From Methanosarcinales archaeon (GTDB lineage Archaea; Halobacteriota; Methanosarcinia; Methanosarcinales; Methanogasteraceae): a stretch of 57,853 nt of DNA. The notes beneath the pieces were generated by a model, which saw only the letters and a list, made by a program, of their open reading frames with translations, ran no database searches and was not told the DNA's origin. The translations under genes and the position numbers were made by a program. The number at the start of each line of letters is the position of its first letter. Within the stretch, counting starts at the first letter, position 1. The stretch spans positions 1 through 57,853 of the forward strand of contig RXIK01000114.1 of the NCBI GenBank assembly GCA_004211975.1, read 5' to 3'. Shown piece by piece: positions 1 through 57,853 of this stretch.

Positions 1-216
1 GGTTGTCTTGTGTAAGCACAACTGATAAAATTGAGCGCTATCGATCTGAAAAGTCATTTATATCGTTAATCTGTGAAATCAGTGTTAATCTGTGGCTAAA
101 AGTTTTATTTGCCACAGATGAACACTGATTCCGCTGATTTCGGAAGTCATATCATGCCACTGTTTGCAGGATTGGCATCATGTTGTTCAGCCGATCAGAA
201 CAAATTAAAAAGTCTC
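1..216 (+). mobile_element. MITE-like repeat, family A, copy 1 (left part cut by window edge)
   Basis: Aligns almost base-for-base with 5757-5957 and 32417-32664. Central long hairpin (gttaatctgtggc 84-96 / gccacagat 111-119, stem extendable to about 22 bp). Right terminus ttaaaaagtctc 205-216 is the inverse complement of the left terminus gagacttttta seen in the full copy. Confidence 0.75.
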
Positions 217-608
217 TGAGATGGACTGCGCCTAAATCGTTATAAACTCGAGAGAAATGGTTTGCAGGCAGGTGCTCCGGGTGGTGGCTTGTGGGGGTGA
301 TGCCTATTAGACACACCGCGGAAATTTGGGTAGTATCTGCTCCACCTGTTGGGACTGGTGGCATACAAGCAACAATAGGTGTATTTGATCTATATGTGGT
401 CTTTCAGGAAACGATGGGTAAATCATATAATTGTATGTATCCGGCAACATGCATGACTATTTGTTATGAATGCTCATGACTAAACGTCAGATGGTTAATC
501 TTATATGCTCCCGGTTACGTATGGTGTGTTGCATCTACTTATGTGCAATTTTCGTTTGGAATGTGTAGCGATAGATACCTGATAACACATATAATGGAGG
601 ATACAATC

Positions 609-1655
609 ATGAAGAACGGACTAATACTACTTGCAATGATCGTGATACTATCAGTGGTGCCGTCTGCATGCGCAGATGCGATCATAATAGATCATACGTG
701 CACGAATCTCTCAGAGGTTCCGGATGAATGGGTTGTAAAAGCAAAGGACACGTTTAACCTCTCGTATGGGCACACGTCCCATGGAAGCCAGATTGTGACC
801 GGGATTAATAACATCAAGAATTCGGCGGGTTCTCTTTACTGGTACGATCGCGATGGAACCCTTGGCGGGCTATCCCTGCATGACAGAACACCCTCTGGCG
901 ATCTTGGCAACCCGGATCGTCACACATGGGAGTCTCGAACACGGACGATGCTGGATGACCCGGACAACGATCGAAACGTTGTGATGTGGTCGTGGTGTGG
1001 TCAGGCTGCTACGTCACAGGAGAATATGCAGGTGTACATTGACCTGATGAGCGGGCTGGAGGCGGATTATCCTGATGTCTTATTCATCTACATGACCGGA
1101 CATCTGAATGGCGGTGGTGAAGATGGTGCCCTTAACCAGCGCAACAACCAGATCCGTGACCACTGCATCGCAAACAACTCAGTTCTCTTTGATTTCGCAG
1201 ACATTGAGAGCTATGACCCTGATGGCAACTACTTTCTTGACAGGGGCGCAACTGACTCCTGCAATTATGATGGTGGGAACTGGGCTGATGAATGGTGTTC
1301 CGTAAATCCCGGTGACCTGTGTGCATCCTGCTCCTGCGCTCATTCCAAGCCGCTGAACTGTAATCTTAAAGGCAGAGCCTTCTGGTGGATGATGGCACGC
1401 CTCGCGGGCTGGGACGGCAGGTCTGACAGCCAGCCAGAGCAACTGATCTGTGGTGACGTCACTGATGATGGTGCGGTTAACACCGTTGATCTCGTGCTGC
1501 TCCTGAAACACTGTGTCAGCCCTGCTGGCAACCCGATTGCTCATGAGTGCACCGGTGACATTGATGGCAACGGACACATTAGCACACTTGATGTGCTGCT
1601 GCTAATAGGGTCTATCGCTGATCCTGATGCGCATCCGCTGAGCTGTGGATGCTAA
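609..1655 (+). CDS. Secreted protein of unrecognised family with C-terminal type-I dockerin-like module
   Basis: ORF 543..1655 trimmed to ATG 609 (GGAGG at 596-600; MKNGLILLAMIVILSVVPSACADA looks like a signal peptide). The last ~65 aa carry two Ca-loop+helix segments (GDVTDDGAVNTVDLVLLL, GDIDGNGHISTLDVLLLI) and end in CGC. Confidence 0.7.
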   Translation: MKNGLILLAMIVILSVVPSACADAIIIDHTCTNLSEVPDEWVVKAKDTFNLSYGHTSHGSQIVTGINNIKNSAGSLYWYDRDGTLGGLSLHDRTPSGDLGNPDRHTWESRTRTMLDDPDNDRNVVMWSWCGQAATSQENMQVYIDLMSGLEADYPDVLFIYMTGHLNGGGEDGALNQRNNQIRDHCIANNSVLFDFADIESYDPDGNYFLDRGATDSCNYDGGNWADEWCSVNPGDLCASCSCAHSKPLNCNLKGRAFWWMMARLAGWDGRSDSQPEQLICGDVTDDGAVNTVDLVLLLKHCVSPAGNPIAHECTGDIDGNGHISTLDVLLLIGSIADPDAHPLSCGC

Positions 1656-1671
1656 AAATCGGGGGATAACA

Positions 1672-3492
1672 ATGAAACAACACCTTATAGTAGCGATGCT
1701 AATCCTCGCCGCGCTCACCTGCACCGCGGTTGCAACTGACTGGCAGGTTAATTCAGGTGACTCGATACAGGCGGCAATCAACAGTGCAACCACCGGCGAC
1801 ATGATCTATGTGCATGCCGGAACATACATCGAGAACGTGCTCGTGAACAAGACGCTAACGCTTCAGGGTGATGGTGCGGGCGTGGTGACGGTGCGGGCGG
1901 CATCGGTGGCAGAACATGTCTTTAACGTGACCGCGGATTATGTGGCTATCACGGGGTTTACTGCGACCGGGGCAACAGGCAACACAAAGGCTGGGTTTTA
2001 TCTTGGTAATGGCGTGGATCACTGCGATGTCTCTGATAACAACGCATCAAACTGTAACCGCAGCATCTATCTGAACCGCTCAAGCGACAACGTGCTCACA
2101 GGAAATATCGCAAACTCGGGTGATTACCGCGGTATCCTCCTGCTTGATTCGAACAACAACACGCTTCTGGGCAACAGCGCATCAGGCAACATTCGAGGCA
2201 TCCACCTGCATCATTCCAGCAACAACACGCTTGCAAACAACGTGATGGCTGGAAACACATACAACTTCGGTGTTCTTGGCACAACTCCCGCCCACTATGT
2301 TCATGACATAGACCCAAGCAACCTTGTGAATGGTAAGCCAATCCGGTATCTGGTGGGGCGGCAGGATCAGCAGGTTCCGGACGATGCCGGGTATGTTGGA
2401 GTCGTGAACTGTGACAACATAACGGTCAGGGACATAAGATTAACAGGGAATCTGCAGGCAGTGCTACTTGCATATTCAATTGATTCGTTGGTGGGAAATG
2501 TCACCGCATCAGATAACCACTGCGGCATCTTCCTGTACAATTCAACTAACAATGTCCTCATAGGCAACAACGTATCCGACAGTGACTATGGCATATACCT
2601 GCAGTATTCGAGCAACAACAGTGTCACCGGAAACACAGCGAACTCAAACACACTGTACAACATCAATCTGGTAGATTCTTCGAGCAACAACACGCTTACG
2701 GATAACAACGCGTCCGGTGGTGACTACTGCGGCATCGCCGTAGCTCTTTTAAGCAACAACAATACGCTTGTGAATAACACCGCAAACTCAAATGGACCTG
2801 GTGGCGTTGGCGGCATCCTCCTGTATGAGTCATGCAGCCACAATAACATTTCAGGCAACACCGCAAACTCAAACCATGGGTACAGCGGGATTCTCCTGTA
2901 TGAGTCATGCAGCCATAACACCCTCTCGGGCAACACCGTAAACTCAAACGCCGGCGCGTATGGTGGCATTGCCATATACTCATCTCCAAACGATAACGTG
3001 ATTACAGGAAACACCGTGCTCGATAACCACCCTTATGGTGTGCTGATGGTGTCTTCGAGCGGCAACCTGATCTACAACAACTACTTCGCAAACACACAAA
3101 ACGCCAGAGACGACGGTTCTAACGTCTGGAACATCACGCCGGTCACCGGACCAAACATTGTGGGCGGTTCTAAGATCGGTGGCAACTACTGGAGTGACTA
3201 TGCGGGAGCCGACGGCAACGGCGATGGGTTTGGTGATACGCCACATCCTATTGGCAGCTTGAATCATGATTACCTGCCGCTGGTCACGTCCGTGTGCGGC
3301 GACATTAATGGTGATGGCAATATCAACACGGTTGACATCTTACGCCTGCTGGAGCATGTTGTCACAGGCACGCAGGTTGACCTTTGCATCGGCGATCTCG
3401 ATGGCAACGGACACATCAACGCCCATGATGTGCAGATGCTGATGAGATATATCAATGATTCAACAGGGTATCAACTGAATTGCGGGTGCTAA
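1672..3492 (+). CDS. Secreted right-handed parallel beta-helix repeat (PbH1/NosD-like) protein with C-terminal dockerin-like module
   Basis: ORF 1645..3492 trimmed to ATG 1672 (signal peptide MKQHLIVAMLILAALTCTAVA). Many ~22-aa repeats of the type NNTLxGNxxSxNxxGIxL. C-terminus has GDINGDGNINTVDILRLL and GDLDGNGHINAHDVQMLM and ends in CGC. Confidence 0.75.
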   Translation: MKQHLIVAMLILAALTCTAVATDWQVNSGDSIQAAINSATTGDMIYVHAGTYIENVLVNKTLTLQGDGAGVVTVRAASVAEHVFNVTADYVAITGFTATGATGNTKAGFYLGNGVDHCDVSDNNASNCNRSIYLNRSSDNVLTGNIANSGDYRGILLLDSNNNTLLGNSASGNIRGIHLHHSSNNTLANNVMAGNTYNFGVLGTTPAHYVHDIDPSNLVNGKPIRYLVGRQDQQVPDDAGYVGVVNCDNITVRDIRLTGNLQAVLLAYSIDSLVGNVTASDNHCGIFLYNSTNNVLIGNNVSDSDYGIYLQYSSNNSVTGNTANSNTLYNINLVDSSSNNTLTDNNASGGDYCGIAVALLSNNNTLVNNTANSNGPGGVGGILLYESCSHNNISGNTANSNHGYSGILLYESCSHNTLSGNTVNSNAGAYGGIAIYSSPNDNVITGNTVLDNHPYGVLMVSSSGNLIYNNYFANTQNARDDGSNVWNITPVTGPNIVGGSKIGGNYWSDYAGADGNGDGFGDTPHPIGSLNHDYLPLVTSVCGDINGDGNINTVDILRLLEHVVTGTQVDLCIGDLDGNGHINAHDVQMLMRYINDSTGYQLNCGC

Positions 3493-3508
3493 AAATCGAG
3501 GAACAACC

Positions 3509-5320
3509 ATGAAACAACACCTCATAGCAACACTACTACTCCTCGCATTGCTCACCTGCGCCGCGGATGGAAGCGAAGTTGCAGCGCCGGTTCTTAAGTG
3601 GCAGCAATGTGGCTGCTACAACTCGTGGTGCGAGACCGGCTGGTATTCTTCGCCAGCGGTGGCTGATCTGGATGGTGACGGTGATATGGAGGTTGTTGCT
3701 TCGGCTTACTCGGTTGTTGCGCTTGACGGTGAGACCGGCGACCTTTTGTGGCGTGTGAAATCCGGACATGACCGGAGCGAGGATCCTGGCAGCGTTGATA
3801 ATGTCGGGCGCACGTGGCCCGGGGTTGTGATTGCTGATGTGGATGATGACGGCGAGATTGAGATTGTGACCGCACACGGTCATGGCTATGTCTCGGTCTA
3901 CAACAATGAAGGCTACTTTGAGCCGGGATGGTGCAAGAACCCGGTCACAAACGAGTTTCGCTCGCTTGCCGTATCAGATCTTGACGGTGACGGCAATATG
4001 GAGATTGCTTGTGGGCTGGCACGCGGCGATAACACGAATATCTGGGTTTTTGAGCATGACGGAAGCATCCGGCAGGGCTGGCCCCGGCTGGCAGATGATG
4101 ATGACGGCTCGGCGTGGGGCACCTACAACGACAACATCGGTACCGGTGACATCGACGGTGACGGGCTGCCCGAACTGATCGTCCCATCCGACACGATCAC
4201 GATCTGCGCTTATGAGGCAGACGGGACGCACATCGGGACCAACAATATGTACCATGACCATTCGGGTCATAACATGGATTACTGGGGCAAGGTTCCCGCA
4301 TACATCAATCTATCGTACGAGACCCGCGGGTGGGGTCCATGCTACACAGAGTTTACTGTGAGAGCAAACTTTGCAAACGGACCTGCAAACGTGGTGGATG
4401 TCAACGGAGACGGCGTAAACGAAATTGTTGTGATTGGCGACGTTCACGACTGCCACACCAGCCCATACACCGACCTTTACAACACGCCCTACATATTTAA
4501 TTCGGATCGCAGCCGGTTCAGCGCAGACGGATTTGACTGGACCACGCCCCCGATTGAGACGGGAGCGCCAATCATTCAGGATTATGGCGTGATTGAGAGC
4601 GTGCAGCCAAATCCGGTAACCGTTGATCTTGATGCCGATGGTAGGATCGAGATTCTGTATCCTTCTTATGATGGGCGGATGCATGCGTTCTGGCTGGATA
4701 AAACCGAGCATGGCAACTGGCCATATTCGGTCTATGACTTGTCAGAGGGCTTTTATCGCCTTGCAACAGAGCCGGTCGTGGCTGATCTTGACAACGACGG
4801 GAACGCAGAGGTAATCTTCGGATCCTGGGTTCAGAAAGGGACCGAACACACAGGCAAGCTCCATATTCTTGACCATGCCGGAAACGTGATTCATGAGATG
4901 GATCTGCCTCCTGCGAAGTCCGGCGACTGGAACGGTGTGCTCGCGGCTCCAACGCTCGCGAATATTGATGATGATTCCGACCTTGAACTCGTGCTGAACA
5001 CGGCTCATTCCGGTGTTGTGGCTTACGACCTACCTGGAACCGCTGGTGCTCGAGTTCTCTGGGGCACCGGGCGTGGAAGCTACTATCGAAACGGAGAGTC
5101 TCCGGTTAGTTCCACGGTTCCGCAGAAGGGCGACCTTAATTTCGATGGCAACGTCACGTCCGCAGACGTCATAATTGTGCTAATGGTCGCTGTTGGGAGT
5201 CACGAACACCTGGATGCTGCCGATCTTAATTGTGATGGACGCGTGACTGCGCTTGACGCACGGCTCTTGCTGCACCATCTCACCGATCCGGAGAAGTATG
5301 CACTTAACCGTGTGTGCTGA
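3509..5320 (+). CDS. Secreted FG-GAP/VCBS-type beta-propeller protein with C-terminal dockerin-like module
   Basis: Signal peptide MKQHLIATLLLLALLTCAADG. At least 8 motifs of the type D-[LVI]-[DN]-x-D-G-x-x-E-[IVL] (DLDGDGDMEVV, DVDDDGEIEIV, DLDGDGNMEIA, DIDGDGLPELIV, DVNGDGVNEIVV, DLDADGRIEILY, DLDNDGNAEVIF, NIDDDSDLELVL). C-terminus has GDLNFDGNVTSADVIIVL and ADLNCDGRVTALDARLLL. Confidence 0.75.
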   Translation: MKQHLIATLLLLALLTCAADGSEVAAPVLKWQQCGCYNSWCETGWYSSPAVADLDGDGDMEVVASAYSVVALDGETGDLLWRVKSGHDRSEDPGSVDNVGRTWPGVVIADVDDDGEIEIVTAHGHGYVSVYNNEGYFEPGWCKNPVTNEFRSLAVSDLDGDGNMEIACGLARGDNTNIWVFEHDGSIRQGWPRLADDDDGSAWGTYNDNIGTGDIDGDGLPELIVPSDTITICAYEADGTHIGTNNMYHDHSGHNMDYWGKVPAYINLSYETRGWGPCYTEFTVRANFANGPANVVDVNGDGVNEIVVIGDVHDCHTSPYTDLYNTPYIFNSDRSRFSADGFDWTTPPIETGAPIIQDYGVIESVQPNPVTVDLDADGRIEILYPSYDGRMHAFWLDKTEHGNWPYSVYDLSEGFYRLATEPVVADLDNDGNAEVIFGSWVQKGTEHTGKLHILDHAGNVIHEMDLPPAKSGDWNGVLAAPTLANIDDDSDLELVLNTAHSGVVAYDLPGTAGARVLWGTGRGSYYRNGESPVSSTVPQKGDLNFDGNVTSADVIIVLMVAVGSHEHLDAADLNCDGRVTALDARLLLHHLTDPEKYALNRVC

Positions 5321-5332
5321 CCACATAGTAGT

Positions 5333-5491
5333 GCAAAACAACACCTCATAGCGACAGTGCTCCGCATAGCGGTGCTCACCTGCACGATTGCAGGTGCAAC
5401 AACCCAAGATCAGGTGTTGACTGCGCAGACTGCAACGAGACGATGCGGAGTGTGCAAACTATGGTGGTGTGGTTTTAGGAGCCGCGCATAA
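5333..5491 (+). pseudogene. Decapitated remnant of a fourth signal-peptide cassette (start codon lost)
   Basis: aaacaacacctcatagc...ctcacctgcac matches the 5' ends of the genes at 1672 and 3509, but ATG is replaced by GCA. The frame reads AKQHLIATVLRIAVLTCTIAGATTQ... and stops after ~52 codons at 5489-5491. No Met-initiated ORF is listed here. Confidence 0.55.
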
Positions 5492-5518
5492 TTAAGCTGA
5501 ATAAAATCAAGAGACTTT

Positions 5519-5756
5519 GTAACTGCTCAGTTATGGTGATTAGTCGCCCGATTGCGATTCGGTACTTTCTGGTAAGAAAAAATAACCGCGTAGGGCGCAG
5601 AGGAACGAGAGAGTGTTTAACCGTTTATTTCCCCTCCGCGTCCCTCTGCGCACTCTCTAGTTAAATTCCCGGTTTGGTTATAGTATTTACTACATCCCAG
5701 ATGGTTCCTGCATAGCGAAGTCCCTTGATAGTGGTTTTAGGTACCTAAGTAGTTAC
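5519..5756 (+). mobile_element. MITE family B, copy 1 (238 bp), inserted into the left terminus of MITE A copy 2
   Basis: About 90 percent identical by eye to 14631-14867. Imperfect 12-bp terminal inverted repeats (gtaactgctcag ... ctaagtagttac). Flanked by direct 8-bp duplication gagacttt (5511-5518 and 5757-5764). Confidence 0.85.
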
Positions 5757-5957
5757 GAGACTTTTTATTATTTTCAGGTTACCCGGGGTTTGTCTTGTGT
5801 AAGCACAATTGATAAAATTGAGCGCTATCGATCTGAAAAGTTATTTATATCGTTAATCTGTGAAATCAGTGTTCATCTGTGGCTAAAAGTTTTATTTGCC
5901 ACATATTAACACTGATTACACTGATTTCGGAAGTCATATCATGCCACTGTTTGCAGG
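5757..5957 (+). mobile_element. MITE family A, copy 2 (right arm truncated; first 8 bp also present at 5511-5518 as TSD of the MITE B insertion)
   Basis: gagactttttattattttcaggttacccgggg... is colinear with copy 3 (32417-) and copy 1. Similarity ends after ...ccactgtttgcagg at about 5957. Confidence 0.8.
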
Positions 5958-6403
5958 GGTCATGGTGACTCATGGAATAATAGTATACGCATATTAGTTT
6001 GTAATATGCTTGGCAAAATAACTATCAGTAAAAATAACTTTTTCGAGAACCACCGAAATCCGATAGATTCAGACAAATTCGGTGTGTTGGACTATGGCAG
6101 CATCTCCAACCGGAACCTGATTGACCACATCAATAGGGCAGGGATTATTTTTTATGATACAAAAGGGATAAATTGTGAAAAATAAGAGACTGCCCAAAAG
6201 ATCAGAGTTTTTGCGGACCCGGGCTTCAAATTATTGGTTGCCGGGTGGAGCGCCTGAACAGCCCACCCCCTGACCGCGGCAAATTTAATACCTATCAGCA
6301 CATAGTAGATATGTGGTATGCCGGGGAAAAGGCAACGACCGGGTTTGTGATGACGTTGTAATTGTGGTTACCGATTTGCAAGCTAAAAACCAGAAGGTAA
6401 GAG

Positions 6404-7264
6404 GTGGATGAAGTGGATAACTCAAAAAACAGTATTAAAACCGGTTTTGAAGATGCAAGCACACGATTTATGCACATGTTTGGCGAAGAAGAACAGCAGG
6501 TTCAGCCAGTTGGGGTAAAACTGGTTCTGAAGGGGCAGGCAGTTCCTGAGGGCACGAAACCTCCGGTGGAATATCAGGGAGTTCCGTGGTGTGAAGCGGT
6601 GAGGCTCGCAGCGATGGATGGTGAGGTGGTGGTGATCAACAGGGATAATGTGGGATGTCCTGCGTCCGCTATCGCTCTTGGTCTTGTTGATGCGCGTGAG
6701 AGCGAGCCACTCGGTGGCACGCGCAAATACACCGACATGATGGAGACTGCGGCAGCTCCGGCAGACTTTACTGATGGGCTGGTCTATGCGTGCAGAGCAA
6801 GCGGCAACATGCAGTTCGCACTCTTTGGTGAGGGTGACACCGGGCGGTATGAGACCCATGGCGCTGCGCTTAACGCAATCTCAGGGATGGTCTCGATCCA
6901 GCCTGCGATCATGGATGCGGCTGTGGCATATCCTGCAGGAAAACTCCCGCTCGTGCCTGATCTCGTGATTCTCGGACTCCTGCCAAGGCAGGTGCTGCTT
7001 GCGATTCAGGGCTACAACTTCCTGACAGGTAATCGCTTTCGGATGGACACCATCGGGATTCGGGGTGTGTGCGCAGACCTGACAGCGCAGCCATATATGG
7101 AGCAGAGGTTAAACGGCTCGTTCTTCTGTCTCGGTGCAAGAGCAGTTGGTGGATGGGGTGGCAATATGCTGGGTCTTGGCATGCCGTTTTCGGTGTTCCG
7201 GACGATGGTTGTGGGCATGGAGCGATCGGCAGGTGGTTTTCCGTATGCTGCCTACCCTGACTGA
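6404..7264 (+). CDS. DUF169 (COG2043)-like protein, function unknown
   Basis: 286-aa ORF. PVGVKL, GCPASAIALG and FCLGARAVGGWG resemble DUF169 as I recall it. GTG start at 6404 is uncertain (the internal Met at MHMFGEE is possible). Co-oriented, 57 nt upstream of the first STAS sensor gene. Confidence 0.45.
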   Translation: MDEVDNSKNSIKTGFEDASTRFMHMFGEEEQQVQPVGVKLVLKGQAVPEGTKPPVEYQGVPWCEAVRLAAMDGEVVVINRDNVGCPASAIALGLVDARESEPLGGTRKYTDMMETAAAPADFTDGLVYACRASGNMQFALFGEGDTGRYETHGAALNAISGMVSIQPAIMDAAVAYPAGKLPLVPDLVILGLLPRQVLLAIQGYNFLTGNRFRMDTIGIRGVCADLTAQPYMEQRLNGSFFCLGARAVGGWGGNMLGLGMPFSVFRTMVVGMERSAGGFPYAAYPD

Positions 7265-7321
7265 CAGGAATAATAACAATAATAATAATTAAGGGATGTG
7301 AGGGGGATTGTGGGTAAATAG

Positions 7322-9172
7322 ATGAATAAAAAGAAAAATCCACCGTTAAAGGAACTCGTGGATCTACATGAGCTGCAATTAATCCAGGATAGCTTTGCAG
7401 AGACGGTTGGCACGTCTTCGGTCATTTTCTCGTCGGACTGCGAGCCTTTAACTGAGTTTAGCAACCCGACCGGTTTCTGTTCCCTGATCCAGTCGACTGA
7501 TGCCGGAAAACAGCGCTGTTTCCAGTCGTTTCAGGAGATGGTAGAGGGTGCGCTCGAGTCAGGAGAGCCTAAAATTATGTATTGCTTTGCGCATGGCGGT
7601 CATTTCGTTGCGCCGATTATAATTGATGGCAAGCACAAGGGAACGATGTTTGCGGGACAATTCATACCATCAGAGTTCTCAGAGGGACAACTGGATGACA
7701 TCAGACAGATAGCCGGGGACATTGGTCTGGATCCTGAACTGCTCCACGCCAAAGCAGAGCGGATGCGCGTGGTCACTGAGGATTCAGTCCGGAATTATTC
7801 AAGTCTCCTGTTCAGGATAGTCGGGGTTATTGCGAAGATGGGCTCGCAGGCAGGGGAACTGCGTCAGGCAGGGGATGCGCTGCAGAAGGCACATAACGGG
7901 CTGGAGAAACGCGTGCAAGAACGAACAGCGGAACTTGCGGAAGCAAACGCCGGACTGCAGCATGAAATTGCCGAGCGTAAGAGCGCAGAAGAATCGCTTC
8001 GTGAAGGAGAAGAGCGGTTCAGAATGATGTTTGAGAACATGAGTAACGCCGTAGCCGTCTACGAGTCAGCTAACGAAGGAAACGATTTCATCTTCAAGGA
8101 TCTCAACCGAGCAGGGGAGAAGATCGATAACCTCAAGAGAGAAGACCTGATCGGTAAAAGCGTGCTCGACGTATTCCCCGGAGTTGTGGAGTTCGGACTC
8201 TTTGATGTTTTCCGGAGGGTGTGGCAGACCGGTGAGCCGGAACACTGCCCCATCTCTCTTTACACGGATGAGAAGATTGTTGGCTGGAGAGAGAACTATG
8301 CCTATAAGCTGCCGTCCGGCGAAATCGTTGCTATTTATGATGATGTGACCGAGCAAAAGCAGATGGAAGAATCGCTTGCAGAGAGCGAAGAGAAACACCG
8401 TACACTGGTTGAGACCCTGACTGATCTTGTCTTCATAATAGACCTGGAAGGCAGGTTCACATATCTCAGCCCGATCTTCGAAGATATCACCGGTTACCCG
8501 GTCAGGGATTTCATAGGACGTTCGTTCACCGAAGTTATTGTTCCGGAATACATTGAACAAACAGTCAACCGTTTCAAACAGGGGGTTTCAGGTGAAGAGA
8601 TCCCGCTTTATGAGATAGAACTTGTACATAAGGATAAAAAAAGTGTCCCGGTAGAATTAAATGTGACTTCATTACTTAATGTGGATGGGGAGGTCGTTGG
8701 CAGGACTGGCACCGCCCGTGACATCACCGAGCGCAAAGAACTCGAGCAGCAGTTGCAGCAGGCGTTTGATAAACTGAAAGCGTCATACGAGGAGTTATCC
8801 ATCCCTGTGATTCAGGTGTGGGACGGTGTGCTCGTGCTCCCGATCATAGGCGTTCTTGACAGCGAGCGGATTAATCGGTTGATGGAGACGATGCTTGCAA
8901 AGATTGTTGAGACACAATCAGGAGTTGTGATAATCGATGTAACCGGCGTGCGTTCTGTTGATACGAATGTTGCAAACCATCTGATCAATGTCGCGAAGGC
9001 GGCAAAGCTGCTTGGCACAAGGTGCGTCGTCACAGGAATAAAGCCGGATGTGGCACACACGCTTATCGGGCTTGGCGTGGACATGTCAGGGGTTACAACG
9101 ATGCGGTCGATGCAGGAGGGGCTAAAGTATGCGCTGCAGATCGCAGGAGCCGGGGTTGGGGTTGACGCGTGA
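7322..9172 (+). CDS. Cytoplasmic sensor: PocR-like domain + coiled coil + 2 PAS + C-terminal RsbR-type STAS domain
   Basis: N-terminus (LIQDSFAETVGTSSVIF...CFAHGGHFVAPIIIDGKHKGTMFAGQF) resembles the PocR sensory domain. Two PAS-like blocks end in DVTEQK and DITERK. C-terminus ELSIPVIQVWDGVLVLPIIGVLDSERINRLMETML...VVIIDVTGVRSVDT...VTGIKPDVAHTLIGLGV is colinear with the B. subtilis RsbRA STAS domain as I remember it. Confidence 0.75.
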   Translation: MNKKKNPPLKELVDLHELQLIQDSFAETVGTSSVIFSSDCEPLTEFSNPTGFCSLIQSTDAGKQRCFQSFQEMVEGALESGEPKIMYCFAHGGHFVAPIIIDGKHKGTMFAGQFIPSEFSEGQLDDIRQIAGDIGLDPELLHAKAERMRVVTEDSVRNYSSLLFRIVGVIAKMGSQAGELRQAGDALQKAHNGLEKRVQERTAELAEANAGLQHEIAERKSAEESLREGEERFRMMFENMSNAVAVYESANEGNDFIFKDLNRAGEKIDNLKREDLIGKSVLDVFPGVVEFGLFDVFRRVWQTGEPEHCPISLYTDEKIVGWRENYAYKLPSGEIVAIYDDVTEQKQMEESLAESEEKHRTLVETLTDLVFIIDLEGRFTYLSPIFEDITGYPVRDFIGRSFTEVIVPEYIEQTVNRFKQGVSGEEIPLYEIELVHKDKKSVPVELNVTSLLNVDGEVVGRTGTARDITERKELEQQLQQAFDKLKASYEELSIPVIQVWDGVLVLPIIGVLDSERINRLMETMLAKIVETQSGVVIIDVTGVRSVDTNVANHLINVAKAAKLLGTRCVVTGIKPDVAHTLIGLGVDMSGVTTMRSMQEGLKYALQIAGAGVGVDA

Positions 9173-9276
9173 ACGAGACTGCCAGCGAACCAAAATCTCA
9201 AAATAACTCGAGAAAAGAATTTAATAGACATTGCTACGTATGATAAATTGGGTCTGCTTACAATGGGGTAATTGGC

Positions 9277-10479
9277 ATGGGAACAACATTAGCAACAGGG
9301 TTGGGCAAGGGCGCATATAGTGTCATAGCGGCTGAAAAAGCTGTTCAGCATGCGAAAGATAAGTTGGGCGGAGGTCATGTTGACCTATCGATTGTGTATT
9401 CATCCAGTGACTATGATTATCAAGCGGTGGTTGATACGGTACGAGCAGCCACGGGCAATGCACCTCTGATCGGCTGCTCGTCATCAGGCGAGTTTACCGA
9501 GGAGCACGTGGAACAAGGAAGTGTTGCTGTTGGCTTGATCGTTTCGGATGATATCAAGTTCGCAACAGCGATCGCGGATGGCGTGAAAGAAGATCCGGAG
9601 CGTGCAGTGAGAACGGTCGCAAACAAACTTCCGCTGAAAGTGAGGGATTATCCATACCTATCTGCTGTTTTCCTCATTGATGGGCTGGCAGGGGTCGGCG
9701 AGGAGATGGCGGTGCTGGCAGCCATAGTCTTCAACCAGACATTCGGTACGAACGTGAAACTTGCAGGTGGTGCTGCGGGTGATGACCTGAAATTCAAAGA
9801 GACGTTCGTCTTCTCTGATGACCGCATAGCAACCGATGCGGTAAGTGTATGTCTCTTCGCTTCAAAAAAGCCGCTTTACACCGGTGTGCAGCATGGTCAC
9901 ACACCCCTAAGCGAGCTATTACGGGTAACCAGAGCCGAGGGATGTGTGTTGCATGAAATTGATGGACGACCCGCATGGGACGTGTGGAAAGAGAGGACTG
10001 CAAAAGCAGCCAGCAAGATTGGCATTGATGTCGGAGCGATCGAGGGGGTGGACATAGGAGCGCACCTGATCAGGTTTGAACTCGGTTTACCGGATGTGGG
10101 TGAACAGTACAAGATACGAGTGCCGCTTGGCAAGAATGAAGACGGTTCCTTAAATTTCGGCTGCGCCATCCCCGAAGGCGTCACTTTTCGCATAATGGAG
10201 AGCGAGAAAGAGAATCAGATCGTATCCGCGAGAGTTGCAGCGGAAATGGCGAAGGAGAATTCCGGTGATAGCGAAATTGCAGGTGTGATTGTCTTTGACT
10301 GCGTATGCAGACACTTGATTCTGAGCGATGAGTTCTACAGGGGTGTAGACCAGTTCAAGGATGTACTTGGAGATGTTCCTGTACTTGGCTGGGAGACGTA
10401 TGGCGAGATCTGCATGGAACCCGGGCAGTTCAGCGGTTTTCATAACACCACGTCGGTAGTCTTGATCATACCACGGTAA
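9277..10479 (+). CDS. Stand-alone FIST (FIST_N + FIST_C) domain protein
   Basis: 400 aa. The motifs LIGCSSSGEF, KLAGGAAGDD and LGWETYGEI, and the length, fit the FIST sensory fold. No output domain. Confidence 0.6.
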   Translation: MGTTLATGLGKGAYSVIAAEKAVQHAKDKLGGGHVDLSIVYSSSDYDYQAVVDTVRAATGNAPLIGCSSSGEFTEEHVEQGSVAVGLIVSDDIKFATAIADGVKEDPERAVRTVANKLPLKVRDYPYLSAVFLIDGLAGVGEEMAVLAAIVFNQTFGTNVKLAGGAAGDDLKFKETFVFSDDRIATDAVSVCLFASKKPLYTGVQHGHTPLSELLRVTRAEGCVLHEIDGRPAWDVWKERTAKAASKIGIDVGAIEGVDIGAHLIRFELGLPDVGEQYKIRVPLGKNEDGSLNFGCAIPEGVTFRIMESEKENQIVSARVAAEMAKENSGDSEIAGVIVFDCVCRHLILSDEFYRGVDQFKDVLGDVPVLGWETYGEICMEPGQFSGFHNTTSVVLIIPR

Positions 10480-10509
10480 GAATTGGGGATATTATCATGA
10501 CACCGACTT

Positions 10510-11673
10510 ATGCAGTCTGCGCAAAGGGGCGGGATCGTAAAAATCACCGGGGATGACTACAAACAGGAACCAGAGAGACGGTGCAAAATGTTTGAAATAA
10601 AGAAAAGTGAGTTGATAGGGGCTTATGCATCGAATATGGGTGCAACATCTGCCGAGGAGTTAATCGAGAGGAAGATAAAAGACGCACACCTCGAATCAAA
10701 AGAAACTTACACGAGAGAGGAAATTGCACGGGTATGCAGTGAATTAATGCGGGTTGGGGGCTTAATCAAAATACTTGCTCAAAATTTTCTCGTTCAACTG
10801 GAGTATGTGGCACGAGAAGAACTGGAAAAACTGGTGCAGGAAAGAACCAGGGAACTCACCGAGACAAATGAAGCGCTGAATAGAGCAAAACAGTATTTCC
10901 AGACACTCTTTTCCACAATGATTGATCCAGTAGTCATAATCGATAGCAAAGGCGTATTTGTGGAGGCTACTGATAATGTGGAAGATGTCACAGGATTTAC
11001 AAAGGAGGAGCTACTGGGCGGAAGTTTCCTTGAAACCGGAATCATGACCGAAGAAAGTAACGCCGTGATATCAGAGAATCTGGCGAAACGGATGGCGGGA
11101 GTGAATGTTGCCCCGTGCGAGGTCGAGGTGCTCACAAAAGACGGGAGAAAACTACCTTTTGAGGTGAATGCGGCACAGATCATCCATATAAACCAACCCG
11201 CAGACATGCTGATATTCAGGGACATTACCGAGCGCAAAAGACTTGAGCGAGAGTTACAGCAGGCGTTTGACAGACTAAAAGCAGCTTATGAGGAGTTATC
11301 CATCCCTGTGATTCAGGTGTGGGCTGGTGTGCTCGTGCTCCCGATCATAGGCGTTCTTGACACCGAGCGGATCAACCGGTTGATGGAGACGATGCTTACA
11401 AAGATTGTCGAGACACAATCAAGAGTTGTGATAATCGACGTAACAGGCGTGCGTTCCATTGATACAAATGTTGCAAACCATCTGATCAATGTCACAAAGG
11501 CGGCAAAGCTGCTTGGCACAAGGTGCATCGTCACAGGAATAAAGCCCGGAACTGCGCACACGCTTGTCGGGCTTGGCGTGGATATGTCAGGGATCACAAC
11601 GAAACGGTCGATGCAGGACGGGCTAAAGTCTGCGCTGCAGATCGCAGGAGCAGGGGGGTTGATGAGTGAATGA
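10510..11673 (+). CDS. Sensor: unknown N-domain + coiled coil + PAS + RsbR-type STAS
   Basis: One PAS-like block ends in DITERK. The STAS domain is nearly identical to that of 7322..9172. Alternative start at ATG 10588 (MFEIKK). Confidence 0.75.
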   Translation: MQSAQRGGIVKITGDDYKQEPERRCKMFEIKKSELIGAYASNMGATSAEELIERKIKDAHLESKETYTREEIARVCSELMRVGGLIKILAQNFLVQLEYVAREELEKLVQERTRELTETNEALNRAKQYFQTLFSTMIDPVVIIDSKGVFVEATDNVEDVTGFTKEELLGGSFLETGIMTEESNAVISENLAKRMAGVNVAPCEVEVLTKDGRKLPFEVNAAQIIHINQPADMLIFRDITERKRLERELQQAFDRLKAAYEELSIPVIQVWAGVLVLPIIGVLDTERINRLMETMLTKIVETQSRVVIIDVTGVRSIDTNVANHLINVTKAAKLLGTRCIVTGIKPGTAHTLVGLGVDMSGITTKRSMQDGLKSALQIAGAGGLMSE

Positions 11674-12829
11674 AACAAAGGAAAAGTGGCGGACTCTGAT
11701 TGAAAAGATACCGATCGGGGTCCTGTTGGTCGATTGCAACCGAAAGATCAGGGACCTCAACAAATCCGCCGTGGACATGATTGGCAGAGAAAAGGCGGAG
11801 ATTCTCGGCAAGGTATGCCACGAGTTCGTCTGCCCAATGGCACAGAATGACTGCCCGGTCTATGATCACGGAAAGACTCTTGACCGTGCAGAGGCGGTGC
11901 TTCTCTCAAAAGACCGCGGGGAGGTTGCAATCGAGAAGACAGTGACAACGATCGTGGTGGATGGTGAAGAGATGCTTCTTGAGATGTTCTCTGACATCAC
12001 AAGGCGAAAAGCCGCGGAAGAATCGCTTCGGGAGAGTGAAGAACGGTTCCGGGCAATCTTTGAGACGGCTCAGGACTCAATCTTCATCAAGGATCGCTCG
12101 TTTAGATATACTCAGGCGAATCCGGCGATGGAAAAACTTTTCGGAGCCCCGGTCTCAGAACTTCTCGGGCGAACGGATGATGAGCTTTTCGGAGAGACTG
12201 CGGGAGCGCACATCAGGGACGTGGACTCGCGAGTTCTTGGTGGGGAGATAATCGATGAGACGGACACCAAGCCGATGGACGGGGTTTTAAGAACGTTTCA
12301 CACAATCAAGGTGCCGATACGGGATAGTTCCGGGGAGATTGTGGGGTTGTGCGGCATTGCCCGCGACATCACCCGGCAGAAGGAACTTGAGCGGAAGCTG
12401 CAAATTTCGTTTGACAAACTGATGAACTCTTATGGGGCGCTTGCAATCCCTGTGATTCAGGCTCATGATGGCGTGCTCGTAATCCCGATCGTGGGCGTTC
12501 TCGATGACATGCGCATCAACAAGTTGACAGAGACGATGCTACACAAGATTGCTGACATGAGGTCATTGGTCGCGATACTCGATCTCACAGCCGTCCGGTC
12601 AATCGACAGTGATGTTGCACACCGCCTGCTTGAGACGGTTGCTGCGTCACGGCTTCTTGGGACAGAGTGCATCCTCACAGGAATCGGTCCGGAGGTTGCG
12701 GCGGCAACGGTGCGGCTGGGCATGGATGAGATGAATATCGTGACACGCGGAAGCTTGCAGGAGGGACTTGCGTATGCGATACGGAGGGTTGGTGGAGGTA
12801 ACAGAGCGCCCGGAGGTTTGCGCAGATGA
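11666..12829 (+). CDS. Sensor: 2 PAS (first with CHEFVCPMAQNDCP Cys motif) + RsbR-type STAS
   Basis: GTG start overlaps the stop of the upstream gene by 8 nt. PAS-like blocks end in DITRRK and DITRQK. STAS: LAIPVIQAHDGVLVIPIVGVLDDMRINKL...ILDLTAVRSIDS...LTGIGPEVAAATVRLG. Confidence 0.7.
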   Translation: MNETKEKWRTLIEKIPIGVLLVDCNRKIRDLNKSAVDMIGREKAEILGKVCHEFVCPMAQNDCPVYDHGKTLDRAEAVLLSKDRGEVAIEKTVTTIVVDGEEMLLEMFSDITRRKAAEESLRESEERFRAIFETAQDSIFIKDRSFRYTQANPAMEKLFGAPVSELLGRTDDELFGETAGAHIRDVDSRVLGGEIIDETDTKPMDGVLRTFHTIKVPIRDSSGEIVGLCGIARDITRQKELERKLQISFDKLMNSYGALAIPVIQAHDGVLVIPIVGVLDDMRINKLTETMLHKIADMRSLVAILDLTAVRSIDSDVAHRLLETVAASRLLGTECILTGIGPEVAAATVRLGMDEMNIVTRGSLQEGLAYAIRRVGGGNRAPGGLRR

Positions 12830-14412
12830 AGATCCAGACCCGGGTTCTTGCCGTGCTGATTATCACCATCCTGATCACAGGCGCGGTGGGCATTATAGCG
12901 AGCAATGTTGTCTCAAGAGCGATCGCGGAAGATGTGATCTGCAATCATCTGGTGACAACTGTGCAATCACGAGCAAATCATATCGAGACGTTTCTGGATA
13001 TGAACAAGCAGAAGGTTGAAAGAACAGCAAATGGTGCAATTATCAGAGATCTCCTGACAACAGACGTGGATGATGATTGCTATGTTGCACAGTATGAAAG
13101 AGTGACTGCGCGTCTACATGCCCTGGCAGCAACCGACGACACGATCTGTGAAATCTTGCTTCTTAACCGGAACGGGACTGTTGTCGCCTCAACTGACGAG
13201 TCGATTGTTGGGAGCGATAAAAGTTCGGAGGATATTTTCCTGGAAGGGCGCAAACAAACTTATGTGGGTGATGTTCATGCGTGTAAAAACACCGGAAAAT
13301 CGGTTATGCTATTTTCCGCCCCAGTAATCAAGAATGCGGAGATGGTGGGAGTCATAGTCACGAGCATACGAATGGACGACCTGGACGCAATCACAACAGA
13401 CAGGACAGGTCTTGGTGAGACCGGGGAGATATACATCCTGAACATGGACGGGTACATGATAACACCCTCGCGGTTTACGAGTGACACGTTCCTGAAACAG
13501 AAGGTTGCAACAGGGCATCTCGGGGATACGCCTGAAAACCTCAAAAATATAGGGGAAGGCGAATACGGACATGAGCTCATCACCTGCAAGAATTATCTGG
13601 GAACAAATGTTATCAGGACGCATACGCACATAAATGAGCTGGGCTGGACCGTGGTCGCTGAGATGAGCGAAGAAGAAGCGTTTACTCAGGTTACCGGGCT
13701 TGCGCGCACGATGCTCATAATTCTCACCGTTCTCATGGTTGGCGGGGCAGTATGTTCCATCATCATCTCCGGAACACTGACAGAACCAATTCTCAGGCTA
13801 TCCCGAGGTGCTGAGAAGATCGAAAAAGGAGATCTCGATTACAAAGTCGGAACAGACTCTGATAATGAGATCGGGGACCTCTCACGATCCATCGACCGGA
13901 TGACCGGTGAACTCAAGAGATCAAAGATGGAACTGGAGGCGCACAACGCAAGCCTTGAGGCGCAGGTCACGGAGCGAACCAGAAAACTCACTGAATCAGA
14001 GGAATACCTAAAAGAACTCGTTGACAAGCTGCGAATCTCGCAGGAAAGCTTGTCTGCACCGGTTGTTCAGCTCGAGGACGGAATCCTTGCGCTGCCACTA
14101 ATCGGGATGATCGATGAACACAGGATCGCAACGATCATGGAGACACTGCTCTCCAGGATCACAGAAACACAGTCCGATGTCGTGATACTGGACGTAACAG
14201 GCGTTCACGAGATCGATACGTATGTGACCAGTCAACTGATCCGGATTGTCAGAGCCACGCAACTACTTGGCGCAACATGCATCGTCACAGGAGTGCGTCC
14301 CGAGTCTGCGCACACGCTCGTTGAGCTTGGCGTGGACACGTCAGAACTCCTGACACGACGGACACTGCAGGACGGCATCAGGTATGCACAGAAGATTGTG
14401 GGGGGCGAATAA
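12826..14412 (+). CDS. Membrane sensor: TM + extracytoplasmic Cache-like domain + TM + HAMP + coiled coil + RsbR-type STAS
   Basis: ATGA start/stop overlap at 12826-12829. Hydrophobic helices VLAVLIITILITGAVGIIASNVV and MLIILTVLMVGGAVCSIIISGTL flank a ~270-aa domain. HAMP-like PILRLSRGAEKIEKGDLDYKV...IGDLSRSIDRMTGELK. STAS: LSAPVVQLEDGILALPLIGMIDEHR...ILDVTGVHEIDT...VTGVRPESAHTLVELG. Confidence 0.75.
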   Translation: MKIQTRVLAVLIITILITGAVGIIASNVVSRAIAEDVICNHLVTTVQSRANHIETFLDMNKQKVERTANGAIIRDLLTTDVDDDCYVAQYERVTARLHALAATDDTICEILLLNRNGTVVASTDESIVGSDKSSEDIFLEGRKQTYVGDVHACKNTGKSVMLFSAPVIKNAEMVGVIVTSIRMDDLDAITTDRTGLGETGEIYILNMDGYMITPSRFTSDTFLKQKVATGHLGDTPENLKNIGEGEYGHELITCKNYLGTNVIRTHTHINELGWTVVAEMSEEEAFTQVTGLARTMLIILTVLMVGGAVCSIIISGTLTEPILRLSRGAEKIEKGDLDYKVGTDSDNEIGDLSRSIDRMTGELKRSKMELEAHNASLEAQVTERTRKLTESEEYLKELVDKLRISQESLSAPVVQLEDGILALPLIGMIDEHRIATIMETLLSRITETQSDVVILDVTGVHEIDTYVTSQLIRIVRATQLLGATCIVTGVRPESAHTLVELGVDTSELLTRRTLQDGIRYAQKIVGGE

Positions 14413-14459
14413 GAAGACAAAGACGAATAACAGGTCTGCTGCGGCACCGACCAAAACAT

Positions 14460-14515
14460 GGGGTGCAAGAGGCGCAGAAATCCCCGCATTGTTAATGCGG
14501 GGATGAATGCACCCC
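14460..14515 (+). terminator. Two-tier stem-loop immediately downstream of the STAS gene array (candidate terminator or RNA element)
   Basis: Outer stem ggggtgca 14460-14467 / tgcacccc 14508-14515. Inner perfect 10-bp stem atccccgcat 14480-14489 / atgcggggat 14495-14504 with loop tgtta. No oligo-T tract, so terminator function is uncertain. Confidence 0.3.
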
Positions 14516-14630
14516 ACACATCTGTTACCAAAACACTTAAGCCGCGTTAACCGGACGTATCCGCACACCGCGTGACCACGCGGGAAGCGCCTGCTATAGA
14601 TGTCGTCAATGGATGAATCAATGAATCAGG

Positions 14631-14867
14631 GTAACTGCGCAGGTATGGTGATTAGTCGCCCGATTGCGATTCGGTACTTTCTGGTAAGAAAAAATAACCG
14701 CTGAGGGCGCAGAGGATCGCAGAGTAGTTAACCGTTTATTTCCACTCCGCGTCCCTCTGCACACTCTACGGTTAAATTTCCGGTTTGGTTATAGTATTCA
14801 CTACATCCCGGATGGTTCCTGCATAGCGAAGTCCCTTGATAGTGGTTTTAGGTACCTGAGTAGTTAC
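14631..14867 (+). mobile_element. MITE family B, copy 2 (237 bp)
   Basis: Same element as 5519-5756. TIRs gtaactgcgcag ... ctgagtagttac. Perfect 8-bp direct duplication gaatcagg at 14623-14630 and 14868-14875. Confidence 0.85.
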
Positions 14868-14937
14868 GAATCAGGAAAGATTCCTCGCAATTCATTGCGG
14901 GGATGATGTCAAGAACACAGAGAACCAACTGTTAAAC

Positions 14938-15540
14938 GTGACTCGCATAAACCCGGGCGACTTCGGAATCCTCAACGGAATCTCTGAAGTGATCGCAACA
15001 ACAAGATCGGAATCAGGCGTTCCGAATGCAGCACCCATCGGCATCATCAGAAACAATGGCAGCCATAGTAGCGGCGACGACCAAATCTGTGTGCGACTCT
15101 TTTCCGGATCGCACACGCGCCAAAACGTTATTGAAACGGGCGAAATCGTTGCAAACACCATCCATGATCCGGTTATATATGTAGAGTCCACGTTCGACGA
15201 TCTCGATCCGGACATGTTCAAATATCCTGATAATAAGGGGTGCCCTGCCCTTAAACACGCTGATGCGTGGCTGCTGTTTACGTGCAAGCAGTCAAAAGGG
15301 AACCTGTTTGATTTAACCCCTGTAAAAGGAGTGGTCTGCAACACACCAATGATATGCGTGAACCGGGGGTTTAATGCAGTCATTGAATCACTAGTACACG
15401 CCACGCGGTACCAGTTGAAGCAGGACCCAAAATATCTTGAATTGATCCGGCATCACGCGCAAATTATCCAGGTATGCGGTGGAACCCGCGAGAAAACGGC
15501 AATCATAAAACTTAAAGAGATCATGGAGGAACTGTCATGA
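14938..15540 (+). CDS. DUF447-like FMN-binding split-barrel protein (putative)
   Basis: 200-aa ORF with GTG start. EVIATTRSESGVPNAAPIGI resembles the flavin-reductase-like/DUF447 N-terminus common in methanogens. Assignment is from memory. Confidence 0.45.
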   Translation: MTRINPGDFGILNGISEVIATTRSESGVPNAAPIGIIRNNGSHSSGDDQICVRLFSGSHTRQNVIETGEIVANTIHDPVIYVESTFDDLDPDMFKYPDNKGCPALKHADAWLLFTCKQSKGNLFDLTPVKGVVCNTPMICVNRGFNAVIESLVHATRYQLKQDPKYLELIRHHAQIIQVCGGTREKTAIIKLKEIMEELS

Positions 15541-16391
15541 AATCAAAACTCGAATGTGTCCCCTGCCTTCTGAAACAATCGCTCAACGCCACCGAGGTGG
15601 TGACTGACGACCCAGTAGTACAGGAAAAAGTGTTGAAATCAGTGATGACCGTACTACAGGACATGCCGCTTAACAAGAGTCCACCAGCCATTGCGCACGC
15701 CGTGTACTCCATAGTACACAACATCACTGGCTGCGATGATCCGTACAGCGCACTTAAAGCAGAATACAACACCATTGCGATGGAGATGTACCCGTGCCTC
15801 AAGGAAATCGTAGACAAATCGGAAGACCGACTTTTTACCGCGATAAAACTTGCAATTGCCGGAAACATCATTGACTTCGGGGCAGACATCCAGTTCAACA
15901 TCAGAACAACAATAAAAGACACCTTAACACGAGAATTTGCAATAAACAACTATCCCGAGTTTATGGAATCACTCGAAAAAGCAGAGAACATCCTATACCT
16001 TGCAGACAATGCCGGCGAAGTGGTTTTTGATCGAATACTCATTGAAGAACTCAACGATCATGCCAATATCATATATGCCGTCAAAAAAAGTCCGATCATC
16101 AACGACGCAACAACAGACGACGCAACATTCTGTGGAATAGACCCACTCGCAGAAATCGTCACAACCGCGGATACGCCGGGCACGCTCCTTGAACGATGCG
16201 ACCCCGAGTTTGTTGCCACATACCGATCAGCTGACATGATCATCAGCAAAGGACAGGGAAACTATGAATCACTAAGCGAAGAGGACGGCAACATCTTCTT
16301 CATGCTGCTTGCAAAATGCCCTGTGATCGCAGCCGATCTTGGCGTCAAACTAAGGGACGCGGTGCTAAAACACAAGAGCGATACAACATGA
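15537..16391 (+). CDS. DUF89 (ARMT1-like damage-control phosphatase) family protein
   Basis: ATGA overlap with the upstream gene. N-terminal CVPCLLKQ, then GNIIDFG, LADNAGEVVFD and SKGQGNYESL motifs typical of DUF89. Confidence 0.6.
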   Translation: MKSKLECVPCLLKQSLNATEVVTDDPVVQEKVLKSVMTVLQDMPLNKSPPAIAHAVYSIVHNITGCDDPYSALKAEYNTIAMEMYPCLKEIVDKSEDRLFTAIKLAIAGNIIDFGADIQFNIRTTIKDTLTREFAINNYPEFMESLEKAENILYLADNAGEVVFDRILIEELNDHANIIYAVKKSPIINDATTDDATFCGIDPLAEIVTTADTPGTLLERCDPEFVATYRSADMIISKGQGNYESLSEEDGNIFFMLLAKCPVIAADLGVKLRDAVLKHKSDTT

Positions 16392-16518
16392 AAACACGGC
16401 ATGAACCAGAGCACAGAGAAAAAACAACCCTCCATGACCTGCGATCAAGCTTCTTTACCATAAACCCCTCCACCCGGAAGAAATCAAAAAGCCACCAGTT
16501 AAAAGCAAGACAACTCTG

Positions 16519-17766
16519 TCATGAGGCGGCTACGTGAACACTTCCAAGTATCTGTCCCCCATGCGTTGTTACAGAGAACCACTCAATTCTCCCGCCGTGT
16601 CGTACGGCATACTCATCCCGTTCCTTCGCATATCCAAAGTCAAGCAGCCCGAATAACTTGAGTGCTGGCATGATTTGCCCTGCAAAGATACTTATGGCGA
16701 GAAAATTCACCAGCAGATATGTTGCAACCTCGCCCTCGCCCCCAATCTTCATGCTGATCCTCCGCGTCTCCTCAACAAAATCATATCTTCTGCCCGGCTC
16801 ACACATTGCAAGGTGTGCAGCGATAACATCCTGTGGCGACTGCACCCCATCAAAGCCAGCAGAACACATTGATGACAACAATTGGTTCCACTCCGCCAGA
16901 TTCCAGAGCGCATCAAAGAGCACAACAAACTGCTCTTTTGGCGAGAGGTCCCCAAAAACATTGATCCGAGGGGTTATACTCAGCCTGTTTTTCTCGTTCA
17001 CAAAAGCAAGGTCCAGGGATGTAGCAAGACTATAAAAAAGATGAATGGTTCGTGAATCAGGCTGGTTTGCGCGGCTCTTCAGCTCTTCCGGACTTTTCAT
17101 CAGTTTATTCAGTGCAAAAAGATCTTTTCTGCGGATAAAACTGTTTGCAGTTGTCAGTTTCATGCTATCATTCGAGACGAGATACCGCAGAAATACCTGG
17201 AAATCATCAAGAACTGCTGTCTTGCCCGATATATCCCCCTCCGTGAACGCCTGGCTAATCACTGAATCCACATCGAAGGGCGCGGTTTCATCCGTTACAT
17301 CTTCCACAACACCACCATCAAGACTACCGAATAACCATCGCTCATAATCCGCATCCCACGTGTCAGAATAAGGATCAAGCTCAGAGTACTCATCAAGCCT
17401 GCAAACATATCTCTCAGGGTTTTTGCAGGCATCAAGAACATCATCCAGCTCTTCATCATCCAGATGCCCTCTTTCATGGAGAAACCTGTAGAACTTCTTG
17501 AATGATGCAGGAACCCGGAGAAGAGCACTTCTGCTGCTTGCAACCTTTCTAATATACCAGCACCCCAAATATTCCTCAATATCCACCCCGGTAACCTCCA
17601 TAAGGGTGCCCAGCGCGTATCCTTCAAGATACGTCGCGAACAAATCAATCTCGCTGGCGTGATTTGACGCAGTATTTCTGTTAAGCCCTTTCTCCACGGT
17701 CAGATACCTATGAAATGATGTAATAAGTTCTTCAGCTTCAGCACCCGGTTCATCGTCACCCGTCAT
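16519..17766 (-). CDS. Protein with integrase SAM-like (core-binding) N-terminal domain and ~300-aa unrecognised C-terminal region
   Basis: Residues ~15-105 (FHRYLTVEKGLNRNTASNHASEIDLFATYLEG...VTGVDIEEYL...SALLRVPASFKKFYRFLHERGHL) follow the Xer/phage-integrase N-domain pattern. I see no R..HxxR..Y catalytic motifs downstream. Confidence 0.5.
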   Translation of the reverse strand: MTGDDEPGAEAEELITSFHRYLTVEKGLNRNTASNHASEIDLFATYLEGYALGTLMEVTGVDIEEYLGCWYIRKVASSRSALLRVPASFKKFYRFLHERGHLDDEELDDVLDACKNPERYVCRLDEYSELDPYSDTWDADYERWLFGSLDGGVVEDVTDETAPFDVDSVISQAFTEGDISGKTAVLDDFQVFLRYLVSNDSMKLTTANSFIRRKDLFALNKLMKSPEELKSRANQPDSRTIHLFYSLATSLDLAFVNEKNRLSITPRINVFGDLSPKEQFVVLFDALWNLAEWNQLLSSMCSAGFDGVQSPQDVIAAHLAMCEPGRRYDFVEETRRISMKIGGEGEVATYLLVNFLAISIFAGQIMPALKLFGLLDFGYAKERDEYAVRHGGRIEWFSVTTHGGQILGSVHVAAS

Positions 17767-17914
17767 AAGAAACCTCCATTACAGACCGCACTATTCGCCA
17801 TAACGTTGTGTTTGGCTTTTGTGCAAAAGTCTGGGTTAATCAGTACCAATGTTTTGCCAACACCTTTAATAGTTTTATGTTAACTACTCACCCACGCAGC
17901 CAGATGGCATAAAC

Positions 17915-18050
17915 AAGACTTTTAATTTTTTTCTGGTCGGTTGAACAACATGATACCAATCCTGCAAACAGTGGCATGATATGACTTCCGAAATCAGTGT
18001 TAATCTGTGGCTAAAAGTTTCATTTATCACCAATTAACACATATTACTCC
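17915..18050 (-). mobile_element. MITE family A, copy 4 (partial, degenerate, inverted orientation)
   Basis: aagacttttaattttt ttctggtcggttgaacaacatgataccaatcctgcaaacagtggcatgatatgacttccgaaatcag matches the reverse complement of the right arm of copies 1 and 3. The hairpin is degenerate, and its loop is in the opposite orientation relative to the arm. Confidence 0.65.
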
Positions 18051-18243
18051 GATTCTGGATTTTTACCGTTTATTTGGTCCTTGATTTGCCACACCACAAC
18101 ACCTCGCGGCAGGGATAATTCTCCATGCTAACCAGAAGAATCAAAGAGTATTTCCCGAAGTATCCGTAAGTTTTATCGCATCATATTAAAGATAGAGAAC
18201 CAAAAAATGCCAGAACTGCCGGGCAAAGAGGAGGATATGATAT

Positions 18244-19359
18244 ATGAACATCAGCCAAACAATTTTTGAGGAATGCACTGACGATCTTGGACCTGAGAAG
18301 ATAATCCACATCTATGAACCTGTCGCAAAATTACGAGCGATTGTGGTGATTGACAACGCTGCCGCGGGACCTGCTATTGGCGGTGTCCGGATGGCTTTGG
18401 ATGTCACCACAACAGAGATAATGAGACTTGCAAGGGCGATGACACTTAAGAATGCTGCGGCAGGGCTTCCTCATGGTGGTGGTAAAGCCGGGATCATCGC
18501 GGACCCGAAGGTGGGGGGCAAAGAGGGTCTCATGCGGACGTTTGCACGAGCTATTGAGTCTCTTCGTGATTACACGCCGGGTCCTGATATGGGCACCGAC
18601 GAATCTTGCATGGCATATATATTTGATGAAATAAAGCGGGCTGTCGGTCTTCCGAGGGTGCTTGGCGGGATCCCTCTCGACGAGATTGGGGCAACCGGCT
18701 TCGGGGTTGCAGAATGTGCAGAGGTTGCGAAGGAATATATAAATCTGGATTTGAACGGTGCAAAACTCGTTGTTGAGGGCTTCGGGAACGTAGGCAAGAA
18801 TGCGGCGCGATTTCTCGAAGAAAAGGGTGCAATCCTTGTGGCTGCGAGCGATACCCGCGGAACTGTGTATAATAAGGACGGGCTCAATGTTTCGGGACTG
18901 ATACAAGTGAAAGAAGAAAAAGGGTCGGTCACCTACTACAAGGATGCAGAGAAGCTGAAAACAAAGGATCTCATAAAGATACCCGGCGACATATTTGTTC
19001 CTGCCGCAAGACCTGACGTCATCGATGAGAGAAACGTCAGCACACTTAACACAAAACTCATCATCCAGGGCGCAAATATTGCGATAACAATCGGTGCAGA
19101 GAAAGCACTTCACAAAAGGGGCGTTCTATCAGTCCCTGACTTCATAGCAAATGCCGGCGGCGTCATCGCGGCTGCGGTAGAATACCGGCACGGCGGCGAG
19201 AAAGAGGCTTTCTCCGAAATCAAGAGTAAAATAATAGCGAACACAAAGGAAATCCTCGATAAAACATACAATGAGGGCTTATACCCCCGGGATTCCGCTG
19301 AAATGATCGCAAAAGAACGGGTACTCTCTGCGATGCGCTACCGCAAACATATAATATAA
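18244..19359 (+). CDS. Glu/Leu/Phe/Val-family amino-acid dehydrogenase (short form)
   Basis: GGVRMALDVT...KNAAAGLPHGGGKAGI (catalytic Lys motif) and Rossmann VVEGFGNVGKNAARFL. 371 aa. Confidence 0.75.
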   Translation: MNISQTIFEECTDDLGPEKIIHIYEPVAKLRAIVVIDNAAAGPAIGGVRMALDVTTTEIMRLARAMTLKNAAAGLPHGGGKAGIIADPKVGGKEGLMRTFARAIESLRDYTPGPDMGTDESCMAYIFDEIKRAVGLPRVLGGIPLDEIGATGFGVAECAEVAKEYINLDLNGAKLVVEGFGNVGKNAARFLEEKGAILVAASDTRGTVYNKDGLNVSGLIQVKEEKGSVTYYKDAEKLKTKDLIKIPGDIFVPAARPDVIDERNVSTLNTKLIIQGANIAITIGAEKALHKRGVLSVPDFIANAGGVIAAAVEYRHGGEKEAFSEIKSKIIANTKEILDKTYNEGLYPRDSAEMIAKERVLSAMRYRKHII

Positions 19360-19367
19360 CCACCCCC

Positions 19368-20714
19368 ATGCTCTCAAATGTCCTTGAACCCGACTCGATC
19401 GCGGTGATCGGCGCATCCTCTAACCCTGAAAAATGGGGATACCGGATATTAGACAACATCATCTCAGGAGAGTATGCCGGATCAGTTTATCCAGTGAACC
19501 CAAATGAAAACGAGGTTCTGGGGATGCGATGCCACCCATCGGTTCTCAACATCCCGCACAGAATTGATCTTGGCATAATCACAGTTCCGGCAGAGATTGT
19601 CCCCCGGGTTCTGGAGGAATGCGGGAGACAAGGCACCCGCGGCGTTGTGATCGTGTCAGCAGGCTTCAGCGAGATTGGGAACAGTGAACTTGAGAACAAA
19701 GTCCGCGATATTGCGAGGAACCACGAGATGCGGATGATCGGTCCGAACACGTTTGGCTTCATCAACACACACCTCCACCTGAATGCGAGCATCATCCCAC
19801 AGATGCCCGAGATCGGTGGAACCTCGTTTGTGACCCAGAGCGGAACATTCGGGCTTGCGCTTGTGAACTGGGCGGCAAGCCAGCAGATGGGGCTTCACAT
19901 AGTCGTCGGAGTCGGGAACAAGGCAGACATCGATGATTCTGACATTCTTACATATCTGAGTGCTGATCAGCACACAAAAACGATCATGATGTATATCGAG
20001 GGGCTAAAGCGGGGAAGACAATTCATCGATGTCGCACGCAGGATCAGAAAGCCAATAATAGCGCTCAAAACCGGGAGATCACGCGCAGGAAGTAAGGCGG
20101 CACTATCACACACAGGATCACTTGCCGGCACCGACCGGATCTATAATGGGGCATTCAAGCAGGCAGGAGTCATCCGCGCAGAAACAATCGAGGAGCTCTT
20201 TGATTCTGCGCTTGCGCTCTCAATCTCTCCACCTGCCGATGATGGCATCGGAATAATCTCCAACGGTGGCGGCGCTTCGATTCTCGCAGCAGACCTATGT
20301 GAAAACCTCGGACTCCATCTTCCTGACCTGTCAGATGACGCGGTTCGGATGCTGAAAAGCGTACTCCCGGCAATTGCAACACCCGCAAATCCTCTGGACA
20401 CGGCAGGAGACGGCAGCTACAAGATGTTTAAGGATGTTATAGACCTCATGCTCTCTGATCCCGGTGTAAATGCTCTTTTGGTGATATACATCCATGCCGA
20501 GATGGTGGATCCATGCCTGCCGGCAGAGGCAGTGATTGATGCGAAAGATGGATGTGATAAACCGGTGATAACATCATGGATCGGCGGAACCGATATTGGG
20601 ACGGCGGTAAAACGCCTGGAAGAGAACCAAATACCAAACTATCCGCTGCCAGAACGCGCAGTAGCAGCACTTAATAATCTGGTGCGTTACAAAAAGATTC
20701 TGCAGAACAAATGA
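19368..20714 (+). CDS. acdA: ADP-forming acetyl-CoA synthetase (NDP-forming acyl-CoA synthetase), alpha subunit
   Basis: CoA-binding N-terminus SIAVIGASSNPEKWGY, ligase-CoA domain with the GSLAG/HTGSLAG His motif (LSHTGSLAGT). 448 aa. Confidence 0.75.
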   Translation: MLSNVLEPDSIAVIGASSNPEKWGYRILDNIISGEYAGSVYPVNPNENEVLGMRCHPSVLNIPHRIDLGIITVPAEIVPRVLEECGRQGTRGVVIVSAGFSEIGNSELENKVRDIARNHEMRMIGPNTFGFINTHLHLNASIIPQMPEIGGTSFVTQSGTFGLALVNWAASQQMGLHIVVGVGNKADIDDSDILTYLSADQHTKTIMMYIEGLKRGRQFIDVARRIRKPIIALKTGRSRAGSKAALSHTGSLAGTDRIYNGAFKQAGVIRAETIEELFDSALALSISPPADDGIGIISNGGGASILAADLCENLGLHLPDLSDDAVRMLKSVLPAIATPANPLDTAGDGSYKMFKDVIDLMLSDPGVNALLVIYIHAEMVDPCLPAEAVIDAKDGCDKPVITSWIGGTDIGTAVKRLEENQIPNYPLPERAVAALNNLVRYKKILQNK

Positions 20715-21346
20715 AGATATTAACCGAACACGAATCGAAAAAGCTGCTGGCAGAGTACGGGATACCAGTAACACGAGAAGCCGTGGCAAGCAACAAGGAG
20801 GATGCACTGCTACTTGCACGCAAGATTAAGTTTCCTGTTGCAATGAAGATCTCATCTCCGGATATTACGCATAAGAACGCTGCCGGATGCGTTCTTCTCG
20901 ATGTGGGCGCGCAGGATGTAAGGGCGGCGTTCGGGACAATTGTTGCGAATGCGAAGAAACATGCTCCAAATGCACGAACTGATGGCGTTCTTATCCAGGA
21001 GATGGTGCCGCGTGGAACCGAGATCGTAATCGGGATAAAATACGACTCACAGTTTGGTTATGCCGTGATGTTTGGGCTTGGCGGGGTCTTTATCGAGGTT
21101 ATTGACGCGGTCTCGTTCAGAATAGTTCCGCTTGCAAAGCGGGATGCGATCGAGATGACTGAGGAGATCAGGGGACGCCCGATTTTGGCTGGATGTAACA
21201 TGGGCGCGATAGTTGATGCCATACTCAAGGTGTCTGAGATGGCTGCGAAAGAAAACATACTCGAACTCGACATAAACCCGCTCATCGCGTGTGAACGGGG
21301 TGTGGTGGCAGTGGACGCCCGCGCAGTGATCCGGGGACCCCCCTAA
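20711..21346 (+). CDS. acdB: ADP-forming acetyl-CoA synthetase, beta (ATP-grasp) subunit
   Basis: ATGA overlap with the alpha gene. ILTEHESKKLLAEYGIPV...FPVAMKISSPDITHK... is a typical ATP-grasp_5 pattern. Confidence 0.7.
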   Translation: MKILTEHESKKLLAEYGIPVTREAVASNKEDALLLARKIKFPVAMKISSPDITHKNAAGCVLLDVGAQDVRAAFGTIVANAKKHAPNARTDGVLIQEMVPRGTEIVIGIKYDSQFGYAVMFGLGGVFIEVIDAVSFRIVPLAKRDAIEMTEEIRGRPILAGCNMGAIVDAILKVSEMAAKENILELDINPLIACERGVVAVDARAVIRGPP

Positions 21347-21384
21347 TAATCACCTCCCGACCCCGCACAACACGCTGCGGTTGC

Positions 21385-21541
21385 GAGATTCTGAGTTCTT
21401 TACTTATCCCGGTCGGTTGAACAACCTTATACCAGTCCTGCGAACCTTGGCACGATAGGACTTCCGAAATCAGTGGAATCGTGTTAATCTGTGGCAAATA
21501 AAAGCTTTTAGCCACCGATTAACACTGATTTCACAGATTTT
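21385..21541 (-). mobile_element. MITE family A, copy 5 (partial, inverted orientation)
   Basis: ggtcggttgaacaac...gacttccgaaatcagtggaatcgtgttaatctgtggcaaataaaagcttttagccaccgattaacactgatttcacagatt equals the reverse complement of the right arm plus hairpin of copy 1. The far arm is missing. Confidence 0.7.
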
Positions 21542-21613
21542 ACATGTCGCCCACGTAAATAAACTCATAAGATCACAGGTAATCCTGGATGGTGCGACAG
21601 CCAATTCCCAATT

Positions 21614-22063
21614 CTATTTGATATGTTTAATACTTTTTATGGTGCTTCGTTGCAATCCTGCGAGATACCGTCCAAGCCCCTGCACGTCTTTTATGTCCTT
21701 CCGCACCAGTTTCTTCAGGCGATCGCGCAAGCCGGTATCAACCACCACCGCATAAGGCTGCATATACTGAACAATCCGTTGCGCAAGTTCATTACCCCGC
21801 CGATCCCAGTCAGTCAGCACAATCACCGAATCACTGCTGCACGCAAGCATGTCCGCGAAATTCAGCAGTGGCTGCCCGCTCAGAGGAACAATCTTACCGC
21901 AAATCCCAAGATTACGCAGTGCCGCCACATCATGCTTCCCCTCCACCACAATCACCGCACCACTACCACTACCACCTGATCGTTCCAGGATATCCTGAAG
22001 TACTTGCTCAATCATCTCGCATCGAAGCGCATCCTCCTTATTTCGTGCAGTCATCAGCCACAT
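21614..22063 (-). CDS. Toprim-domain protein (small primase-like / RNase M5-like, COG1658 type)
   Basis: VIVVEGKHDVAALRNLG ... VIVLTDWDRRGNELA are the Toprim E and DxD motifs. The true start is probably an internal Met (MTARNK 22054 or MIEQV 22015), because 22063 overlaps the upstream gene. Confidence 0.6.
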   Translation of the reverse strand: MWLMTARNKEDALRCEMIEQVLQDILERSGGSGSGAVIVVEGKHDVAALRNLGICGKIVPLSGQPLLNFADMLACSSDSVIVLTDWDRRGNELAQRIVQYMQPYAVVVDTGLRDRLKKLVRKDIKDVQGLGRYLAGLQRSTIKSIKHIK

Positions 22064-22382
22064 CAGCCCCTAAAAACGGGCGCAAAGCATAAATCACATC
22101 CTCCCGGGCAACACCAATAAGCTTAACCGATTTCTTTGTGCTGGTTTCACCACTTAACCGAACCAACGATTGATTTATCCCAAATATCCCTGATAACTCC
22201 TTGATCAACTGTTTATTCGCCTTGCCACCCACAGCTTTTGCAGACAACCTTGCACGAATCCGGTTTCGCCATTCATCATATCCACTCGGAACTTCTGTGC
22301 TCTTTGATCCGGGCGTGACATCAAGATCAATTATTGTGTCCTCGCCCGTGCTTTTTATGGCGTTCTCATAAGACATGGTCAT
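22038..22382 (-). CDS. DUF167 / YggU (UPF0235) family protein
   Basis: LDVTPGSKSTEV...RLSAKAVGGKANKQLIKELSGIFG...VRLSGETSTKKSVKL matches the DUF167 signature (GKAN ... G.tSr.K). Confidence 0.65.
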   Translation of the reverse strand: MTMSYENAIKSTGEDTIIDLDVTPGSKSTEVPSGYDEWRNRIRARLSAKAVGGKANKQLIKELSGIFGINQSLVRLSGETSTKKSVKLIGVAREDVIYALRPFLGADVADDCTK

Positions 22383-22720
22383 GGCGACAGTAACTTGGGT
22401 GATCCGGACGACGTGGTCACTTGTGTTGGTGGCTGTAGCCCGGACGCACTAACTCCGCGAGATCATCCACTGGATATTTCCGTTGTCATCGCAGTACCCT
22501 CGTGCCGGGCATAACGCCATGTTCCACACCTGGGTTGGCTATACAGTCATTGATAGGCGTACCAGTAACTCCTGCAAGGACCTATGTGGTGCGGTTTTGT
22601 ACCCCTTCATTTGCTCCGATGATCACCAATCACATCAGCCCTCGAAGAAGGGATATTTACCATCTGCAACACCATGATATATATCGCTTGCCACCAAAGC
22701 CACTTTCACAATAAGACCGG

Positions 22721-24745
22721 GTGGCAGGCAGCTGTCGGCAGCTCCAACAAGAGCGAATACTTTATATGAGAACTAACAAAGTGATGTATACTATGACTGA
22801 TGAGATAAACGATAATCCGCCAGAGACAGAGGGTGAAGGGCTGGCAGATGGTGATCTACTTGACGAGATTGATATCAAATCAACAAGAGATCTTGAGGTA
22901 CCACAACTGCTCATCGATCGAGTGATCGGGCAAGAAAGTGCCAGCGCAATCATCAAGAAAGCAGCACAACAACGAAGACATGTGCTGTTAATCGGGACCC
23001 CAGGCACCGGGAAATCAATGTTAGCTCAAGCAATGGCTGAATTGCTACCAAAAGAAGAGCTAAAGGACATTCTTATTTACCACAACCCGGAAGATGGAAA
23101 TAATCCAAAAATACGTGAAATTAAAGCTGGCAAAGGCACACAGATCGTTAACGCTCACAAATTAGAAGCCCAGCGAAAAGCGCAGATAAGAAACACAATT
23201 TTACTAGTAATCGGATTCGCAATACTTATCTACGCAGCATCCCTTGGTGGAATGGCTCTACTATGGGGAATTCTTGCGGTTTTACTGATCATGGTTATCG
23301 GCAGGCAGTTTGTGCACGGCGAAAAAGGAGTTGTGCCAAAGCTGCTCGTAAACAACCGAGAACGCGATTCAGCACGGTTCGTGGATGCAACAGGTGCACA
23401 TGCAGGTGCACTGCTCGGAGACGTACGGCACGACCCGTTCCAGTCAGGCGGACTTGAAACACCATCCCACGATCGAGTTGAAGCTGGCGACATCCATAAG
23501 GCACACAAAGGAGTGCTCTTCATCGACGAGATCAATATCCTGCGCCCCGAGTCCCAACAGAGCCTGCTCACAGCACTACAAGAAAAAGAATATGCAATCA
23601 CAGGACAGTCAGAACGCAGTTCAGGCGCTCTTGTCAAGACACAGCCAGTTCCATGCGGCTTTATCATGGTCGCAGCAGGAAATCTGGACGCCGTAGAGGG
23701 CATGCATCCCGCGCTCAGGTCAAGAATCAAAGGCTACGGGTATGAGATCTATATGCACGACACAATGGACGACACCCCGAAAAACCGCCAGAAACTCGTT
23801 CGATTTATTGCTCAGGAGGTCGATAAGGACGAAAAAATCCCTCATTTCGACAAGGGTGCCGTTCGCGAGGTTTTGCGCGAGGCAAGAAGGCGGGCAGGGA
23901 GAAAAGGACACCTCACACTGAAACTGCGTGATCTCGGAGGTCTTGTCAGGGTTTCGGGCGACATCGCACATGCCGAAGAAGCAACAATAGTTACTTCAAC
24001 TCACGTACTCGCCGCAAAGCGAATGTCCAGATCAGTTGAACAACAACTCGCAGACCAGCACCTTGAACAGCGCATGGACTACAAGATGTACCACAAGAAA
24101 GGCGCCGAGATCGGACGAGTAAACGGTCTTGCCGTGGTGGGTGGAGATTCAGGAGTTGTTCTGCCGATCATGGCAGAAGTAACTCCTGCACTATCCAAAA
24201 ACGAGGGAAAGCTGATCGCAACCGGGATGCTTAAGGATATTGCAAAAGAAGCCGTTCAGAATGTTTCAGCCCTCATCAAGAAGGTTACAGGCAAGGACAC
24301 ATCAAACACGGATATCCACGTCCAGTTCATCGGCACTTACGAGGGTGTGGAAGGTGACAGCGCATCAATTTCCATAGCAACCGCAGTCATATCCGCGTTT
24401 GAGGAGATTCCTATCGATCAGTCGGTCGCCATGACCGGCTCGCTATCGGTACGGGGCGATGTGCTCCCTGTTGGAGGCGTCACATACAAGATCGAGGCTG
24501 CGGCGCAGGCAGGCATCACAACCATAATCATACCAAAAGCGAATGAGGGCGATGTCCTGATCGAGGAAGAATACCGTGATATGGTGAAGATCGTGCCGGT
24601 CTCAAAGATCAGCGAGGTGCTTGAGATCAGCCTGGTAGGCAACGGGAAAGAGGGCTTGCTCAATACGATCAAGCGGTTCTCCAAGAAGGTGAATATCCCG
24701 ATCCCCGAGCTTAACGTACCGATTCCCTCGTATGGCACCCATTAA
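22721..24745 (+). CDS. lon: Archaeal membrane-anchored Lon protease (LonB)
   Basis: Walker [14 protein letters not shown], two TM helices inserted in the AAA+ module ([35 protein letters not shown]), Walker B VLFIDEI, and a C-terminal Lon protease domain ([15 protein letters not shown]). The start is uncertain: GTG 22721 versus ATG 22766, 22784 or 22793. Confidence 0.9.
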
Positions 24746-24897
24746 TCAGGTGCATGCTCAAGCAACCCCGTGAGCCACAAGATTACACGGATTTCCACAG
24801 GATTTCTGTGTTAATCTCGTGAAATCTTGTGCACTTTTCGTGGTTTACACATATATCCAAAATCACTGACAATTGTCAGGGGAAACAAAGGAAAGCG

Positions 24898-25185
24898 TCA
24901 ACGCTTCCCTCTGACGTTGCTGTATATCCGTCTGAAACCAAGCAGCACAAGTGTCGCTATGATCAAGGAGCATACCGAAACAACAATCATGAGCCCACCC
25001 ATCTCAAATGAACAAAGCGACGCAATCCTCCGCAGGATCATGAAAAAGATCGCGAAAACAAGTAGATTCAATGATTTTAATTCTTTGGGTATGTGCTTTG
25101 TTAAAGAACACCCATAATAGAATGCAATTACCATGATAACCACCGCGAGAAGCTCTATAACCATTGCAAGGGTTTTGTAATCCAT
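24898..25185 (-). CDS. Small hydrophobic protein (about 3 TM helices), unknown function
   Basis: ORF 24898..25209 trimmed to ATG 25183-25185 (MDYKTLAMV), 4 nt after the TrkA stop. It has three hydrophobic stretches. There is no family recognition, so this could be spurious. Confidence 0.35.
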   Translation of the reverse strand: MDYKTLAMVIELLAVVIMVIAFYYGCSLTKHIPKELKSLNLLVFAIFFMILRRIASLCSFEMGGLMIVVSVCSLIIATLVLLGFRRIYSNVRGKR

Positions 25186-25189
25186 TATT

Positions 25190-25912
25190 TTACCTGAACA
25201 ACTCTCCAATCTTCCCTATTATAATCTTTTCCGGGCTCTCCGGCTGTGCATGTTCATACTCTTCGAATTTCCGTATCTGCTCCCTGTCACCCACAATAGC
25301 AAGTATCGAATCAGCTTCTACAACTGTATTTCCGTACAGATCAATAACTGTCTTTCCGTCTTGTTCTATCGCTATAACCGTGCAACCAACCTTCGATCTT
25401 AGATCCAGTTCTTTGAGGGTCTTCCCTGCAAACGAAGAGCCTTTTTTAACATGGTATTTCTCGATTACTATGCCCTCATAGAGCATTACCACATCTTCTT
25501 TCTGTTTGGAGATCGCCAGTTTTGCAATCATCTGCCCCACCACGATGGAGAGCGATGCAACATAATCGGCGCCAGCTCTATATATCTTACCACATATCGG
25601 CGCGTTCGCCCTCGCCAGAATGATGGCGTCCGGAGCGAGCGTCCTTGCAACAAGCGTTGCAAAAATCGTGTCGGTATCGGTGTTCAGCGCTATTATAACC
25701 GTGGATGCGGATGCAATCCCCGCCCTCCCAAGAACCTCTTCGCTTGCACCATCTCCAACCACATAGTCGAAACCCTGCCCCAACAGGGCGTCTTCGTTTT
25801 TATCCACCACAGTAAATTCAACCCCGGCATCCACAAGTTCAAGGACAATGCTCCTGCCAACATCCCCATACCCAACAACCACCGTGTGTCCACGTTTTGT
25901 TTCCATATCCAC
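25190..25912 (-). CDS. trkA: TrkA-type RCK protein (TrkA-N NAD-binding + TrkA-C)
   Basis: HTVVVGYGDVGRSIVLEL Rossmann motif. C-terminal TrkA-C pattern (GSSFAGKTLKELDLRSKVGCTVIAIEQDGK...VEADSILAIVG). Confidence 0.75.
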   Translation of the reverse strand: MDMETKRGHTVVVGYGDVGRSIVLELVDAGVEFTVVDKNEDALLGQGFDYVVGDGASEEVLGRAGIASASTVIIALNTDTDTIFATLVARTLAPDAIILARANAPICGKIYRAGADYVASLSIVVGQMIAKLAISKQKEDVVMLYEGIVIEKYHVKKGSSFAGKTLKELDLRSKVGCTVIAIEQDGKTVIDLYGNTVVEADSILAIVGDREQIRKFEEYEHAQPESPEKIIIGKIGELFR

Positions 25913-25921
25913 ATCATCCTC

Positions 25922-26935
25922 TTATCTGGTCAACTTCTCCAGAGATAGCAGGTGTTCATCGGTTCCAACCGCCAGCAGAATCGAATTGGATCTGATTATC
26001 TCGGTCGATTTCGGATTGAGTGAGAGTTCGCCGATTGTCCACATCCCTATAATGTTACATCCGGTCCGTTTCCGTATCTCTGACTCTTCCAAGCTCTTTC
26101 CAATCAGTTCACTCTCCGGATGGATCGGGAATTCGATTATCTCGATATCTTCCAGGAACTTGGTTGCACCGACCAGATGGCTGACTGTTGGGTCGGCTGC
26201 CTTCCTGCCCATGAACGAACCAAGCATTGATTTCAGAGCGATCACACTGTCTGCACCCGCGTACTCCAGATACTTTCTCTTTGACAAATCTTCAAGAATA
26301 GCGATTGTTTTCACCTCGCACATATCTCTCGCGGTTAAAACAATATCTGCGTTGATCTCGTCGCTTTTATTAGCTATTAAAATCATTGCTTTTGTTATAT
26401 TAGCTCCATTAAGAGTATTTTTGTCGCACGGAGCTCCGTGAATACAGAGAATGCCGCGTTCTAACAAGTCGCTAACAACGCCACTATCATCATCCACTAT
26501 CACAAAAGGAATCTGCTGGTGCCCCAGTTCCTCAATCAAGCTCTCAACAATCAAGCTGTATCCACAGATGATCAGGTGGTCTGACAACGCCTGTGACACG
26601 CTCACCGGCAGCGATGATTTTACCCGTGACTCGATCCAGGGTGTGATAACCAGTGGGAAAAGCAGTGCGAACAATAGAACAACTCCGGAAATAGCGACCA
26701 CAACTGAGAATAACATCCCTGTTTCCTCTACAAAATAAACATCCCCATATCCAACGGTTGTCATGGTTGCAATGACCCAGTAAAATGCGGTCACAATGTT
26801 CACGTTCCCCATCTGCCATGGCATGTGCTGACCCTCTCTAAACATCAGAAATAGGAAAACTGCACAGTATACGATGATGAGGCTGACGACTCTAGCTAAA
26901 TAATTAATAATCGACTTATTAATATTTATGCCCAT
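25922..26935 (-). CDS. MthK-like K+ channel (2-TM pore with TVGYGD filter + cytoplasmic RCK domain)
   Basis: Selectivity filter MTTVGYGDV. Two flanking TM helices. RCK: HLIICGYSLIVESLIEEL plus a TrkA-C-like end. Confidence 0.85.
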   Translation of the reverse strand: MGININKSIINYLARVVSLIIVYCAVFLFLMFREGQHMPWQMGNVNIVTAFYWVIATMTTVGYGDVYFVEETGMLFSVVVAISGVVLLFALLFPLVITPWIESRVKSSLPVSVSQALSDHLIICGYSLIVESLIEELGHQQIPFVIVDDDSGVVSDLLERGILCIHGAPCDKNTLNGANITKAMILIANKSDEINADIVLTARDMCEVKTIAILEDLSKRKYLEYAGADSVIALKSMLGSFMGRKAADPTVSHLVGATKFLEDIEIIEFPIHPESELIGKSLEESEIRKRTGCNIIGMWTIGELSLNPKSTEIIRSNSILLAVGTDEHLLSLEKLTR

Positions 26936-26937
26936 GA

Positions 26938-28113
26938 TTATTTCATTATTTTCTGCACCAAACGCGCCTGAAACCCATGATACTTCGAAAATCCTTCGGA
27001 ATCCTTCTGATCAATCGAGGACTCACCAAACGATACCAGTTCTTCAGAATAAAGCGCGAAATCAGATCTCCTTGCAACCACTATCGCAGAACCCTTATAC
27101 AATCGCACTTTCACGTCTCCAGTGACTCGCTTCTGGGTTTCATCAATGAACGCAGAGAGATCAGCATACAGCGGATCATCCACAAGACCCATGTACGCAA
27201 GCTCAGCCCACGCAGCATCCACCATCGCCTTGAACCGGAGTTCATCCCGAGTAAGGATGAGCGACTCAAGATCACGATGCGCGGAAAGAAGTATCGTTGC
27301 AGCAGGATGCTCATAGATCTCCCGCGCCTTTAGTCCGAGCACACGGTCCTCAATGGCATCTGTCCGCCCGATTCCATGCACACCCCCAATTTTGTTAAGC
27401 TTTGCAATCAGCGAAACACCATCCAACACAATCCCGTTTAATGCTACAGGAACCCCGTTTTCAAATGCTAAATCTATAATCACAGGATCCGGTGCCGCTT
27501 CCGGCGACGCGGTCCACTCATAAATCTCTTCAGGCGGAATAAAATACGGATCCTCCAGCCTGCCACCCTCAATGCTACGACTCCACAGGTTTTCATCCAC
27601 ACTCCAGATCTTCTCCCTACTAACCGTCACCGGTATCCCGTGGTCTGACGCATAATCAATCTCCCATTCCCTTGTCAGGTTCATGTCGCGCATCGGCGCA
27701 ACAACATCAAAACCGGTCGCCCTGAACACAACCTCAAAACGAAGCTGGTCATTACCTTTGCCGGTGCAGCCATGCGCCAGGGCATCCGCCTTCTCAGATT
27801 CGGCAATTTCAGCAATCTTCTTTGCGATTAGCGGGCGAGCAAGCGCCGTCCCAAGCACATAACCCTCATAAAGCCCGTTTGCTTTGATCGAAGGGAATAA
27901 ATAGCCAGTTACGAACTCCTCCTTCAAATCAAGGGTGTAATGCTCATCAGCAATGGTTTTTGCGCGCTTTGTTGCGTCATCAACCTCAGATGCGGGTTGC
28001 CCCACGTCAGCAACAACTGTGATCACACGATCGTAATCATATTGCTCTTTAAGGAGCGGAATGCAGACAGACGTGTCTAAACCGCCAGAATATGCAAGTA
28101 CTACTGTTTTCAT
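26938..28113 (-). CDS. argG: Argininosuccinate synthase
   Basis: [27 protein letters not shown], 391 aa. Confidence 0.95.
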
Positions 28114-28351
28114 GATGCTACTCCTATTATCAATAATGGTGCGGGTGAGCTACTTATGATTGTTCATCGTTATCGTTGTCATTCTCTTTTTTCTGACATT
28201 AAGTCTCCCGCACAATGGATGTGAATTTGTGAGCAACAACTATACATAGCTGCTTTCCGGACATCTGACCGGACCATCGGTTCAAAAGGTGTGAGTGGCG
28301 CCATGATACAACACTATTAAGTATCAGTAATCCGTAATATTCAAAATACAA

Positions 28352-29623
28352 TTGTGGAATGGTGGTACATTGCCTTATACAATCGAACACATACACGCAA
28401 GAGAGATACTGGATTCCCGAGGGAATCCAACTGTAGAGGTTGATCTGGGAACTCCAAGTGGTTTTGGGCGTGCTGGCGTACCGTCCGGCGCATCAACAGG
28501 CACAAACGAGGCGCTTGAACTCAGGGATGGAGACAATACGCGATACCAGGGAAAGGGCGTTCTAAAAGCGATCCAACACGTAAATACTACGCTTCGAACC
28601 GAGATCATTGGTATGGATGTACGGGACCAGCGCCATATTGATCAGGCAATGATCGACCTCGATGGCACACCAAACAAAGCAAAACTTGGCGCGAACGCCA
28701 TACTTGGTGTTTCGATGGCGGCTGCAAAAGCTGCTGCTGATTCTGCAGGACTGCCGCTGTACATATATCTTGGCGGTACCAATGCGCACACGCTGCCGTG
28801 CCCAACCATGAACGTACTAAATGGAGGCGAACACGCAGGAAACGATCTTGCGATCCAGGAGTTCATGGTCCAACCAAGGGGCGCGTCATCGTGCACAGAG
28901 GCAATACGGATCGGTGCGGAGGTTTATCACGAGTTAAAGAAGATCCTGACCGCAAAGTACGGGGCTGTCGCCGGCAACGTTGGTGACGAAGGTGGATACG
29001 CGCCACCGATGAATCACACCAATCAGGCGCTTGATGCGATCGTCTCAGCCATCGAGGAGGCTGGCTACACCACGTCAGAAGTCACACTCGGAGTCGATGC
29101 CGCAGCATCAGAGTTCTTCAAGGGCGGGAAATACCACATCGACGGCACAGAACTCGGCAGCGGAGAGATGGTGGATTACTATGTTGATCTCATAAAGACA
29201 TATCCGATCCTCCTTGTCGAGGATCCTTTCCATGAGGAATCCTTTGATGATTTTGCCACGTTAACTGCGTCAACAGACGTTATCATCATTGGAGACGATC
29301 TGTTTGTGACCAACATCAAGCGGTTGCAGCATGGAATTGATATGGGCGCGGCAAACGCGCTGCTGCTCAAGTTAAACCAGATAGGAACTGTGTCTGAATC
29401 GCTTGATGCTGCAACTCTGGCGCACAGAAACGGATATAAGGTGGTGGTGAGCCATAGGTCTGCTGAGACCTGTGATTCCATGATCGCTGATGTTGCGGTT
29501 GCAGTCGGAGCAGATCTCCTGAAGACCGGTGCGCCTGCCAGGTCAGAACGCACTACCAAGTACAACCAGTTAATTAGGATTGAGGAAGAACTGGATAATA
29601 CGGCGCGATTTGCCCAACTGTGA
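28352..29623 (+). CDS. eno: Enolase
   Basis: IHAREILDSRGNPTVEVDL, SHRSAETCDSMIADVAVA, KTGAPARSERTTKYNQLIRIEEEL. The start uses TTG (28352 or 28370) and is uncertain. Confidence 0.95.
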   Translation: MWNGGTLPYTIEHIHAREILDSRGNPTVEVDLGTPSGFGRAGVPSGASTGTNEALELRDGDNTRYQGKGVLKAIQHVNTTLRTEIIGMDVRDQRHIDQAMIDLDGTPNKAKLGANAILGVSMAAAKAAADSAGLPLYIYLGGTNAHTLPCPTMNVLNGGEHAGNDLAIQEFMVQPRGASSCTEAIRIGAEVYHELKKILTAKYGAVAGNVGDEGGYAPPMNHTNQALDAIVSAIEEAGYTTSEVTLGVDAAASEFFKGGKYHIDGTELGSGEMVDYYVDLIKTYPILLVEDPFHEESFDDFATLTASTDVIIIGDDLFVTNIKRLQHGIDMGAANALLLKLNQIGTVSESLDAATLAHRNGYKVVVSHRSAETCDSMIADVAVAVGADLLKTGAPARSERTTKYNQLIRIEEELDNTARFAQL

Positions 29624-29691
29624 GATAAGCACCCAAAGAAAACATATATATGCCATAAGTTGTAGATTAATGTAACTAGGTGGTGGTGTGT

Positions 29692-30024
29692 ATGAGTTCA
29701 TTTCGATCAAAAATCAAAAGAAGGTTGGAACGATATATCGAGTTGGATCCTGACGGAATCAGGTATACCGTCATGGCAACCATACTTAAAGTCAGAGAAG
29801 TGACCGTAGAATCTCTTTGCGACATGCTCTCAAAGAAATTCAAAGTTACCCACAAAAAAGTCGCTTCAATGGTTGGATATATCCATTCCAAACTTGGAAT
29901 TCTTCATGCGCATAAACAGTCCTACAAGACGCCGATTGTCTATACGCTGCGCGACGAGTATGTTGATCTCGTGAAATCGGTACTAAACCTGAACCAACCG
30001 GAAAACCGCCCGACCACGGCATGA
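29692..30024 (+). CDS. Small winged-helix-like DNA-binding protein (putative)
   Basis: ORF 29680..30024 trimmed to ATG 29692 (aggtggtg upstream). TILKVREVTVESLCDMLSKKFKVTHKKVASMVGYIHSKLGILH resembles an HTH/wHTH. No family assignment. Confidence 0.45.
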   Translation: MSSFRSKIKRRLERYIELDPDGIRYTVMATILKVREVTVESLCDMLSKKFKVTHKKVASMVGYIHSKLGILHAHKQSYKTPIVYTLRDEYVDLVKSVLNLNQPENRPTTA

Positions 30025-30422
30025 CCCTGGTAAAAGATGCTCCACGCACCTCAACCAGCCTGATCGTCCGCTCGGACGCAAACACACGGATCACTGCATC
30101 TCGCGACCCATTCTATGAGCTGATGCGTCGACTGTTTCAGAACGAGAGCAGTGCAATACGCGGTCAAAGATTTGTTATGCGGATTCTTGAGCGCGAGGCA
30201 TCCGGAAATCCAATGCGAACAGAGGAATGGAAACAACTACTGGACGAGTTTGACATCAGCATATCATCGTTCTATGCCATGCGAAACAAACTGCTCGGCG
30301 CGGGAATGATCACCAATAAAAAGGGCGTGTACCGGGTATCAGGTCAGTTTGGCAAGGACCTGGTTGATATGGCAAGGTGGTGGTGGGTCGCGGTGTTAAA
30401 GCGAGATCTGGACAGCCTGTGA
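30021..30422 (+). CDS. Small winged-helix-like protein (putative regulator)
   Basis: ATGA overlap with the upstream ORF. WKQLLDEFDISISSFYAMRNKLLGAGMITNKKGVYRVS looks like a wHTH recognition helix plus wing. Confidence 0.45.
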   Translation: MTLVKDAPRTSTSLIVRSDANTRITASRDPFYELMRRLFQNESSAIRGQRFVMRILEREASGNPMRTEEWKQLLDEFDISISSFYAMRNKLLGAGMITNKKGVYRVSGQFGKDLVDMARWWWVAVLKRDLDSL

Positions 30423-30608
30423 GACGTGTTTGCATGGCACATCCCACAACCCACAGAAAATCCGGCATCACCCCCGGCATCCACAAATCTTTTATAGAAG
30501 TACTATCATTGATTTTTGTCGACTGTTGATATCGTGACATTACAACATCGAGATATGATTGTCGTAGTATCATGGTCGCAGCACAACATAAAAGAGGTAT
30601 AACAAGAA

Positions 30609-32279
30609 ATGGCAGGACAACTTGGAGGACAGCCGATATTCATTTTGCGCGAAGGAAGCGAGAGAACACGCGGAAGGGACGCGCAGAACTCAAACATCAT
30701 GGCTGCAAAAGCCGTAGCCGCTGCGGTACGCACCACGCTTGGACCAAAGGGGATGGACAAAATGATGGTCGATTCGCTTGGCGACATCGTCATCACCAAC
30801 GACGGCGTCACGATCTTAAAAGAGATGGACATTGAGCACCCGGCAGCAAAGATGGTGGTCGAAGTTTCAAAGACCCAGGACGACGAGGTCGGAGACGGCA
30901 CAACAACAGCCGCAGTTCTAACCGGCGAACTGTTGAAAATGTCCGAAGACTTACTTGACAAAGATGTGCACCCAACAATTATTGCAGCAGGGTACAGGCT
31001 TGCATCCATGAAAGCTTCCGAGATACTCGAATCACTCGCAACCGATGTAGATCGCAATGATAACAAAGCTCTCATAAATATCGCAGCCACTGCAATGACC
31101 GGGAAGGGAATCGAAGGAACAAAGGAACACCTTGCCAAACTCTGCGTCGACGCAGTCACATCAATTGCAGAGGAAATTGATGGCGAGATGGTTGTCGATA
31201 TCGAGAATATCAAGGTTGAGAAGAAGGTTGGCGGGTCTGTTGAGGATTCCGAACTGATCACCGGCATGATCATCGACAAGGAACGAGTACATCCAAACAT
31301 GCCAAAGAAGGTTAAAGATGCGAAGATCGCTCTGATCAGCACCGCAATCGAACTGAAGGACACCGAAGTTGACGCCGAAATCTCGATCACATCACCAGAC
31401 CAGCTTCAGCTATTCCTGGATCAAGAAGAGAAAATGCTCCGGAACATGGTCAAGAAAGTGACCGACAGCGGCGCAAACGTCATCTTCTGCCAGAAAGGCA
31501 TCGACGACATGGCACAGCACTTCTTTGCAAAAGCCGGAGTTATGGTTATTCGCAGAGTCAAGAAGAGCGACATCGATAAACTGTCCAGAGCAACCGGAGC
31601 AGGCATCATCACAAACCTGGATGAAATCGAAGACAGTGACATCGGTCACGCAAACGTAGTCGAAGAGAAAAAGATCGGCGGCGGAAGCATGATCTTTGTC
31701 ACCGGATGCGAGAACCCCACAGCAGTATCACTGATGCTGCGCGGCGGAACCGAGCATGTGGTTGACGGACTTGAGCGTGCGCTTGAAGACGCCCTGCGCG
31801 TTGTAGGCGTTACAATCGAAGACGGAAAACTCGTGTCTGGCGGCGGATCGCCAGAGATCGAACTCTCACTGAAGCTGCACGAATACGCAAACAGCCTGAC
31901 AGGAAGGGAACAGCTGGCAGTCAACGCATTCGCAGACTCACTCGAGATCATTCCAAGAACGCTTGCAGAAAACGCTGGACTTGATCCAATCGACAAACTG
32001 GTCGATATGACGAGCAAGCACAAGGACGGCAAGATGCATTACGGACTTGACGTGTACACCGGCGACGTCGTTGACATGTGGGAACGCGGAATCGTGGAGC
32101 CACTCCGGGTCAAAACACAGGCAATCAGCGCTGCTGCGGAAGCCGCAGTCATGATCCTCCGGATCGATGATGTAATCGCATCCCGCGGAGACCCAATGCC
32201 ACCAGGTGGCGGCGGCGGCATGCCACCAGGCATGGATGGCATGGGCGGTATGCCACCAGGCATGGAAGGCATGTACTAA
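30609..32279 (+). CDS. ths: Thermosome (group II chaperonin) subunit
   Basis: [47 protein letters not shown]-terminal GGM-type tail ([24 protein letters not shown]). Confidence 0.95.
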
Positions 32280-32416
32280 AAGCTATTAAAACACCCCGAA
32301 GCGCAAAAAACTTTGCGCTTCTTCTTTTCTTTTTTTTGGTGCCCTGGGTGCACTACACAGTTCAGCCACCCCACACACTGTTATTATCAATAAAAACACA
32401 GCAGTACGCCAATTTT

Positions 32417-32664
32417 GAGACTTTTTATTATTTTCTGGTTACCCCGGGGTTGTCTTGTGTAACCACAACTGATAAAATTGAGCGCTATCGATCTGAAAAG
32501 TCATTTATATCGTTAATCTGTGAAATCAAGTGTTAATCTGTGGCTAAAAGTTTTATTTGCCACAGATTAACACTGATTCCACTGATTTCGGAAGTCGTAT
32601 CCTGTCATTTTTTGCAGGATTAGCATCATGTTGTTCAACCGACCAGAACAAAATAAAAAGCCTC
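32417..32664 (+). mobile_element. MITE family A, copy 3 (full length, 248 bp)
   Basis: Imperfect ~23-bp terminal inverted repeats: left gagactttttattattttctggt, and right end ...accagaacaaaataaaaagcctc (reverse complement gaggctttttattttgttctggt). Central perfect 16-bp stem agtgttaatctgtggc 32529-32544 / gccacagattaacact 32559-32574. Confidence 0.85.
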
Positions 32665-32820
32665 CAAATGATTGTTAATTCAAGTCACGATTTATGGGAC
32701 CCTACTGGCGGGCACCAAGCGAAACGCCCCCCGGCACCAGCGTTTTAGTTGGTGCACCAAAATTATGCAAAATCGCCATCACGCCAAATAATTGTTAATT
32801 CAAGCCACGATTTACGGGAC
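32664..32820. repeat. Two 37-bp direct repeats exactly 120 bp apart
   Basis: ccaaatgattgttaattcaagtcacgatttatgggac (32664-32700) versus ccaaataattgttaattcaagccacgatttacgggac (32784-32820), 3 mismatches. The first copy abuts the right end of MITE A copy 3. Confidence 0.7.
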
Positions 32821-32894
32821 ACCACCAAAAAAACGCATGTCCCCAGACCCCACCCGGAGGGCAGTTTTTACTCGATTTTTTGTGAAAAAATCGG

Positions 32895-33902
32895 TTAGCA
32901 GATAGTCACGTCCAGTGCAACATTGGACTGGTGTGGTGAATATGACCGGATGACTCGTTGGTCCAGAATGTGCGCGGTCATGCCGCACGCCTCGGCAGCA
33001 TGTTCAATTATCTCCTGCGCGCCATCAAACAGATCGTCTTCCGATCTGATATCATAGTAGTGGATCGTGCCACCGGGTTTTACAATTGTCAACGCAACAT
33101 CAAGGAACTTGTGCGCCGAATGTGGCAGATTCATGATTATGTGGTCTGCTACATAGTGCAGATCTTTTGAGATGTCTCGCACGTCACCGCAGATAATTTT
33201 CATGTTGTTTACCGTGTTTAACTGTGCGTTACGTCTAAGATACTTGATTGCCACAGGATTCTTATCGATCGCAATCACTTGTCTGGCTGATTTCGCAGTA
33301 AGAATGCTGAAAGGACCGACACCTGCAAACATGTCGACAACAACATCGGTTTCGTGGATCTGGTCTGATATGCGTTTGCGCTCTGTTGCAAGTCTTGGAG
33401 TGAAATAGACGCGCGCAAGATCGATCTCGTATCGGCAGCCATACTCTTTGTGCACGGTCTCGGTATTGGGCTTGCCTGATATCACCCTGAAATCACGGGT
33501 TCGAAACTCTCCCTGCACATCAGTTAGTGCTGCAAGAACGGTTCGCACGTTTTTGTGTAGTAGAATGATCGTATCGGCGATTCGTTTATCATCAGGAGAA
33601 CTGTCGGCATCGATGATCGCAATATCTCCAATCACCTCATAGGATGGTGTGAAACCAAGAATATCATCAAAGGACAGCTTTATTCTGCGTTCGAACACCC
33701 GATGTTGAACTTTGGCGCTTAAGTCTGGGAAGCTGTTCTCTATGCAGGCTTTGTGTCTAACCGGGATGTACAGGTGATCCGCGTCTCTTTGGATCACTGC
33801 ATCTCTCTGTAGTGCGCCAGCCTCAGCCAGTGCGCGGCGCACGCTCTCACCGTTAGATTTGGATACCTGTATGCATCGGAATCGTTCACTTCGGACTGCC
33901 AT
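32895..33902 (-). CDS. trm5: tRNA (guanine37-N1)-methyltransferase Trm5 family (Met-10+ like)
   Basis: SAM motif VVDMFAGVGPFSI, catalytic-region NLP (IIMNLPHSA), 335 aa. Confidence 0.7.
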   Translation of the reverse strand: MAVRSERFRCIQVSKSNGESVRRALAEAGALQRDAVIQRDADHLYIPVRHKACIENSFPDLSAKVQHRVFERRIKLSFDDILGFTPSYEVIGDIAIIDADSSPDDKRIADTIILLHKNVRTVLAALTDVQGEFRTRDFRVISGKPNTETVHKEYGCRYEIDLARVYFTPRLATERKRISDQIHETDVVVDMFAGVGPFSILTAKSARQVIAIDKNPVAIKYLRRNAQLNTVNNMKIICGDVRDISKDLHYVADHIIMNLPHSAHKFLDVALTIVKPGGTIHYYDIRSEDDLFDGAQEIIEHAAEACGMTAHILDQRVIRSYSPHQSNVALDVTIC

Positions 33903-34932
33903 TCAGTTGTCGTGCAAGCAGCACAGAAAGATCAACCACCTCGAAGTTGTAGTCAGTTGACTCATCTTTCTTCAGACAGTTGAAATGCGCCAGACACTTA
34001 GGGCAGGACGTTACCATTGCTGACGCTCCGGTAGCATCAGCTTCGTTCATTCGTGTGACTCGCAGCGCCTTGGTTGCCTCGTTGCAGTTCATCAGCGAAC
34101 TAACACCACAACACCTCGCATTCTCTTTTGAATGCGCCATCTCAACGAGGTCCATGCCTGCACTTGCCAGCGATTCACGCGGGGCATCGTACACGCCGCA
34201 ATGACGTCCGAGACGACATGCATCATGGTATGTCACCGTCGCCGCAGCATCAGATTTCACATCATACTTTGCATCACCCACTAACTCGGATATGTGTTTC
34301 ACATCGACTTTGAGGTCATAGTCCTTCGTAAGCGTCCGGTAACACTCAGCACAGCTCACGACCAGGGTGCTAATCCCACTCTCCTCAATATACCGGGTAT
34401 TATACTCAACCAATCGGTCAAACAGCTCCTTGTTCCCCTGCCACAACTGATCATGGCCGCAGCACTTCATCTGCATAACCATCGGGTCAATTCCTGCATG
34501 TTTCAGTAGTTTCATGCTTGATTCCGCAATCTCTTTGAAATCTACGTCCTCCAAGCCAAAGAATAGATCGTGGAAGTCAAGACACCCGGGGAAATAGCCA
34601 TACGAAGATTTCTCCGCGCCTTGCATGAAGGTTACCTTGCCTGCATCCAGCATTGACATAAGGTCTGAAACGCTTGAGAAAACCCCTTCATGAGGGATAT
34701 CTGCCAGAGTTTTCCCTGTTCGCTCTTCTAACGCAAAATCAGAGAAAGAAACACCTTGTGGACACTGCGACGAACAGAGTTCGCATGTTAGACACTGCCA
34801 GACATCCGGGGTTGGCGCGTCATAGATATTGTTGTTGTATATCGTGTCCCTTGGCGACATTTTTGAGACCATTCGCATCGGACATATTCCGGTGCACAGT
34901 CCACATTGGTAACATTTTTGTATGTTGGACAT
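33886..34932 (-). CDS. Fe-S / CCG-domain oxidoreductase subunit (HdrD / GlpC-like)
   Basis: Two ferredoxin-type Cys clusters (CYQCGLCTGICP, CLTCELCSSQCP) followed by two CCG motifs (KCCGHDQ, RCCGVSS). Overlaps the trm5 start by 17 nt. Confidence 0.65.
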   Translation of the reverse strand: MSNIQKCYQCGLCTGICPMRMVSKMSPRDTIYNNNIYDAPTPDVWQCLTCELCSSQCPQGVSFSDFALEERTGKTLADIPHEGVFSSVSDLMSMLDAGKVTFMQGAEKSSYGYFPGCLDFHDLFFGLEDVDFKEIAESSMKLLKHAGIDPMVMQMKCCGHDQLWQGNKELFDRLVEYNTRYIEESGISTLVVSCAECYRTLTKDYDLKVDVKHISELVGDAKYDVKSDAAATVTYHDACRLGRHCGVYDAPRESLASAGMDLVEMAHSKENARCCGVSSLMNCNEATKALRVTRMNEADATGASAMVTSCPKCLAHFNCLKKDESTDYNFEVVDLSVLLARQLNGSPK

Positions 34933-35123
34933 GAAGCAAACACCTGCCTGTTATATGTTTTAGTGTACCGCTTGGGTACTACTAAAGTGTTTCGATATGT
35001 CGGAGCGCCCGGATTTTCGGGTGTCATCAATGCCATGCTGCAGCAGGATAGCTCAAGTGTTTCAGGGCATTTTTTTATGTGAACATCACCTGAAAAGCCA
35101 TAACAACCATAACGGATTGCGCA

Positions 35124-37064
35124 CTACTTTGTCACGTACCTGGTTTTTAATTCCTTTATTCTCCGGACCGTCTGTTTCCACTGGTGTTCCAGCTCGCCAC
35201 CTGCCTCGCTTTCGGCAGGCTCAGGCAAGCCAGACATATCACCATCATCAGCACCATCATCAGGGAATGCCGGCATCTGATCAGGATCATCGTCAAACGG
35301 ACTGCCTGCCATATCCCCCTGGGCAGAAATATCAGAATCTTCGGGCAGCCCCGGAAAATCTACCGGAGATTCAGGCTCAGATTCAAGTCCGAAAGTCTCA
35401 GTATCCCCCGGATCAGCTGAATCAGACAATTCACCGTCATCCGGAAATCCAGGAAACCCTGAAACATCCACCATCGGTTCAGGCTCTGGTTCAAGCTCGG
35501 TCGTCGGGCTATCAATAAGATCGGCAGAATCCACCCCAGTATCCGGAATATTAGAATCTTCAGTTAGTCCCGGAAAGTCCGCGGGTGCAGGTTCAAGCTC
35601 AGGAGTCCCTCCACCCATCAGATCGGCGGAACCAGACAATCCTCCGTCGTCCGGTAATCCGGGAAACCCAGAACCATCGGCTACAGGTTCTGGTTCAAGC
35701 TCGGTTGTCCGGATATCAGTAGGATCCGCAGAATCCCCTGTGGGGTTGGTGACCTCAGAATCTTCTGGTACGGCATACGATGACACTGGAATTTCGATAA
35801 TCGCATCGATTTTCTGTGTTTCATCTGATGCCTGTTCCGGCTGTGTTTCGGTTGCTTTGACTTCTGCTGGTATATGTGTTGTTTCAGGTTCGGCAACCGA
35901 AGCCACCGCATTCACAGCACCCATGTTCTCGCTCAGGGGGATTGTTTCAGGATCTTCATGTAGCTCCGGAGAATCTGTGAGATGCATGGACTCAGGCTCA
36001 AGAGCCATTTCATCTGTTGGATCGACTGAATCAGACAATCCTCCGTCGTCCGGTAATCCGGGAAACCCAGAACCATCGGCTACAGGTTCTGGTTCAGGCT
36101 CGGTTGTCCGGATATCAGTAGGATCGGCAGAATTCCCTGCGGTGTTGGTGACCTCAGAATCGTCGGGTACTGCATGTAATGGCACGGGAGTTTCGGTAAT
36201 CGTATCGGTTTTCTGTGTTTCATCTGATGCCTGTTTCGGTTGTGTTTCGGTTGCTTTGACTTCTGCTGGTTCAGGTGTTGTTTCAGGTTCGACAACCGAA
36301 GCCACCGAGCCCACATCAAGAGGGATTGTTTCAGGATCTTCATGTAGCCCCGGAGAATCTGTGAGATGCATGGACTCAGGCTCAAGAGTCATTTCATCTG
36401 TTGGATCGGCTGAATCCGACAATCCTCCGTCGTCCGGTAATCCGGGAAACCCAGAACCCTTGGCTACAGGTTCTGGTTCAGGCTCGGTTGTCCGGATATC
36501 CGTAGGATCGGCAGAATCCCCTGTGGGGTTGGTGACCTCAGAATCTTCTGGTACTGCATTTGGTGGCACTGGAGTTTCGGTGATCGTATCGATTTTCTGT
36601 GTTTCATCTGATGCCTGTTTCGGTTGTGTTTCGGTTGCTTTGACTTCTGTTGGTTCAGGTGTTGTTTCAGGTTCGGCAACCGCAGCCACCGCGCCCGCAT
36701 CAAGAGGGATTGTTTCAGGTTCTGCCTCTCCTAATGCTTCATTCACCGTATCAACAACTTCCGCCTCGCAGGCATCATGTTCCGGATCCTGCTTGTTATC
36801 ATGCATTTTTCTTAAAATATCAAGTGCCATCACTGCAACGTCTCTGTTCTCCCGGAATAGCACGTCGTCTTCAAGTATTGTCCGCACGTTTTCAAGTTGG
36901 ACATAGTCTGTAAGTAGAGTAACCGTTTTGAGCACGCCTTTAAGCTCGGCATAGTTTGTGGGAGCGAGAATATCTGTAAGTAGCGTTGTTATGTGTTGAT
37001 CAATATCATTTTCAGTATTATCCTGCATACTACTCCCCGTAGGATAATACGGGCAGAATCCCAT
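35124..37064 (-). CDS. Hyper-acidic, Pro/Glu/Asp/Thr-rich tandem-repeat protein, unknown function
   Basis: 646-aa ORF, the longest in this region and co-oriented with its neighbours. It has a non-repetitive ~115-aa N-domain, 128-aa repeats, and a basic C-terminal helix HQWKQTVRRIKELKTRYVTK. No signal peptide. The likely start is ATG 37028 (MQDNTEND), because 37064 lies 14 nt from the tRNA. Confidence 0.6.
   Translation of the reverse strand: MGFCPYYPTGSSMQDNTENDIDQHITTLLTDILAPTNYAELKGVLKTVTLLTDYVQLENVRTILEDDVLFRENRDVAVMALDILRKMHDNKQDPEHDACEAEVVDTVNEALGEAEPETIPLDAGAVAAVAEPETTPEPTEVKATETQPKQASDETQKIDTITETPVPPNAVPEDSEVTNPTGDSADPTDIRTTEPEPEPVAKGSGFPGLPDDGGLSDSADPTDEMTLEPESMHLTDSPGLHEDPETIPLDVGSVASVVEPETTPEPAEVKATETQPKQASDETQKTDTITETPVPLHAVPDDSEVTNTAGNSADPTDIRTTEPEPEPVADGSGFPGLPDDGGLSDSVDPTDEMALEPESMHLTDSPELHEDPETIPLSENMGAVNAVASVAEPETTHIPAEVKATETQPEQASDETQKIDAIIEIPVSSYAVPEDSEVTNPTGDSADPTDIRTTELEPEPVADGSGFPGLPDDGGLSGSADLMGGGTPELEPAPADFPGLTEDSNIPDTGVDSADLIDSPTTELEPEPEPMVDVSGFPGFPDDGELSDSADPGDTETFGLESEPESPVDFPGLPEDSDISAQGDMAGSPFDDDPDQMPAFPDDGADDGDMSGLPEPAESEAGGELEHQWKQTVRRIKELKTRYVTK
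35625..36716 (-). repeat. Tandem coding repeat, period 384 nt (128 aa), about 2.8 copies
   Basis: Units at aa 117-244, 245-372 and 373-~480 (ETIPLD...EPETTPEP.EVKATETQPKQASDETQK.DTITETPVP...DSEVTN..G.SADPTDIRTTEPEPEPVA.GSGFPGLPDDGGLSDS.DPTDEM.LEPESMHLTDSP.LHEDP). The shorter motif GFPG[LF]PDDG.LS.SAD recurs further toward the C-terminus. Confidence 0.85.
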
Positions 37065-37077
37065 AAATAGTTTTGTA

Positions 37078-37162
37078 TGCGGGGGGTGGGATTCGAACCC
37101 ACGAACTCCTACGAGAATAGGCCCTGAACCTATCGCCTTTGACCTGGCTGGGCAACCCCCGC
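37078..37162 (-). tRNA. tRNA-Leu (anticodon CAG), class II with long variable arm
   Basis: The reverse complement reads GCGGGGG TT GCCC..GGC G ATAGG TTCAGGG CCTAT TCTCGTAGGAGTT CGTGGG TTCGAAT CCCAC CCCCCGC A. It has a 7-bp acceptor stem, a TPsiC loop TTCGAAT, and anticodon loop TT-CAG-GG. Confidence 0.9.
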
Positions 37163-37171
37163 GCCGGGGTT

Positions 37172-37963
37172 TTAGTCAACAATACTTAGGTATTCGTCCA
37201 GTACTTTTGCTTTGTTTTTAACCTCGTCGATAGACCTCATAACAAGTTCGACGATTGACATAGAGCCATCTGACTCAGATGTAAATATAAAAGAGTCCGG
37301 ACGGGTCCCAACAATAATAGCACCTTCGAGTTCACATACCGACTCGCATAACTTGCAGAGCGAGCATGATGGTTCATTGATTACCTTGATCAAATCCCCA
37401 TTTGCTACCAGTACGCCACGGGGACATGTGTCAACACACATATTACAGGCGTCACACTCATCTGTAATCTTAATCTGCGGCACATTCTTGTATCCACAGG
37501 CAATGCCTGCCTGCCACTTTGCATGATCATGCCCAACACCGGGTTTGGCGATCGCTTCAAGCGAGATGCGTTGTCCGTCGGTTAGTTTGATGATTGGCAC
37601 CACCTCAGCCGCCACAACCAATGGATCAGAGGACACCAGCTCAGTAGAATACACAATCTTTGGACCCTCTGCTGATAACGTGAGCGAAACCTGGCATCGC
37701 GGACATCCTTCACCATCACAATCACACTTTGATGGCAGGATATATGAGTCCAGGTCTGTTGTGAGCGGAACCAACCCCATGCGGAGTGCAAGCTGCTCAT
37801 CGAAGAGCACTGAGGTGTTATCATAGATGTTCACATAATCAATTGCAATTGTGGGCACCTCTGCAAGCATACACCGCCTGATGCTGTTCACGAACGCAGG
37901 CATCACGTCAGATACTACAAATTCTGCCTTGCGATCGCCAAGCTCGATGATTTCCACATTCAT
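37172..37963 (-). CDS. rpoD: DNA-directed RNA polymerase subunit D (Rpo3) with ferredoxin-like Fe-S insertion
   Basis: [20 protein letters not shown]...[15 protein letters not shown]. Cys clusters [12 protein letters not shown] and [12 protein letters not shown]. 263 aa. Confidence 0.9.
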
Positions 37964-38409
37964 TTGAGATATCCTTGTGCCTTAAGGTGTGCATTAATGT
38001 GTGCTACACTCTTGTATTCGCCACCCTTCGCTCTCCGGTACATCTTGCAGTAAACGTCTGGCGAAAGTGTCTCGTTGCTGCGTAGTTCCTTGAGGCGAGC
38101 GCGAAGCGCGCGAATCTTGGTGATCCATGCTTGTTTTCTAGGTGTCCTGGCACTCTTACTACCTTTCCGGGATCCATGTCCCGTCCTGTGCCCATATCTT
38201 ACTTTTTCGTCTTTAAGACGGGCGCGACCGCGGCTGACGCCTCTTACAGGCTTCGCCTTGATTGTTTCTGATTCGATCAGATCTCTGACATCGCCTCGGG
38301 TGGTTGCCTGAGCGATATTGATTGCTTCATCCGGGTCGAGCCATATCCTGTGTATGCCGACGCCAAGGACGCTTGCAGCGATACGCCGTTGAGTGGAAAG
38401 ATCGGTCAT
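37960..38409 (-). CDS. rpl19e: 50S ribosomal protein L19e
   Basis: [23 protein letters not shown]...[20 protein letters not shown]. The stop overlaps the rpoD ATG (tcat at 37960-37963, ATGA on the coding strand). Confidence 0.9.
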
Positions 38410-38810
38410 TCTGCTGTCGCCTCCGTTGGTAGTGGATTTAATATCCTGATTCCAAGACCTGCTGCGGTCTTTTCGATGATCTGCCGTTTTCTCACGCCAA
38501 CAGTGCGCGCGATTCGAGCAACCTGATATGACGGATCAACCAGTTGCACATCACCTTGGTTTCGTACCAGCACCTCTTCATAGCCTGAGGGGTGCAATCC
38601 TCTGACCGCGCGTGGGCTGCTGTAGCCTGCCTGCACGATAGCGCCCTTCGAAGCGATTCGTTTTCGCAGTTTGCTCTGCAAACCTCTGGGACGTCGCCAG
38701 TTATCATCCAGTTTCTTTTTTTTGTGAGAATCTATCCGCTTAAACGTCGGTTTTTTGTTTTTTTGTCGTTTTCTGATATTTAACGCCCGTTTGATTACAT
38801 CATCCATCAT
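38406..38810 (-). CDS. rpl32e: 50S ribosomal protein L32e
   Basis: [30 protein letters not shown]...[24 protein letters not shown] 38406..38885 trimmed to the Met at MMDDVIK (38810), because the longer form overlaps L6. Confidence 0.85.
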
Positions 38811-39372
38811 AATCACCTTGTTTAACCGCTTCCAACATATCTTTCTCGACCACATATATCCCGTCCTGAAACACTCTTGGGTCACGGGCTTTGATCCGGG
38901 TCGCCTGTTCGATATTTGCCGCAGTCTGCCCTACGGACTCCTTATTGATGCCGGTGATAACCACTTCATCGCCATTCAATGCCACATTGACTCCGGAATG
39001 TATCCACGCGGTTCGATCCTTCTTCTCGCCAAGAAAGTTACCTATTACAAGTCTGTCTGTATCGACGCGTAATTGGATCGGGAAATGTGAATACACCATC
39101 TTCATCCGGTATCTGTATCCACTGAGGACTCCGCTGATCATGTTCCTGAGGTGTGCTGCAAGTGTGCCGACCATTGCTTTCTGCTTCTTTCGCACAATGG
39201 TGGCATCGGTATCGACATATATATTTTGTTCGGTCCGTTGAATAGTGAGGTGTGGATACCATAATTCACGGGTGATGGATCCACTTGGACCCGACACCGT
39301 AACCGCTCTTCCGTCGATCGAAACATCAACGTTATCCGGTATTGCAATCGTTTTTTTGAGTTCTTTTGCCAT
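38800..39372 (-). CDS. rpl6: 50S ribosomal protein L6 (uL6)
   Basis: IAIPDNVDVSIDGRAVTVSGPSGSITREL...YSHFPIQLRV, position between S8 and L32e. Confidence 0.9.
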   Translation of the reverse strand: MAKELKKTIAIPDNVDVSIDGRAVTVSGPSGSITRELWYPHLTIQRTEQNIYVDTDATIVRKKQKAMVGTLAAHLRNMISGVLSGYRYRMKMVYSHFPIQLRVDTDRLVIGNFLGEKKDRTAWIHSGVNVALNGDEVVITGINKESVGQTAANIEQATRIKARDPRVFQDGIYVVEKDMLEAVKQGDYDG

Positions 39373-39380
39373 TATTCCAC

Positions 39381-39782
39381 CTAATACACATAAGCGAGGA
39401 GCTGCCCTCCAACCGCATTCTCTCGAGCATCATAGTGTGATAGTATGCCGCGAGGTGTCGTTAATATCAGCGCTCCAAAGTTTCTCGCCGGTAAAAACCG
39501 TTTCTCCCATCTCTCAAGATCGGTTTGCTTGACTGAAAATCGTGGCTTGATCACCTTGCAGTCGTTAATCTTTCCGTTGAGGCGCACCTTAAAGACGCCT
39601 GCTTTTCCATCCTCAATACGTTCGTATTCATCAATATATCCCCTGCTCTGAACCACGCTTAACACATTGCCTATGAGTTTTGAGGCGGGGCGTATGATGC
39701 ATTCGTCCTTTCCAGTCCTCTCTGCATTTCGTATGGTTGATAGCGCGTTAGCGAGTGGGTCAAGTAGTACCATTAAATTCAC
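39381..39782 (-). CDS. rps8: 30S ribosomal protein S8 (uS8)
   Basis: [43 protein letters not shown]...GGQLLAYVY. Confidence 0.9.
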
Positions 39783-39788
39783 CTCATA

Positions 39789-39938
39789 TCAGTTGTATTT
39801 TTCAAATCCCATGTCTTTCGCGATCTCTCGGAAACACTGTCGACAGAGATATATGCGGTATTTTCTGACCAGCCCTTGTTTCCTGCCACACCGCTTGCAC
39901 ACATTCAAAGCCCCGCCCGTAGTAGCATGTTCACTCAT
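39789..39938 (-). CDS. rps14: 30S ribosomal protein S14 type Z (uS14, zinc-binding)
   Basis: [28 protein letters not shown] trimmed to Met MSEHATTGG at 39938, adjacent to the L5 stop at 39935. Confidence 0.85.
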
Positions 39939-40435
39939 TCGAGCACCTCTAAGTTGTATCGGTCGCACATCCACGGACACGCATCCTCCGCGGTTAATCG
40001 GTGTTTATGCGACATTTTTTGCTGCTGGATGTGGCGCCTGCTAACTCGATAACCGGGTCGCTTTAGACTCACACAGACATCCATTCCAAAGATTCCAATA
40101 TTCGGATCATAAGTCATATTCGGGAAGTCCGTGTGCTCTTCGATACCGAAAGACACGTTACCGGTAGCATCGAACTGCGACGCATATATTTTATGATCTA
40201 TGGCGGCAATTGCTGCGTCAAGGAATGTGTAAGCCTTCTCTCTGCGAAGTGTGACTTTGCAGCCGATTGGTTCTCCCAGCTTGATGCCGAAGGTAGGAAT
40301 GCGGGACTTTGATAGTGTTCTCACATTTTTCTGGTGGGTAATTTCGAAAAGAATGTTTTCGGCATTTATCAGGCGTTGCCCGCTCTCGCCCACTCCGAGA
40401 TGTACGGTCACCTTGTCAATCTCGATCTCACGCAT
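39935..40435 (-). CDS. rpl5: 50S ribosomal protein L5 (uL5)
   Basis: [19 protein letters not shown]...[22 protein letters not shown]. The start is chosen at MREIEI (40435); upstream in-frame Mets at 40468 and 40501 are possible. Confidence 0.85.
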
Positions 40436-40442
40436 CTTAGTT

Positions 40443-41171
40443 TCAGTCAATAAAATCACCTTTTTCATCAGAAAGTTCCATTTCAGGGGTGTTTTTGCCA
40501 ATCACAAACACATAGTCCTCTACCGTCTCAAAATCATACGTGCTTTGGAGTGATACCATGTTTGGCATCGAGCTTCGTATTTTTTTGATCTCCTTGATCG
40601 TTGCGATTTCCCCGGAATGCGCTCCACCAGTGATCAGGGCGAGGTTGCCGGGTTTGTACACAAGGTGCTGGAGAACCGTTCGCTCGGGAATCGAAACAAG
40701 TATCGAGTCGGATGTGTGATATGAAAATTCATCTGAAATGATGTTCGAGCCGTCGTGGAGATTTAACTGGGTAGCCCCACCTTTCACGTTTGTTTTGTCA
40801 GCAATCCTGTACAATTTAATACCTGAATCAGTGACTTTATTAAGTATAAATCTCTGCTTTCGGTCCAGAAGGACTCTGTACGATGTATCGGTTTTTGGCA
40901 TGGTTATAATATCAAAAAGTCCCACTGGAAACCGGTAATCGCGCACAATGTTGCCATCGATCAGGATCTCGCCATTGTGTAGTATCCGTTTCACCTCTCT
41001 GCTCGAGTTCGCGAGTTTTAACATGTCTCGCAGAGCCACCAGTAACGGAATGCTCGTTGGTTCGGAATGTGATCCTGGTGCGGATTTGACAACGAATTTA
41101 TGTGCCTTTCTCGATATGTTCCACGATTTTGGTGCTGAAAGTCTTTTTTGGTGCCTGCTCACTAAAATCAC
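40443..41171 (-). CDS. rps4e: 30S ribosomal protein S4e
   Basis: HQKRLSAPKSWNISRKAHKFVVKSAPGSH...GEILIDGNIVRDYRFPVGLFDIITM. Confidence 0.9.
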   Translation of the reverse strand: MILVSRHQKRLSAPKSWNISRKAHKFVVKSAPGSHSEPTSIPLLVALRDMLKLANSSREVKRILHNGEILIDGNIVRDYRFPVGLFDIITMPKTDTSYRVLLDRKQRFILNKVTDSGIKLYRIADKTNVKGGATQLNLHDGSNIISDEFSYHTSDSILVSIPERTVLQHLVYKPGNLALITGGAHSGEIATIKEIKKIRSSMPNMVSLQSTYDFETVEDYVFVIGKNTPEMELSDEKGDFID

Positions 41172-41518
41172 TCCTCGAGTGTCTGTTCTCTCATCTCATC
41201 CTCGAGATTCAGTTTGGTTATCATAACGTTTGATGGATATACGGGTCTTGGAACCTCTTCGCCGTTCGCCTTAAATAATGTTGCGGCATCGATTGCGAGC
41301 GTGCCCTCTTTAAGATGAAGCCGTTCAACCTTCCCTTCTTTGCCTGCGTATTCGCCGCGCATGATTTTTACAGTGTCTCCGGTACGAACGCTAAACGTTC
41401 GCCGCCCATATTTCTCCCGCAGCGGATTACTTAAATGGGCTCTCATAAATTTTTGTCTTTTGTGCAGAGGGGCTTGATATTGCGCTTTCCTCTGCTTTCG
41501 CGGTTGTTTGGATTTCAT
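41168..41518 (-). CDS. rpl24: 50S ribosomal protein L24 (uL24)
   Basis: KQPRKQRKAQYQAPLHKRQKFM...VRTGDTVKIMRGEYAGKEGKV (KOW motif). ATGA-type overlap with S4e. Confidence 0.9.
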   Translation of the reverse strand: MKSKQPRKQRKAQYQAPLHKRQKFMRAHLSNPLREKYGRRTFSVRTGDTVKIMRGEYAGKEGKVERLHLKEGTLAIDAATLFKANGEEVPRPVYPSNVMITKLNLEDEMREQTLEE

Positions 41519-41701
41519 GATCCATACAATTTGTTGCTATGGTATATCTATGTTTCCGATGCTGCTGGCTGCCTGCTTACGCGTCGGCGGATAAAAAAAA
41601 TGTGATGACCGATGCATTCTGCAAAACGGGGGTAAACATCTACATAGTGCACTCTTACACCCCATACCACAACTGGTTTATGTCGTTGCCACCCACATTC
41701 T

Positions 41702-43555
41702 ATGGGGGTTGACCTCAGGCAAATGGAACCGATATACATTTTTGCACTGTTCACACTGGTCCTTACGGCAAGCATCCTTGCACAGATGCTCAGTAAAATC
41801 CTGCACACACCAAGCATCGTGTTTCTACTTGCTGCAGGCATCCTGCTTGGACCGGAATGTATCGGGGTCATAGATCCACACCTATATGGTGATGGCTTGA
41901 GGCTGGTTGTCACGTTTGCGGTGGTGATCATCGTCTTTGATGGCAGCATCAACATAGATATCAGGCACCTGCGCACAGTGTCTCGTAGTGTACTTACATT
42001 AGTCAGCGTTGGTGTGCTGATCACCATGATCGGCGGCGCAATCGTCGCGCATTGGTTGGCAGGACTTGACTGGGGATTTGCGTTTCTGTTCGGTGCGCTG
42101 GTAGCGGCAACCGGTCCAACGGTTATTGTGCCTTTGATGCAGGATATGCGGGTTAATAACCGGATACGCAGCATTCTGGAGCTGGAGGGTGTGTTCAATG
42201 ATGCAGTCAGTGTGCTTCTTGCCGCGGTGATCTTTGAATGGATCACGATGTCGCATCCGACCATTGAATATGGAGTTACCACGTTTATGTTGCGCATCGC
42301 AATCGGCGTGATCGTTGGGCTGATCATGGGCGTAACCTGTGCATTTGCACTATCGCAGACCCGGGTTATCACAAAGCATCTGGTGCATCTAACCACCATG
42401 TCCTTTGTTCTCATTACCTACACGCTCGCTGAGATGCTCTCTCGAGAAACCGGCATATTAGCAGTGGCAATTGCCGCAATATACATGGGAACGGCAGATA
42501 TGCCCTATAAAGAGGAGGTGCGAGAGTTCAAAAGTTATTTATCAATTATTTTGCTCTCTGTTATCTTCATACTCCTTGCTGCGATGCTGCAATTCAACAG
42601 CATCGCATCCTTAGGCGTGCGCGGCGTACTCGTTATAGTGGCTCTCATCCTCGTTGTGAGACCGATCACGGTCTTTGTGTCCACCATCCATTCGCCATTA
42701 CGGTTCAACGACCGATTGTTCATCTCTGCAATGGGTCCGCGGGGAGTGGTGCCTGCATCGATGGCGACCTATTTTGCACTTAAGATCACCGATGCAGAGG
42801 TGGGCGATACCATCATGGGGCTTGTATTTTTATGTATTATCATCACAGTAATACTAACGGGCGTGTTTGCCAGACCAATTGCAAAAAGACTTAAGGTGAT
42901 ACCAATGGAAATATTGATCGTTGGCGGTGGCGGTGTCGGGAGCGCGCTTGCACACCGTTTGACCCGAAGAGGGGAGAACGTGGTTGTGATCGACCCTAAT
43001 ATTGAGAATTGCAAGCGTCTGGAGAAGTTTGGTATACCCACTGTGCAAGGGGATGGCGGGGATATTACAGTGCTCCGGAAGGCTGGCATCAAGAACGCCA
43101 AATACCTTGTGGCGACCACCGAGAGGGATAGTGTGAATATGCTGATATGTCAGGTTGCAAAGAGCAAGTTCGGGTTTGGAGAAGGTAAACTTATTGCGCG
43201 GGTGAATGACCCGAAGAACCTGTCAACATTTCATGATCTTGGAATCAAGTCAATGAGTCCGATTGCGTCAACAGCCGCGATCCTGGATCATCTGATCGGG
43301 CACCCGAGTCTGTTCTCAATGTATGAACTTGGCGAGCACGGCGATATCGTTGAAGTGCTGGTGACCAATCCGGAGATGATTGGAAAATCGATAAAAGAAC
43401 TTAAGATCCCGATTAACTCGATAATCGTGCTGATCCACCGAGGTGACGACATCCTGATACCGCACGGTGAAGCGGTCATCGAAAACGGGGATCGTATCAC
43501 GATCATGGGGAAAATGAAATCCGTGAGAAAGGCTGTTGATATGTTCAAGTTGTGA
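41702..43555 (+). CDS. Na+(K+)/H+ antiporter (CPA1/NhaP-type) fused to C-terminal RCK (TrkA-N + TrkA-C) domain
   Basis: About 12 hydrophobic helices, then ILIVGGGGVGSALAHRL (Rossmann) and a TrkA-C-like end (GKSIKELKIPINSIIVLIHRGDDILIPHGEAVIENGDRITIMG). Confidence 0.8.
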   Translation: MGVDLRQMEPIYIFALFTLVLTASILAQMLSKILHTPSIVFLLAAGILLGPECIGVIDPHLYGDGLRLVVTFAVVIIVFDGSINIDIRHLRTVSRSVLTLVSVGVLITMIGGAIVAHWLAGLDWGFAFLFGALVAATGPTVIVPLMQDMRVNNRIRSILELEGVFNDAVSVLLAAVIFEWITMSHPTIEYGVTTFMLRIAIGVIVGLIMGVTCAFALSQTRVITKHLVHLTTMSFVLITYTLAEMLSRETGILAVAIAAIYMGTADMPYKEEVREFKSYLSIILLSVIFILLAAMLQFNSIASLGVRGVLVIVALILVVRPITVFVSTIHSPLRFNDRLFISAMGPRGVVPASMATYFALKITDAEVGDTIMGLVFLCIIITVILTGVFARPIAKRLKVIPMEILIVGGGGVGSALAHRLTRRGENVVVIDPNIENCKRLEKFGIPTVQGDGGDITVLRKAGIKNAKYLVATTERDSVNMLICQVAKSKFGFGEGKLIARVNDPKNLSTFHDLGIKSMSPIASTAAILDHLIGHPSLFSMYELGEHGDIVEVLVTNPEMIGKSIKELKIPINSIIVLIHRGDDILIPHGEAVIENGDRITIMGKMKSVRKAVDMFKL

Positions 43556-43660
43556 GAGTCCTTGGGTGACCTACGTGATTTTGACGCCGCTCTGACGTAA
43601 AAACCACCAGTCGCAAAAGATTTATCATCCTGACGCCAATGATTGTGCCGAGGATGAACT

Positions 43661-44791
43661 ATGACGCAGTATAAAATCCCGGTGATCCCGGGCGATGGCA
43701 TCGGTCCCGAGATAGTCGCTGAAGGAAAAAAGGTTCTTGACACCGCAGGCGAGGTGTATGGATTCGATATCAGCTGGACCGAGTATCCGCATGGCGCAGA
43801 ACATTATCTTGAGACCGGAGAACTCATGTCAGAGGATACACTTAAAGAACTGTCCGGATATGACGCAATCTATCTCGGATCGATCGGGGACCCGCGTATT
43901 CCGCCGGGCGTGCTTGAACAGGGGATTCTCTTAACCACACGGTTTTATTTTGATCAGTACATCAACTTAAGACCTGTTAAACTTCTGAAGGGCGTCGCCA
44001 CTCCGCTGAAGGACAAGGGACCTGAAGAGATCGATTTTGTCGTGGTGCGAGAGAACACCGAGGACCTGTACATTGGCGTTGGTGGACATGCATCGGCTGG
44101 CAGGAGCCATGGTACCGCGGAGATCGTGCGTAACCTCTATCAGGTGAAGTTTGACCTGGACGTTGAGACTGATGCTGATGAGATCGCATACCAGATCGGG
44201 CTGATCAGCAGGCAGGGGAGCGAGCGCGTGATCAAGTACGCATTCGAACTTGCATCAGGTCCCACACAAAAACAGCATCTTTCGTCAGTTGACAAGGCAA
44301 ACGTGATGACTGACATCTATGGATTCTGGAGAGAAGTATTCACATCGGTTGCAGATGGCTATCCTGACATCGAGACCGACTTCAATTTTGTTGATGCGAT
44401 CTGCATGTGGTTTGTGAAGAACCCCGAGTGGTTTGATGTGGTGGTCACTCCGAACATGTTCGGCGACATCATAACGGATCTTGGCGCGATGATCCAGGGA
44501 GGACTAGGGCTTGCGCCAGGCGGAAACATTAACCCTGACGGCATCTCAATGTTTGAGCCAATACACGGAAGCGCGCCAAAGCACAAAGGCTTAAACAAGG
44601 TTAACCCGATCGCAACAATCTGGGCTGGTGCGATGCTGATCGAGGAGCTTGGCGAGCGCGATGCTGCACAGTCAATCATTGGCGCAATCGAGGCAAATCT
44701 CTCTGACGGAAAGGTCAAGACCTATGATCTTGGAGGATCAGCCAGCACAAGCGATGTCGGAGATGATATTGCAAGGCGGCTTTCTGCATAA
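43661..44791 (+). CDS. Isocitrate/isopropylmalate dehydrogenase-superfamily enzyme (3-isopropylmalate / tartrate / homoisocitrate dehydrogenase-like)
   Basis: [60 protein letters not shown]. The substrate cannot be assigned by eye. Confidence 0.8.
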
Positions 44792-44797
44792 ACGCGT

Positions 44798-46009
44798 GTG
44801 ATTGCGGAATTAAAGAACGCTTTTAAGGTCGCATCACCCAATAGACCACTAATGACCCTACCAGAGCCGGAGCATACTGGCGATCAGAGCAGCAACACCG
44901 ACGCAGCCGTCCGATCAGACCCGGATCAAGAACTCAAACACATCGATGAGATTCTTGACAAGACAGATCGGAAGACCCGGATCGATGACGGGAGTTCTGT
45001 TGCTGAGATTTCACCTTCGCCGGTGCCAACCTCAGTGCCTCCACCATCATCACCACCACCCCAGCCGCCAACCACACCACCTCCGGCACCGACCCGGATC
45101 CCAACTCAACCACCAAAGAAAAACCCACTAAAAGGATTCTTTGTATATATTGCGATCGTGTTATTGCTGATAACGGTTATTGGGGTGAGCCTCGCGATGA
45201 TACTGGGAGATTTTGACACCCAGGGGCTTTATCCCGCTAAAGATCAGGTTGCTGTGATCTATGTGCAGGGAACAATGATCACCGGGGGGATTCCGGATGG
45301 ATTTGGGTTTGCAACCTCAGAAAACATCTGCAAGAACCTGAGGATTGCGGCAAAGGACGATAACATAAAAGCGATCGTTCTGCGAGTAAACAGCCCTGGC
45401 GGCACCCCCGCCGCGGCACAGGAGATCGCAACCGAGATCGCGAAAGTGAATGTGAACGGAAAGCCCGTGGTGATCTCGATGGCTGACGTCGCTGCAAGTG
45501 CTGCATACTACATCTCTGCCCCGGCAGACTGGATCATCGCAAATCCAGACACTATCACAGGCAGCATCGGCGTGGTCTGGGTATTTGAGAACAAATCAGG
45601 ATACTATGATGAAGAGGGAATCGAGCACTGGGTTGCAAAATCAGGGGAGTTTAAGGACATGGGCGCGGACTGGCGAAACCTGACTGCTGATGAGAAGGAG
45701 TATGCGGACACGGTGGTGATGGATGCGTTTTCACGGTTTGTGGACGCTGTTGCAAACGGAAGAAACATGACCCGGGACGACGTGTTAAACCTCTCTGACG
45801 GGCGCATATACACAGGCGCAAACGCAGTGGATCTTGGTCTGGTGGACGAGACCGGTAATATGTACGATGCCATCGACGTAGCCGCCGATCTTGGGAACAT
45901 CACGGGAGAGCCTACTATCACTTATATGAACAAACCATCAATTACCCAGTTGTTGTTTGGAGAAAGTGAGCGCATCAGCGAGTATACAGGCTTTGATGGT
46001 CCCGGTTAA
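44798..46009 (+). CDS. sppA: Signal peptide peptidase SppA (S49 family) with Pro-rich N-terminal extension and TM anchor
   Basis: VAVIYVQGTMITGG..., AIVLRVNSPGGTPAAAQEI, ADVAASAAYYISAPADWIIANPDTITGSIGVV. TM helix FFVYIAIVLLLITVIGVSLAMIL. GTG start. Confidence 0.8.
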   Translation: MIAELKNAFKVASPNRPLMTLPEPEHTGDQSSNTDAAVRSDPDQELKHIDEILDKTDRKTRIDDGSSVAEISPSPVPTSVPPPSSPPPQPPTTPPPAPTRIPTQPPKKNPLKGFFVYIAIVLLLITVIGVSLAMILGDFDTQGLYPAKDQVAVIYVQGTMITGGIPDGFGFATSENICKNLRIAAKDDNIKAIVLRVNSPGGTPAAAQEIATEIAKVNVNGKPVVISMADVAASAAYYISAPADWIIANPDTITGSIGVVWVFENKSGYYDEEGIEHWVAKSGEFKDMGADWRNLTADEKEYADTVVMDAFSRFVDAVANGRNMTRDDVLNLSDGRIYTGANAVDLGLVDETGNMYDAIDVAADLGNITGEPTITYMNKPSITQLLFGESERISEYTGFDGPG

Positions 46010-46541
46010 GCAGGATCTGCTCAACCGTCCCGATGTAAATTATGCATGGTCTACCGCGCCTCTGCGATGGCTGGAATTCATAGGTAAGCGATTCACTTGA
46101 CTGCCACATCTGATCAATCACATGAAGTAGCGTGATTGCTTCGGCACATCCCTCAATCACACCAATCGTTCCATCCATAATCTGACACGCGCACCAGAAC
46201 GGGCAGGTGTTGCCGATCACGAGTTTAATTGCGCCGCCCGCGGTCGTGGTCATAGTGATGTCTGGCGGGTCTGGCATTGAATCAACAAAACAAGAGATCA
46301 CACCCTCCAGCCGATCAAATTTCTTTGAGGTGTCAATGTTTGATTCTTGCAGCCATATCCTGGCTGCGTTTTTAATAATAGGATCAAAGAGCACACGCGC
46401 ATCCCTAAACCGTACGTGCGATACCTCTGCCACCGCAGCGACCAGTGCCGGGCAGGAGAACCCCATAGAATCCGCAACACATTCTGTTCCATTCATGCTA
46501 AACTTGCACCCACGTCTTGACATCATAGTAAACATTTTCAT
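45975..46541 (-). CDS. Cys-rich cytoplasmic protein, unknown function (possibly V4R-like small-molecule-binding fold)
   Basis: ORF 45975..46823 trimmed to ATG 46539-46541 (MKMFTMMSRRG), because the upstream part is antisense to the PT-rich region of the divergent gene. Contains CPFWCACQIMDGTIGVIEGCAE. The family guess is weak. Confidence 0.45.
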   Translation of the reverse strand: MKMFTMMSRRGCKFSMNGTECVADSMGFSCPALVAAVAEVSHVRFRDARVLFDPIIKNAARIWLQESNIDTSKKFDRLEGVISCFVDSMPDPPDITMTTTAGGAIKLVIGNTCPFWCACQIMDGTIGVIEGCAEAITLLHVIDQMWQSSESLTYEFQPSQRRGRPCIIYIGTVEQILLNRDHQSLYTR

Positions 46542-46596
46542 CAATATTAAAGATTGGGATTGAACCAACAACTTTACAATCCGATACCTCGCATAG

Positions 46597-47073
46597 ATGC
46601 TTAACATGAAATTAAATTCCATATTGTTTGTATCGCTGCTGGTGGTTGCAGCGCTGTTTGCCGGATGCATCGGAGATGACGAAAACGAGGTTGTGCCAAC
46701 ACCAACCCCAACAGCGACTCCTGAGCCTACTCCGATCGCGACTCTGGCGCCAACACCAACCCCAACAGCGACTCCTGAGCCTACTCCGACTGAAACCGTC
46801 AAACTGAACCCGCCAAAGCCCATATATCTCGAGAAGTATGCGATGGCGCCAAAGACTCCAACGATTCGTGTTGGCGAGGCGCTGAACTGGATTAACCTTC
46901 AAAAAAGCCCTATGCTCACATACACATTGGTGAGTGAGGATGAGCTATGGGAGAACCAGTCGCTCAGCTACGGCAAGAAGTTCAAGTACACGTTCGACAT
47001 GCCGGGCAACTACTCGTATTATTGTTCAGGCTACGGAAATGCGATGCGCGGAACCGTAACCGTAGTTGAGTGA
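46597..47073 (+). CDS. Lipobox-bearing cupredoxin-like protein lacking all His ligands, with PT-rich duplicated linker
   Basis: LFAGC lipobox-like signal end. Linker PTPTPTATPEPTPIATLAPTPTPTATPEPTPTE. C-terminus PGNYSYYCSGYGNAMRGTVTVVE mimics the cupredoxin C-x2-H-x2-4-M-x-G end, but with Tyr instead of His. The whole protein contains no His. Confidence 0.55.
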   Translation: MLNMKLNSILFVSLLVVAALFAGCIGDDENEVVPTPTPTATPEPTPIATLAPTPTPTATPEPTPTETVKLNPPKPIYLEKYAMAPKTPTIRVGEALNWINLQKSPMLTYTLVSEDELWENQSLSYGKKFKYTFDMPGNYSYYCSGYGNAMRGTVTVVE

Positions 47074-47137
47074 TCAGACTGTGCATAAGTGTTCCACTGG
47101 CAGGGCACAGAAGACCTGCCAGCGGAATAACATAAAC

Positions 47138-47650
47138 TTACTTTATCAGTTCGAGACGTTGTCCTTTAACGGTCAGCTGGCATGACCGTCTTGCAACGCC
47201 TCTGATGAGTGCTGAACTCATGTCAAGGGCTCTGGATAATCCCACCATTGAGCGGTTGCCTTTTGTAACCTCTTTCTCGATCGCATCGATCATTTCGGAG
47301 ATTTCCGCGTCGCTCTTGAAGGTTATCATGATTAAGTCGCTCATATCCTTAACCGAACACTGAAAATTCGCATGTAACTTCGAATATGTCGTTGTGTATT
47401 CCTTGTCTGGTGTTTTCCCGGGTTCTGGCATTCGCCACTGGCTTTCGATCAGACCGCCCTTTCGCAGGATATCAAGACTCTGCCTGACATCCGCGCCAAT
47501 GCGCTCTGAGAGTTCCTGTTCGGTCACCCATCCATTAGACAGTTCATCAAAGACTTTCTTGTGGGTATTTGAGCCAAAGGTTCGCAGCAACAATACCAGA
47601 TCAGAAGGGTCGTTTATAAGTTTTGTTCGCTTTCCCATTGGCGTTGCCAT
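47138..47650 (-). CDS. Winged-helix (ArsR/TrmB-like) DNA-binding protein
   Basis: KKVFDELSNGWVTEQELSERIGADVRQSLDILRKGGLIESQW is a wHTH pattern. It is the last gene of the co-oriented CetZ-like cluster, 10 nt after the 91-aa gene. Confidence 0.55.
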   Translation of the reverse strand: MATPMGKRTKLINDPSDLVLLLRTFGSNTHKKVFDELSNGWVTEQELSERIGADVRQSLDILRKGGLIESQWRMPEPGKTPDKEYTTTYSKLHANFQCSVKDMSDLIMITFKSDAEISEMIDAIEKEVTKGNRSMVGLSRALDMSSALIRGVARRSCQLTVKGQRLELIK

Positions 47651-47660
47651 ATTTAACTAC

Positions 47661-47936
47661 CTATATCCTTGACAGATTGTCCAGAAAAGCCTTTGCATCA
47701 GTCTTATCACCATACACAAAAACAATGTTCATTTCGCCGTTCACTTCGATCACCATTTTGTCAAGCAACTTTCTTCTTGCACGAACCCTAATATTGTTTT
47801 CGGTATACATACGACTTGCGTCGCTGTAGTATAGGTCATGACCCTCTTCGACGCGGGAGACTTTGAAACCCATTTTTGTCAGCGTGTCCGTAATGTATGC
47901 CAGCGTAATATCTTCATCGTATTGCCTTATGATCAC
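47661..47936 (-). CDS. Small (91 aa) protein, unknown function
   Basis: An ORF with no competing frame, 48 nt downstream of the CetZ-like gene and co-oriented. No recognisable motifs. Confidence 0.45.
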   Translation of the reverse strand: MIIRQYDEDITLAYITDTLTKMGFKVSRVEEGHDLYYSDASRMYTENNIRVRARRKLLDKMVIEVNGEMNIVFVYGDKTDAKAFLDNLSRI

Positions 47937-47984
47937 ATTGCACCTCGTTTTTTGGCAAATACCATGGAATAGACCGGAAATATT

Positions 47985-49082
47985 TCAGTATATTGGCTCA
48001 AGATCATCTATATGGGCAAACGCACCATCAAGCTGTTTCTTTGACTGTTCTCGCTTGTCCATCTCAAAACGAATCGCATCCGCGGCGTCAGCATATATTC
48101 TCTCAAGTTCAGGCACCGAATTAAGAGTAAACAGCGATAACACCTTAGGTCTACCTTTTTTAATAAGAACTCCTTTGAAAACCTGCCCAACATCCGTAGA
48201 AAGCTCTTCAACAGTCTTGGTGATCAGATCAAGATCAAGATATTTCTTGTCGCCCTTGATGATCAACATCGCACGGGCACCTTCGTTGTACACGTTTGTG
48301 GGGAACAGAAGCCCACTTGGTTTGAAACTCCCAAGAATCGCGGACTTGATCGTGCCATCCTTGCCTGCCTCGTAGTAGCCCATGGTCCCGATACCGATTC
48401 CGCCATTCATCACGGTCTTCAGGTCGCCAAGATCGGTGACCATCAGCATCTCGCTATTGAGTGCCTCGATCAGGAATAGCACCCGCATTGCGACTGAGGT
48501 GTTGATCTTGTCATAAGCGGACTTGATGTCGCCTGCGTATTTCTTCAGATACTGGTTGTCCACAAGCAGTATCCCGTTAGGACTCTCAGCGACTAACTCC
48601 CGTATGCAGAAAGCCGTGTTCTGCAGGAAGATGGAGCCTTCTTCCCTGAACGGAAGTACCGCGATACAGATGATCTGGGCATTGTATGCTTTCTTCAGTT
48701 CTTTCACAAGAAGCGGCGCAAATGATGACCCGCTTCCACCCGCGGTGGATGTGACGATAAATATAAGCTCAAACGACCCTCTTTTGTCGATTTCACTCAT
48801 AATCTGCTCTTTATTATCGTCAAAAACCTTTTTTCCAAGTGTGCGGTTCGCGCCGACGCCGTGCAGGTGTGGGACGTGAAAACGGTCTTTCGCACGTGTA
48901 TCTGTCAGACCCTTCAGGTCATTGATCGCGGTGTTGATTGCGATTGTCTTGACCGAGGCTGGAAACTTCTGACGCGAGTAATATTTTGCAAACGTGCCGC
49001 CGCTTCCGAATGCTTCGTGATTAACCGCATCAAGCACCCGGTTTCCACATTGTCCGAGTCCGAGAATGAGTATGTTCAGCAT
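47985..49082 (-). CDS. CetZ-like tubulin/FtsZ-superfamily GTPase, paralogue A
   Basis: T1 GLGQCGN; INTAINDLKGL; HGVGANRTLGKK; T4-like TAGGSGSS; LPFREEGS; QNTAFCIREL; LLVDNQYL; T7-like VTDLGDLKTVMNGG; ARAMLIIKGDK. 365 aa, acidic C-terminal peptide ...HIDDLEPIY. Confidence 0.8.
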   Translation of the reverse strand: MLNILILGLGQCGNRVLDAVNHEAFGSGGTFAKYYSRQKFPASVKTIAINTAINDLKGLTDTRAKDRFHVPHLHGVGANRTLGKKVFDDNKEQIMSEIDKRGSFELIFIVTSTAGGSGSSFAPLLVKELKKAYNAQIICIAVLPFREEGSIFLQNTAFCIRELVAESPNGILLVDNQYLKKYAGDIKSAYDKINTSVAMRVLFLIEALNSEMLMVTDLGDLKTVMNGGIGIGTMGYYEAGKDGTIKSAILGSFKPSGLLFPTNVYNEGARAMLIIKGDKKYLDLDLITKTVEELSTDVGQVFKGVLIKKGRPKVLSLFTLNSVPELERIYADAADAIRFEMDKREQSKKQLDGAFAHIDDLEPIY

Positions 49083-49098
49083 ATTATCTGTCTCTTAC

Positions 49099-50292
49099 CT
49101 AAAATGAATATTCTCTGCGTCGTTTTATGAGCCATAACAGTATTAAGACTATCGGAATTGCTGCAAGAATATATATGTAATATTTATCAAAACCTGACAG
49201 CTCTGCCCAGAACTCCGCGCTCGCGCTCGCTTCCGCATCAGCCCACAGCACATCCATCTTAATTATATGTTTTCCAGGCTCGTAAGCGATCATCGTGACA
49301 TCATACTCCACAAAGTCACCAGGCTTGATTGATTCGTACACCGGATCTATCTCGCCATCCGCCACACGCACATCATCCGGCAGATGGCTCTTGATGGTGA
49401 CCCTGCCACTGGTGGCGTTTCCGATGTTATCGATCCTGATGATTGCAGGAAACCTGTCGCCACAGGTTATGACGTCGTCGTCAGACTCAATTGTGACCTT
49501 GATCCCAAGTTCCGGAACCAGAACCTCCTCTGCCACGATCACGAGCACGTTGCTTGTGGACTCGGACGAATACGATGCGCCTGACTCGCTCTTGTAATTC
49601 AGCAGAGTCGGGTTCAGTTCATACGTCCCTGGCTCTGCATCGATGATTTTAAGGTCATAACTGACCCGTTCGGTCGCACCTGCTGCGATGTCATTAAGGC
49701 TGGCGGGGCAGCCCTCCATATACGCCCCCGTAATAGTGGATTCGTCCAGCTCAATCTCTGATGCAGTCCCGTTCCCCTCGTTCTTGATCTTGAATGTGAC
49801 CTTCACCGTCTGCCCCTGCTGCACACTGGCTATATCAAGCGTTCTGGTGATCTTAAGTTTCGGGACTGTAACAGCATCAGCCACCTCTTCCAAATCTTCT
49901 TCAGTCTCTACGTCGTAGTAGTCGGTTACACGCCAGTTCGAGGGTCCTGATACGCTGAACTGCACGGAGTCACTGTACACTCCGATCACATCGAAGTAGA
50001 TGGACGTACCACGGTACGTCTCATATTTATTAACTTGCGGACCGTCTTCTCTAAATACCGTAATCGTTCTTTCCGGCTTCTGGTAGCTTGTTATGCGAAA
50101 CTTTGCACGTTCGGGCGGGATTCTATTCACATCGACGACCTCGATATGGATACTGGTTTCAATTGTTATGCCCTCGTTGACCTGCAACTCGTTATCAAAT
50201 ATGTAACTATCATTCCCGGAAGCAACGACTACCGGAATCAGCAACATAAACACAAAAATAGTTGCGATTACCAAAATCCTGACGCTATTCAT
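49099..50292 (-). CDS. Type-I surface membrane protein: signal peptide, 3 beta-sandwich ectodomains (2 CARDB/COG1361-like), C-terminal TM helix, 8-aa basic tail; partner A
   Basis: MNSVRILVIATIFVFMLLIPVVVASG signal. CARDB-like GQTVKVTFKIKNEGNGTASEIELDE and FPAIIRIDNIGNATSGRVTIKSHLP. TM YYIYILAAIPIVLILLWLI plus tail KRRREYSF. The stop lies 16 nt before the CetZ-like ATG. Confidence 0.7.
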   Translation of the reverse strand: MNSVRILVIATIFVFMLLIPVVVASGNDSYIFDNELQVNEGITIETSIHIEVVDVNRIPPERAKFRITSYQKPERTITVFREDGPQVNKYETYRGTSIYFDVIGVYSDSVQFSVSGPSNWRVTDYYDVETEEDLEEVADAVTVPKLKITRTLDIASVQQGQTVKVTFKIKNEGNGTASEIELDESTITGAYMEGCPASLNDIAAGATERVSYDLKIIDAEPGTYELNPTLLNYKSESGASYSSESTSNVLVIVAEEVLVPELGIKVTIESDDDVITCGDRFPAIIRIDNIGNATSGRVTIKSHLPDDVRVADGEIDPVYESIKPGDFVEYDVTMIAYEPGKHIIKMDVLWADAEASASAEFWAELSGFDKYYIYILAAIPIVLILLWLIKRRREYSF

Positions 50293-50310
50293 TGGTATCA
50301 GATTGCCGGT

Positions 50311-50333
50311 TTATATTTTATAAACCTTGCGAA
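50311..50333 (-). promoter_or_regulatory. Candidate BRE/TATA promoter box of module A (duplicated with module B)
   Basis: ttatattttataaaccttgcgaa (coding-strand sense ttcgcaaggtttataaaatataa) lies 19-41 nt upstream of ATG 50292. 20 of 23 positions are identical to 52858-52880. Confidence 0.5.
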
Positions 50334-50421
50334 CAAACGATGGCGCTCACGCCAGCACTGTGGTTGACCGGTGTGTTTTTAGGGTTGTATGGTGTTGATC
50401 CGGGCGGATCAACATTGGGGG

Positions 50422-51519
50422 TTAGTAGATTGGCTCAAGTTCCTCGATGCAAGCGAACGCATTATCCAGCTGTTTTTTCGACTCTTCGCGTTTGACTTTC
50501 TCTGTGCGGATTGCGTCTGCTGCGCTGGCGTACAGGCTGTCGAGTTCAGGTATTGAATTCAGGGTAAACAGCGATAAGACCTTTGCAGGACCTTTTTTGA
50601 CGAGAACGCCCTTGAAGACCTGCCCGACCTCTGTGGACAGTTCCTCGATGGTTTTATTGATCATGTCAAGGTCGAGATACTTCTTGTTGCCCTTGATGAT
50701 CAACATTGCACGTGCGCCCTCGGTGTACACGTTTGCGGGAAACAGAAGTCCACTTGGCTTGAAACTTCCGAGAATGGTGGATTTAACCGTGTTGCCATTG
50801 TCAGACTCGTAGAATCCCATGGTTCCAATGCCGACACCCCCATTCATCACGGTCTTCAGGTCGCCAAGATCGGTGACCATCAGCATCTCGCTGTTGAGTG
50901 CCTCGATCAGGAAAAGCAGCCGTCGTGCAGTTGTTTCATTGATCTTGTCGTAAGCGGACTTGATGTCGCCGGCGTATTTCTTCAGGTACTGGTTGTCCAC
51001 AAGCAGTATCCCGTTGGGTTTCTCTTCGATAAGTTCTTTTATGCAGAAAGCTGTGTTTTGCAGTGATATGGATCCTTCTTCCCTGAACGGGAGCACTGCG
51101 ATGCAGACGATCTGGGCGTTGTATGCTGCTTTCAGTTCTTCCACAAGACGCGGTGCAAATGAGGAGCCGCTTCCGCCTGCGGTGGATGTGATGATGAATA
51201 TCAGATCAAACGATCCCCGTTTATCGATTTCACCCATGATCAGCTCTTTGTTATCCTCGAAGACTTTTTTTCCGAGGGTGCGGTTTGCACCAACACCGTG
51301 CAGGTGCGGAACATGAAACCGATCCTTTGCAAGTGTGCATTTCAGCCCTTTCAGATCATTGATCGCGGTGTTGATTGCGATTGTTTTGACCGAGGCTGGA
51401 AACTTCTGGTTCGAATAATATTTTGCGAACATGCCGTTTCCCCCAAACGCCTCGCTGTTGATTGAATCAAGTATCCGGTTACCGCATTGTCCCAGTCCAA
51501 GAACTAGTATATTAAGCAT
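50422..51519 (-). CDS. CetZ-like tubulin/FtsZ-superfamily GTPase, paralogue B
   Basis: Gapless 365-aa alignment with paralogue A (roughly four-fifths identical by eye). Same motifs (GLGQCGN, HGVGAN, TAGGSGSS, VTDLGDLKTVMNGG). C-terminus ...CIEELEPIY. Confidence 0.8.
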   Translation of the reverse strand: MLNILVLGLGQCGNRILDSINSEAFGGNGMFAKYYSNQKFPASVKTIAINTAINDLKGLKCTLAKDRFHVPHLHGVGANRTLGKKVFEDNKELIMGEIDKRGSFDLIFIITSTAGGSGSSFAPRLVEELKAAYNAQIVCIAVLPFREEGSISLQNTAFCIKELIEEKPNGILLVDNQYLKKYAGDIKSAYDKINETTARRLLFLIEALNSEMLMVTDLGDLKTVMNGGVGIGTMGFYESDNGNTVKSTILGSFKPSGLLFPANVYTEGARAMLIIKGNKKYLDLDMINKTIEELSTEVGQVFKGVLVKKGPAKVLSLFTLNSIPELDSLYASAADAIRTEKVKREESKKQLDNAFACIEELEPIY

Positions 51520-51542
51520 ATTACTTCCCCCTCATCTTCTAT

Positions 51543-52793
51543 TTAGTAGGAATACTCCTTATGTCTTCTTATAATACCTACCAATAATAAGCCTATCGGA
51601 ACTGCTGCCAGAATATGCGGGTAATATGTAGCCAGACTCGATTGCTCTGCCCAAAACTCGGCACTCGCGCTCACCTCATCGTCAGCCCACAGCGCATCCA
51701 TCTTGATCACATGCTTTCCAGGCTCGTAGGCGATCATCATGACCTCATGCTCCACATAATCACCGGGTTTGATTGATTCGTACACCGGATCTATCTCGCC
51801 ATCCGCTACACGCACATCATCAGGCAGATGGCTTTTGATGGTGACCCTGCCACTGGTGGCGTTTCCTGTGTTCATGATTCCAATGGTCACCGGGAACCGT
51901 TCGCCACAGATCATAGTGTTGTCGTCAGACTCGATTGTGATCCCGATCTCAAGTGTTGGCACTTGAACATCTTTTACTGTGACTTTAAGCGTGTTGCTCA
52001 GGGACTCGAACGAATATGCTGCACCTGACTCATCCTTACAGTTTAGCAGGGTTGCGCCCAGTTCATAAGTTCCAGGTGGTGTATTAATGATCTTAAGGTC
52101 ATAACTAACTCTTTCAGTCGCGCCTGCCGCAATATCATCGAGGTTAGACGGACAGTTTTCCTGATATGCTTCTCTGAGTAGCGGTTCGTCCAGTTTGATC
52201 TCTGATGCAGTTCCGTTCCCCGTGTTTTTGATCTTGAATGTGACTCCAACAGTCTCCCCCTGTTCAACATGGTTTCTGTCAAGCGTCCGCGTGATCACAA
52301 GCTCTGGCACAGACACTGTTTCAGCGGCAGACTCCGACTCAGACTCAGTTTTAGCATCTTCAGCTTCATAATAACGGGTTACTCTCCAGCCTTTCGGTCC
52401 GGTAACCATGAGAAGCACGGTCTCGTCATGCACCGAGATCACATCCAGATATATGCAGGCGCCATTATACGTCTCATACTTGGTCGGCATATCGCCCATG
52501 AATACTTTAACCGTCCGTGCAAACGCTCGCGGACTTGATATACAGAACTCTGCCGAGTCAACAATATCTTCCGTTGTGTCAACAACCTCTATTGTTATAC
52601 TGTGCTCGATCTCGACACCTTCACCAACGTTCAGATTCCGCTCAAATATCTGCTCGCCATAATCACTTGACGCAGCGGCAGTCATGATCAGCGAGGATAG
52701 CAGCAGAATAGTTGCAACCACCACCAGGTGGCTTAACCTCAGCATAGTTGGATTATTTTGTTTATTTCTGAGTTGTAGAGTTATATTTGACAC
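51543..52793 (-). CDS. Type-I surface membrane protein, partner B (paralogue of 49099..50292)
   Basis: Signal/anchor MLRLSHLVVVATILLLSSLIMTAAASS (alternative start 52745). CARDB-like GETVGVTFKIKNTGNGTASEIKLDE and FPVTIGIMNTGNATSGRVTIKSHLP. TM YYPHILAAVPIGLLLVGII plus tail RRHKEYSY. The stop lies 23 nt before the CetZ-like ATG. Confidence 0.7.
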   Translation of the reverse strand: MSNITLQLRNKQNNPTMLRLSHLVVVATILLLSSLIMTAAASSDYGEQIFERNLNVGEGVEIEHSITIEVVDTTEDIVDSAEFCISSPRAFARTVKVFMGDMPTKYETYNGACIYLDVISVHDETVLLMVTGPKGWRVTRYYEAEDAKTESESESAAETVSVPELVITRTLDRNHVEQGETVGVTFKIKNTGNGTASEIKLDEPLLREAYQENCPSNLDDIAAGATERVSYDLKIINTPPGTYELGATLLNCKDESGAAYSFESLSNTLKVTVKDVQVPTLEIGITIESDDNTMICGERFPVTIGIMNTGNATSGRVTIKSHLPDDVRVADGEIDPVYESIKPGDYVEHEVMMIAYEPGKHVIKMDALWADDEVSASAEFWAEQSSLATYYPHILAAVPIGLLLVGIIRRHKEYSY

Positions 52794-52857
52794 CCCCGGT
52801 AAAGAATCAATTCAATGAAGAACCAATTCAGCAGCCCCGCACATATATCTAAGTATC

Positions 52858-52880
52858 CTATATCTTATAAATCTTGCGAA
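52858..52880 (-). promoter_or_regulatory. Candidate BRE/TATA promoter box of module B
   Basis: ctatatcttataaatcttgcgaa is the paralogue of 50311-50333. It lies 65-87 nt upstream of ATG 52793. Confidence 0.45.
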
Positions 52881-53220
52881 GACTATTGGGTGCCACATCA
52901 GTTATTGCGTTGGGTTGTAGCCTTGTTGGTGGTGCGGTTGGATAAACCCGAATATAGTGTGAGATCTCTTGAATGAATCTTGCTCTTTGGCAAATAAGAT
53001 TTAATATGTGTCTATCTGTGAAATCGGTGGCTGATAAAAGATTTTACAACTCACCTGAACTGATTCGCGGGATCTTACGTAACCCTATATGGCGGGACCG
53101 TCATGAAAAAAACGCGCCGGTATACTCCGGAGGTTGCAAGGAGGCAGACGCTGCCCCCTCGCGATTTTTTATTGTTTTTCTCGGGTTTTAGGATGGAATT
53201 ATCTTGTGTGGTGCTATCAA

Positions 53221-53403
53221 TCAAAAAATGGTTCCAGGTAGTTCTGTTAATATCAGATATATAACAAAACCAATAAACCCGATCAGCAGTATTCCTGCAC
53301 CGGCAACCTTCGCAATCATTATAAACTCTTCTCTGCTCGGCTTTCTCGCCAGTTTGAGTACTCGCGTATACTCACCAAGTTTGATCGAATCAGTCAGCGA
53401 CAT
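53221..53403 (-). CDS. secE: Protein translocase subunit SecE (Sec61 gamma)
   Basis: 60 aa. KLARKPSREEFIMIAKVAGAGILLIGFIGFVIYLI gives a single C-terminal TM. Classical position 3 nt downstream of archaeal ftsZ. Confidence 0.85.
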   Translation of the reverse strand: MSLTDSIKLGEYTRVLKLARKPSREEFIMIAKVAGAGILLIGFIGFVIYLILTELPGTIF

Positions 53404-53406
53404 TGT

Positions 53407-54519
53407 TCAGCACACGAAGTCGATGCCGTATTTTCTGACGACACTTGGTCCGGTAGATCCACCTCTACCGTAGATCTGTGGCGATTTGACGCCAGTTACC
53501 ACGAGCATAGTGCGCACCGTGTTCTCGAGCGCCGGGTCGATCTGCGCCCCCCATATCAGACGTGCGTTCGGATCGATTCGCTGATAAACTTCTTCAACGA
53601 CGCCTTCTGCATCTGATACGGTCATGTCGGATCCGCCAACCACGTTCACGAGTGCCGCATTTGCGCCAGAGATGTCTACATCGAGAAGCGGACTTCTGAG
53701 TGCCTTTTTCACCGATTCTGTCGCTTTGTTCTCGCCCTCTGCCTCGCCAAGCCCGATCATCGCAACGCCACCCTTCTGCATGATTGTTCGCACGTCTGCG
53801 AAGTCGAGGTTGACCAGCCCTGGTTTTGTGATCAGTTCGGTTATTCCCTTGACCGCTCGCATCAGAACCTCATCGCATACCTTAAAAGCCACCTGTAATG
53901 GGAGTCTTGGCACCACTTCCATCAGCCGGTCGTTTGGAACGACGATTACGGTGTCAGATACTTCCATCAGCCGTTTAAGTCCTGCTTCGGCATTGCTTCG
54001 TCTGATTGAACCCTCTGCCGTGAACGGGAGTGTTGCGATCGCGATTGTGAGTGCGCCAGCGTCCTGCGCGGCTTTTGCAACGACTGGAGCAGCTCCGGTG
54101 CCTGTGCCGCCACCAAGCCCGCATGTGATGAACACCATGTCGGTGCCATCCACGATCTTCTGGATTTCGTCCAGGTTTTCCTCGGCAGAGGCTTCCCCGA
54201 TCTGTGGCATACTGCCTGCACCCAGTCCTTTCGTGGTTTTGTGGCCGATCAGCACCTTCTGGCCGGCATTGATGTACAGCAGATGCTGGGCATCGGTGTT
54301 TATGGCGCACAAGTCCGCGCCGCTGATACCGTCCTCCATCATCCGCTGGACTGTGTTTGAGCCACCGCCACCGCATCCTACGACCGCGATGTTGGTCTTG
54401 AGTTCTGACAGGATCTTCTCAAGTTCCTGATCGGTCTCGATTGACTGATCCTGCAGGTATATTGGCGAGTCTACTGGTATTTCCGCCCGAGATAATGCGT
54501 CTTCGACTATGGATTTCAT
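53407..54519 (-). CDS. ftsZ: Cell division GTPase FtsZ
   Basis: [14 protein letters not shown] (T1), [15 protein letters not shown] (T4), [11 protein letters not shown] (T7). GGAGG lies 8 nt upstream of the ATG. Confidence 0.95.
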
Positions 54520-54821
54520 GATTCAGCCTCCGGTTAGTAGTTATATATTAATTGACGCCTTGTGGTATTTAAATGTAATTGTAGGTCAAGCGGGGCATCA
54601 TTTTGGTGCTGACCCCTCTTCCGGGGCAGAAGTTTGGCATGAGGACCTGTAAGCTATGGTGAGCATGGACCTGAAACGTACAATTGGAGCAAGCCAGTTC
54701 AGAAGTCAGGACGACTTGCAACCGCTAAAAAACGCAGGGCATCTAACTTCCAATGATTAATTCGTGTCATTCGCACTATTTCAGATAATTTGGGTATTCA
54801 TATTGAAAATGGTGGGTATCA

Positions 54822-55865
54822 TCACGATGCGCGCCTTGTAAATAGGTATACAAGCAGCACCACACCCGTGCTCACCATCCAGCCAAACCCGGGAGTGGAC
54901 TTGCCTTCATCGCCTGCACCGGTGTCCGCGCCAGCATCAGTCCCTGATTGCCCTGTATCTGTAGCGGCGGATCCGGCTCCAACGGCTGGTGGCACCGATA
55001 CCACGGTGTTTCCATTGTACACCATCTTCGTTCCGTCAGGGCTCCAGTGTGGGTCGCGTTCCCTGCCCTCTGTTGCAGTGGTGAGTCTTAGCTTGCCGGT
55101 TCCGTCCACATTCACGATATACACCCGCTCAAGCTTATCCTCATTGAATGAAACATAAGCGATCCTTGTCCCGTCGGGACTATAACTTGGGGAAAACTGC
55201 TTCTCTTCGATGTCTGGCATCAGTTCCCTCTTGCCTGTGCCATCCACGTTCACAATAAAGATCTTATCAAGATTATTGTTAACATTGAATGAATGGTAGG
55301 CGATCTTTGTTCCGTCAGGACTGAAATCAGGGGTAAATTGTTTCTTTGAGTCATCCGGCATCAGCTCCTCTGCACCGGTCCCGTCGATGTTCGCGATATA
55401 GAGTTTCTCCTTGCTGCCCAACTGCCTTGATATGTAAGCAATCTTCGTCCCGTCAGGGCTAATATCAGGGCTCCACTGTTTCTTTGAGTCATCCGGCATC
55501 AGCTCCTTTGCATCGGTTCCATCCGCATCCACCACATGAATCTTTCCATTTCCCTGTTTGTTAAATGAGATATAGAAGATCTTCTTTCCATCATGACTCC
55601 AGTCAGGAGTAAACTCTTTTTTCTGTATATCCGGCATTAACACGGTTGCACCAGTACCGTCTGCCTTTGAAATGAACAATTTATCTTTTCCACCCGCATC
55701 AAAATCCGCGAAAACAATCCTGGCGCCATCCGGACTAAATGAACCGTCCGGCTTGATTGAACAGTCGTATTCATCATATACTGCCGCAGACACACACTGT
55801 GACAGCGCCATTACTGTAAACACCAGTAACAGTGTTGTTATTCTTATTATTTGCATGTGAATCAC
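54822..55865 (-). CDS. Secreted PD40/TolB-like beta-propeller protein with PGF-CTERM archaeosortase sorting signal
   Basis: Signal peptide ...ALSQCVSAA. Six SPDG[TA][KR]I[AV][YF]-type PD40 repeats. Ser/Thr/Gly/Ala linker, then TPGFGWMVSTGVVLLVYLFTRRAS (PGF + TM + basic end). Confidence 0.8.
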   Translation of the reverse strand: MIHMQIIRITTLLLVFTVMALSQCVSAAVYDEYDCSIKPDGSFSPDGARIVFADFDAGGKDKLFISKADGTGATVLMPDIQKKEFTPDWSHDGKKIFYISFNKQGNGKIHVVDADGTDAKELMPDDSKKQWSPDISPDGTKIAYISRQLGSKEKLYIANIDGTGAEELMPDDSKKQFTPDFSPDGTKIAYHSFNVNNNLDKIFIVNVDGTGKRELMPDIEEKQFSPSYSPDGTRIAYVSFNEDKLERVYIVNVDGTGKLRLTTATEGRERDPHWSPDGTKMVYNGNTVVSVPPAVGAGSAATDTGQSGTDAGADTGAGDEGKSTPGFGWMVSTGVVLLVYLFTRRAS

Positions 55866-55927
55866 CTCTGTTTATGTTGAGCTGTACTGTATGCCGCACA
55901 AAATATGGTGCATTGTATCTGTATATA

Positions 55928-55998
55928 TGCGGCTGCCGGGATTCGAACCCGGGTTATAAGCTTGGGAAGCTCATGTCATACCACTAAACTACAGCCGC
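55928..55998 (-). tRNA. tRNA-Gly (anticodon CCC)
   Basis: The reverse complement reads GCGGCTG TA GTTTAGTGGTATGAC A TGAGC TTCCCAA GCTTA TAA CCCGGG TTCGAAT CCCGG CAGCCGC A. 7-bp acceptor stem, anticodon loop TT-CCC-AA. Confidence 0.9.
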
Positions 55999-56425
55999 AG
56001 ATGCCGCGGGGTATGTACTATCATAAGAGTGTACTGATGCAACCACTTTTATACCTTTTGGTGTGCCGTTTCGGCGGACCTACGTTTGCGCGGACACTCA
56101 CAGTAATGCTCTTTGTAATGGTGCCTCGTTTAACCGTGGTGGTGCCAGGCTGCCTCACAAAAGAGCAAACAGCAAACTATGCACGGCAACGGCATAAACT
56201 GCGCTTTTTGCAGGACCGATCCAACCATGAATACACAGCAACCAATGCCCACGATGCCACCGCAACATGATTATCAATACATAGCCCTCTTCTTTGCGTC
56301 TTTACGTTCTCGATTTAACACGAATACACAAAGTCGAGAGCGACACAAAGTGTCCACCGAAAAATAACCCATCGAAATCAACCCCTCCCACGCACACCAG
56401 AATCTCTTGATAATATAGGATAATT

Positions 56426-57729
56426 GGCTCTTCGCTATTTCATGTGGGTAACTGGAAATCCAGGTGCCCCAATCGAAGATAGATCATGGTCATGAAATTC
56501 TGGATATTCCGATAGCCACGAGCTCTCCTCTTTAATAACTGCACAACGCTATTAATTCCTTCTAAGATGCCATTAGTGATTCCTGAGTCAAAATAATTCA
56601 GGATACCGTTCCAATGTCTCTTGATAGTCTTTGCAGCATCGATCATTGGTTGTAATCTGCTATGCATAGCCCAAAAGTACCACCGTTTAAGATATTGCTC
56701 AGCAACACCGCGTTCTTCGATACTTCAGAAGATTTGGAGGCTGAGCTTCAAATTATATGCCCTAACCGTCTTTAGATTCATATCTTTGAGGCTGCCTAAT
56801 GTAATCTTTTGCTTTTCTGTTAGATTATCTGGGTTTTTAAGCCAGATATACCGGGTATTTTTCAGGCACTGGGTCGTCGCCACTTCCTCCCTCCGTACTG
56901 CATCGATTCCTTCATTCACAATTTTCATGACGTGAAATTTATCAAATGTAATCGATGCACTGGGAAATTCTGTCTGGATTCCACTTATGAAGGCAGGAGA
57001 CATGTCACAGCAGACCGAGTAGATGTTATCTGGATTTCCGCCGTGTATCTGGTAGTCTTCTTTGAAACTTGAAAGCGTTGATGAATCTTTTCCTCCACAA
57101 ACATGAATTACTCTGGATGTATCGAAATCCACAACAAGTGTAACATATTTATGTCCTTTGGTACACGATGTTTCATCAATTCCGATTACAGTGACATCTG
57201 AAAGATCTTCTCGGGATCGAGCCTCTTCAGTATAATGATTCACAACTCTCCAGATTCTTGTATCATGCTCATCAATTTCACGGGCAATTTCTGATATTTG
57301 CATGCTTTGAGCCATTGTCACAATCATTGCATCCATTAGAAGAGTGAACACACTGTATTCACGTGCCCATGGTATTTCTATTTGATGAACGCCGCATTTC
57401 CCACATTCTACCCTTTGAACTCTGCAATGCAGAAACGCCTTGTGCTGGAAGAAGCTAAGATGCCTCTATACCTTCTCCGTGGTGTCATAAGCGGGACATT
57501 CTGGATTGTTACATACAGGACACTCAAATCGGATTCCGGATACAAAATTAAGGTAGATATCTATCTGTTTCTCACCCGGATCAAAATCTATCTTCGTAAG
57601 CACCCATGGATCATCTATATCCAACGCTCTTCGGAAAAGATCTTCGTACATCTAATATTCATCTCCTTCTGTGATGATTCAATTGTTGGCGTTAGGGTAT
57701 TTAAGACCCATGCAAAATAGCGAAGAGCC
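56426..57729 (-). mobile_element. ISL3-family insertion sequence (1304 bp) with terminal inverted repeats
   Basis: The left end ggctcttcgctattt (56426-56440) is the perfect inverse complement of aaatagcgaagagcc (57715-57729). GGCTCTT-type termini are typical of ISL3. It encloses a single transposase frame. I could not find a clean TSD. Confidence 0.8.
56440..57651 (-). pseudogene. ISL3-family transposase, one continuous frame interrupted by in-frame TAG (57466-57468) and TGA (56725-56727)
   Basis: The three listed ORFs (61, 208 and 75 aa) are all in the same frame. Reading through gives ...CPAYDTTEKV-TAG-RHLSFFQHKAFLHCRVQRVECGKCGVHQIEIPWAREYSVFTLL... and ...KLSLQIF-TGA-SIEERGVAEQYLKRWYFWAMHSRLQ.... 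The zf-ISL3-like CPVC...CGKCG and the C-terminal NGILEGINSVVQLLKRRARGYRN are ISL3 hallmarks. Confidence 0.8.
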
Positions 57730-57853
57730 CCTAAAATCTGTAGACTAAGGAGGACGTGATTACTCGCGCCTCCTCGTCTAAGAACCGTACGTGCAACTTT
57801 CATCGCATACGGCTCAAGCATTTTGTAACCCTTTCAGTCCCAGGGCAGCAGTT

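Follow-up and report, generated by a model that had tools for sequence, protein, structure and literature searches.

The six-gene operon analysed here, DUF169-G1-FIST-G2-G3-G4, is a lineage-specific variant of stressosome-type signalling in an ANME-2-like Methanosarcinales archaeon. Judging from the sequence comparisons given below, one RsbR-type module of linker helix and STAS domain has taken the place of the histidine kinase transmitter after the last PAS or HAMP domain, and three of the sensor kinds concerned (DUF169-linked PocR-PAS, FIST-linked PAS and dCache-HAMP hybrid) occur as histidine kinases in sister lineages. To our knowledge, stressosome biology has been worked out in bacteria only, and every bacterial output known to us passes through RsbT, which feeds a sigma-factor cascade, a diguanylate cyclase or an RsbU_N-type kinase. 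A dedicated study of archaeal RsbR/STAS systems was not found in the literature searched, which holds just one-line mentions of archaeal occurrence, and the supplements of an ANME comparative-genomics paper contain no STAS or Rsb annotations.

Organisation and distribution of the operon

The window, by which we mean the whole stretch of DNA analysed (57,853 nucleotides), carries host-type genes for thermosome, LonB, RpoD, ribosomal L19e/L32e and S4e, which bear out its assignment to an archaeon. The operon has the following features, with domains as assigned by Pfam:

6404..7264, + strand: DUF169 (COG2043), with which the operon opens (PF02596, 3.7e-34)
7322..9172, + strand: G1, 616 aa, PocR - coiled coil - PAS - PAS - linker - RsbR-type STAS
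8729-9172: linker and STAS module of G1
9277..10479, + strand: FIST_N+FIST_C gene, a stand-alone NosP-like sensor (3e-41 and 3e-28)
10510..11673, + strand: G2, 387 aa, N-domain of ~75 aa - PAS - linker - RsbR-type STAS
11666..12829, + strand: G3, 387 aa, PAS - PAS - linker - RsbR-type STAS
12826..14412, + strand: G4, 528 aa, TM - dCache_1 - TM - HAMP - coiled coil - RsbR-type STAS

G1-G4 are co-oriented (ORFs 7322, 10510, 11666 and 12826). G2 and G3 overlap by 8 nt (GTG start of G3 at 11666, TGA stop of G2 at 11671-11673), G3 and G4 share an ATGA at 12826-12829, and GGAGG-like motifs lie upstream of the G3 and G4 starts. Thus, the reading frames and overlaps given in a preliminary description of this DNA hold, as does its proposal that the four genes form an operon, and Pfam agrees with it that their sensors all differ (PocR+PAS+PAS; N-domain+PAS; PAS+PAS, the first PAS with the Cys/His motif CHEFVCPMAQNDCPVYDH; TM-dCache_1-TM-HAMP). 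The array of four STAS genes was rightly recognised there, but its conserved DUF169 and FIST members, the latter between G1 and G2, were overlooked; 6404-7264, within the stretch described there, is a separate DUF169 gene outside any STAS protein. The actual start of G2 may be M27 (10588), because the FIST-adjacent kinase in a sister lineage (L029) begins at the equivalent position.

A phylogenomic survey, as had been suggested, found the operon to be syntenic in loci L001, L003-L010, L015-L017 and L022, that is in at least eight Methanosarcinales (ANME-2-like) MAGs. DUF169 lies directly 5' of G1 in L001, L003, L005, L007, L017 and L022. The most conserved gene is FIST, with 88–92% identity between MAGs, and the most variable is G3, of which L007 has a truncated copy, while L009 and L010 either lack it or carry it as a fusion. 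The 240-nt direct repeats that flank the operon were considered as the mark of a mobile cassette; this is unsupported, as other MAGs carry the operon without repeats and in other flanking contexts.

Three MAGs that carry the operon also possess a second locus, in which a PAS histidine kinase is translationally coupled, by an 8-nt overlap, to two further STAS sensors (HK-PAS.STAS-dCache.HAMP.STAS). No third type of STAS locus was found in the MAGs of this lineage by a genome scan with STAS patterns, which are specific to close relatives. Gene adjacency, the sole basis here, suggests that the operon proteins may be linked to the kinase of locus 2.

STAS modules of the RsbR type

A search of the window with a STAS HMM yields four STAS domains and no more, one at the C-terminus of each of G1-G4 (Pfam, E 7e-13 to 5e-15). 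That they are of the RsbR type rather than the SpoIIAA/SulP type, as proposed earlier, is borne out by comparison with the PDB, in which the RsbR matches of the STAS module range from 1e-27 to 5e-29. In phmmer searches the G1 module matches RsbR of V. vulnificus at 5.5e-29 and of Listeria at 2.7e-28, followed by RsbS (2.5e-17), YtvA (5e-15), TM1442 (0.03) and SpoIIAA (~0.8). The BLASTP scores agree, with all four modules reaching 71–134 bits against RsbR and 43–62 bits against RsbS, i.e. about twice the score for RsbR. In NCBIfam, YtvA_fam is the top model for each of them, with scores under its cut-off. G3, with Ser at the first phospho-acceptor position, was considered as a disguised RsbS; this was ruled out because its STAS matches RsbR at 111 bits and RsbS at 43, and clusters with the other archaeal modules.

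The STAS module of G2 is 86–87% identical to that of G1. Within a genome the G1 and G2 modules are 84–86% identical, compared with 82–88% between orthologues, and in a neighbor-joining tree in which bacteria are sparsely sampled the archaeal modules form one clade with G1 and G2 intermixed. In addition, chimeras of a G2 sensor and a G3 STAS occur among the MAGs. By these comparisons, the STAS module has spread among the paralogues and is undergoing homogenisation.

Site 1 of the putative phospho-acceptors (T175 of Listeria RsbR, T171 in B. subtilis) is occupied by Thr in three proteins (G1, G2, G4) and by Ser in the fourth, G3, so that the earlier claim of Thr/Ser holds here for all four proteins. 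At site 2 (T209 in Listeria, T205 in B. subtilis) it holds for three of the four only: G1, G2 and G4 have Thr, but G3 has Ala, with a Thr one residue further on. Orthologues and the STAS proteins of locus 2 keep this pattern at both sites, and these columns are retained across paralogues of only ~50% identity. The conservation may nevertheless reflect structure, not phosphorylation.

Sensor halves shared with histidine kinases

Residues 9-469 of G1 are collinear, at 39–40% identity, with a PocR-PAS-PAS histidine kinase (L027) and a PocR-PAS protein (L023); the likeness stops at the DIT(E)RK junction. G1 is also collinear with a DUF169-adjacent PocR-GAF-HisKA-HATPase-REC protein. Residues 29-104 of G2, an N-domain hitherto described as unknown, share homology, at 49% identity, with the N-terminus of the FIST-linked histidine kinase downstream of DUF169-FIST in L029; residues 1-393 of G4 correspond, at 42% identity, to the sensory half of a hybrid kinase of the type dCache-HAMP-HisKA-HATPase-REC (L023). 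Throughout L026-L029, DUF169 precedes PocR- or FIST-linked histidine kinases, and no STAS was found in the sister loci. Conversely, Pfam and NCBIfam find neither HisKA nor HATPase_c in G1-G4, whereas both are present in the sister-lineage sensors and the locus-2 kinase.

As the sensor halves are orthologous to sister-lineage histidine kinases, a swap of the transmitter is indicated. STAS-ending forms are confined to a clade with DUF169 proteins at least 84% identical, while the kinase type is found in four lineages; from this distribution, and not from a rooted phylogeny, we infer that kinase was exchanged for STAS rather than STAS for kinase. The RsbR linker-STAS module would thus be seen here as a portable transmitter, on at least three unrelated sensors in which it replaces histidine kinase modules.

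The DUF169 protein has five invariant Cys (alignment A3). Its AF2 model (pLDDT 86, pTM 0.87) has no structural neighbour in the PDB (best E ~1, TM 0.15), nor is there a sequence match in the PDB. The FIST protein likewise has no relative there; it is 52% identical to the FIST protein of L029, which precedes a PAS-HWE/HisKA_2 kinase. The conserved DUF169-PocR and DUF169-FIST pairings suggest that two uncharacterised families act in sensing.

Stressosome partners

The absence of RsbS and RsbT, part of the preliminary description, holds for the neighbourhood, that is for the window and for syntenic or paralogous loci from archaea that add up to ~142 kb. The probes were RsbS, RsbT and RsbX sequences from loci L019-L021 and a 120-sequence profile. 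In this DNA, STAS and RsbS HMMs match multidomain proteins only and detect no single-domain RsbS; the 120-sequence RsbT profile and the RsbT of L019 give no match at E<=10, and an RsbX/SpoIIE profile finds no RsbX or PP2C. Pfam analysis of all ORFs of at least 100 aa in the window revealed neither an RsbT-like GHKL Ser/Thr kinase nor a PP2C.

By contrast, the three nearest bacterial relatives with sufficient context all lie in canonical RsbR-RsbS-RsbT-RsbX(-HK) modules, some of which have two RsbR paralogues. Published statements place rsbRSTX modules "even in some archaeal species" (PMC9237108; PMC8942246), so that archaeal stressosome genes are not without precedent.

Proposed mechanism and alternatives

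Since the four sensors end in STAS and have no partner genes nearby, signalling via a partner encoded elsewhere is suggested. The reading we favour, and to which we give somewhat better than even chances, is that the operon constitutes a multi-sensor hub with swapped-in STAS transmitters and a shared, unlinked partner. The STAS module would act as transmitter, ligand or redox signals passing along the linker helix to it. The inputs would come from PocR (perhaps together with DUF169), from FIST by way of the G2 N-domain, from the Cys-rich PAS in G3 and, outside the cytoplasm, from the dCache domain in G4. The near-identical STAS modules would dimerise and probably co-assemble into a multi-input hub, which would bind or release the shared partner, switched by the conserved Thr/Ser sites. 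Candidates for this partner are an RsbT-type kinase encoded elsewhere, alone or together with RsbS, and the locus-2 PAS histidine kinase. The stressosome STAS core is pseudo-icosahedral, a closed 60-mer shell of ~1.5–1.8 MDa. The proteins may co-assemble into a stressosome-like particle, but the membrane anchor of G4 and the size of the N-terminal sensors, which are very large, are hard to accommodate in a closed shell.

An ordinary stressosome, in which G1-G4 and the two locus-2 proteins are RsbR paralogues, the core RsbR-RsbS-RsbT-RsbX genes lie elsewhere in the genome and the output runs from RsbT to an RsbU_N-type kinase or phosphatase, is possible, though we think it rather unlikely. The strong similarity to RsbR and the conserved Thr/Ser sites speak for it, as do the canonical modules of the bacterial relatives and the stated archaeal occurrence. 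Furthermore, stoichiometry is flexible and RsbR-only faces are tolerated, and there is a precedent in B. subtilis, in which RsbRB, RsbRC, RsbRD and YtvA are encoded apart from rsbS-rsbT yet join one complex. However, RsbS, RsbT and RsbX adjoin neither locus type in any of ~10 MAGs, the scan revealed no third locus type, and none of the best 120 of 5567 RsbT matches listed, which are bacterial or unnamed, is named as archaeal; this is weak evidence. Should RsbS and RsbT be truly missing, the STAS domains of all six sensors (four from the operon, two from locus 2) could form an RsbS-independent hub that binds and controls the GHKL catalytic domain of the locus-2 kinase, a classical PAS histidine kinase. 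We hold this to be improbable; if true, PocR/DUF169, FIST, Cys-PAS and dCache inputs would converge on one phosphorelay, a hybrid of stressosome scaffolding and two-component signalling made by replacement of a kinase transmitter with STAS.

Equally doubtful is that there is no hub and the proteins work separately, as dimeric, one-component-like sensors without co-assembly or phosphorylation, the STAS of each binding either a small molecule (e.g. a nucleotide, as proposed for YtvA) or a target of its own. The membrane receptor G4 and the ~470-aa sensor part of G1, both awkward inside a closed shell, would be accommodated in this way, as would the varying make-up of the operon among MAGs (G3 lost, truncated or fused); a bacterial WOR-3 locus also has four TPR-STAS genes without RsbS/T. 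However, the translational coupling of G2-G3-G4, the homogenised G1 and G2 modules and the RsbR-specific features retained across paralogues, including both phospho-sites, argue for a common interface or partner. If the partners are truly absent, a new signalling mode for STAS scaffolds would emerge, and with it a handle on the integration of environmental cues in ANME-type archaea.

Comparison with known systems

The closest known system is the bacterial stressosome RsbR-RsbS-RsbT(-RsbX) of B. subtilis, L. monocytogenes (6QCM/7B0U) and V. vulnificus (7O0I). The archaeal linker helix and STAS share 37–41% identity with the STAS domains of RsbR from Listeria and Vibrio, and 40–49% with RsbR from a canonical module in a deltaproteobacterium; variable N-terminal sensors, several paralogues per genome, Thr/Ser at the T175 equivalent and Thr at the T209 equivalent in three of four proteins are likewise shared. 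In contrast, no MAG has a single-domain RsbS, RsbT or RsbX/PP2C linked at either archaeal locus type, the host, being an archaeon, has no sigma factors, G4 is a transmembrane dCache-HAMP receptor, and the sensors are PocR-, PAS- or FIST-linked instead of globin-like. The unlinked RsbRB, RsbRC, RsbRD and YtvA of Bacillus resemble the archaeal proteins in being of the RsbR type without adjacent rsbS-rsbT; however, the Bacillus genome has a core rsbR-S-T-X operon, whereas here no such operon lies in the neighbourhood covered, and a LOV domain is missing.

With the anti-sigma antagonists SpoIIAA/RsbV and the STAS domains of SulP/SLC26, the likeness is that of the STAS superfamily (PF01740): the G1 module has marginal similarity (SpoIIAA E ~0.8, TM1442 0.03), and G1-G4 have neither a partner anti-sigma kinase nor a transporter domain. 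NosP (FIST)-NahK pairs share the stand-alone FIST gene directly upstream of a presumed regulatory target, but the downstream protein G2 bears STAS instead of a kinase, and the match of the FIST protein to the NCBIfam NosP model (8e-34, 117 bits) is well short of the cut-off of 450.

Finally, the two-component kinases of sister ANME/Methanosarcinales have orthologous sensor halves and a similar neighbourhood (identity 39–61% for G1, 68–77% for DUF169); the types near DUF169 are PocR-PAS-HK, PocR-GAF-HK-REC, dCache-HAMP-HK-REC and a DUF169-FIST-PAS-HWE kinase. Theirs is a HisKA/HATPase_c transmitter with REC partners, whereas here it is an RsbR-type STAS in an operon without a REC protein. Even if RsbS and RsbT are found elsewhere, the locus constitutes a natural experiment on the interchangeability of histidine kinase and STAS transmitters.

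Operon structure and domain architecture

The operon region is made up of six genes in one orientation, four of which (G1 to G4) encode sensor proteins ending in a STAS domain.

Genes of the operon (window positions, strand, Pfam domains)
6404-7264, +, DUF169 (PF02596)
7322-9172, +, G1, 616 aa: PocR, PAS, PAS, STAS
9277-10479, +, FIST: FIST_N and FIST_C
10510-11673, +, G2, 387 aa: N-terminal domain without Pfam assignment, PAS, STAS
11666-12829, +, G3, 387 aa: PAS, PAS, STAS
12826-14412, +, G4, 528 aa: TM, dCache_1, TM, HAMP, STAS

As the preliminary description had claimed, the domain sets of the four STAS proteins are all unlike one another, and the overlaps between G2 and G3 (8 nt) and between G3 and G4 (ATGA) are present in the sequence; GGAGG-like motifs are found 5' of the G3 and G4 starts. 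The window also indeed lacks RsbS, GHKL kinases and PP2C phosphatases: the STAS profile finds four STAS domains, none of them alone, and a Pfam scan of nearly all plausible ORFs of at least 100 aa detected no GHKL or histidine kinase, PP2C, receiver domain or SpoIIE. The remaining genes are archaeal housekeeping genes (thermosome, LonB, RpoD, L19e/L32e/S4e, FtsZ/CetZ, enolase, ArgG), and dockerin-type surface proteins, an integrase and an ISL3 transposase are encoded elsewhere in the window. A bacterial promoter/terminator scan was set aside as not meaningful for this DNA.

The structure predicted for the DUF169 protein is confident (pLDDT 86), and no structural neighbour of the model was found in the PDB. 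Five cysteines are invariant, a possible sign of a metal site or a cluster. In lineages of ANME/Methanosarcinales, DUF169 recurs beside histidine kinases linked to PocR or FIST, and this conserved adjacency suggests a sensory or cofactor role.

The STAS domains are of the RsbR type

Among solved structures, the G1 linker and STAS domain matched RsbR best (5.5e-29 for V. vulnificus 7O0I, 2.7e-28 for Listeria 6QCM), followed by RsbS (2.5e-17), YtvA (5e-15) and SpoIIAA (about 0.8). For the four linker-STAS modules, scores were 71-134 bits with RsbR sequences and 43-62 bits with one RsbS. Both results support the earlier assignment to the RsbR rather than the SpoIIAA type. In NCBIfam, the YtvA family was the best model for all four, under its cut-off. 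The alignment with RsbR made previously by eye was essentially correct, except at one position of G3: when aligned with the Listeria and Vibrio proteins, the column of Listeria T175 holds Thr in G1, G2 and G4 and Ser in G3, and that of T209 holds Thr in G1, G2 and G4 but Ala in G3, with a Thr one position on.

Distribution across archaea

A genome scan in which each species was represented by one genome gave 15 loci. Fourteen belong to MAGs of uncultured Methanosarcinales or 'Methanobacteriota', namely UBA261 (DAWR01), MAG232 (JAYEGZ01), MAG266 (JAYEFS01), MAG122, MAG252, CSMAG_1127, SFP3_US_04_8 and an SRR21487738 bin. CBDUQO01 is likewise among the MAGs with the operon. The remaining locus lies on a contig binned as Desulfuromonadales, which is most likely mis-binned from an ANME consortium since it carries G3-G4 at 68-78% identity. 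By tblastn, locus L007 has the order DUF169-G1-FIST-G2-G3-G4-DUF447-ARMT1, and portions of it are conserved in L001, L003-L006, L008-L010, L015-L017 and L022. FIST (88-92%) and DUF169 (84-89%) are the most conserved members. More distant DUF169 relatives (71-77% identity) occur in Ca. Methanogaster (ANME-2c), a Methanosarcinales archaeon and Ca. Methanophagaceae.

The most variable member is G3, which has an internal deletion in L007. L009 (1848-3363) and L010 (1-1110) contain chimeras in which the G2 sensor runs into a STAS domain of the G3 type, and L009 also has a lone, N-terminally truncated G4 STAS. These forms point to recombination among the repeated STAS modules, although they may have arisen in assembly.

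The sensor halves are shared with histidine kinases

In sister lineages, defined by a DUF169 protein 68-77% identical to that of the window, sensors with the same inputs and histidine-kinase outputs lie downstream of or beside DUF169.

DUF169 loci of sister lineages
L026 (9346-14363): DUF169, PocR-GAF-HisKA-HATPase_c-REC, REC, REC-MetOD1
L027/L028 (L027 10001-14889): DUF169, PocR-PAS-PAS-kinase, HDOD/HD, REC
L023-L025 (L023 2316-10849): DUF169 beside PocR-PAS×3, then dCache-HAMP-HisKA-HATPase-REC×3, then REC
L029 (10001-13419): DUF169, FIST, PAS-HWE/HisKA_2 kinase

G1 residues 9-469 are collinear with the L027 kinase at 39% identity. The likeness reaches precisely as far as the DIT(E)RK motif at the end of the second PAS domain, beyond which the kinase has its H-box and G1 has linker-STAS. 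The PocR-PAS protein of L023 also resembles G1, with 40% identity in an alignment of 532 positions, and residues 1-393 of G4 share 42% identity with the sensor half of the hybrid kinase in L023. The N-terminal domain of G2, previously described as unknown, does have a homologue: residues 29-104 share 49% identity with the N-terminus of the kinase following FIST in L029. The FIST protein of L029 is itself 52% identical to that of the window. The sister two-component sensors have HisKA/HATPase_c outputs, whereas G1, G2 and G4 carry RsbR-type STAS on homologous sensor parts. No STAS domain is present in the sister loci (L023-L029). In the clade of the window, linker-STAS therefore occupies the position of the kinase transmitter. 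From the distribution, one clade against four, we infer that the kinase was replaced by STAS.

Evolution of the STAS modules and candidate partners

Neighbour-joining groups the archaeal STAS modules in a single clade apart from the bacterial RsbRs sampled, with sub-clades of G1 and G2, of G3, of G4 together with the second STAS protein of another locus in the same MAGs (locus 2), and of the first STAS protein of that locus. The G1 and G2 modules do not split into orthologous groups: their identity inside one genome (84-86%) equals that of orthologues across genomes (82-88%), and their DNA is 90% identical across 300 nt (repeat family D2). This pattern indicates concerted evolution; both modules must therefore remain interchangeable, as would be expected if an interface or partner were common to both.

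Locus 2 is present in three operon-bearing MAGs (L011 6934-10441, L013 8584-12059, L014 6626-10133) and consists of a PAS-HisKA-HATPase_c kinase with a Cys-rich PAS (6626-7759 in L014), a PAS-STAS gene overlapping it by 8 nt, and a dCache-HAMP-STAS gene whose product is 52-55% identical to G4. No enzyme other than this kinase was found in linkage with the STAS family in the archaeal loci examined, and the kinase is a candidate for the output of the family. Residues 51-68 of the first PAS of G3 (window 11816-11869) likewise carry a Cys motif, CHEFVCPMAQNDCPVYDH, and both PAS domains are possibly metal, Fe-S or redox sensors.

The closest non-archaeal relatives of the STAS module with enough context (45-56% identity) all lie inside canonical modules, namely RsbR-RsbS-RsbT-(HATPase_c_2+SpoIIE)-HK in L019, two RsbR paralogues-RsbS-RsbT-SpoIIE-RsbU_N kinase in L020 and RsbR-RsbS-RsbT-SpoIIE in L021. 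Profiles were made from the RsbS, RsbT (120 sequences) and RsbX proteins of such relatives; in the window and about 142 kb of archaeal loci, those of RsbT and RsbX had no match and those of RsbS matched multidomain proteins only. The results of an RsbT protein search were dominated by bacteria.

Repeats and other features of the window

Two direct repeats of about 240 nt (5519-5760 and 14631-14870; 92.5% identical, same orientation, 9112 nt apart) flank the entire DUF169-G4 operon. The window holds only these two copies, none were found in the other loci examined, and Rfam gave no match; the repeat might allow the operon to be excised or duplicated, or it might be an intergenic element particular to this lineage. 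A MITE-like element, about 170 nt long and containing a palindrome, occurs intergenically, in both orientations, in at least five regions (3-170, 5790-5960, 17916-18064, 21393-21549, 32450-32663) and also in related MAG contigs (L012-L015).

Further features of the window
543-5320: three successive dockerin-type secreted proteins, as is typical for ANME-like surface proteins; one is NosD/beta-helix and one FG-GAP, and the DNA for the signal peptides is nearly identical
35124-37064, -: 646-aa ORF without Pfam match, composed of repeat units about 390 nt long that are 74-94% identical
47985-52793: tandemly duplicated pair (74-80% DNA identity) of a tubulin/CetZ-like GTPase and a DUF11/CARDB surface-type protein, adjoining FtsZ (53407-54519)
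56725-57817, -: ISL3-family transposase; a Group II intron domain match (RF00029, 63 bits) in the same orientation, at a distance of about 400 nt and at the window edge

Possible mode of action

We propose that the STAS module would serve as transmitter, that the STAS modules may assemble together, that their conserved Thr/Ser residues may have a regulatory role and that a shared partner is probably encoded away from the operon. Taken as a whole, this model, which does not depend on a particular partner, seems to us slightly better than an even bet. An ordinary stressosome with core genes unlinked to the operon would agree with the canonical modules of the bacterial relatives; given the profile results for the archaeal loci, we regard it as possible but clearly less probable. 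Independent sensors without co-assembly are improbable, considering the apparent interchangeability of the G1 and G2 modules.

For the proposed joint assembly, the cryo-EM work on the Vibrio complex is of relevance: RsbR:RsbS ratios vary and some faces are made of RsbR alone, so that RsbR-rich assemblies are not implausible; an RsbS-free particle was not demonstrated there. Stressosome genes in some archaea have been mentioned in passing (PMC8942246, PMC9237108), and our literature search found no account of arrays of the RsbR type in Methanosarcinales/ANME, of STAS in exchange for a kinase or of the DUF169/FIST linkage. A bacterial analogue of an RsbR-only array exists in a WOR-3 bacterium (L018 1-5135), where four successive genes end in STAS, three of them TPR-STAS and the first lacking its N-terminal part at the contig end, and where RsbS/RsbT were not found after the run. 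The operon is a variation on the known stressosome kind and not a categorically new system.

Follow-up and report, generated by a model that had tools for sequence, protein, structure and literature searches.

A surface protein paired with a CetZ-clade GTPase in methane-cycling archaea, a candidate link between filament and envelope

CetZ proteins govern cell shape and the development of motility in haloarchaea. We know of no account of how CetZ filaments connect to the envelope, nor of any study of CetZ function in methanogens or methanotrophs. For other filaments there are membrane tethers: ZipA, FtsA and SepF for FtsZ, and RodZ for MreB. Here we describe a locus in which the gene for a membrane protein (M) directly precedes the gene for a CetZ-clade GTPase (G). 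The logic that we propose for it is that of the bacterial tethers, a membrane protein that holds a polymerising NTPase by way of a short peptide. Like M, RodZ is bitopic and joins a cytoplasmic filament to the extracytoplasmic side. In sequence and fold, however, M is unrelated to all of these tethers. Their cytoplasmic anchor is a folded domain or an amphipathic helix, whereas M has eight cytoplasmic residues and a large Ig-like ectodomain. FtsZ tethers also bind the tail of the filament, while our proposal puts the tail on the anchor.

In plan, M is like integrin-type receptors: beta-sandwich domains in a stack, a single transmembrane (TM) helix and, in the cytoplasm, a very short tail. The short tail of integrins connects to the cytoskeleton. 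M has no head domain, heterodimer or adaptor proteins, and the comparison is an analogy only. Foldseek does match M to integrin alpha-chain legs (E ~1e-8), but with TM-scores of only ~0.2. Hence the likeness is generically Ig-like and does not imply homology.

In Thermococcales and some Halobacteria, cetZ lies inside type IV pilus-like loci (PMC9856176; PMC4858521). There, as in our locus, cetZ is found near genes for secreted or membrane surface proteins. The pilus-like loci are multi-gene, with pilin-like neighbours, class III signal peptides and assembly ATPases. In M the signal peptide is ordinary and the anchor C-terminal, and its gene is part of a strict two-gene unit. We rejected M itself as type IV pilin-like: by inspection it begins with a signal peptide of the ordinary kind, MNSVRILVIATIFVFMLLIPVVVASG, and pilin families gave no match.

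Two tandem units of membrane protein and GTPase

The window, that is, the whole stretch of DNA that was analysed (57,853 nucleotides), carries the unit of M gene and G gene twice in tandem, both times on the minus strand. M1 (49099-50292, 397 aa; identified by open reading frame, Pfam and AlphaFold2) is followed after 16 nt by G1 (47985-49082, 365 aa), and M2 (51543-52793) after 23 nt by G2 (50422-51519, 365 aa). All four reading frames were thus found where the sequence-only reading had placed them. The M2 interval is the longest open reading frame, from a GTG at 52793. The likelier start is the ATG at 52745, which gives a protein of 400 aa whose N-terminus aligns with that of M1. The repeat period is 2437 nt from G to G and 2444 nt from M to M. 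G1 and G2 are 83% identical across 365 aa and M1 and M2 60% identical (E 2e-166), a resemblance far beyond chance. The proposed duplication is therefore real, but it is not a recent one; the copies are old paralogues, with G1 and G2 belonging to ANME-2 paralogue types 1 and 2. In the window's lineage, M-G pairs of two old paralogous types stand in tandem, and each pair has a separate promoter.

One promoter-like box (BRE/TATA) per unit had been claimed, and both can be read directly: TTCGCAAGGTTTATAAAATATAA before M1 (50311..50333, minus strand) and the nearly identical TTCGCAAGATTTATAAGATATAGG before M2 (52857..52880, minus strand). The TATA element of M1 lies ~25-30 nt before the ATG, so a leaderless or near-leaderless mRNA would result. 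The module is probably co-transcribed. A perfect 8-bp hairpin, GTTGATCC-GCCC-GGATCAAC (50394..50413, minus strand, read directly), starts 9 nt past the G2 stop codon and may form the border of the two units.

Downstream of G1 two more genes follow on the minus strand, co-oriented with the units as had been noted. The first encodes a 91-aa protein (47661-47936), for which family searches gave no match and the single-sequence AlphaFold2 model is poor. The second begins 10 nt further on (47138-47650) and encodes a winged-helix regulator of 170 aa that matches PF09824 ('ArsR') over its full length (214.3 bits, cut-off 28.6). In ANME-2 the 91-aa gene always lies between the G1-type cetZ and the winged-helix gene, and the PF09824 regulator is kept downstream of the G1-type cetZ both in ANME-2 and in locus L057. 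As for other genes of the window, secE adjoins M2, an adjacency limited to the window's lineage, and an FtsZ proper is encoded at 53407-54519 (TIGR00065 438 bits, above the equivalog cut-off, with an FtsZ_C domain).

That the GTPases are CetZ-like was borne out. G1 matches the CetZ of Methanosaeta thermophila (PDB 3ZID) from end to end with an E-value of 5e-141. The next-best structures are CetZ2 (9e-26) and CetZ1 (1e-21), ahead of FtsZ (~5e-14, best 4.6e-14) and the tubulins (~1e-6). The 3ZID match places G1 and G2 in the Methanosarcinales-type CetZ clade. Since this clade has already been crystallised, the GTPase itself is not novel. PMC9856176 assigns the clade to CetZ, and by its Table S1 the hosts include many non-motile cocci. 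The GTPase domain (PF00091) scores 104 and 108 bits in G1 and G2 (cut-off 33). The CetZ C-terminal domain (PF21011) reaches 13.4 and 15.1 bits, below its cut-off of 21.6; some other clade members carry a precomputed match. FtsZ proper was rejected as an identity for G1 and G2, as TIGR00065 scores only 62-64 bits, where the cut-off is 295, and PF12327 gave no match.

Like Haloferax volcanii CetZ1 and CetZ2 (PDB 4B46, 4B45) and 3ZID, G1 combines a tubulin/FtsZ GTPase domain with an intact T7 loop. The G clade differs from Haloferax CetZ in its tubulin-like T1 (GQCGNR), in a CetZ_C score that is below cut-off for G1 and G2, and in the absence of the long CetZ1 M-loop. The motifs picked out from the sequence (GLGQCGN, HGVGAN, TAGGSGSS and VTDLGDLKTVMNGG) are all present and conserved across the clade. 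All clade members share GQCGN (T1), GG[ST]GSS (T4) and TDLGD (T7), and D217 and D220 of T7 do not vary either. The deviating T4, TAGGSGSS, is indeed there. It is a minor deviation, since the clade majority has GGTGSS and H. volcanii CetZ2 has GGSGS. Because T1, T4 and D217/D220 are invariant and the crystallised M. thermophila CetZ is close, G looks like an active polymerising GTPase. The C-terminal peptide of the clade is acidic and invariant, I-E-D-L-E-[EP]-x-Y-COOH (IDDLEPIY in G1, IEELEPIY in G2).

M1 consists of a signal peptide (residues ~1-25), three beta-sandwich domains (30-127, 146-253 and 262-364), a TM helix (367-389) and the tail KRRREYSF. The signal-peptide and topology calls come from hydropathy, with segments at 1-32 and 367-392, and from an AlphaFold2 model (mean pLDDT 82.5) with three beta-sandwich domains and a helix at 367-396. 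M2 has the same layout, from signal peptide through three beta-sandwich domains to TM helix, and ends in the tail RRHKEYSY. Both lines of evidence put the big domain outside the cell, in agreement with the earlier view of M as a type-I surface protein with one C-terminal TM helix and a tiny cytoplasmic tail of 8 residues. Domains 2 and 3 score above cut-off for PF07705 (CARDB), PF01345 (DUF11), PF24346 (with the DUF7507 match also above) and PF05753 (TRAP_beta). For CARDB and DUF11 the scores are 34.2 and 34.7 bits in M1 and 38.9 and 39.2 bits in M2, with cut-offs of 22.7 and 24.6. CARDB/DUF11 ('CLIPPER') and TRAP-beta are widespread structural modules and uninformative on cytoskeletal coupling. 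What defines the M family is its N-terminal domain, TM helix and conserved tail. M1 and M2 were rejected as PGF-CTERM/archaeosortase substrates, the PGF motif being absent from both; a PD40 neighbour protein has a PGF-like C-terminal signal, judged by eye.

A pairing specific to one CetZ clade

We surveyed 116 loci with a local M HMM. An M homologue lies directly upstream and on the same strand in 111 of the 113 testable CetZ genes of the clade, a set that includes many closely related metagenomic contigs. It amounts to 91 distinct pairs, with G falling into 25 clusters at 92% identity. The gaps between M and G range from -4 to 152 nt. Paired loci come from ANME-2, Methanothrix (M. harundinacea), Methanosalsum (M. 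zhilinae) and Methanosarcina. The same pair is found at two more loci, in Ca. Methanohalarchaeum thermophilum (class Methanonatronarchaeia) and on one unassigned contig. The adjacency predicted for related genomes thus holds and reaches a second class. At one Methanothrix-like locus (L067) a clade CetZ has no M, and at another locus (L031) the M gene is 497 nt off and its tail is extended.

The direct survey covered the G-type clade, to the exclusion of the CetZ clades of Methanomicrobiales, Archaeoglobales and Thermococcales. The dedicated upstream membrane-protein gene of the G clade is absent from the two canonical CetZ loci checked, and sister-clade tubulin loci have no M gene. On this coverage, the association is specific to the G-type CetZ clade. 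In the comparative papers on CetZ that we searched, we came across no account of the pairing, and M appears to be an undescribed partner of CetZ.

Within these loci only M and G are constant, and the other neighbours change between lineages. Beside cetZ lie nadX, nadC and nadA in Methanosarcinaceae and Methanothrix, and the 91-aa gene and PF09824 in ANME-2. In some ANME-2 genomes (L022, L025, L026, L029) the type-2 pair stands alone elsewhere, which shows that the pair moves as a unit.

The tail is the best-conserved region of M, with a mean column conservation of 0.70 compared with 0.43-0.50 for the ectodomains. Its consensus is [KR][KR]x[KR][EDAQ]Y[SKR][YF]-COOH (8 residues), and the Tyr at -3 is invariant in all 24 representatives. 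Judged from the sequences, the TM/tail signature in ANME-2 tracks the CetZ paralogue type. Position -11 is W in 27/27 type-1 and G in 13/13 type-2 proteins; position -6 is H in 13/13 type-2 and R in 25/27 type-1 proteins, a signal drawn from three lineages and 33 residues. M1 (tail at 49102..49125, minus strand) has the type-1 signature, W at -11 and R at -6, and M2 (51546..51569, minus strand) the type-2 signature, G and H. The ectodomain does not follow this pattern. Domain 3 is closest within a lineage (68% vs 52%), and full-length M trees cluster by lineage. In the window, a 90-nt tract of M1 domain 3 (49328..49417, minus strand) matches M2 51772-51861 at 97% identity, where the background is 55-80%; we read it as a probable gene-conversion patch.

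Pairwise distances of M and G correlate with r = 0.96. Together with the signature this bears out the expected co-variation of the two proteins, as the adjacency does the view that their pairing is meaningful. Among the results that the sequence-only reading had named as speaking against it are GTPases nested inside ordinary CetZ and not co-varying with M. They do nest in a known clade, but the co-variation is present.

A tether, and what else the pairing could mean

A functional linkage between M and CetZ is strongly supported. Given their pairing across methane-cycling archaea, no candidate at present is better placed than M to join CetZ filaments to the envelope. We infer that this link involves direct binding and tethering through the tail, and give a probability of roughly 0.55 to M being a bitopic protein that couples CetZ to the envelope by recruiting its polymers through the tail. 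What the analysis itself establishes is gene order and its conservation, the topology and fold of M, the conserved tail with its paralogue-specific signature, and the intact GTPase motifs. M would be exported via its signal peptide, with three Ig-like domains outside and the single TM helix as its anchor. The basic Tyr-x-Tyr tail, perhaps aided by the inner TM end, would be the docking site for the cognate CetZ, and the C-terminal peptide of CetZ is a candidate counterpart. Docking would tether GTP-dependent filaments to the membrane and so couple them mechanically to whatever the ectodomain contacts, be it S-layer, sheath, matrix or a neighbouring cell. Which way such coupling runs, and to what end, is conjectural, and CetZ filaments could also cluster or position M.

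One could also argue that the two proteins work together without touching. M may serve at the surface, in adhesion or in the envelope and be expressed together with CetZ for envelope remodelling, with CetZ reaching the membrane alone or via another partner, and the tail may serve the topology, sorting or turnover of M. Eight residues are very short for a specific binding site, which counts against docking at the tail, and its basic juxtamembrane residues could be explained by the positive-inside rule alone. H. volcanii CetZ1 associates with liposomes in vitro, with no protein anchor described (bioRxiv 10.1101/2024.04.08.588506). In favour of docking, the tail LESLF of the same protein, which resembles the short hydrophobic/acidic C-terminal peptide of the G clade, is required for rod development and thought to mediate protein-protein contacts (bioRxiv 10.1101/2024.04.08.588506). 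Against it, sister-clade tubulins keep an LEPEY C-terminus where the M gene is absent, so the CetZ tail serves, or once served, a function that does not depend on M. However, an invariant Tyr-x-Tyr/Phe carboxy-terminus exceeds what stop-transfer needs, it is the tail signature and not the ectodomain that tracks the CetZ paralogue, and the M-G pair relocates whole. Hence we regard a partnership without binding as rather unlikely, but as the most serious competitor of the tether.

TRAP-beta is built of a beta-sandwich, a single TM helix and a tail that is short. M shares this architecture, and several M proteins match PF05753 with 30-51 bits, which is above cut-off. M might thus be an archaeal TRAP-beta counterpart, or a generic S-layer accessory, with CetZ organising secretion or S-layer insertion sites and not anchored by M; the neighbouring secE and a weak S-layer family match of M2 would fit. 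We consider this improbable. The TRAP_beta matches overlap equally strong CARDB/DUF11 matches and hence most likely reflect a generic fold family, the secE adjacency does not extend beyond the window's lineage, and the S-layer match is 24 bits against a cut-off of 600. M as a MEMAR_RS02690-type S-layer glycoprotein (NF041431) was rejected on that score (23.9 bits in M2).

Least probable of all is that the adjacency is inherited synteny without functional meaning: in Methanosarcinaceae and Methanothrix, synteny with cetZ extends to the nad genes, with no obvious functional tie (PMC9856176), but M and G stay together across two classes where all other neighbours have changed, with short gaps on a shared strand, in a unit duplicated and translocated intact and with tightly correlated distances.

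Returning to the tether, a strictly co-inherited bitopic partner with an invariant tail is a concrete candidate for the link between CetZ and the envelope. The pair occurs in genetically tractable Methanosarcina, and for one CetZ of this clade purified protein and crystals have already been obtained (3ZID). A bolder version, which we hold only tentatively, would make M the first transmembrane protein dedicated to coupling an archaeal tubulin-family cytoskeleton. M would then be integrin-like, its paralogue-specific TM/tail binding its own CetZ filament and its exchangeable Ig-like ectodomain engaging S-layer, sheath or a neighbouring cell, so that force or positional information could cross the membrane in Methanosarcinales, ANME-2 consortia and Methanonatronarchaeia. 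If true, this would be the first known transmembrane link from an archaeal tubulin-like cytoskeleton to the cell surface, in hosts whose aggregation, sheath formation and consortium building are relevant to the methane cycle.

The tandem locus and its GTPases

Every gene between positions 47138 and 52880 of the window lies on the minus strand, and within this region a membrane protein gene (M) followed by a GTPase gene (G) occurs twice. A promoter-like box, read by eye (52857-52880, minus strand), stands upstream of M2 (51543-52793, with a probable ATG at 52745), which is followed after 23 nt by G2 (50422-51519). Nine nucleotides past the stop codon of G2 lies a perfect 8-bp hairpin, GTTGATCC-GCCC-GGATCAAC (50394-50413, minus strand); there is none like it after G1. 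The second copy of the box, also read by eye (50311-50333), is upstream of M1 (49099-50292), and G1 (47985-49082) follows M1 after 16 nt. The boxes share the consensus TTCGCAAG[G/A]TTTATAA[A/G]ATATA; a promoter and terminator scan, limited to sigma-70-type promoters, gave match counts close to the shuffled expectation. The two copies are spaced by 2437-2444 nt, and identity is 83% between G1 and G2 and 60% between M1 and M2. The sequence-only reading had described these tandem units, and its description was accurate in all structural details (coordinates, gaps, period and boxes). It had also placed a 91-aa gene and a winged-helix gene in the same orientation; both are indeed on the minus strand downstream of G1, as p91 (47661-47936) and a 170-aa PF09824 winged-helix regulator (47138-47650).

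On its upstream side M2 is adjoined by ftsZ and secE (53221-54519, minus strand). This ftsZ is bona fide (TIGR00065, 438 bits), and the window holds three tubulin-superfamily genes in 6.5 kb (ftsZ, G2, G1). The order ftsZ-secE-M2 was found again only in L002, the locus of the closest relative. On the other side of the region, a cupredoxin-like lipoprotein with a Thr/Pro-rich linker is encoded at 46597-47073 on the plus strand. It is overlapped by a 282-aa antisense ORF (45975-46823, minus strand) that starts with a reverse reading of the Thr/Pro-rich repeat and has no family matches.

Both GTPases carry the PF00091 tubulin/FtsZ GTPase domain (104-108 bits). They are not FtsZ: the equivalog model gives about 63 bits where 295 are required, and the FtsZ_C domain is absent. 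In the PDB, G1 matches 3ZID, the CetZ of Methanosaeta thermophila, from end to end (E 5e-141); H. volcanii CetZ2 (9e-26) and CetZ1 (1e-21) come next, and FtsZ entries (at least 5e-14) and tubulins rank behind, in keeping with the earlier view of the GTPases as CetZ-like. When 1.8 billion representatives were searched exhaustively with HMMER, the clade proved compact: it forms a single cluster at 50% identity, has a few sisters that are 31-39% identical, and is trailed by other CetZs, for which scores fall to E ~1e-25. Conserved throughout the clade are T1 (GQCGNR), T4 (GG[ST]GSS), the aspartates of T7 and, at the C-terminus, the peptide I-E-D-L-E-[EP]-x-Y. Hence the T4 motif TAGGSGSS, which had been taken as a deviation, is unremarkable, and we dropped it as a mark of a divergent or inactive GTPase. 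Given the 3ZID match and the clade-wide motifs, G1 and G2 join, as new members, a CetZ clade that is already known and characterised structurally.

CetZ-like tubulins of a sister clade, at 39% identity to G1, occur at L119 (3910-4998), L123 (1076-2161) and L124 (778-1863), and one of these sister-clade proteins, P0218, shares the LEPEY C-terminus. Their surroundings consist of tiny, densely packed, co-directional ORFs without Pfam matches or an M gene. This setting looks like a mobile element or a virus; a scan of viral contigs returned no relatives. At L120 (472-3852) a tandem of two CetZ-like tubulin genes precedes a gene for a highly acidic 398-aa protein with several hydrophobic segments; the three genes may form another type of tubulin-membrane protein module.

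Pairing of M and CetZ across genomes

With the GTPase as query, scans of genomes and of metagenomes yielded 116 loci in total, and an HMM built from M was run on all their ORFs. The sequence-only reading had left room for a coincidental adjacency, absent from related genomes. What we found is that 111 of the 113 testable CetZ genes are directly preceded by a co-oriented M homologue, at a distance of -4 to 152 nt. Without redundancy this amounts to 91 distinct M-G pairs, and to 25 G clusters at 92% identity. The exceptions are L067, which has no M, and L031, where the M gene lies at 497 nt and its tail is extended. Methanothrix harundinacea, Methanosalsum zhilinae and one Methanosarcina have the pair in their complete genomes, and it is also present in Ca. 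Methanohalarchaeum thermophilum (class Methanonatronarchaeia) and on one unassigned contig. No M-like neighbour was found in the controls: a cetZ1-type locus from Halobacteriales, a further locus that bears CetZ_C, and the tubulins of the sister clade.

All that flanks the pair varies. Methanosarcinaceae and Methanothrix have nadX/nadC/nadA there, and ANME-2 has p91 with the PF09824 regulator; several ANME-2 genomes have a second, free-standing pair at another site. In ANME-2 the regulator is downstream of this cetZ clade with the p91 gene always between, and in L057, which is more distant, the regulator (4263-4769) comes after cetZ without p91. In Methanothrix and Methanosarcinaceae it was not found after cetZ. 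The p91 protein matches no family in Pfam or NCBIfam, and it is not similar to the ORF of 97 aa that lies downstream of cetZ in Methanohalarchaeum; AlphaFold2, run on the single sequence, gave a poor model (pLDDT 51).

The membrane protein and its tail

Hydropathy gives M an N-terminal signal segment and one C-terminal transmembrane helix; the residues after the helix are KRRREYSF (M1) or RRHKEYSY (M2). The AlphaFold2 model of M1 (47 homologues, mean pLDDT 82.5) has beta-sandwich domains at residues 30-127, 146-253 and 262-364 and a long helix at 367-396. M has its N-terminus outside and eight residues in the cytoplasm, the topology that the sequence-only reading had proposed. Domains 2 and 3 exceed the Pfam cut-offs for CARDB, DUF11, DUF7507 and TRAP_beta. 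In the PDB, Foldseek matched the M1 model only to generic tandem Ig-like structures (RbmA, integrin legs, transglutaminase barrels; TM-score ~0.2), with no functional lead. The TRAP_beta matches (eukaryotic translocon-associated protein beta, up to 51 bits), seen on the M ectodomains of the window, L033, L037 and L118, probably reflect generic similarity in the Ig-like fold family. M has neither a PGF-CTERM motif nor a pilin-type signal peptide. Its anchor differs in kind from that of a PD40 beta-propeller protein in the window (54822-55865, minus strand), whose C-terminal ...TPGFGWMVSTGVVLLVYLFTRRAS resembles, by eye, a PGF-CTERM archaeosortase signal. At 542 aa, the Methanohalarchaeum homologue of M (L117, 3286-4914) is longer; it has additional beta-sandwich sequence and the variant tail RRHQFNYK.

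Across 25 non-redundant M representatives, mean column conservation is 0.43-0.50 in the ectodomains and 0.70 in the eight-residue tail, the best conserved segment. The tail consensus is [KR][KR]x[KR][EDAQ]-Y-[SKR]-[YF]-COOH, and all 24 representatives whose tail has the standard eight residues carry the tyrosine at -3, counted from the C-terminus; L031, with its extended tail, is left out of this count. The C-terminal octapeptide of CetZ is acidic and equally conserved. Its analogue in H. volcanii CetZ1 is LESLF, a tail that is required for rod development and thought to mediate protein contacts (bioRxiv 10.1101/2024.04.08.588506).

The ANME-2 GTPases form two old paralogue clades (bootstrap 100 and 88), with G1 in type 1 and G2 in type 2. 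We therefore dropped a recent duplication of the M-G unit. Full-length M proteins of ANME-2 cluster by genome lineage instead (support 97 and 92). Compared segment by segment, ectodomain 3 is closest within lineage (68% vs 52%) and the C-terminal 33 residues are closest within paralogue type (61% vs 51.5%). In the full set of ANME-2 pairs, W occupies position -11 in 27/27 type-1 proteins and G does so in 13/13 type-2 proteins; at position -6, R is found in 25/27 type-1 and H in 13/13 type-2 proteins. In domain 3, a 90-nt tract of M1 (49328-49417) is 97% identical to M2 (51772-51861) against a background of 55-80%, and is likely a gene-conversion patch. The simplest reading is that ectodomains have been converted within genomes, and each anchor and tail has stayed matched to its own CetZ. 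This pattern would be expected of an anchor and tail turned towards CetZ and an ectodomain turned towards an extracellular partner that is specific to the lineage. Because the sample is small, we hold the paralogue-matching reading as suggestive.

A probable CetZ-membrane protein module

We consider it highly probable, at roughly 85%, that M works together with this CetZ clade as a functional module. Whether the tail of M would directly recruit CetZ polymers we regard as an even bet. The main rival is that M and CetZ are functionally linked without touching. A translocon or S-layer accessory role is a minor alternative, and so is pure synteny of M and cetZ.

The recorded neighbours of Methanosarcinales cetZ are nadA/nadC/nadX and a fourth arCOG (PMC9856176), and pilus loci lie near Thermococcales and haloarchaeal cetZ (PMC9856176, PMC4858521). 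Two comparative CetZ/tubulin papers, an archaeal T4P census, an archaeal membrane-protein survey and targeted full-text searches, together an incomplete coverage of the literature, do not mention M as a membrane partner, and the CsmR and ANME-2a proteome papers hold nothing relevant to the module. A conserved CetZ-membrane protein module with an invariant tail appears to be undescribed. If the tail does recruit CetZ, the module would be of a known kind, a cytoskeletal filament with its membrane tether, and it is open to direct testing in Methanosarcina.
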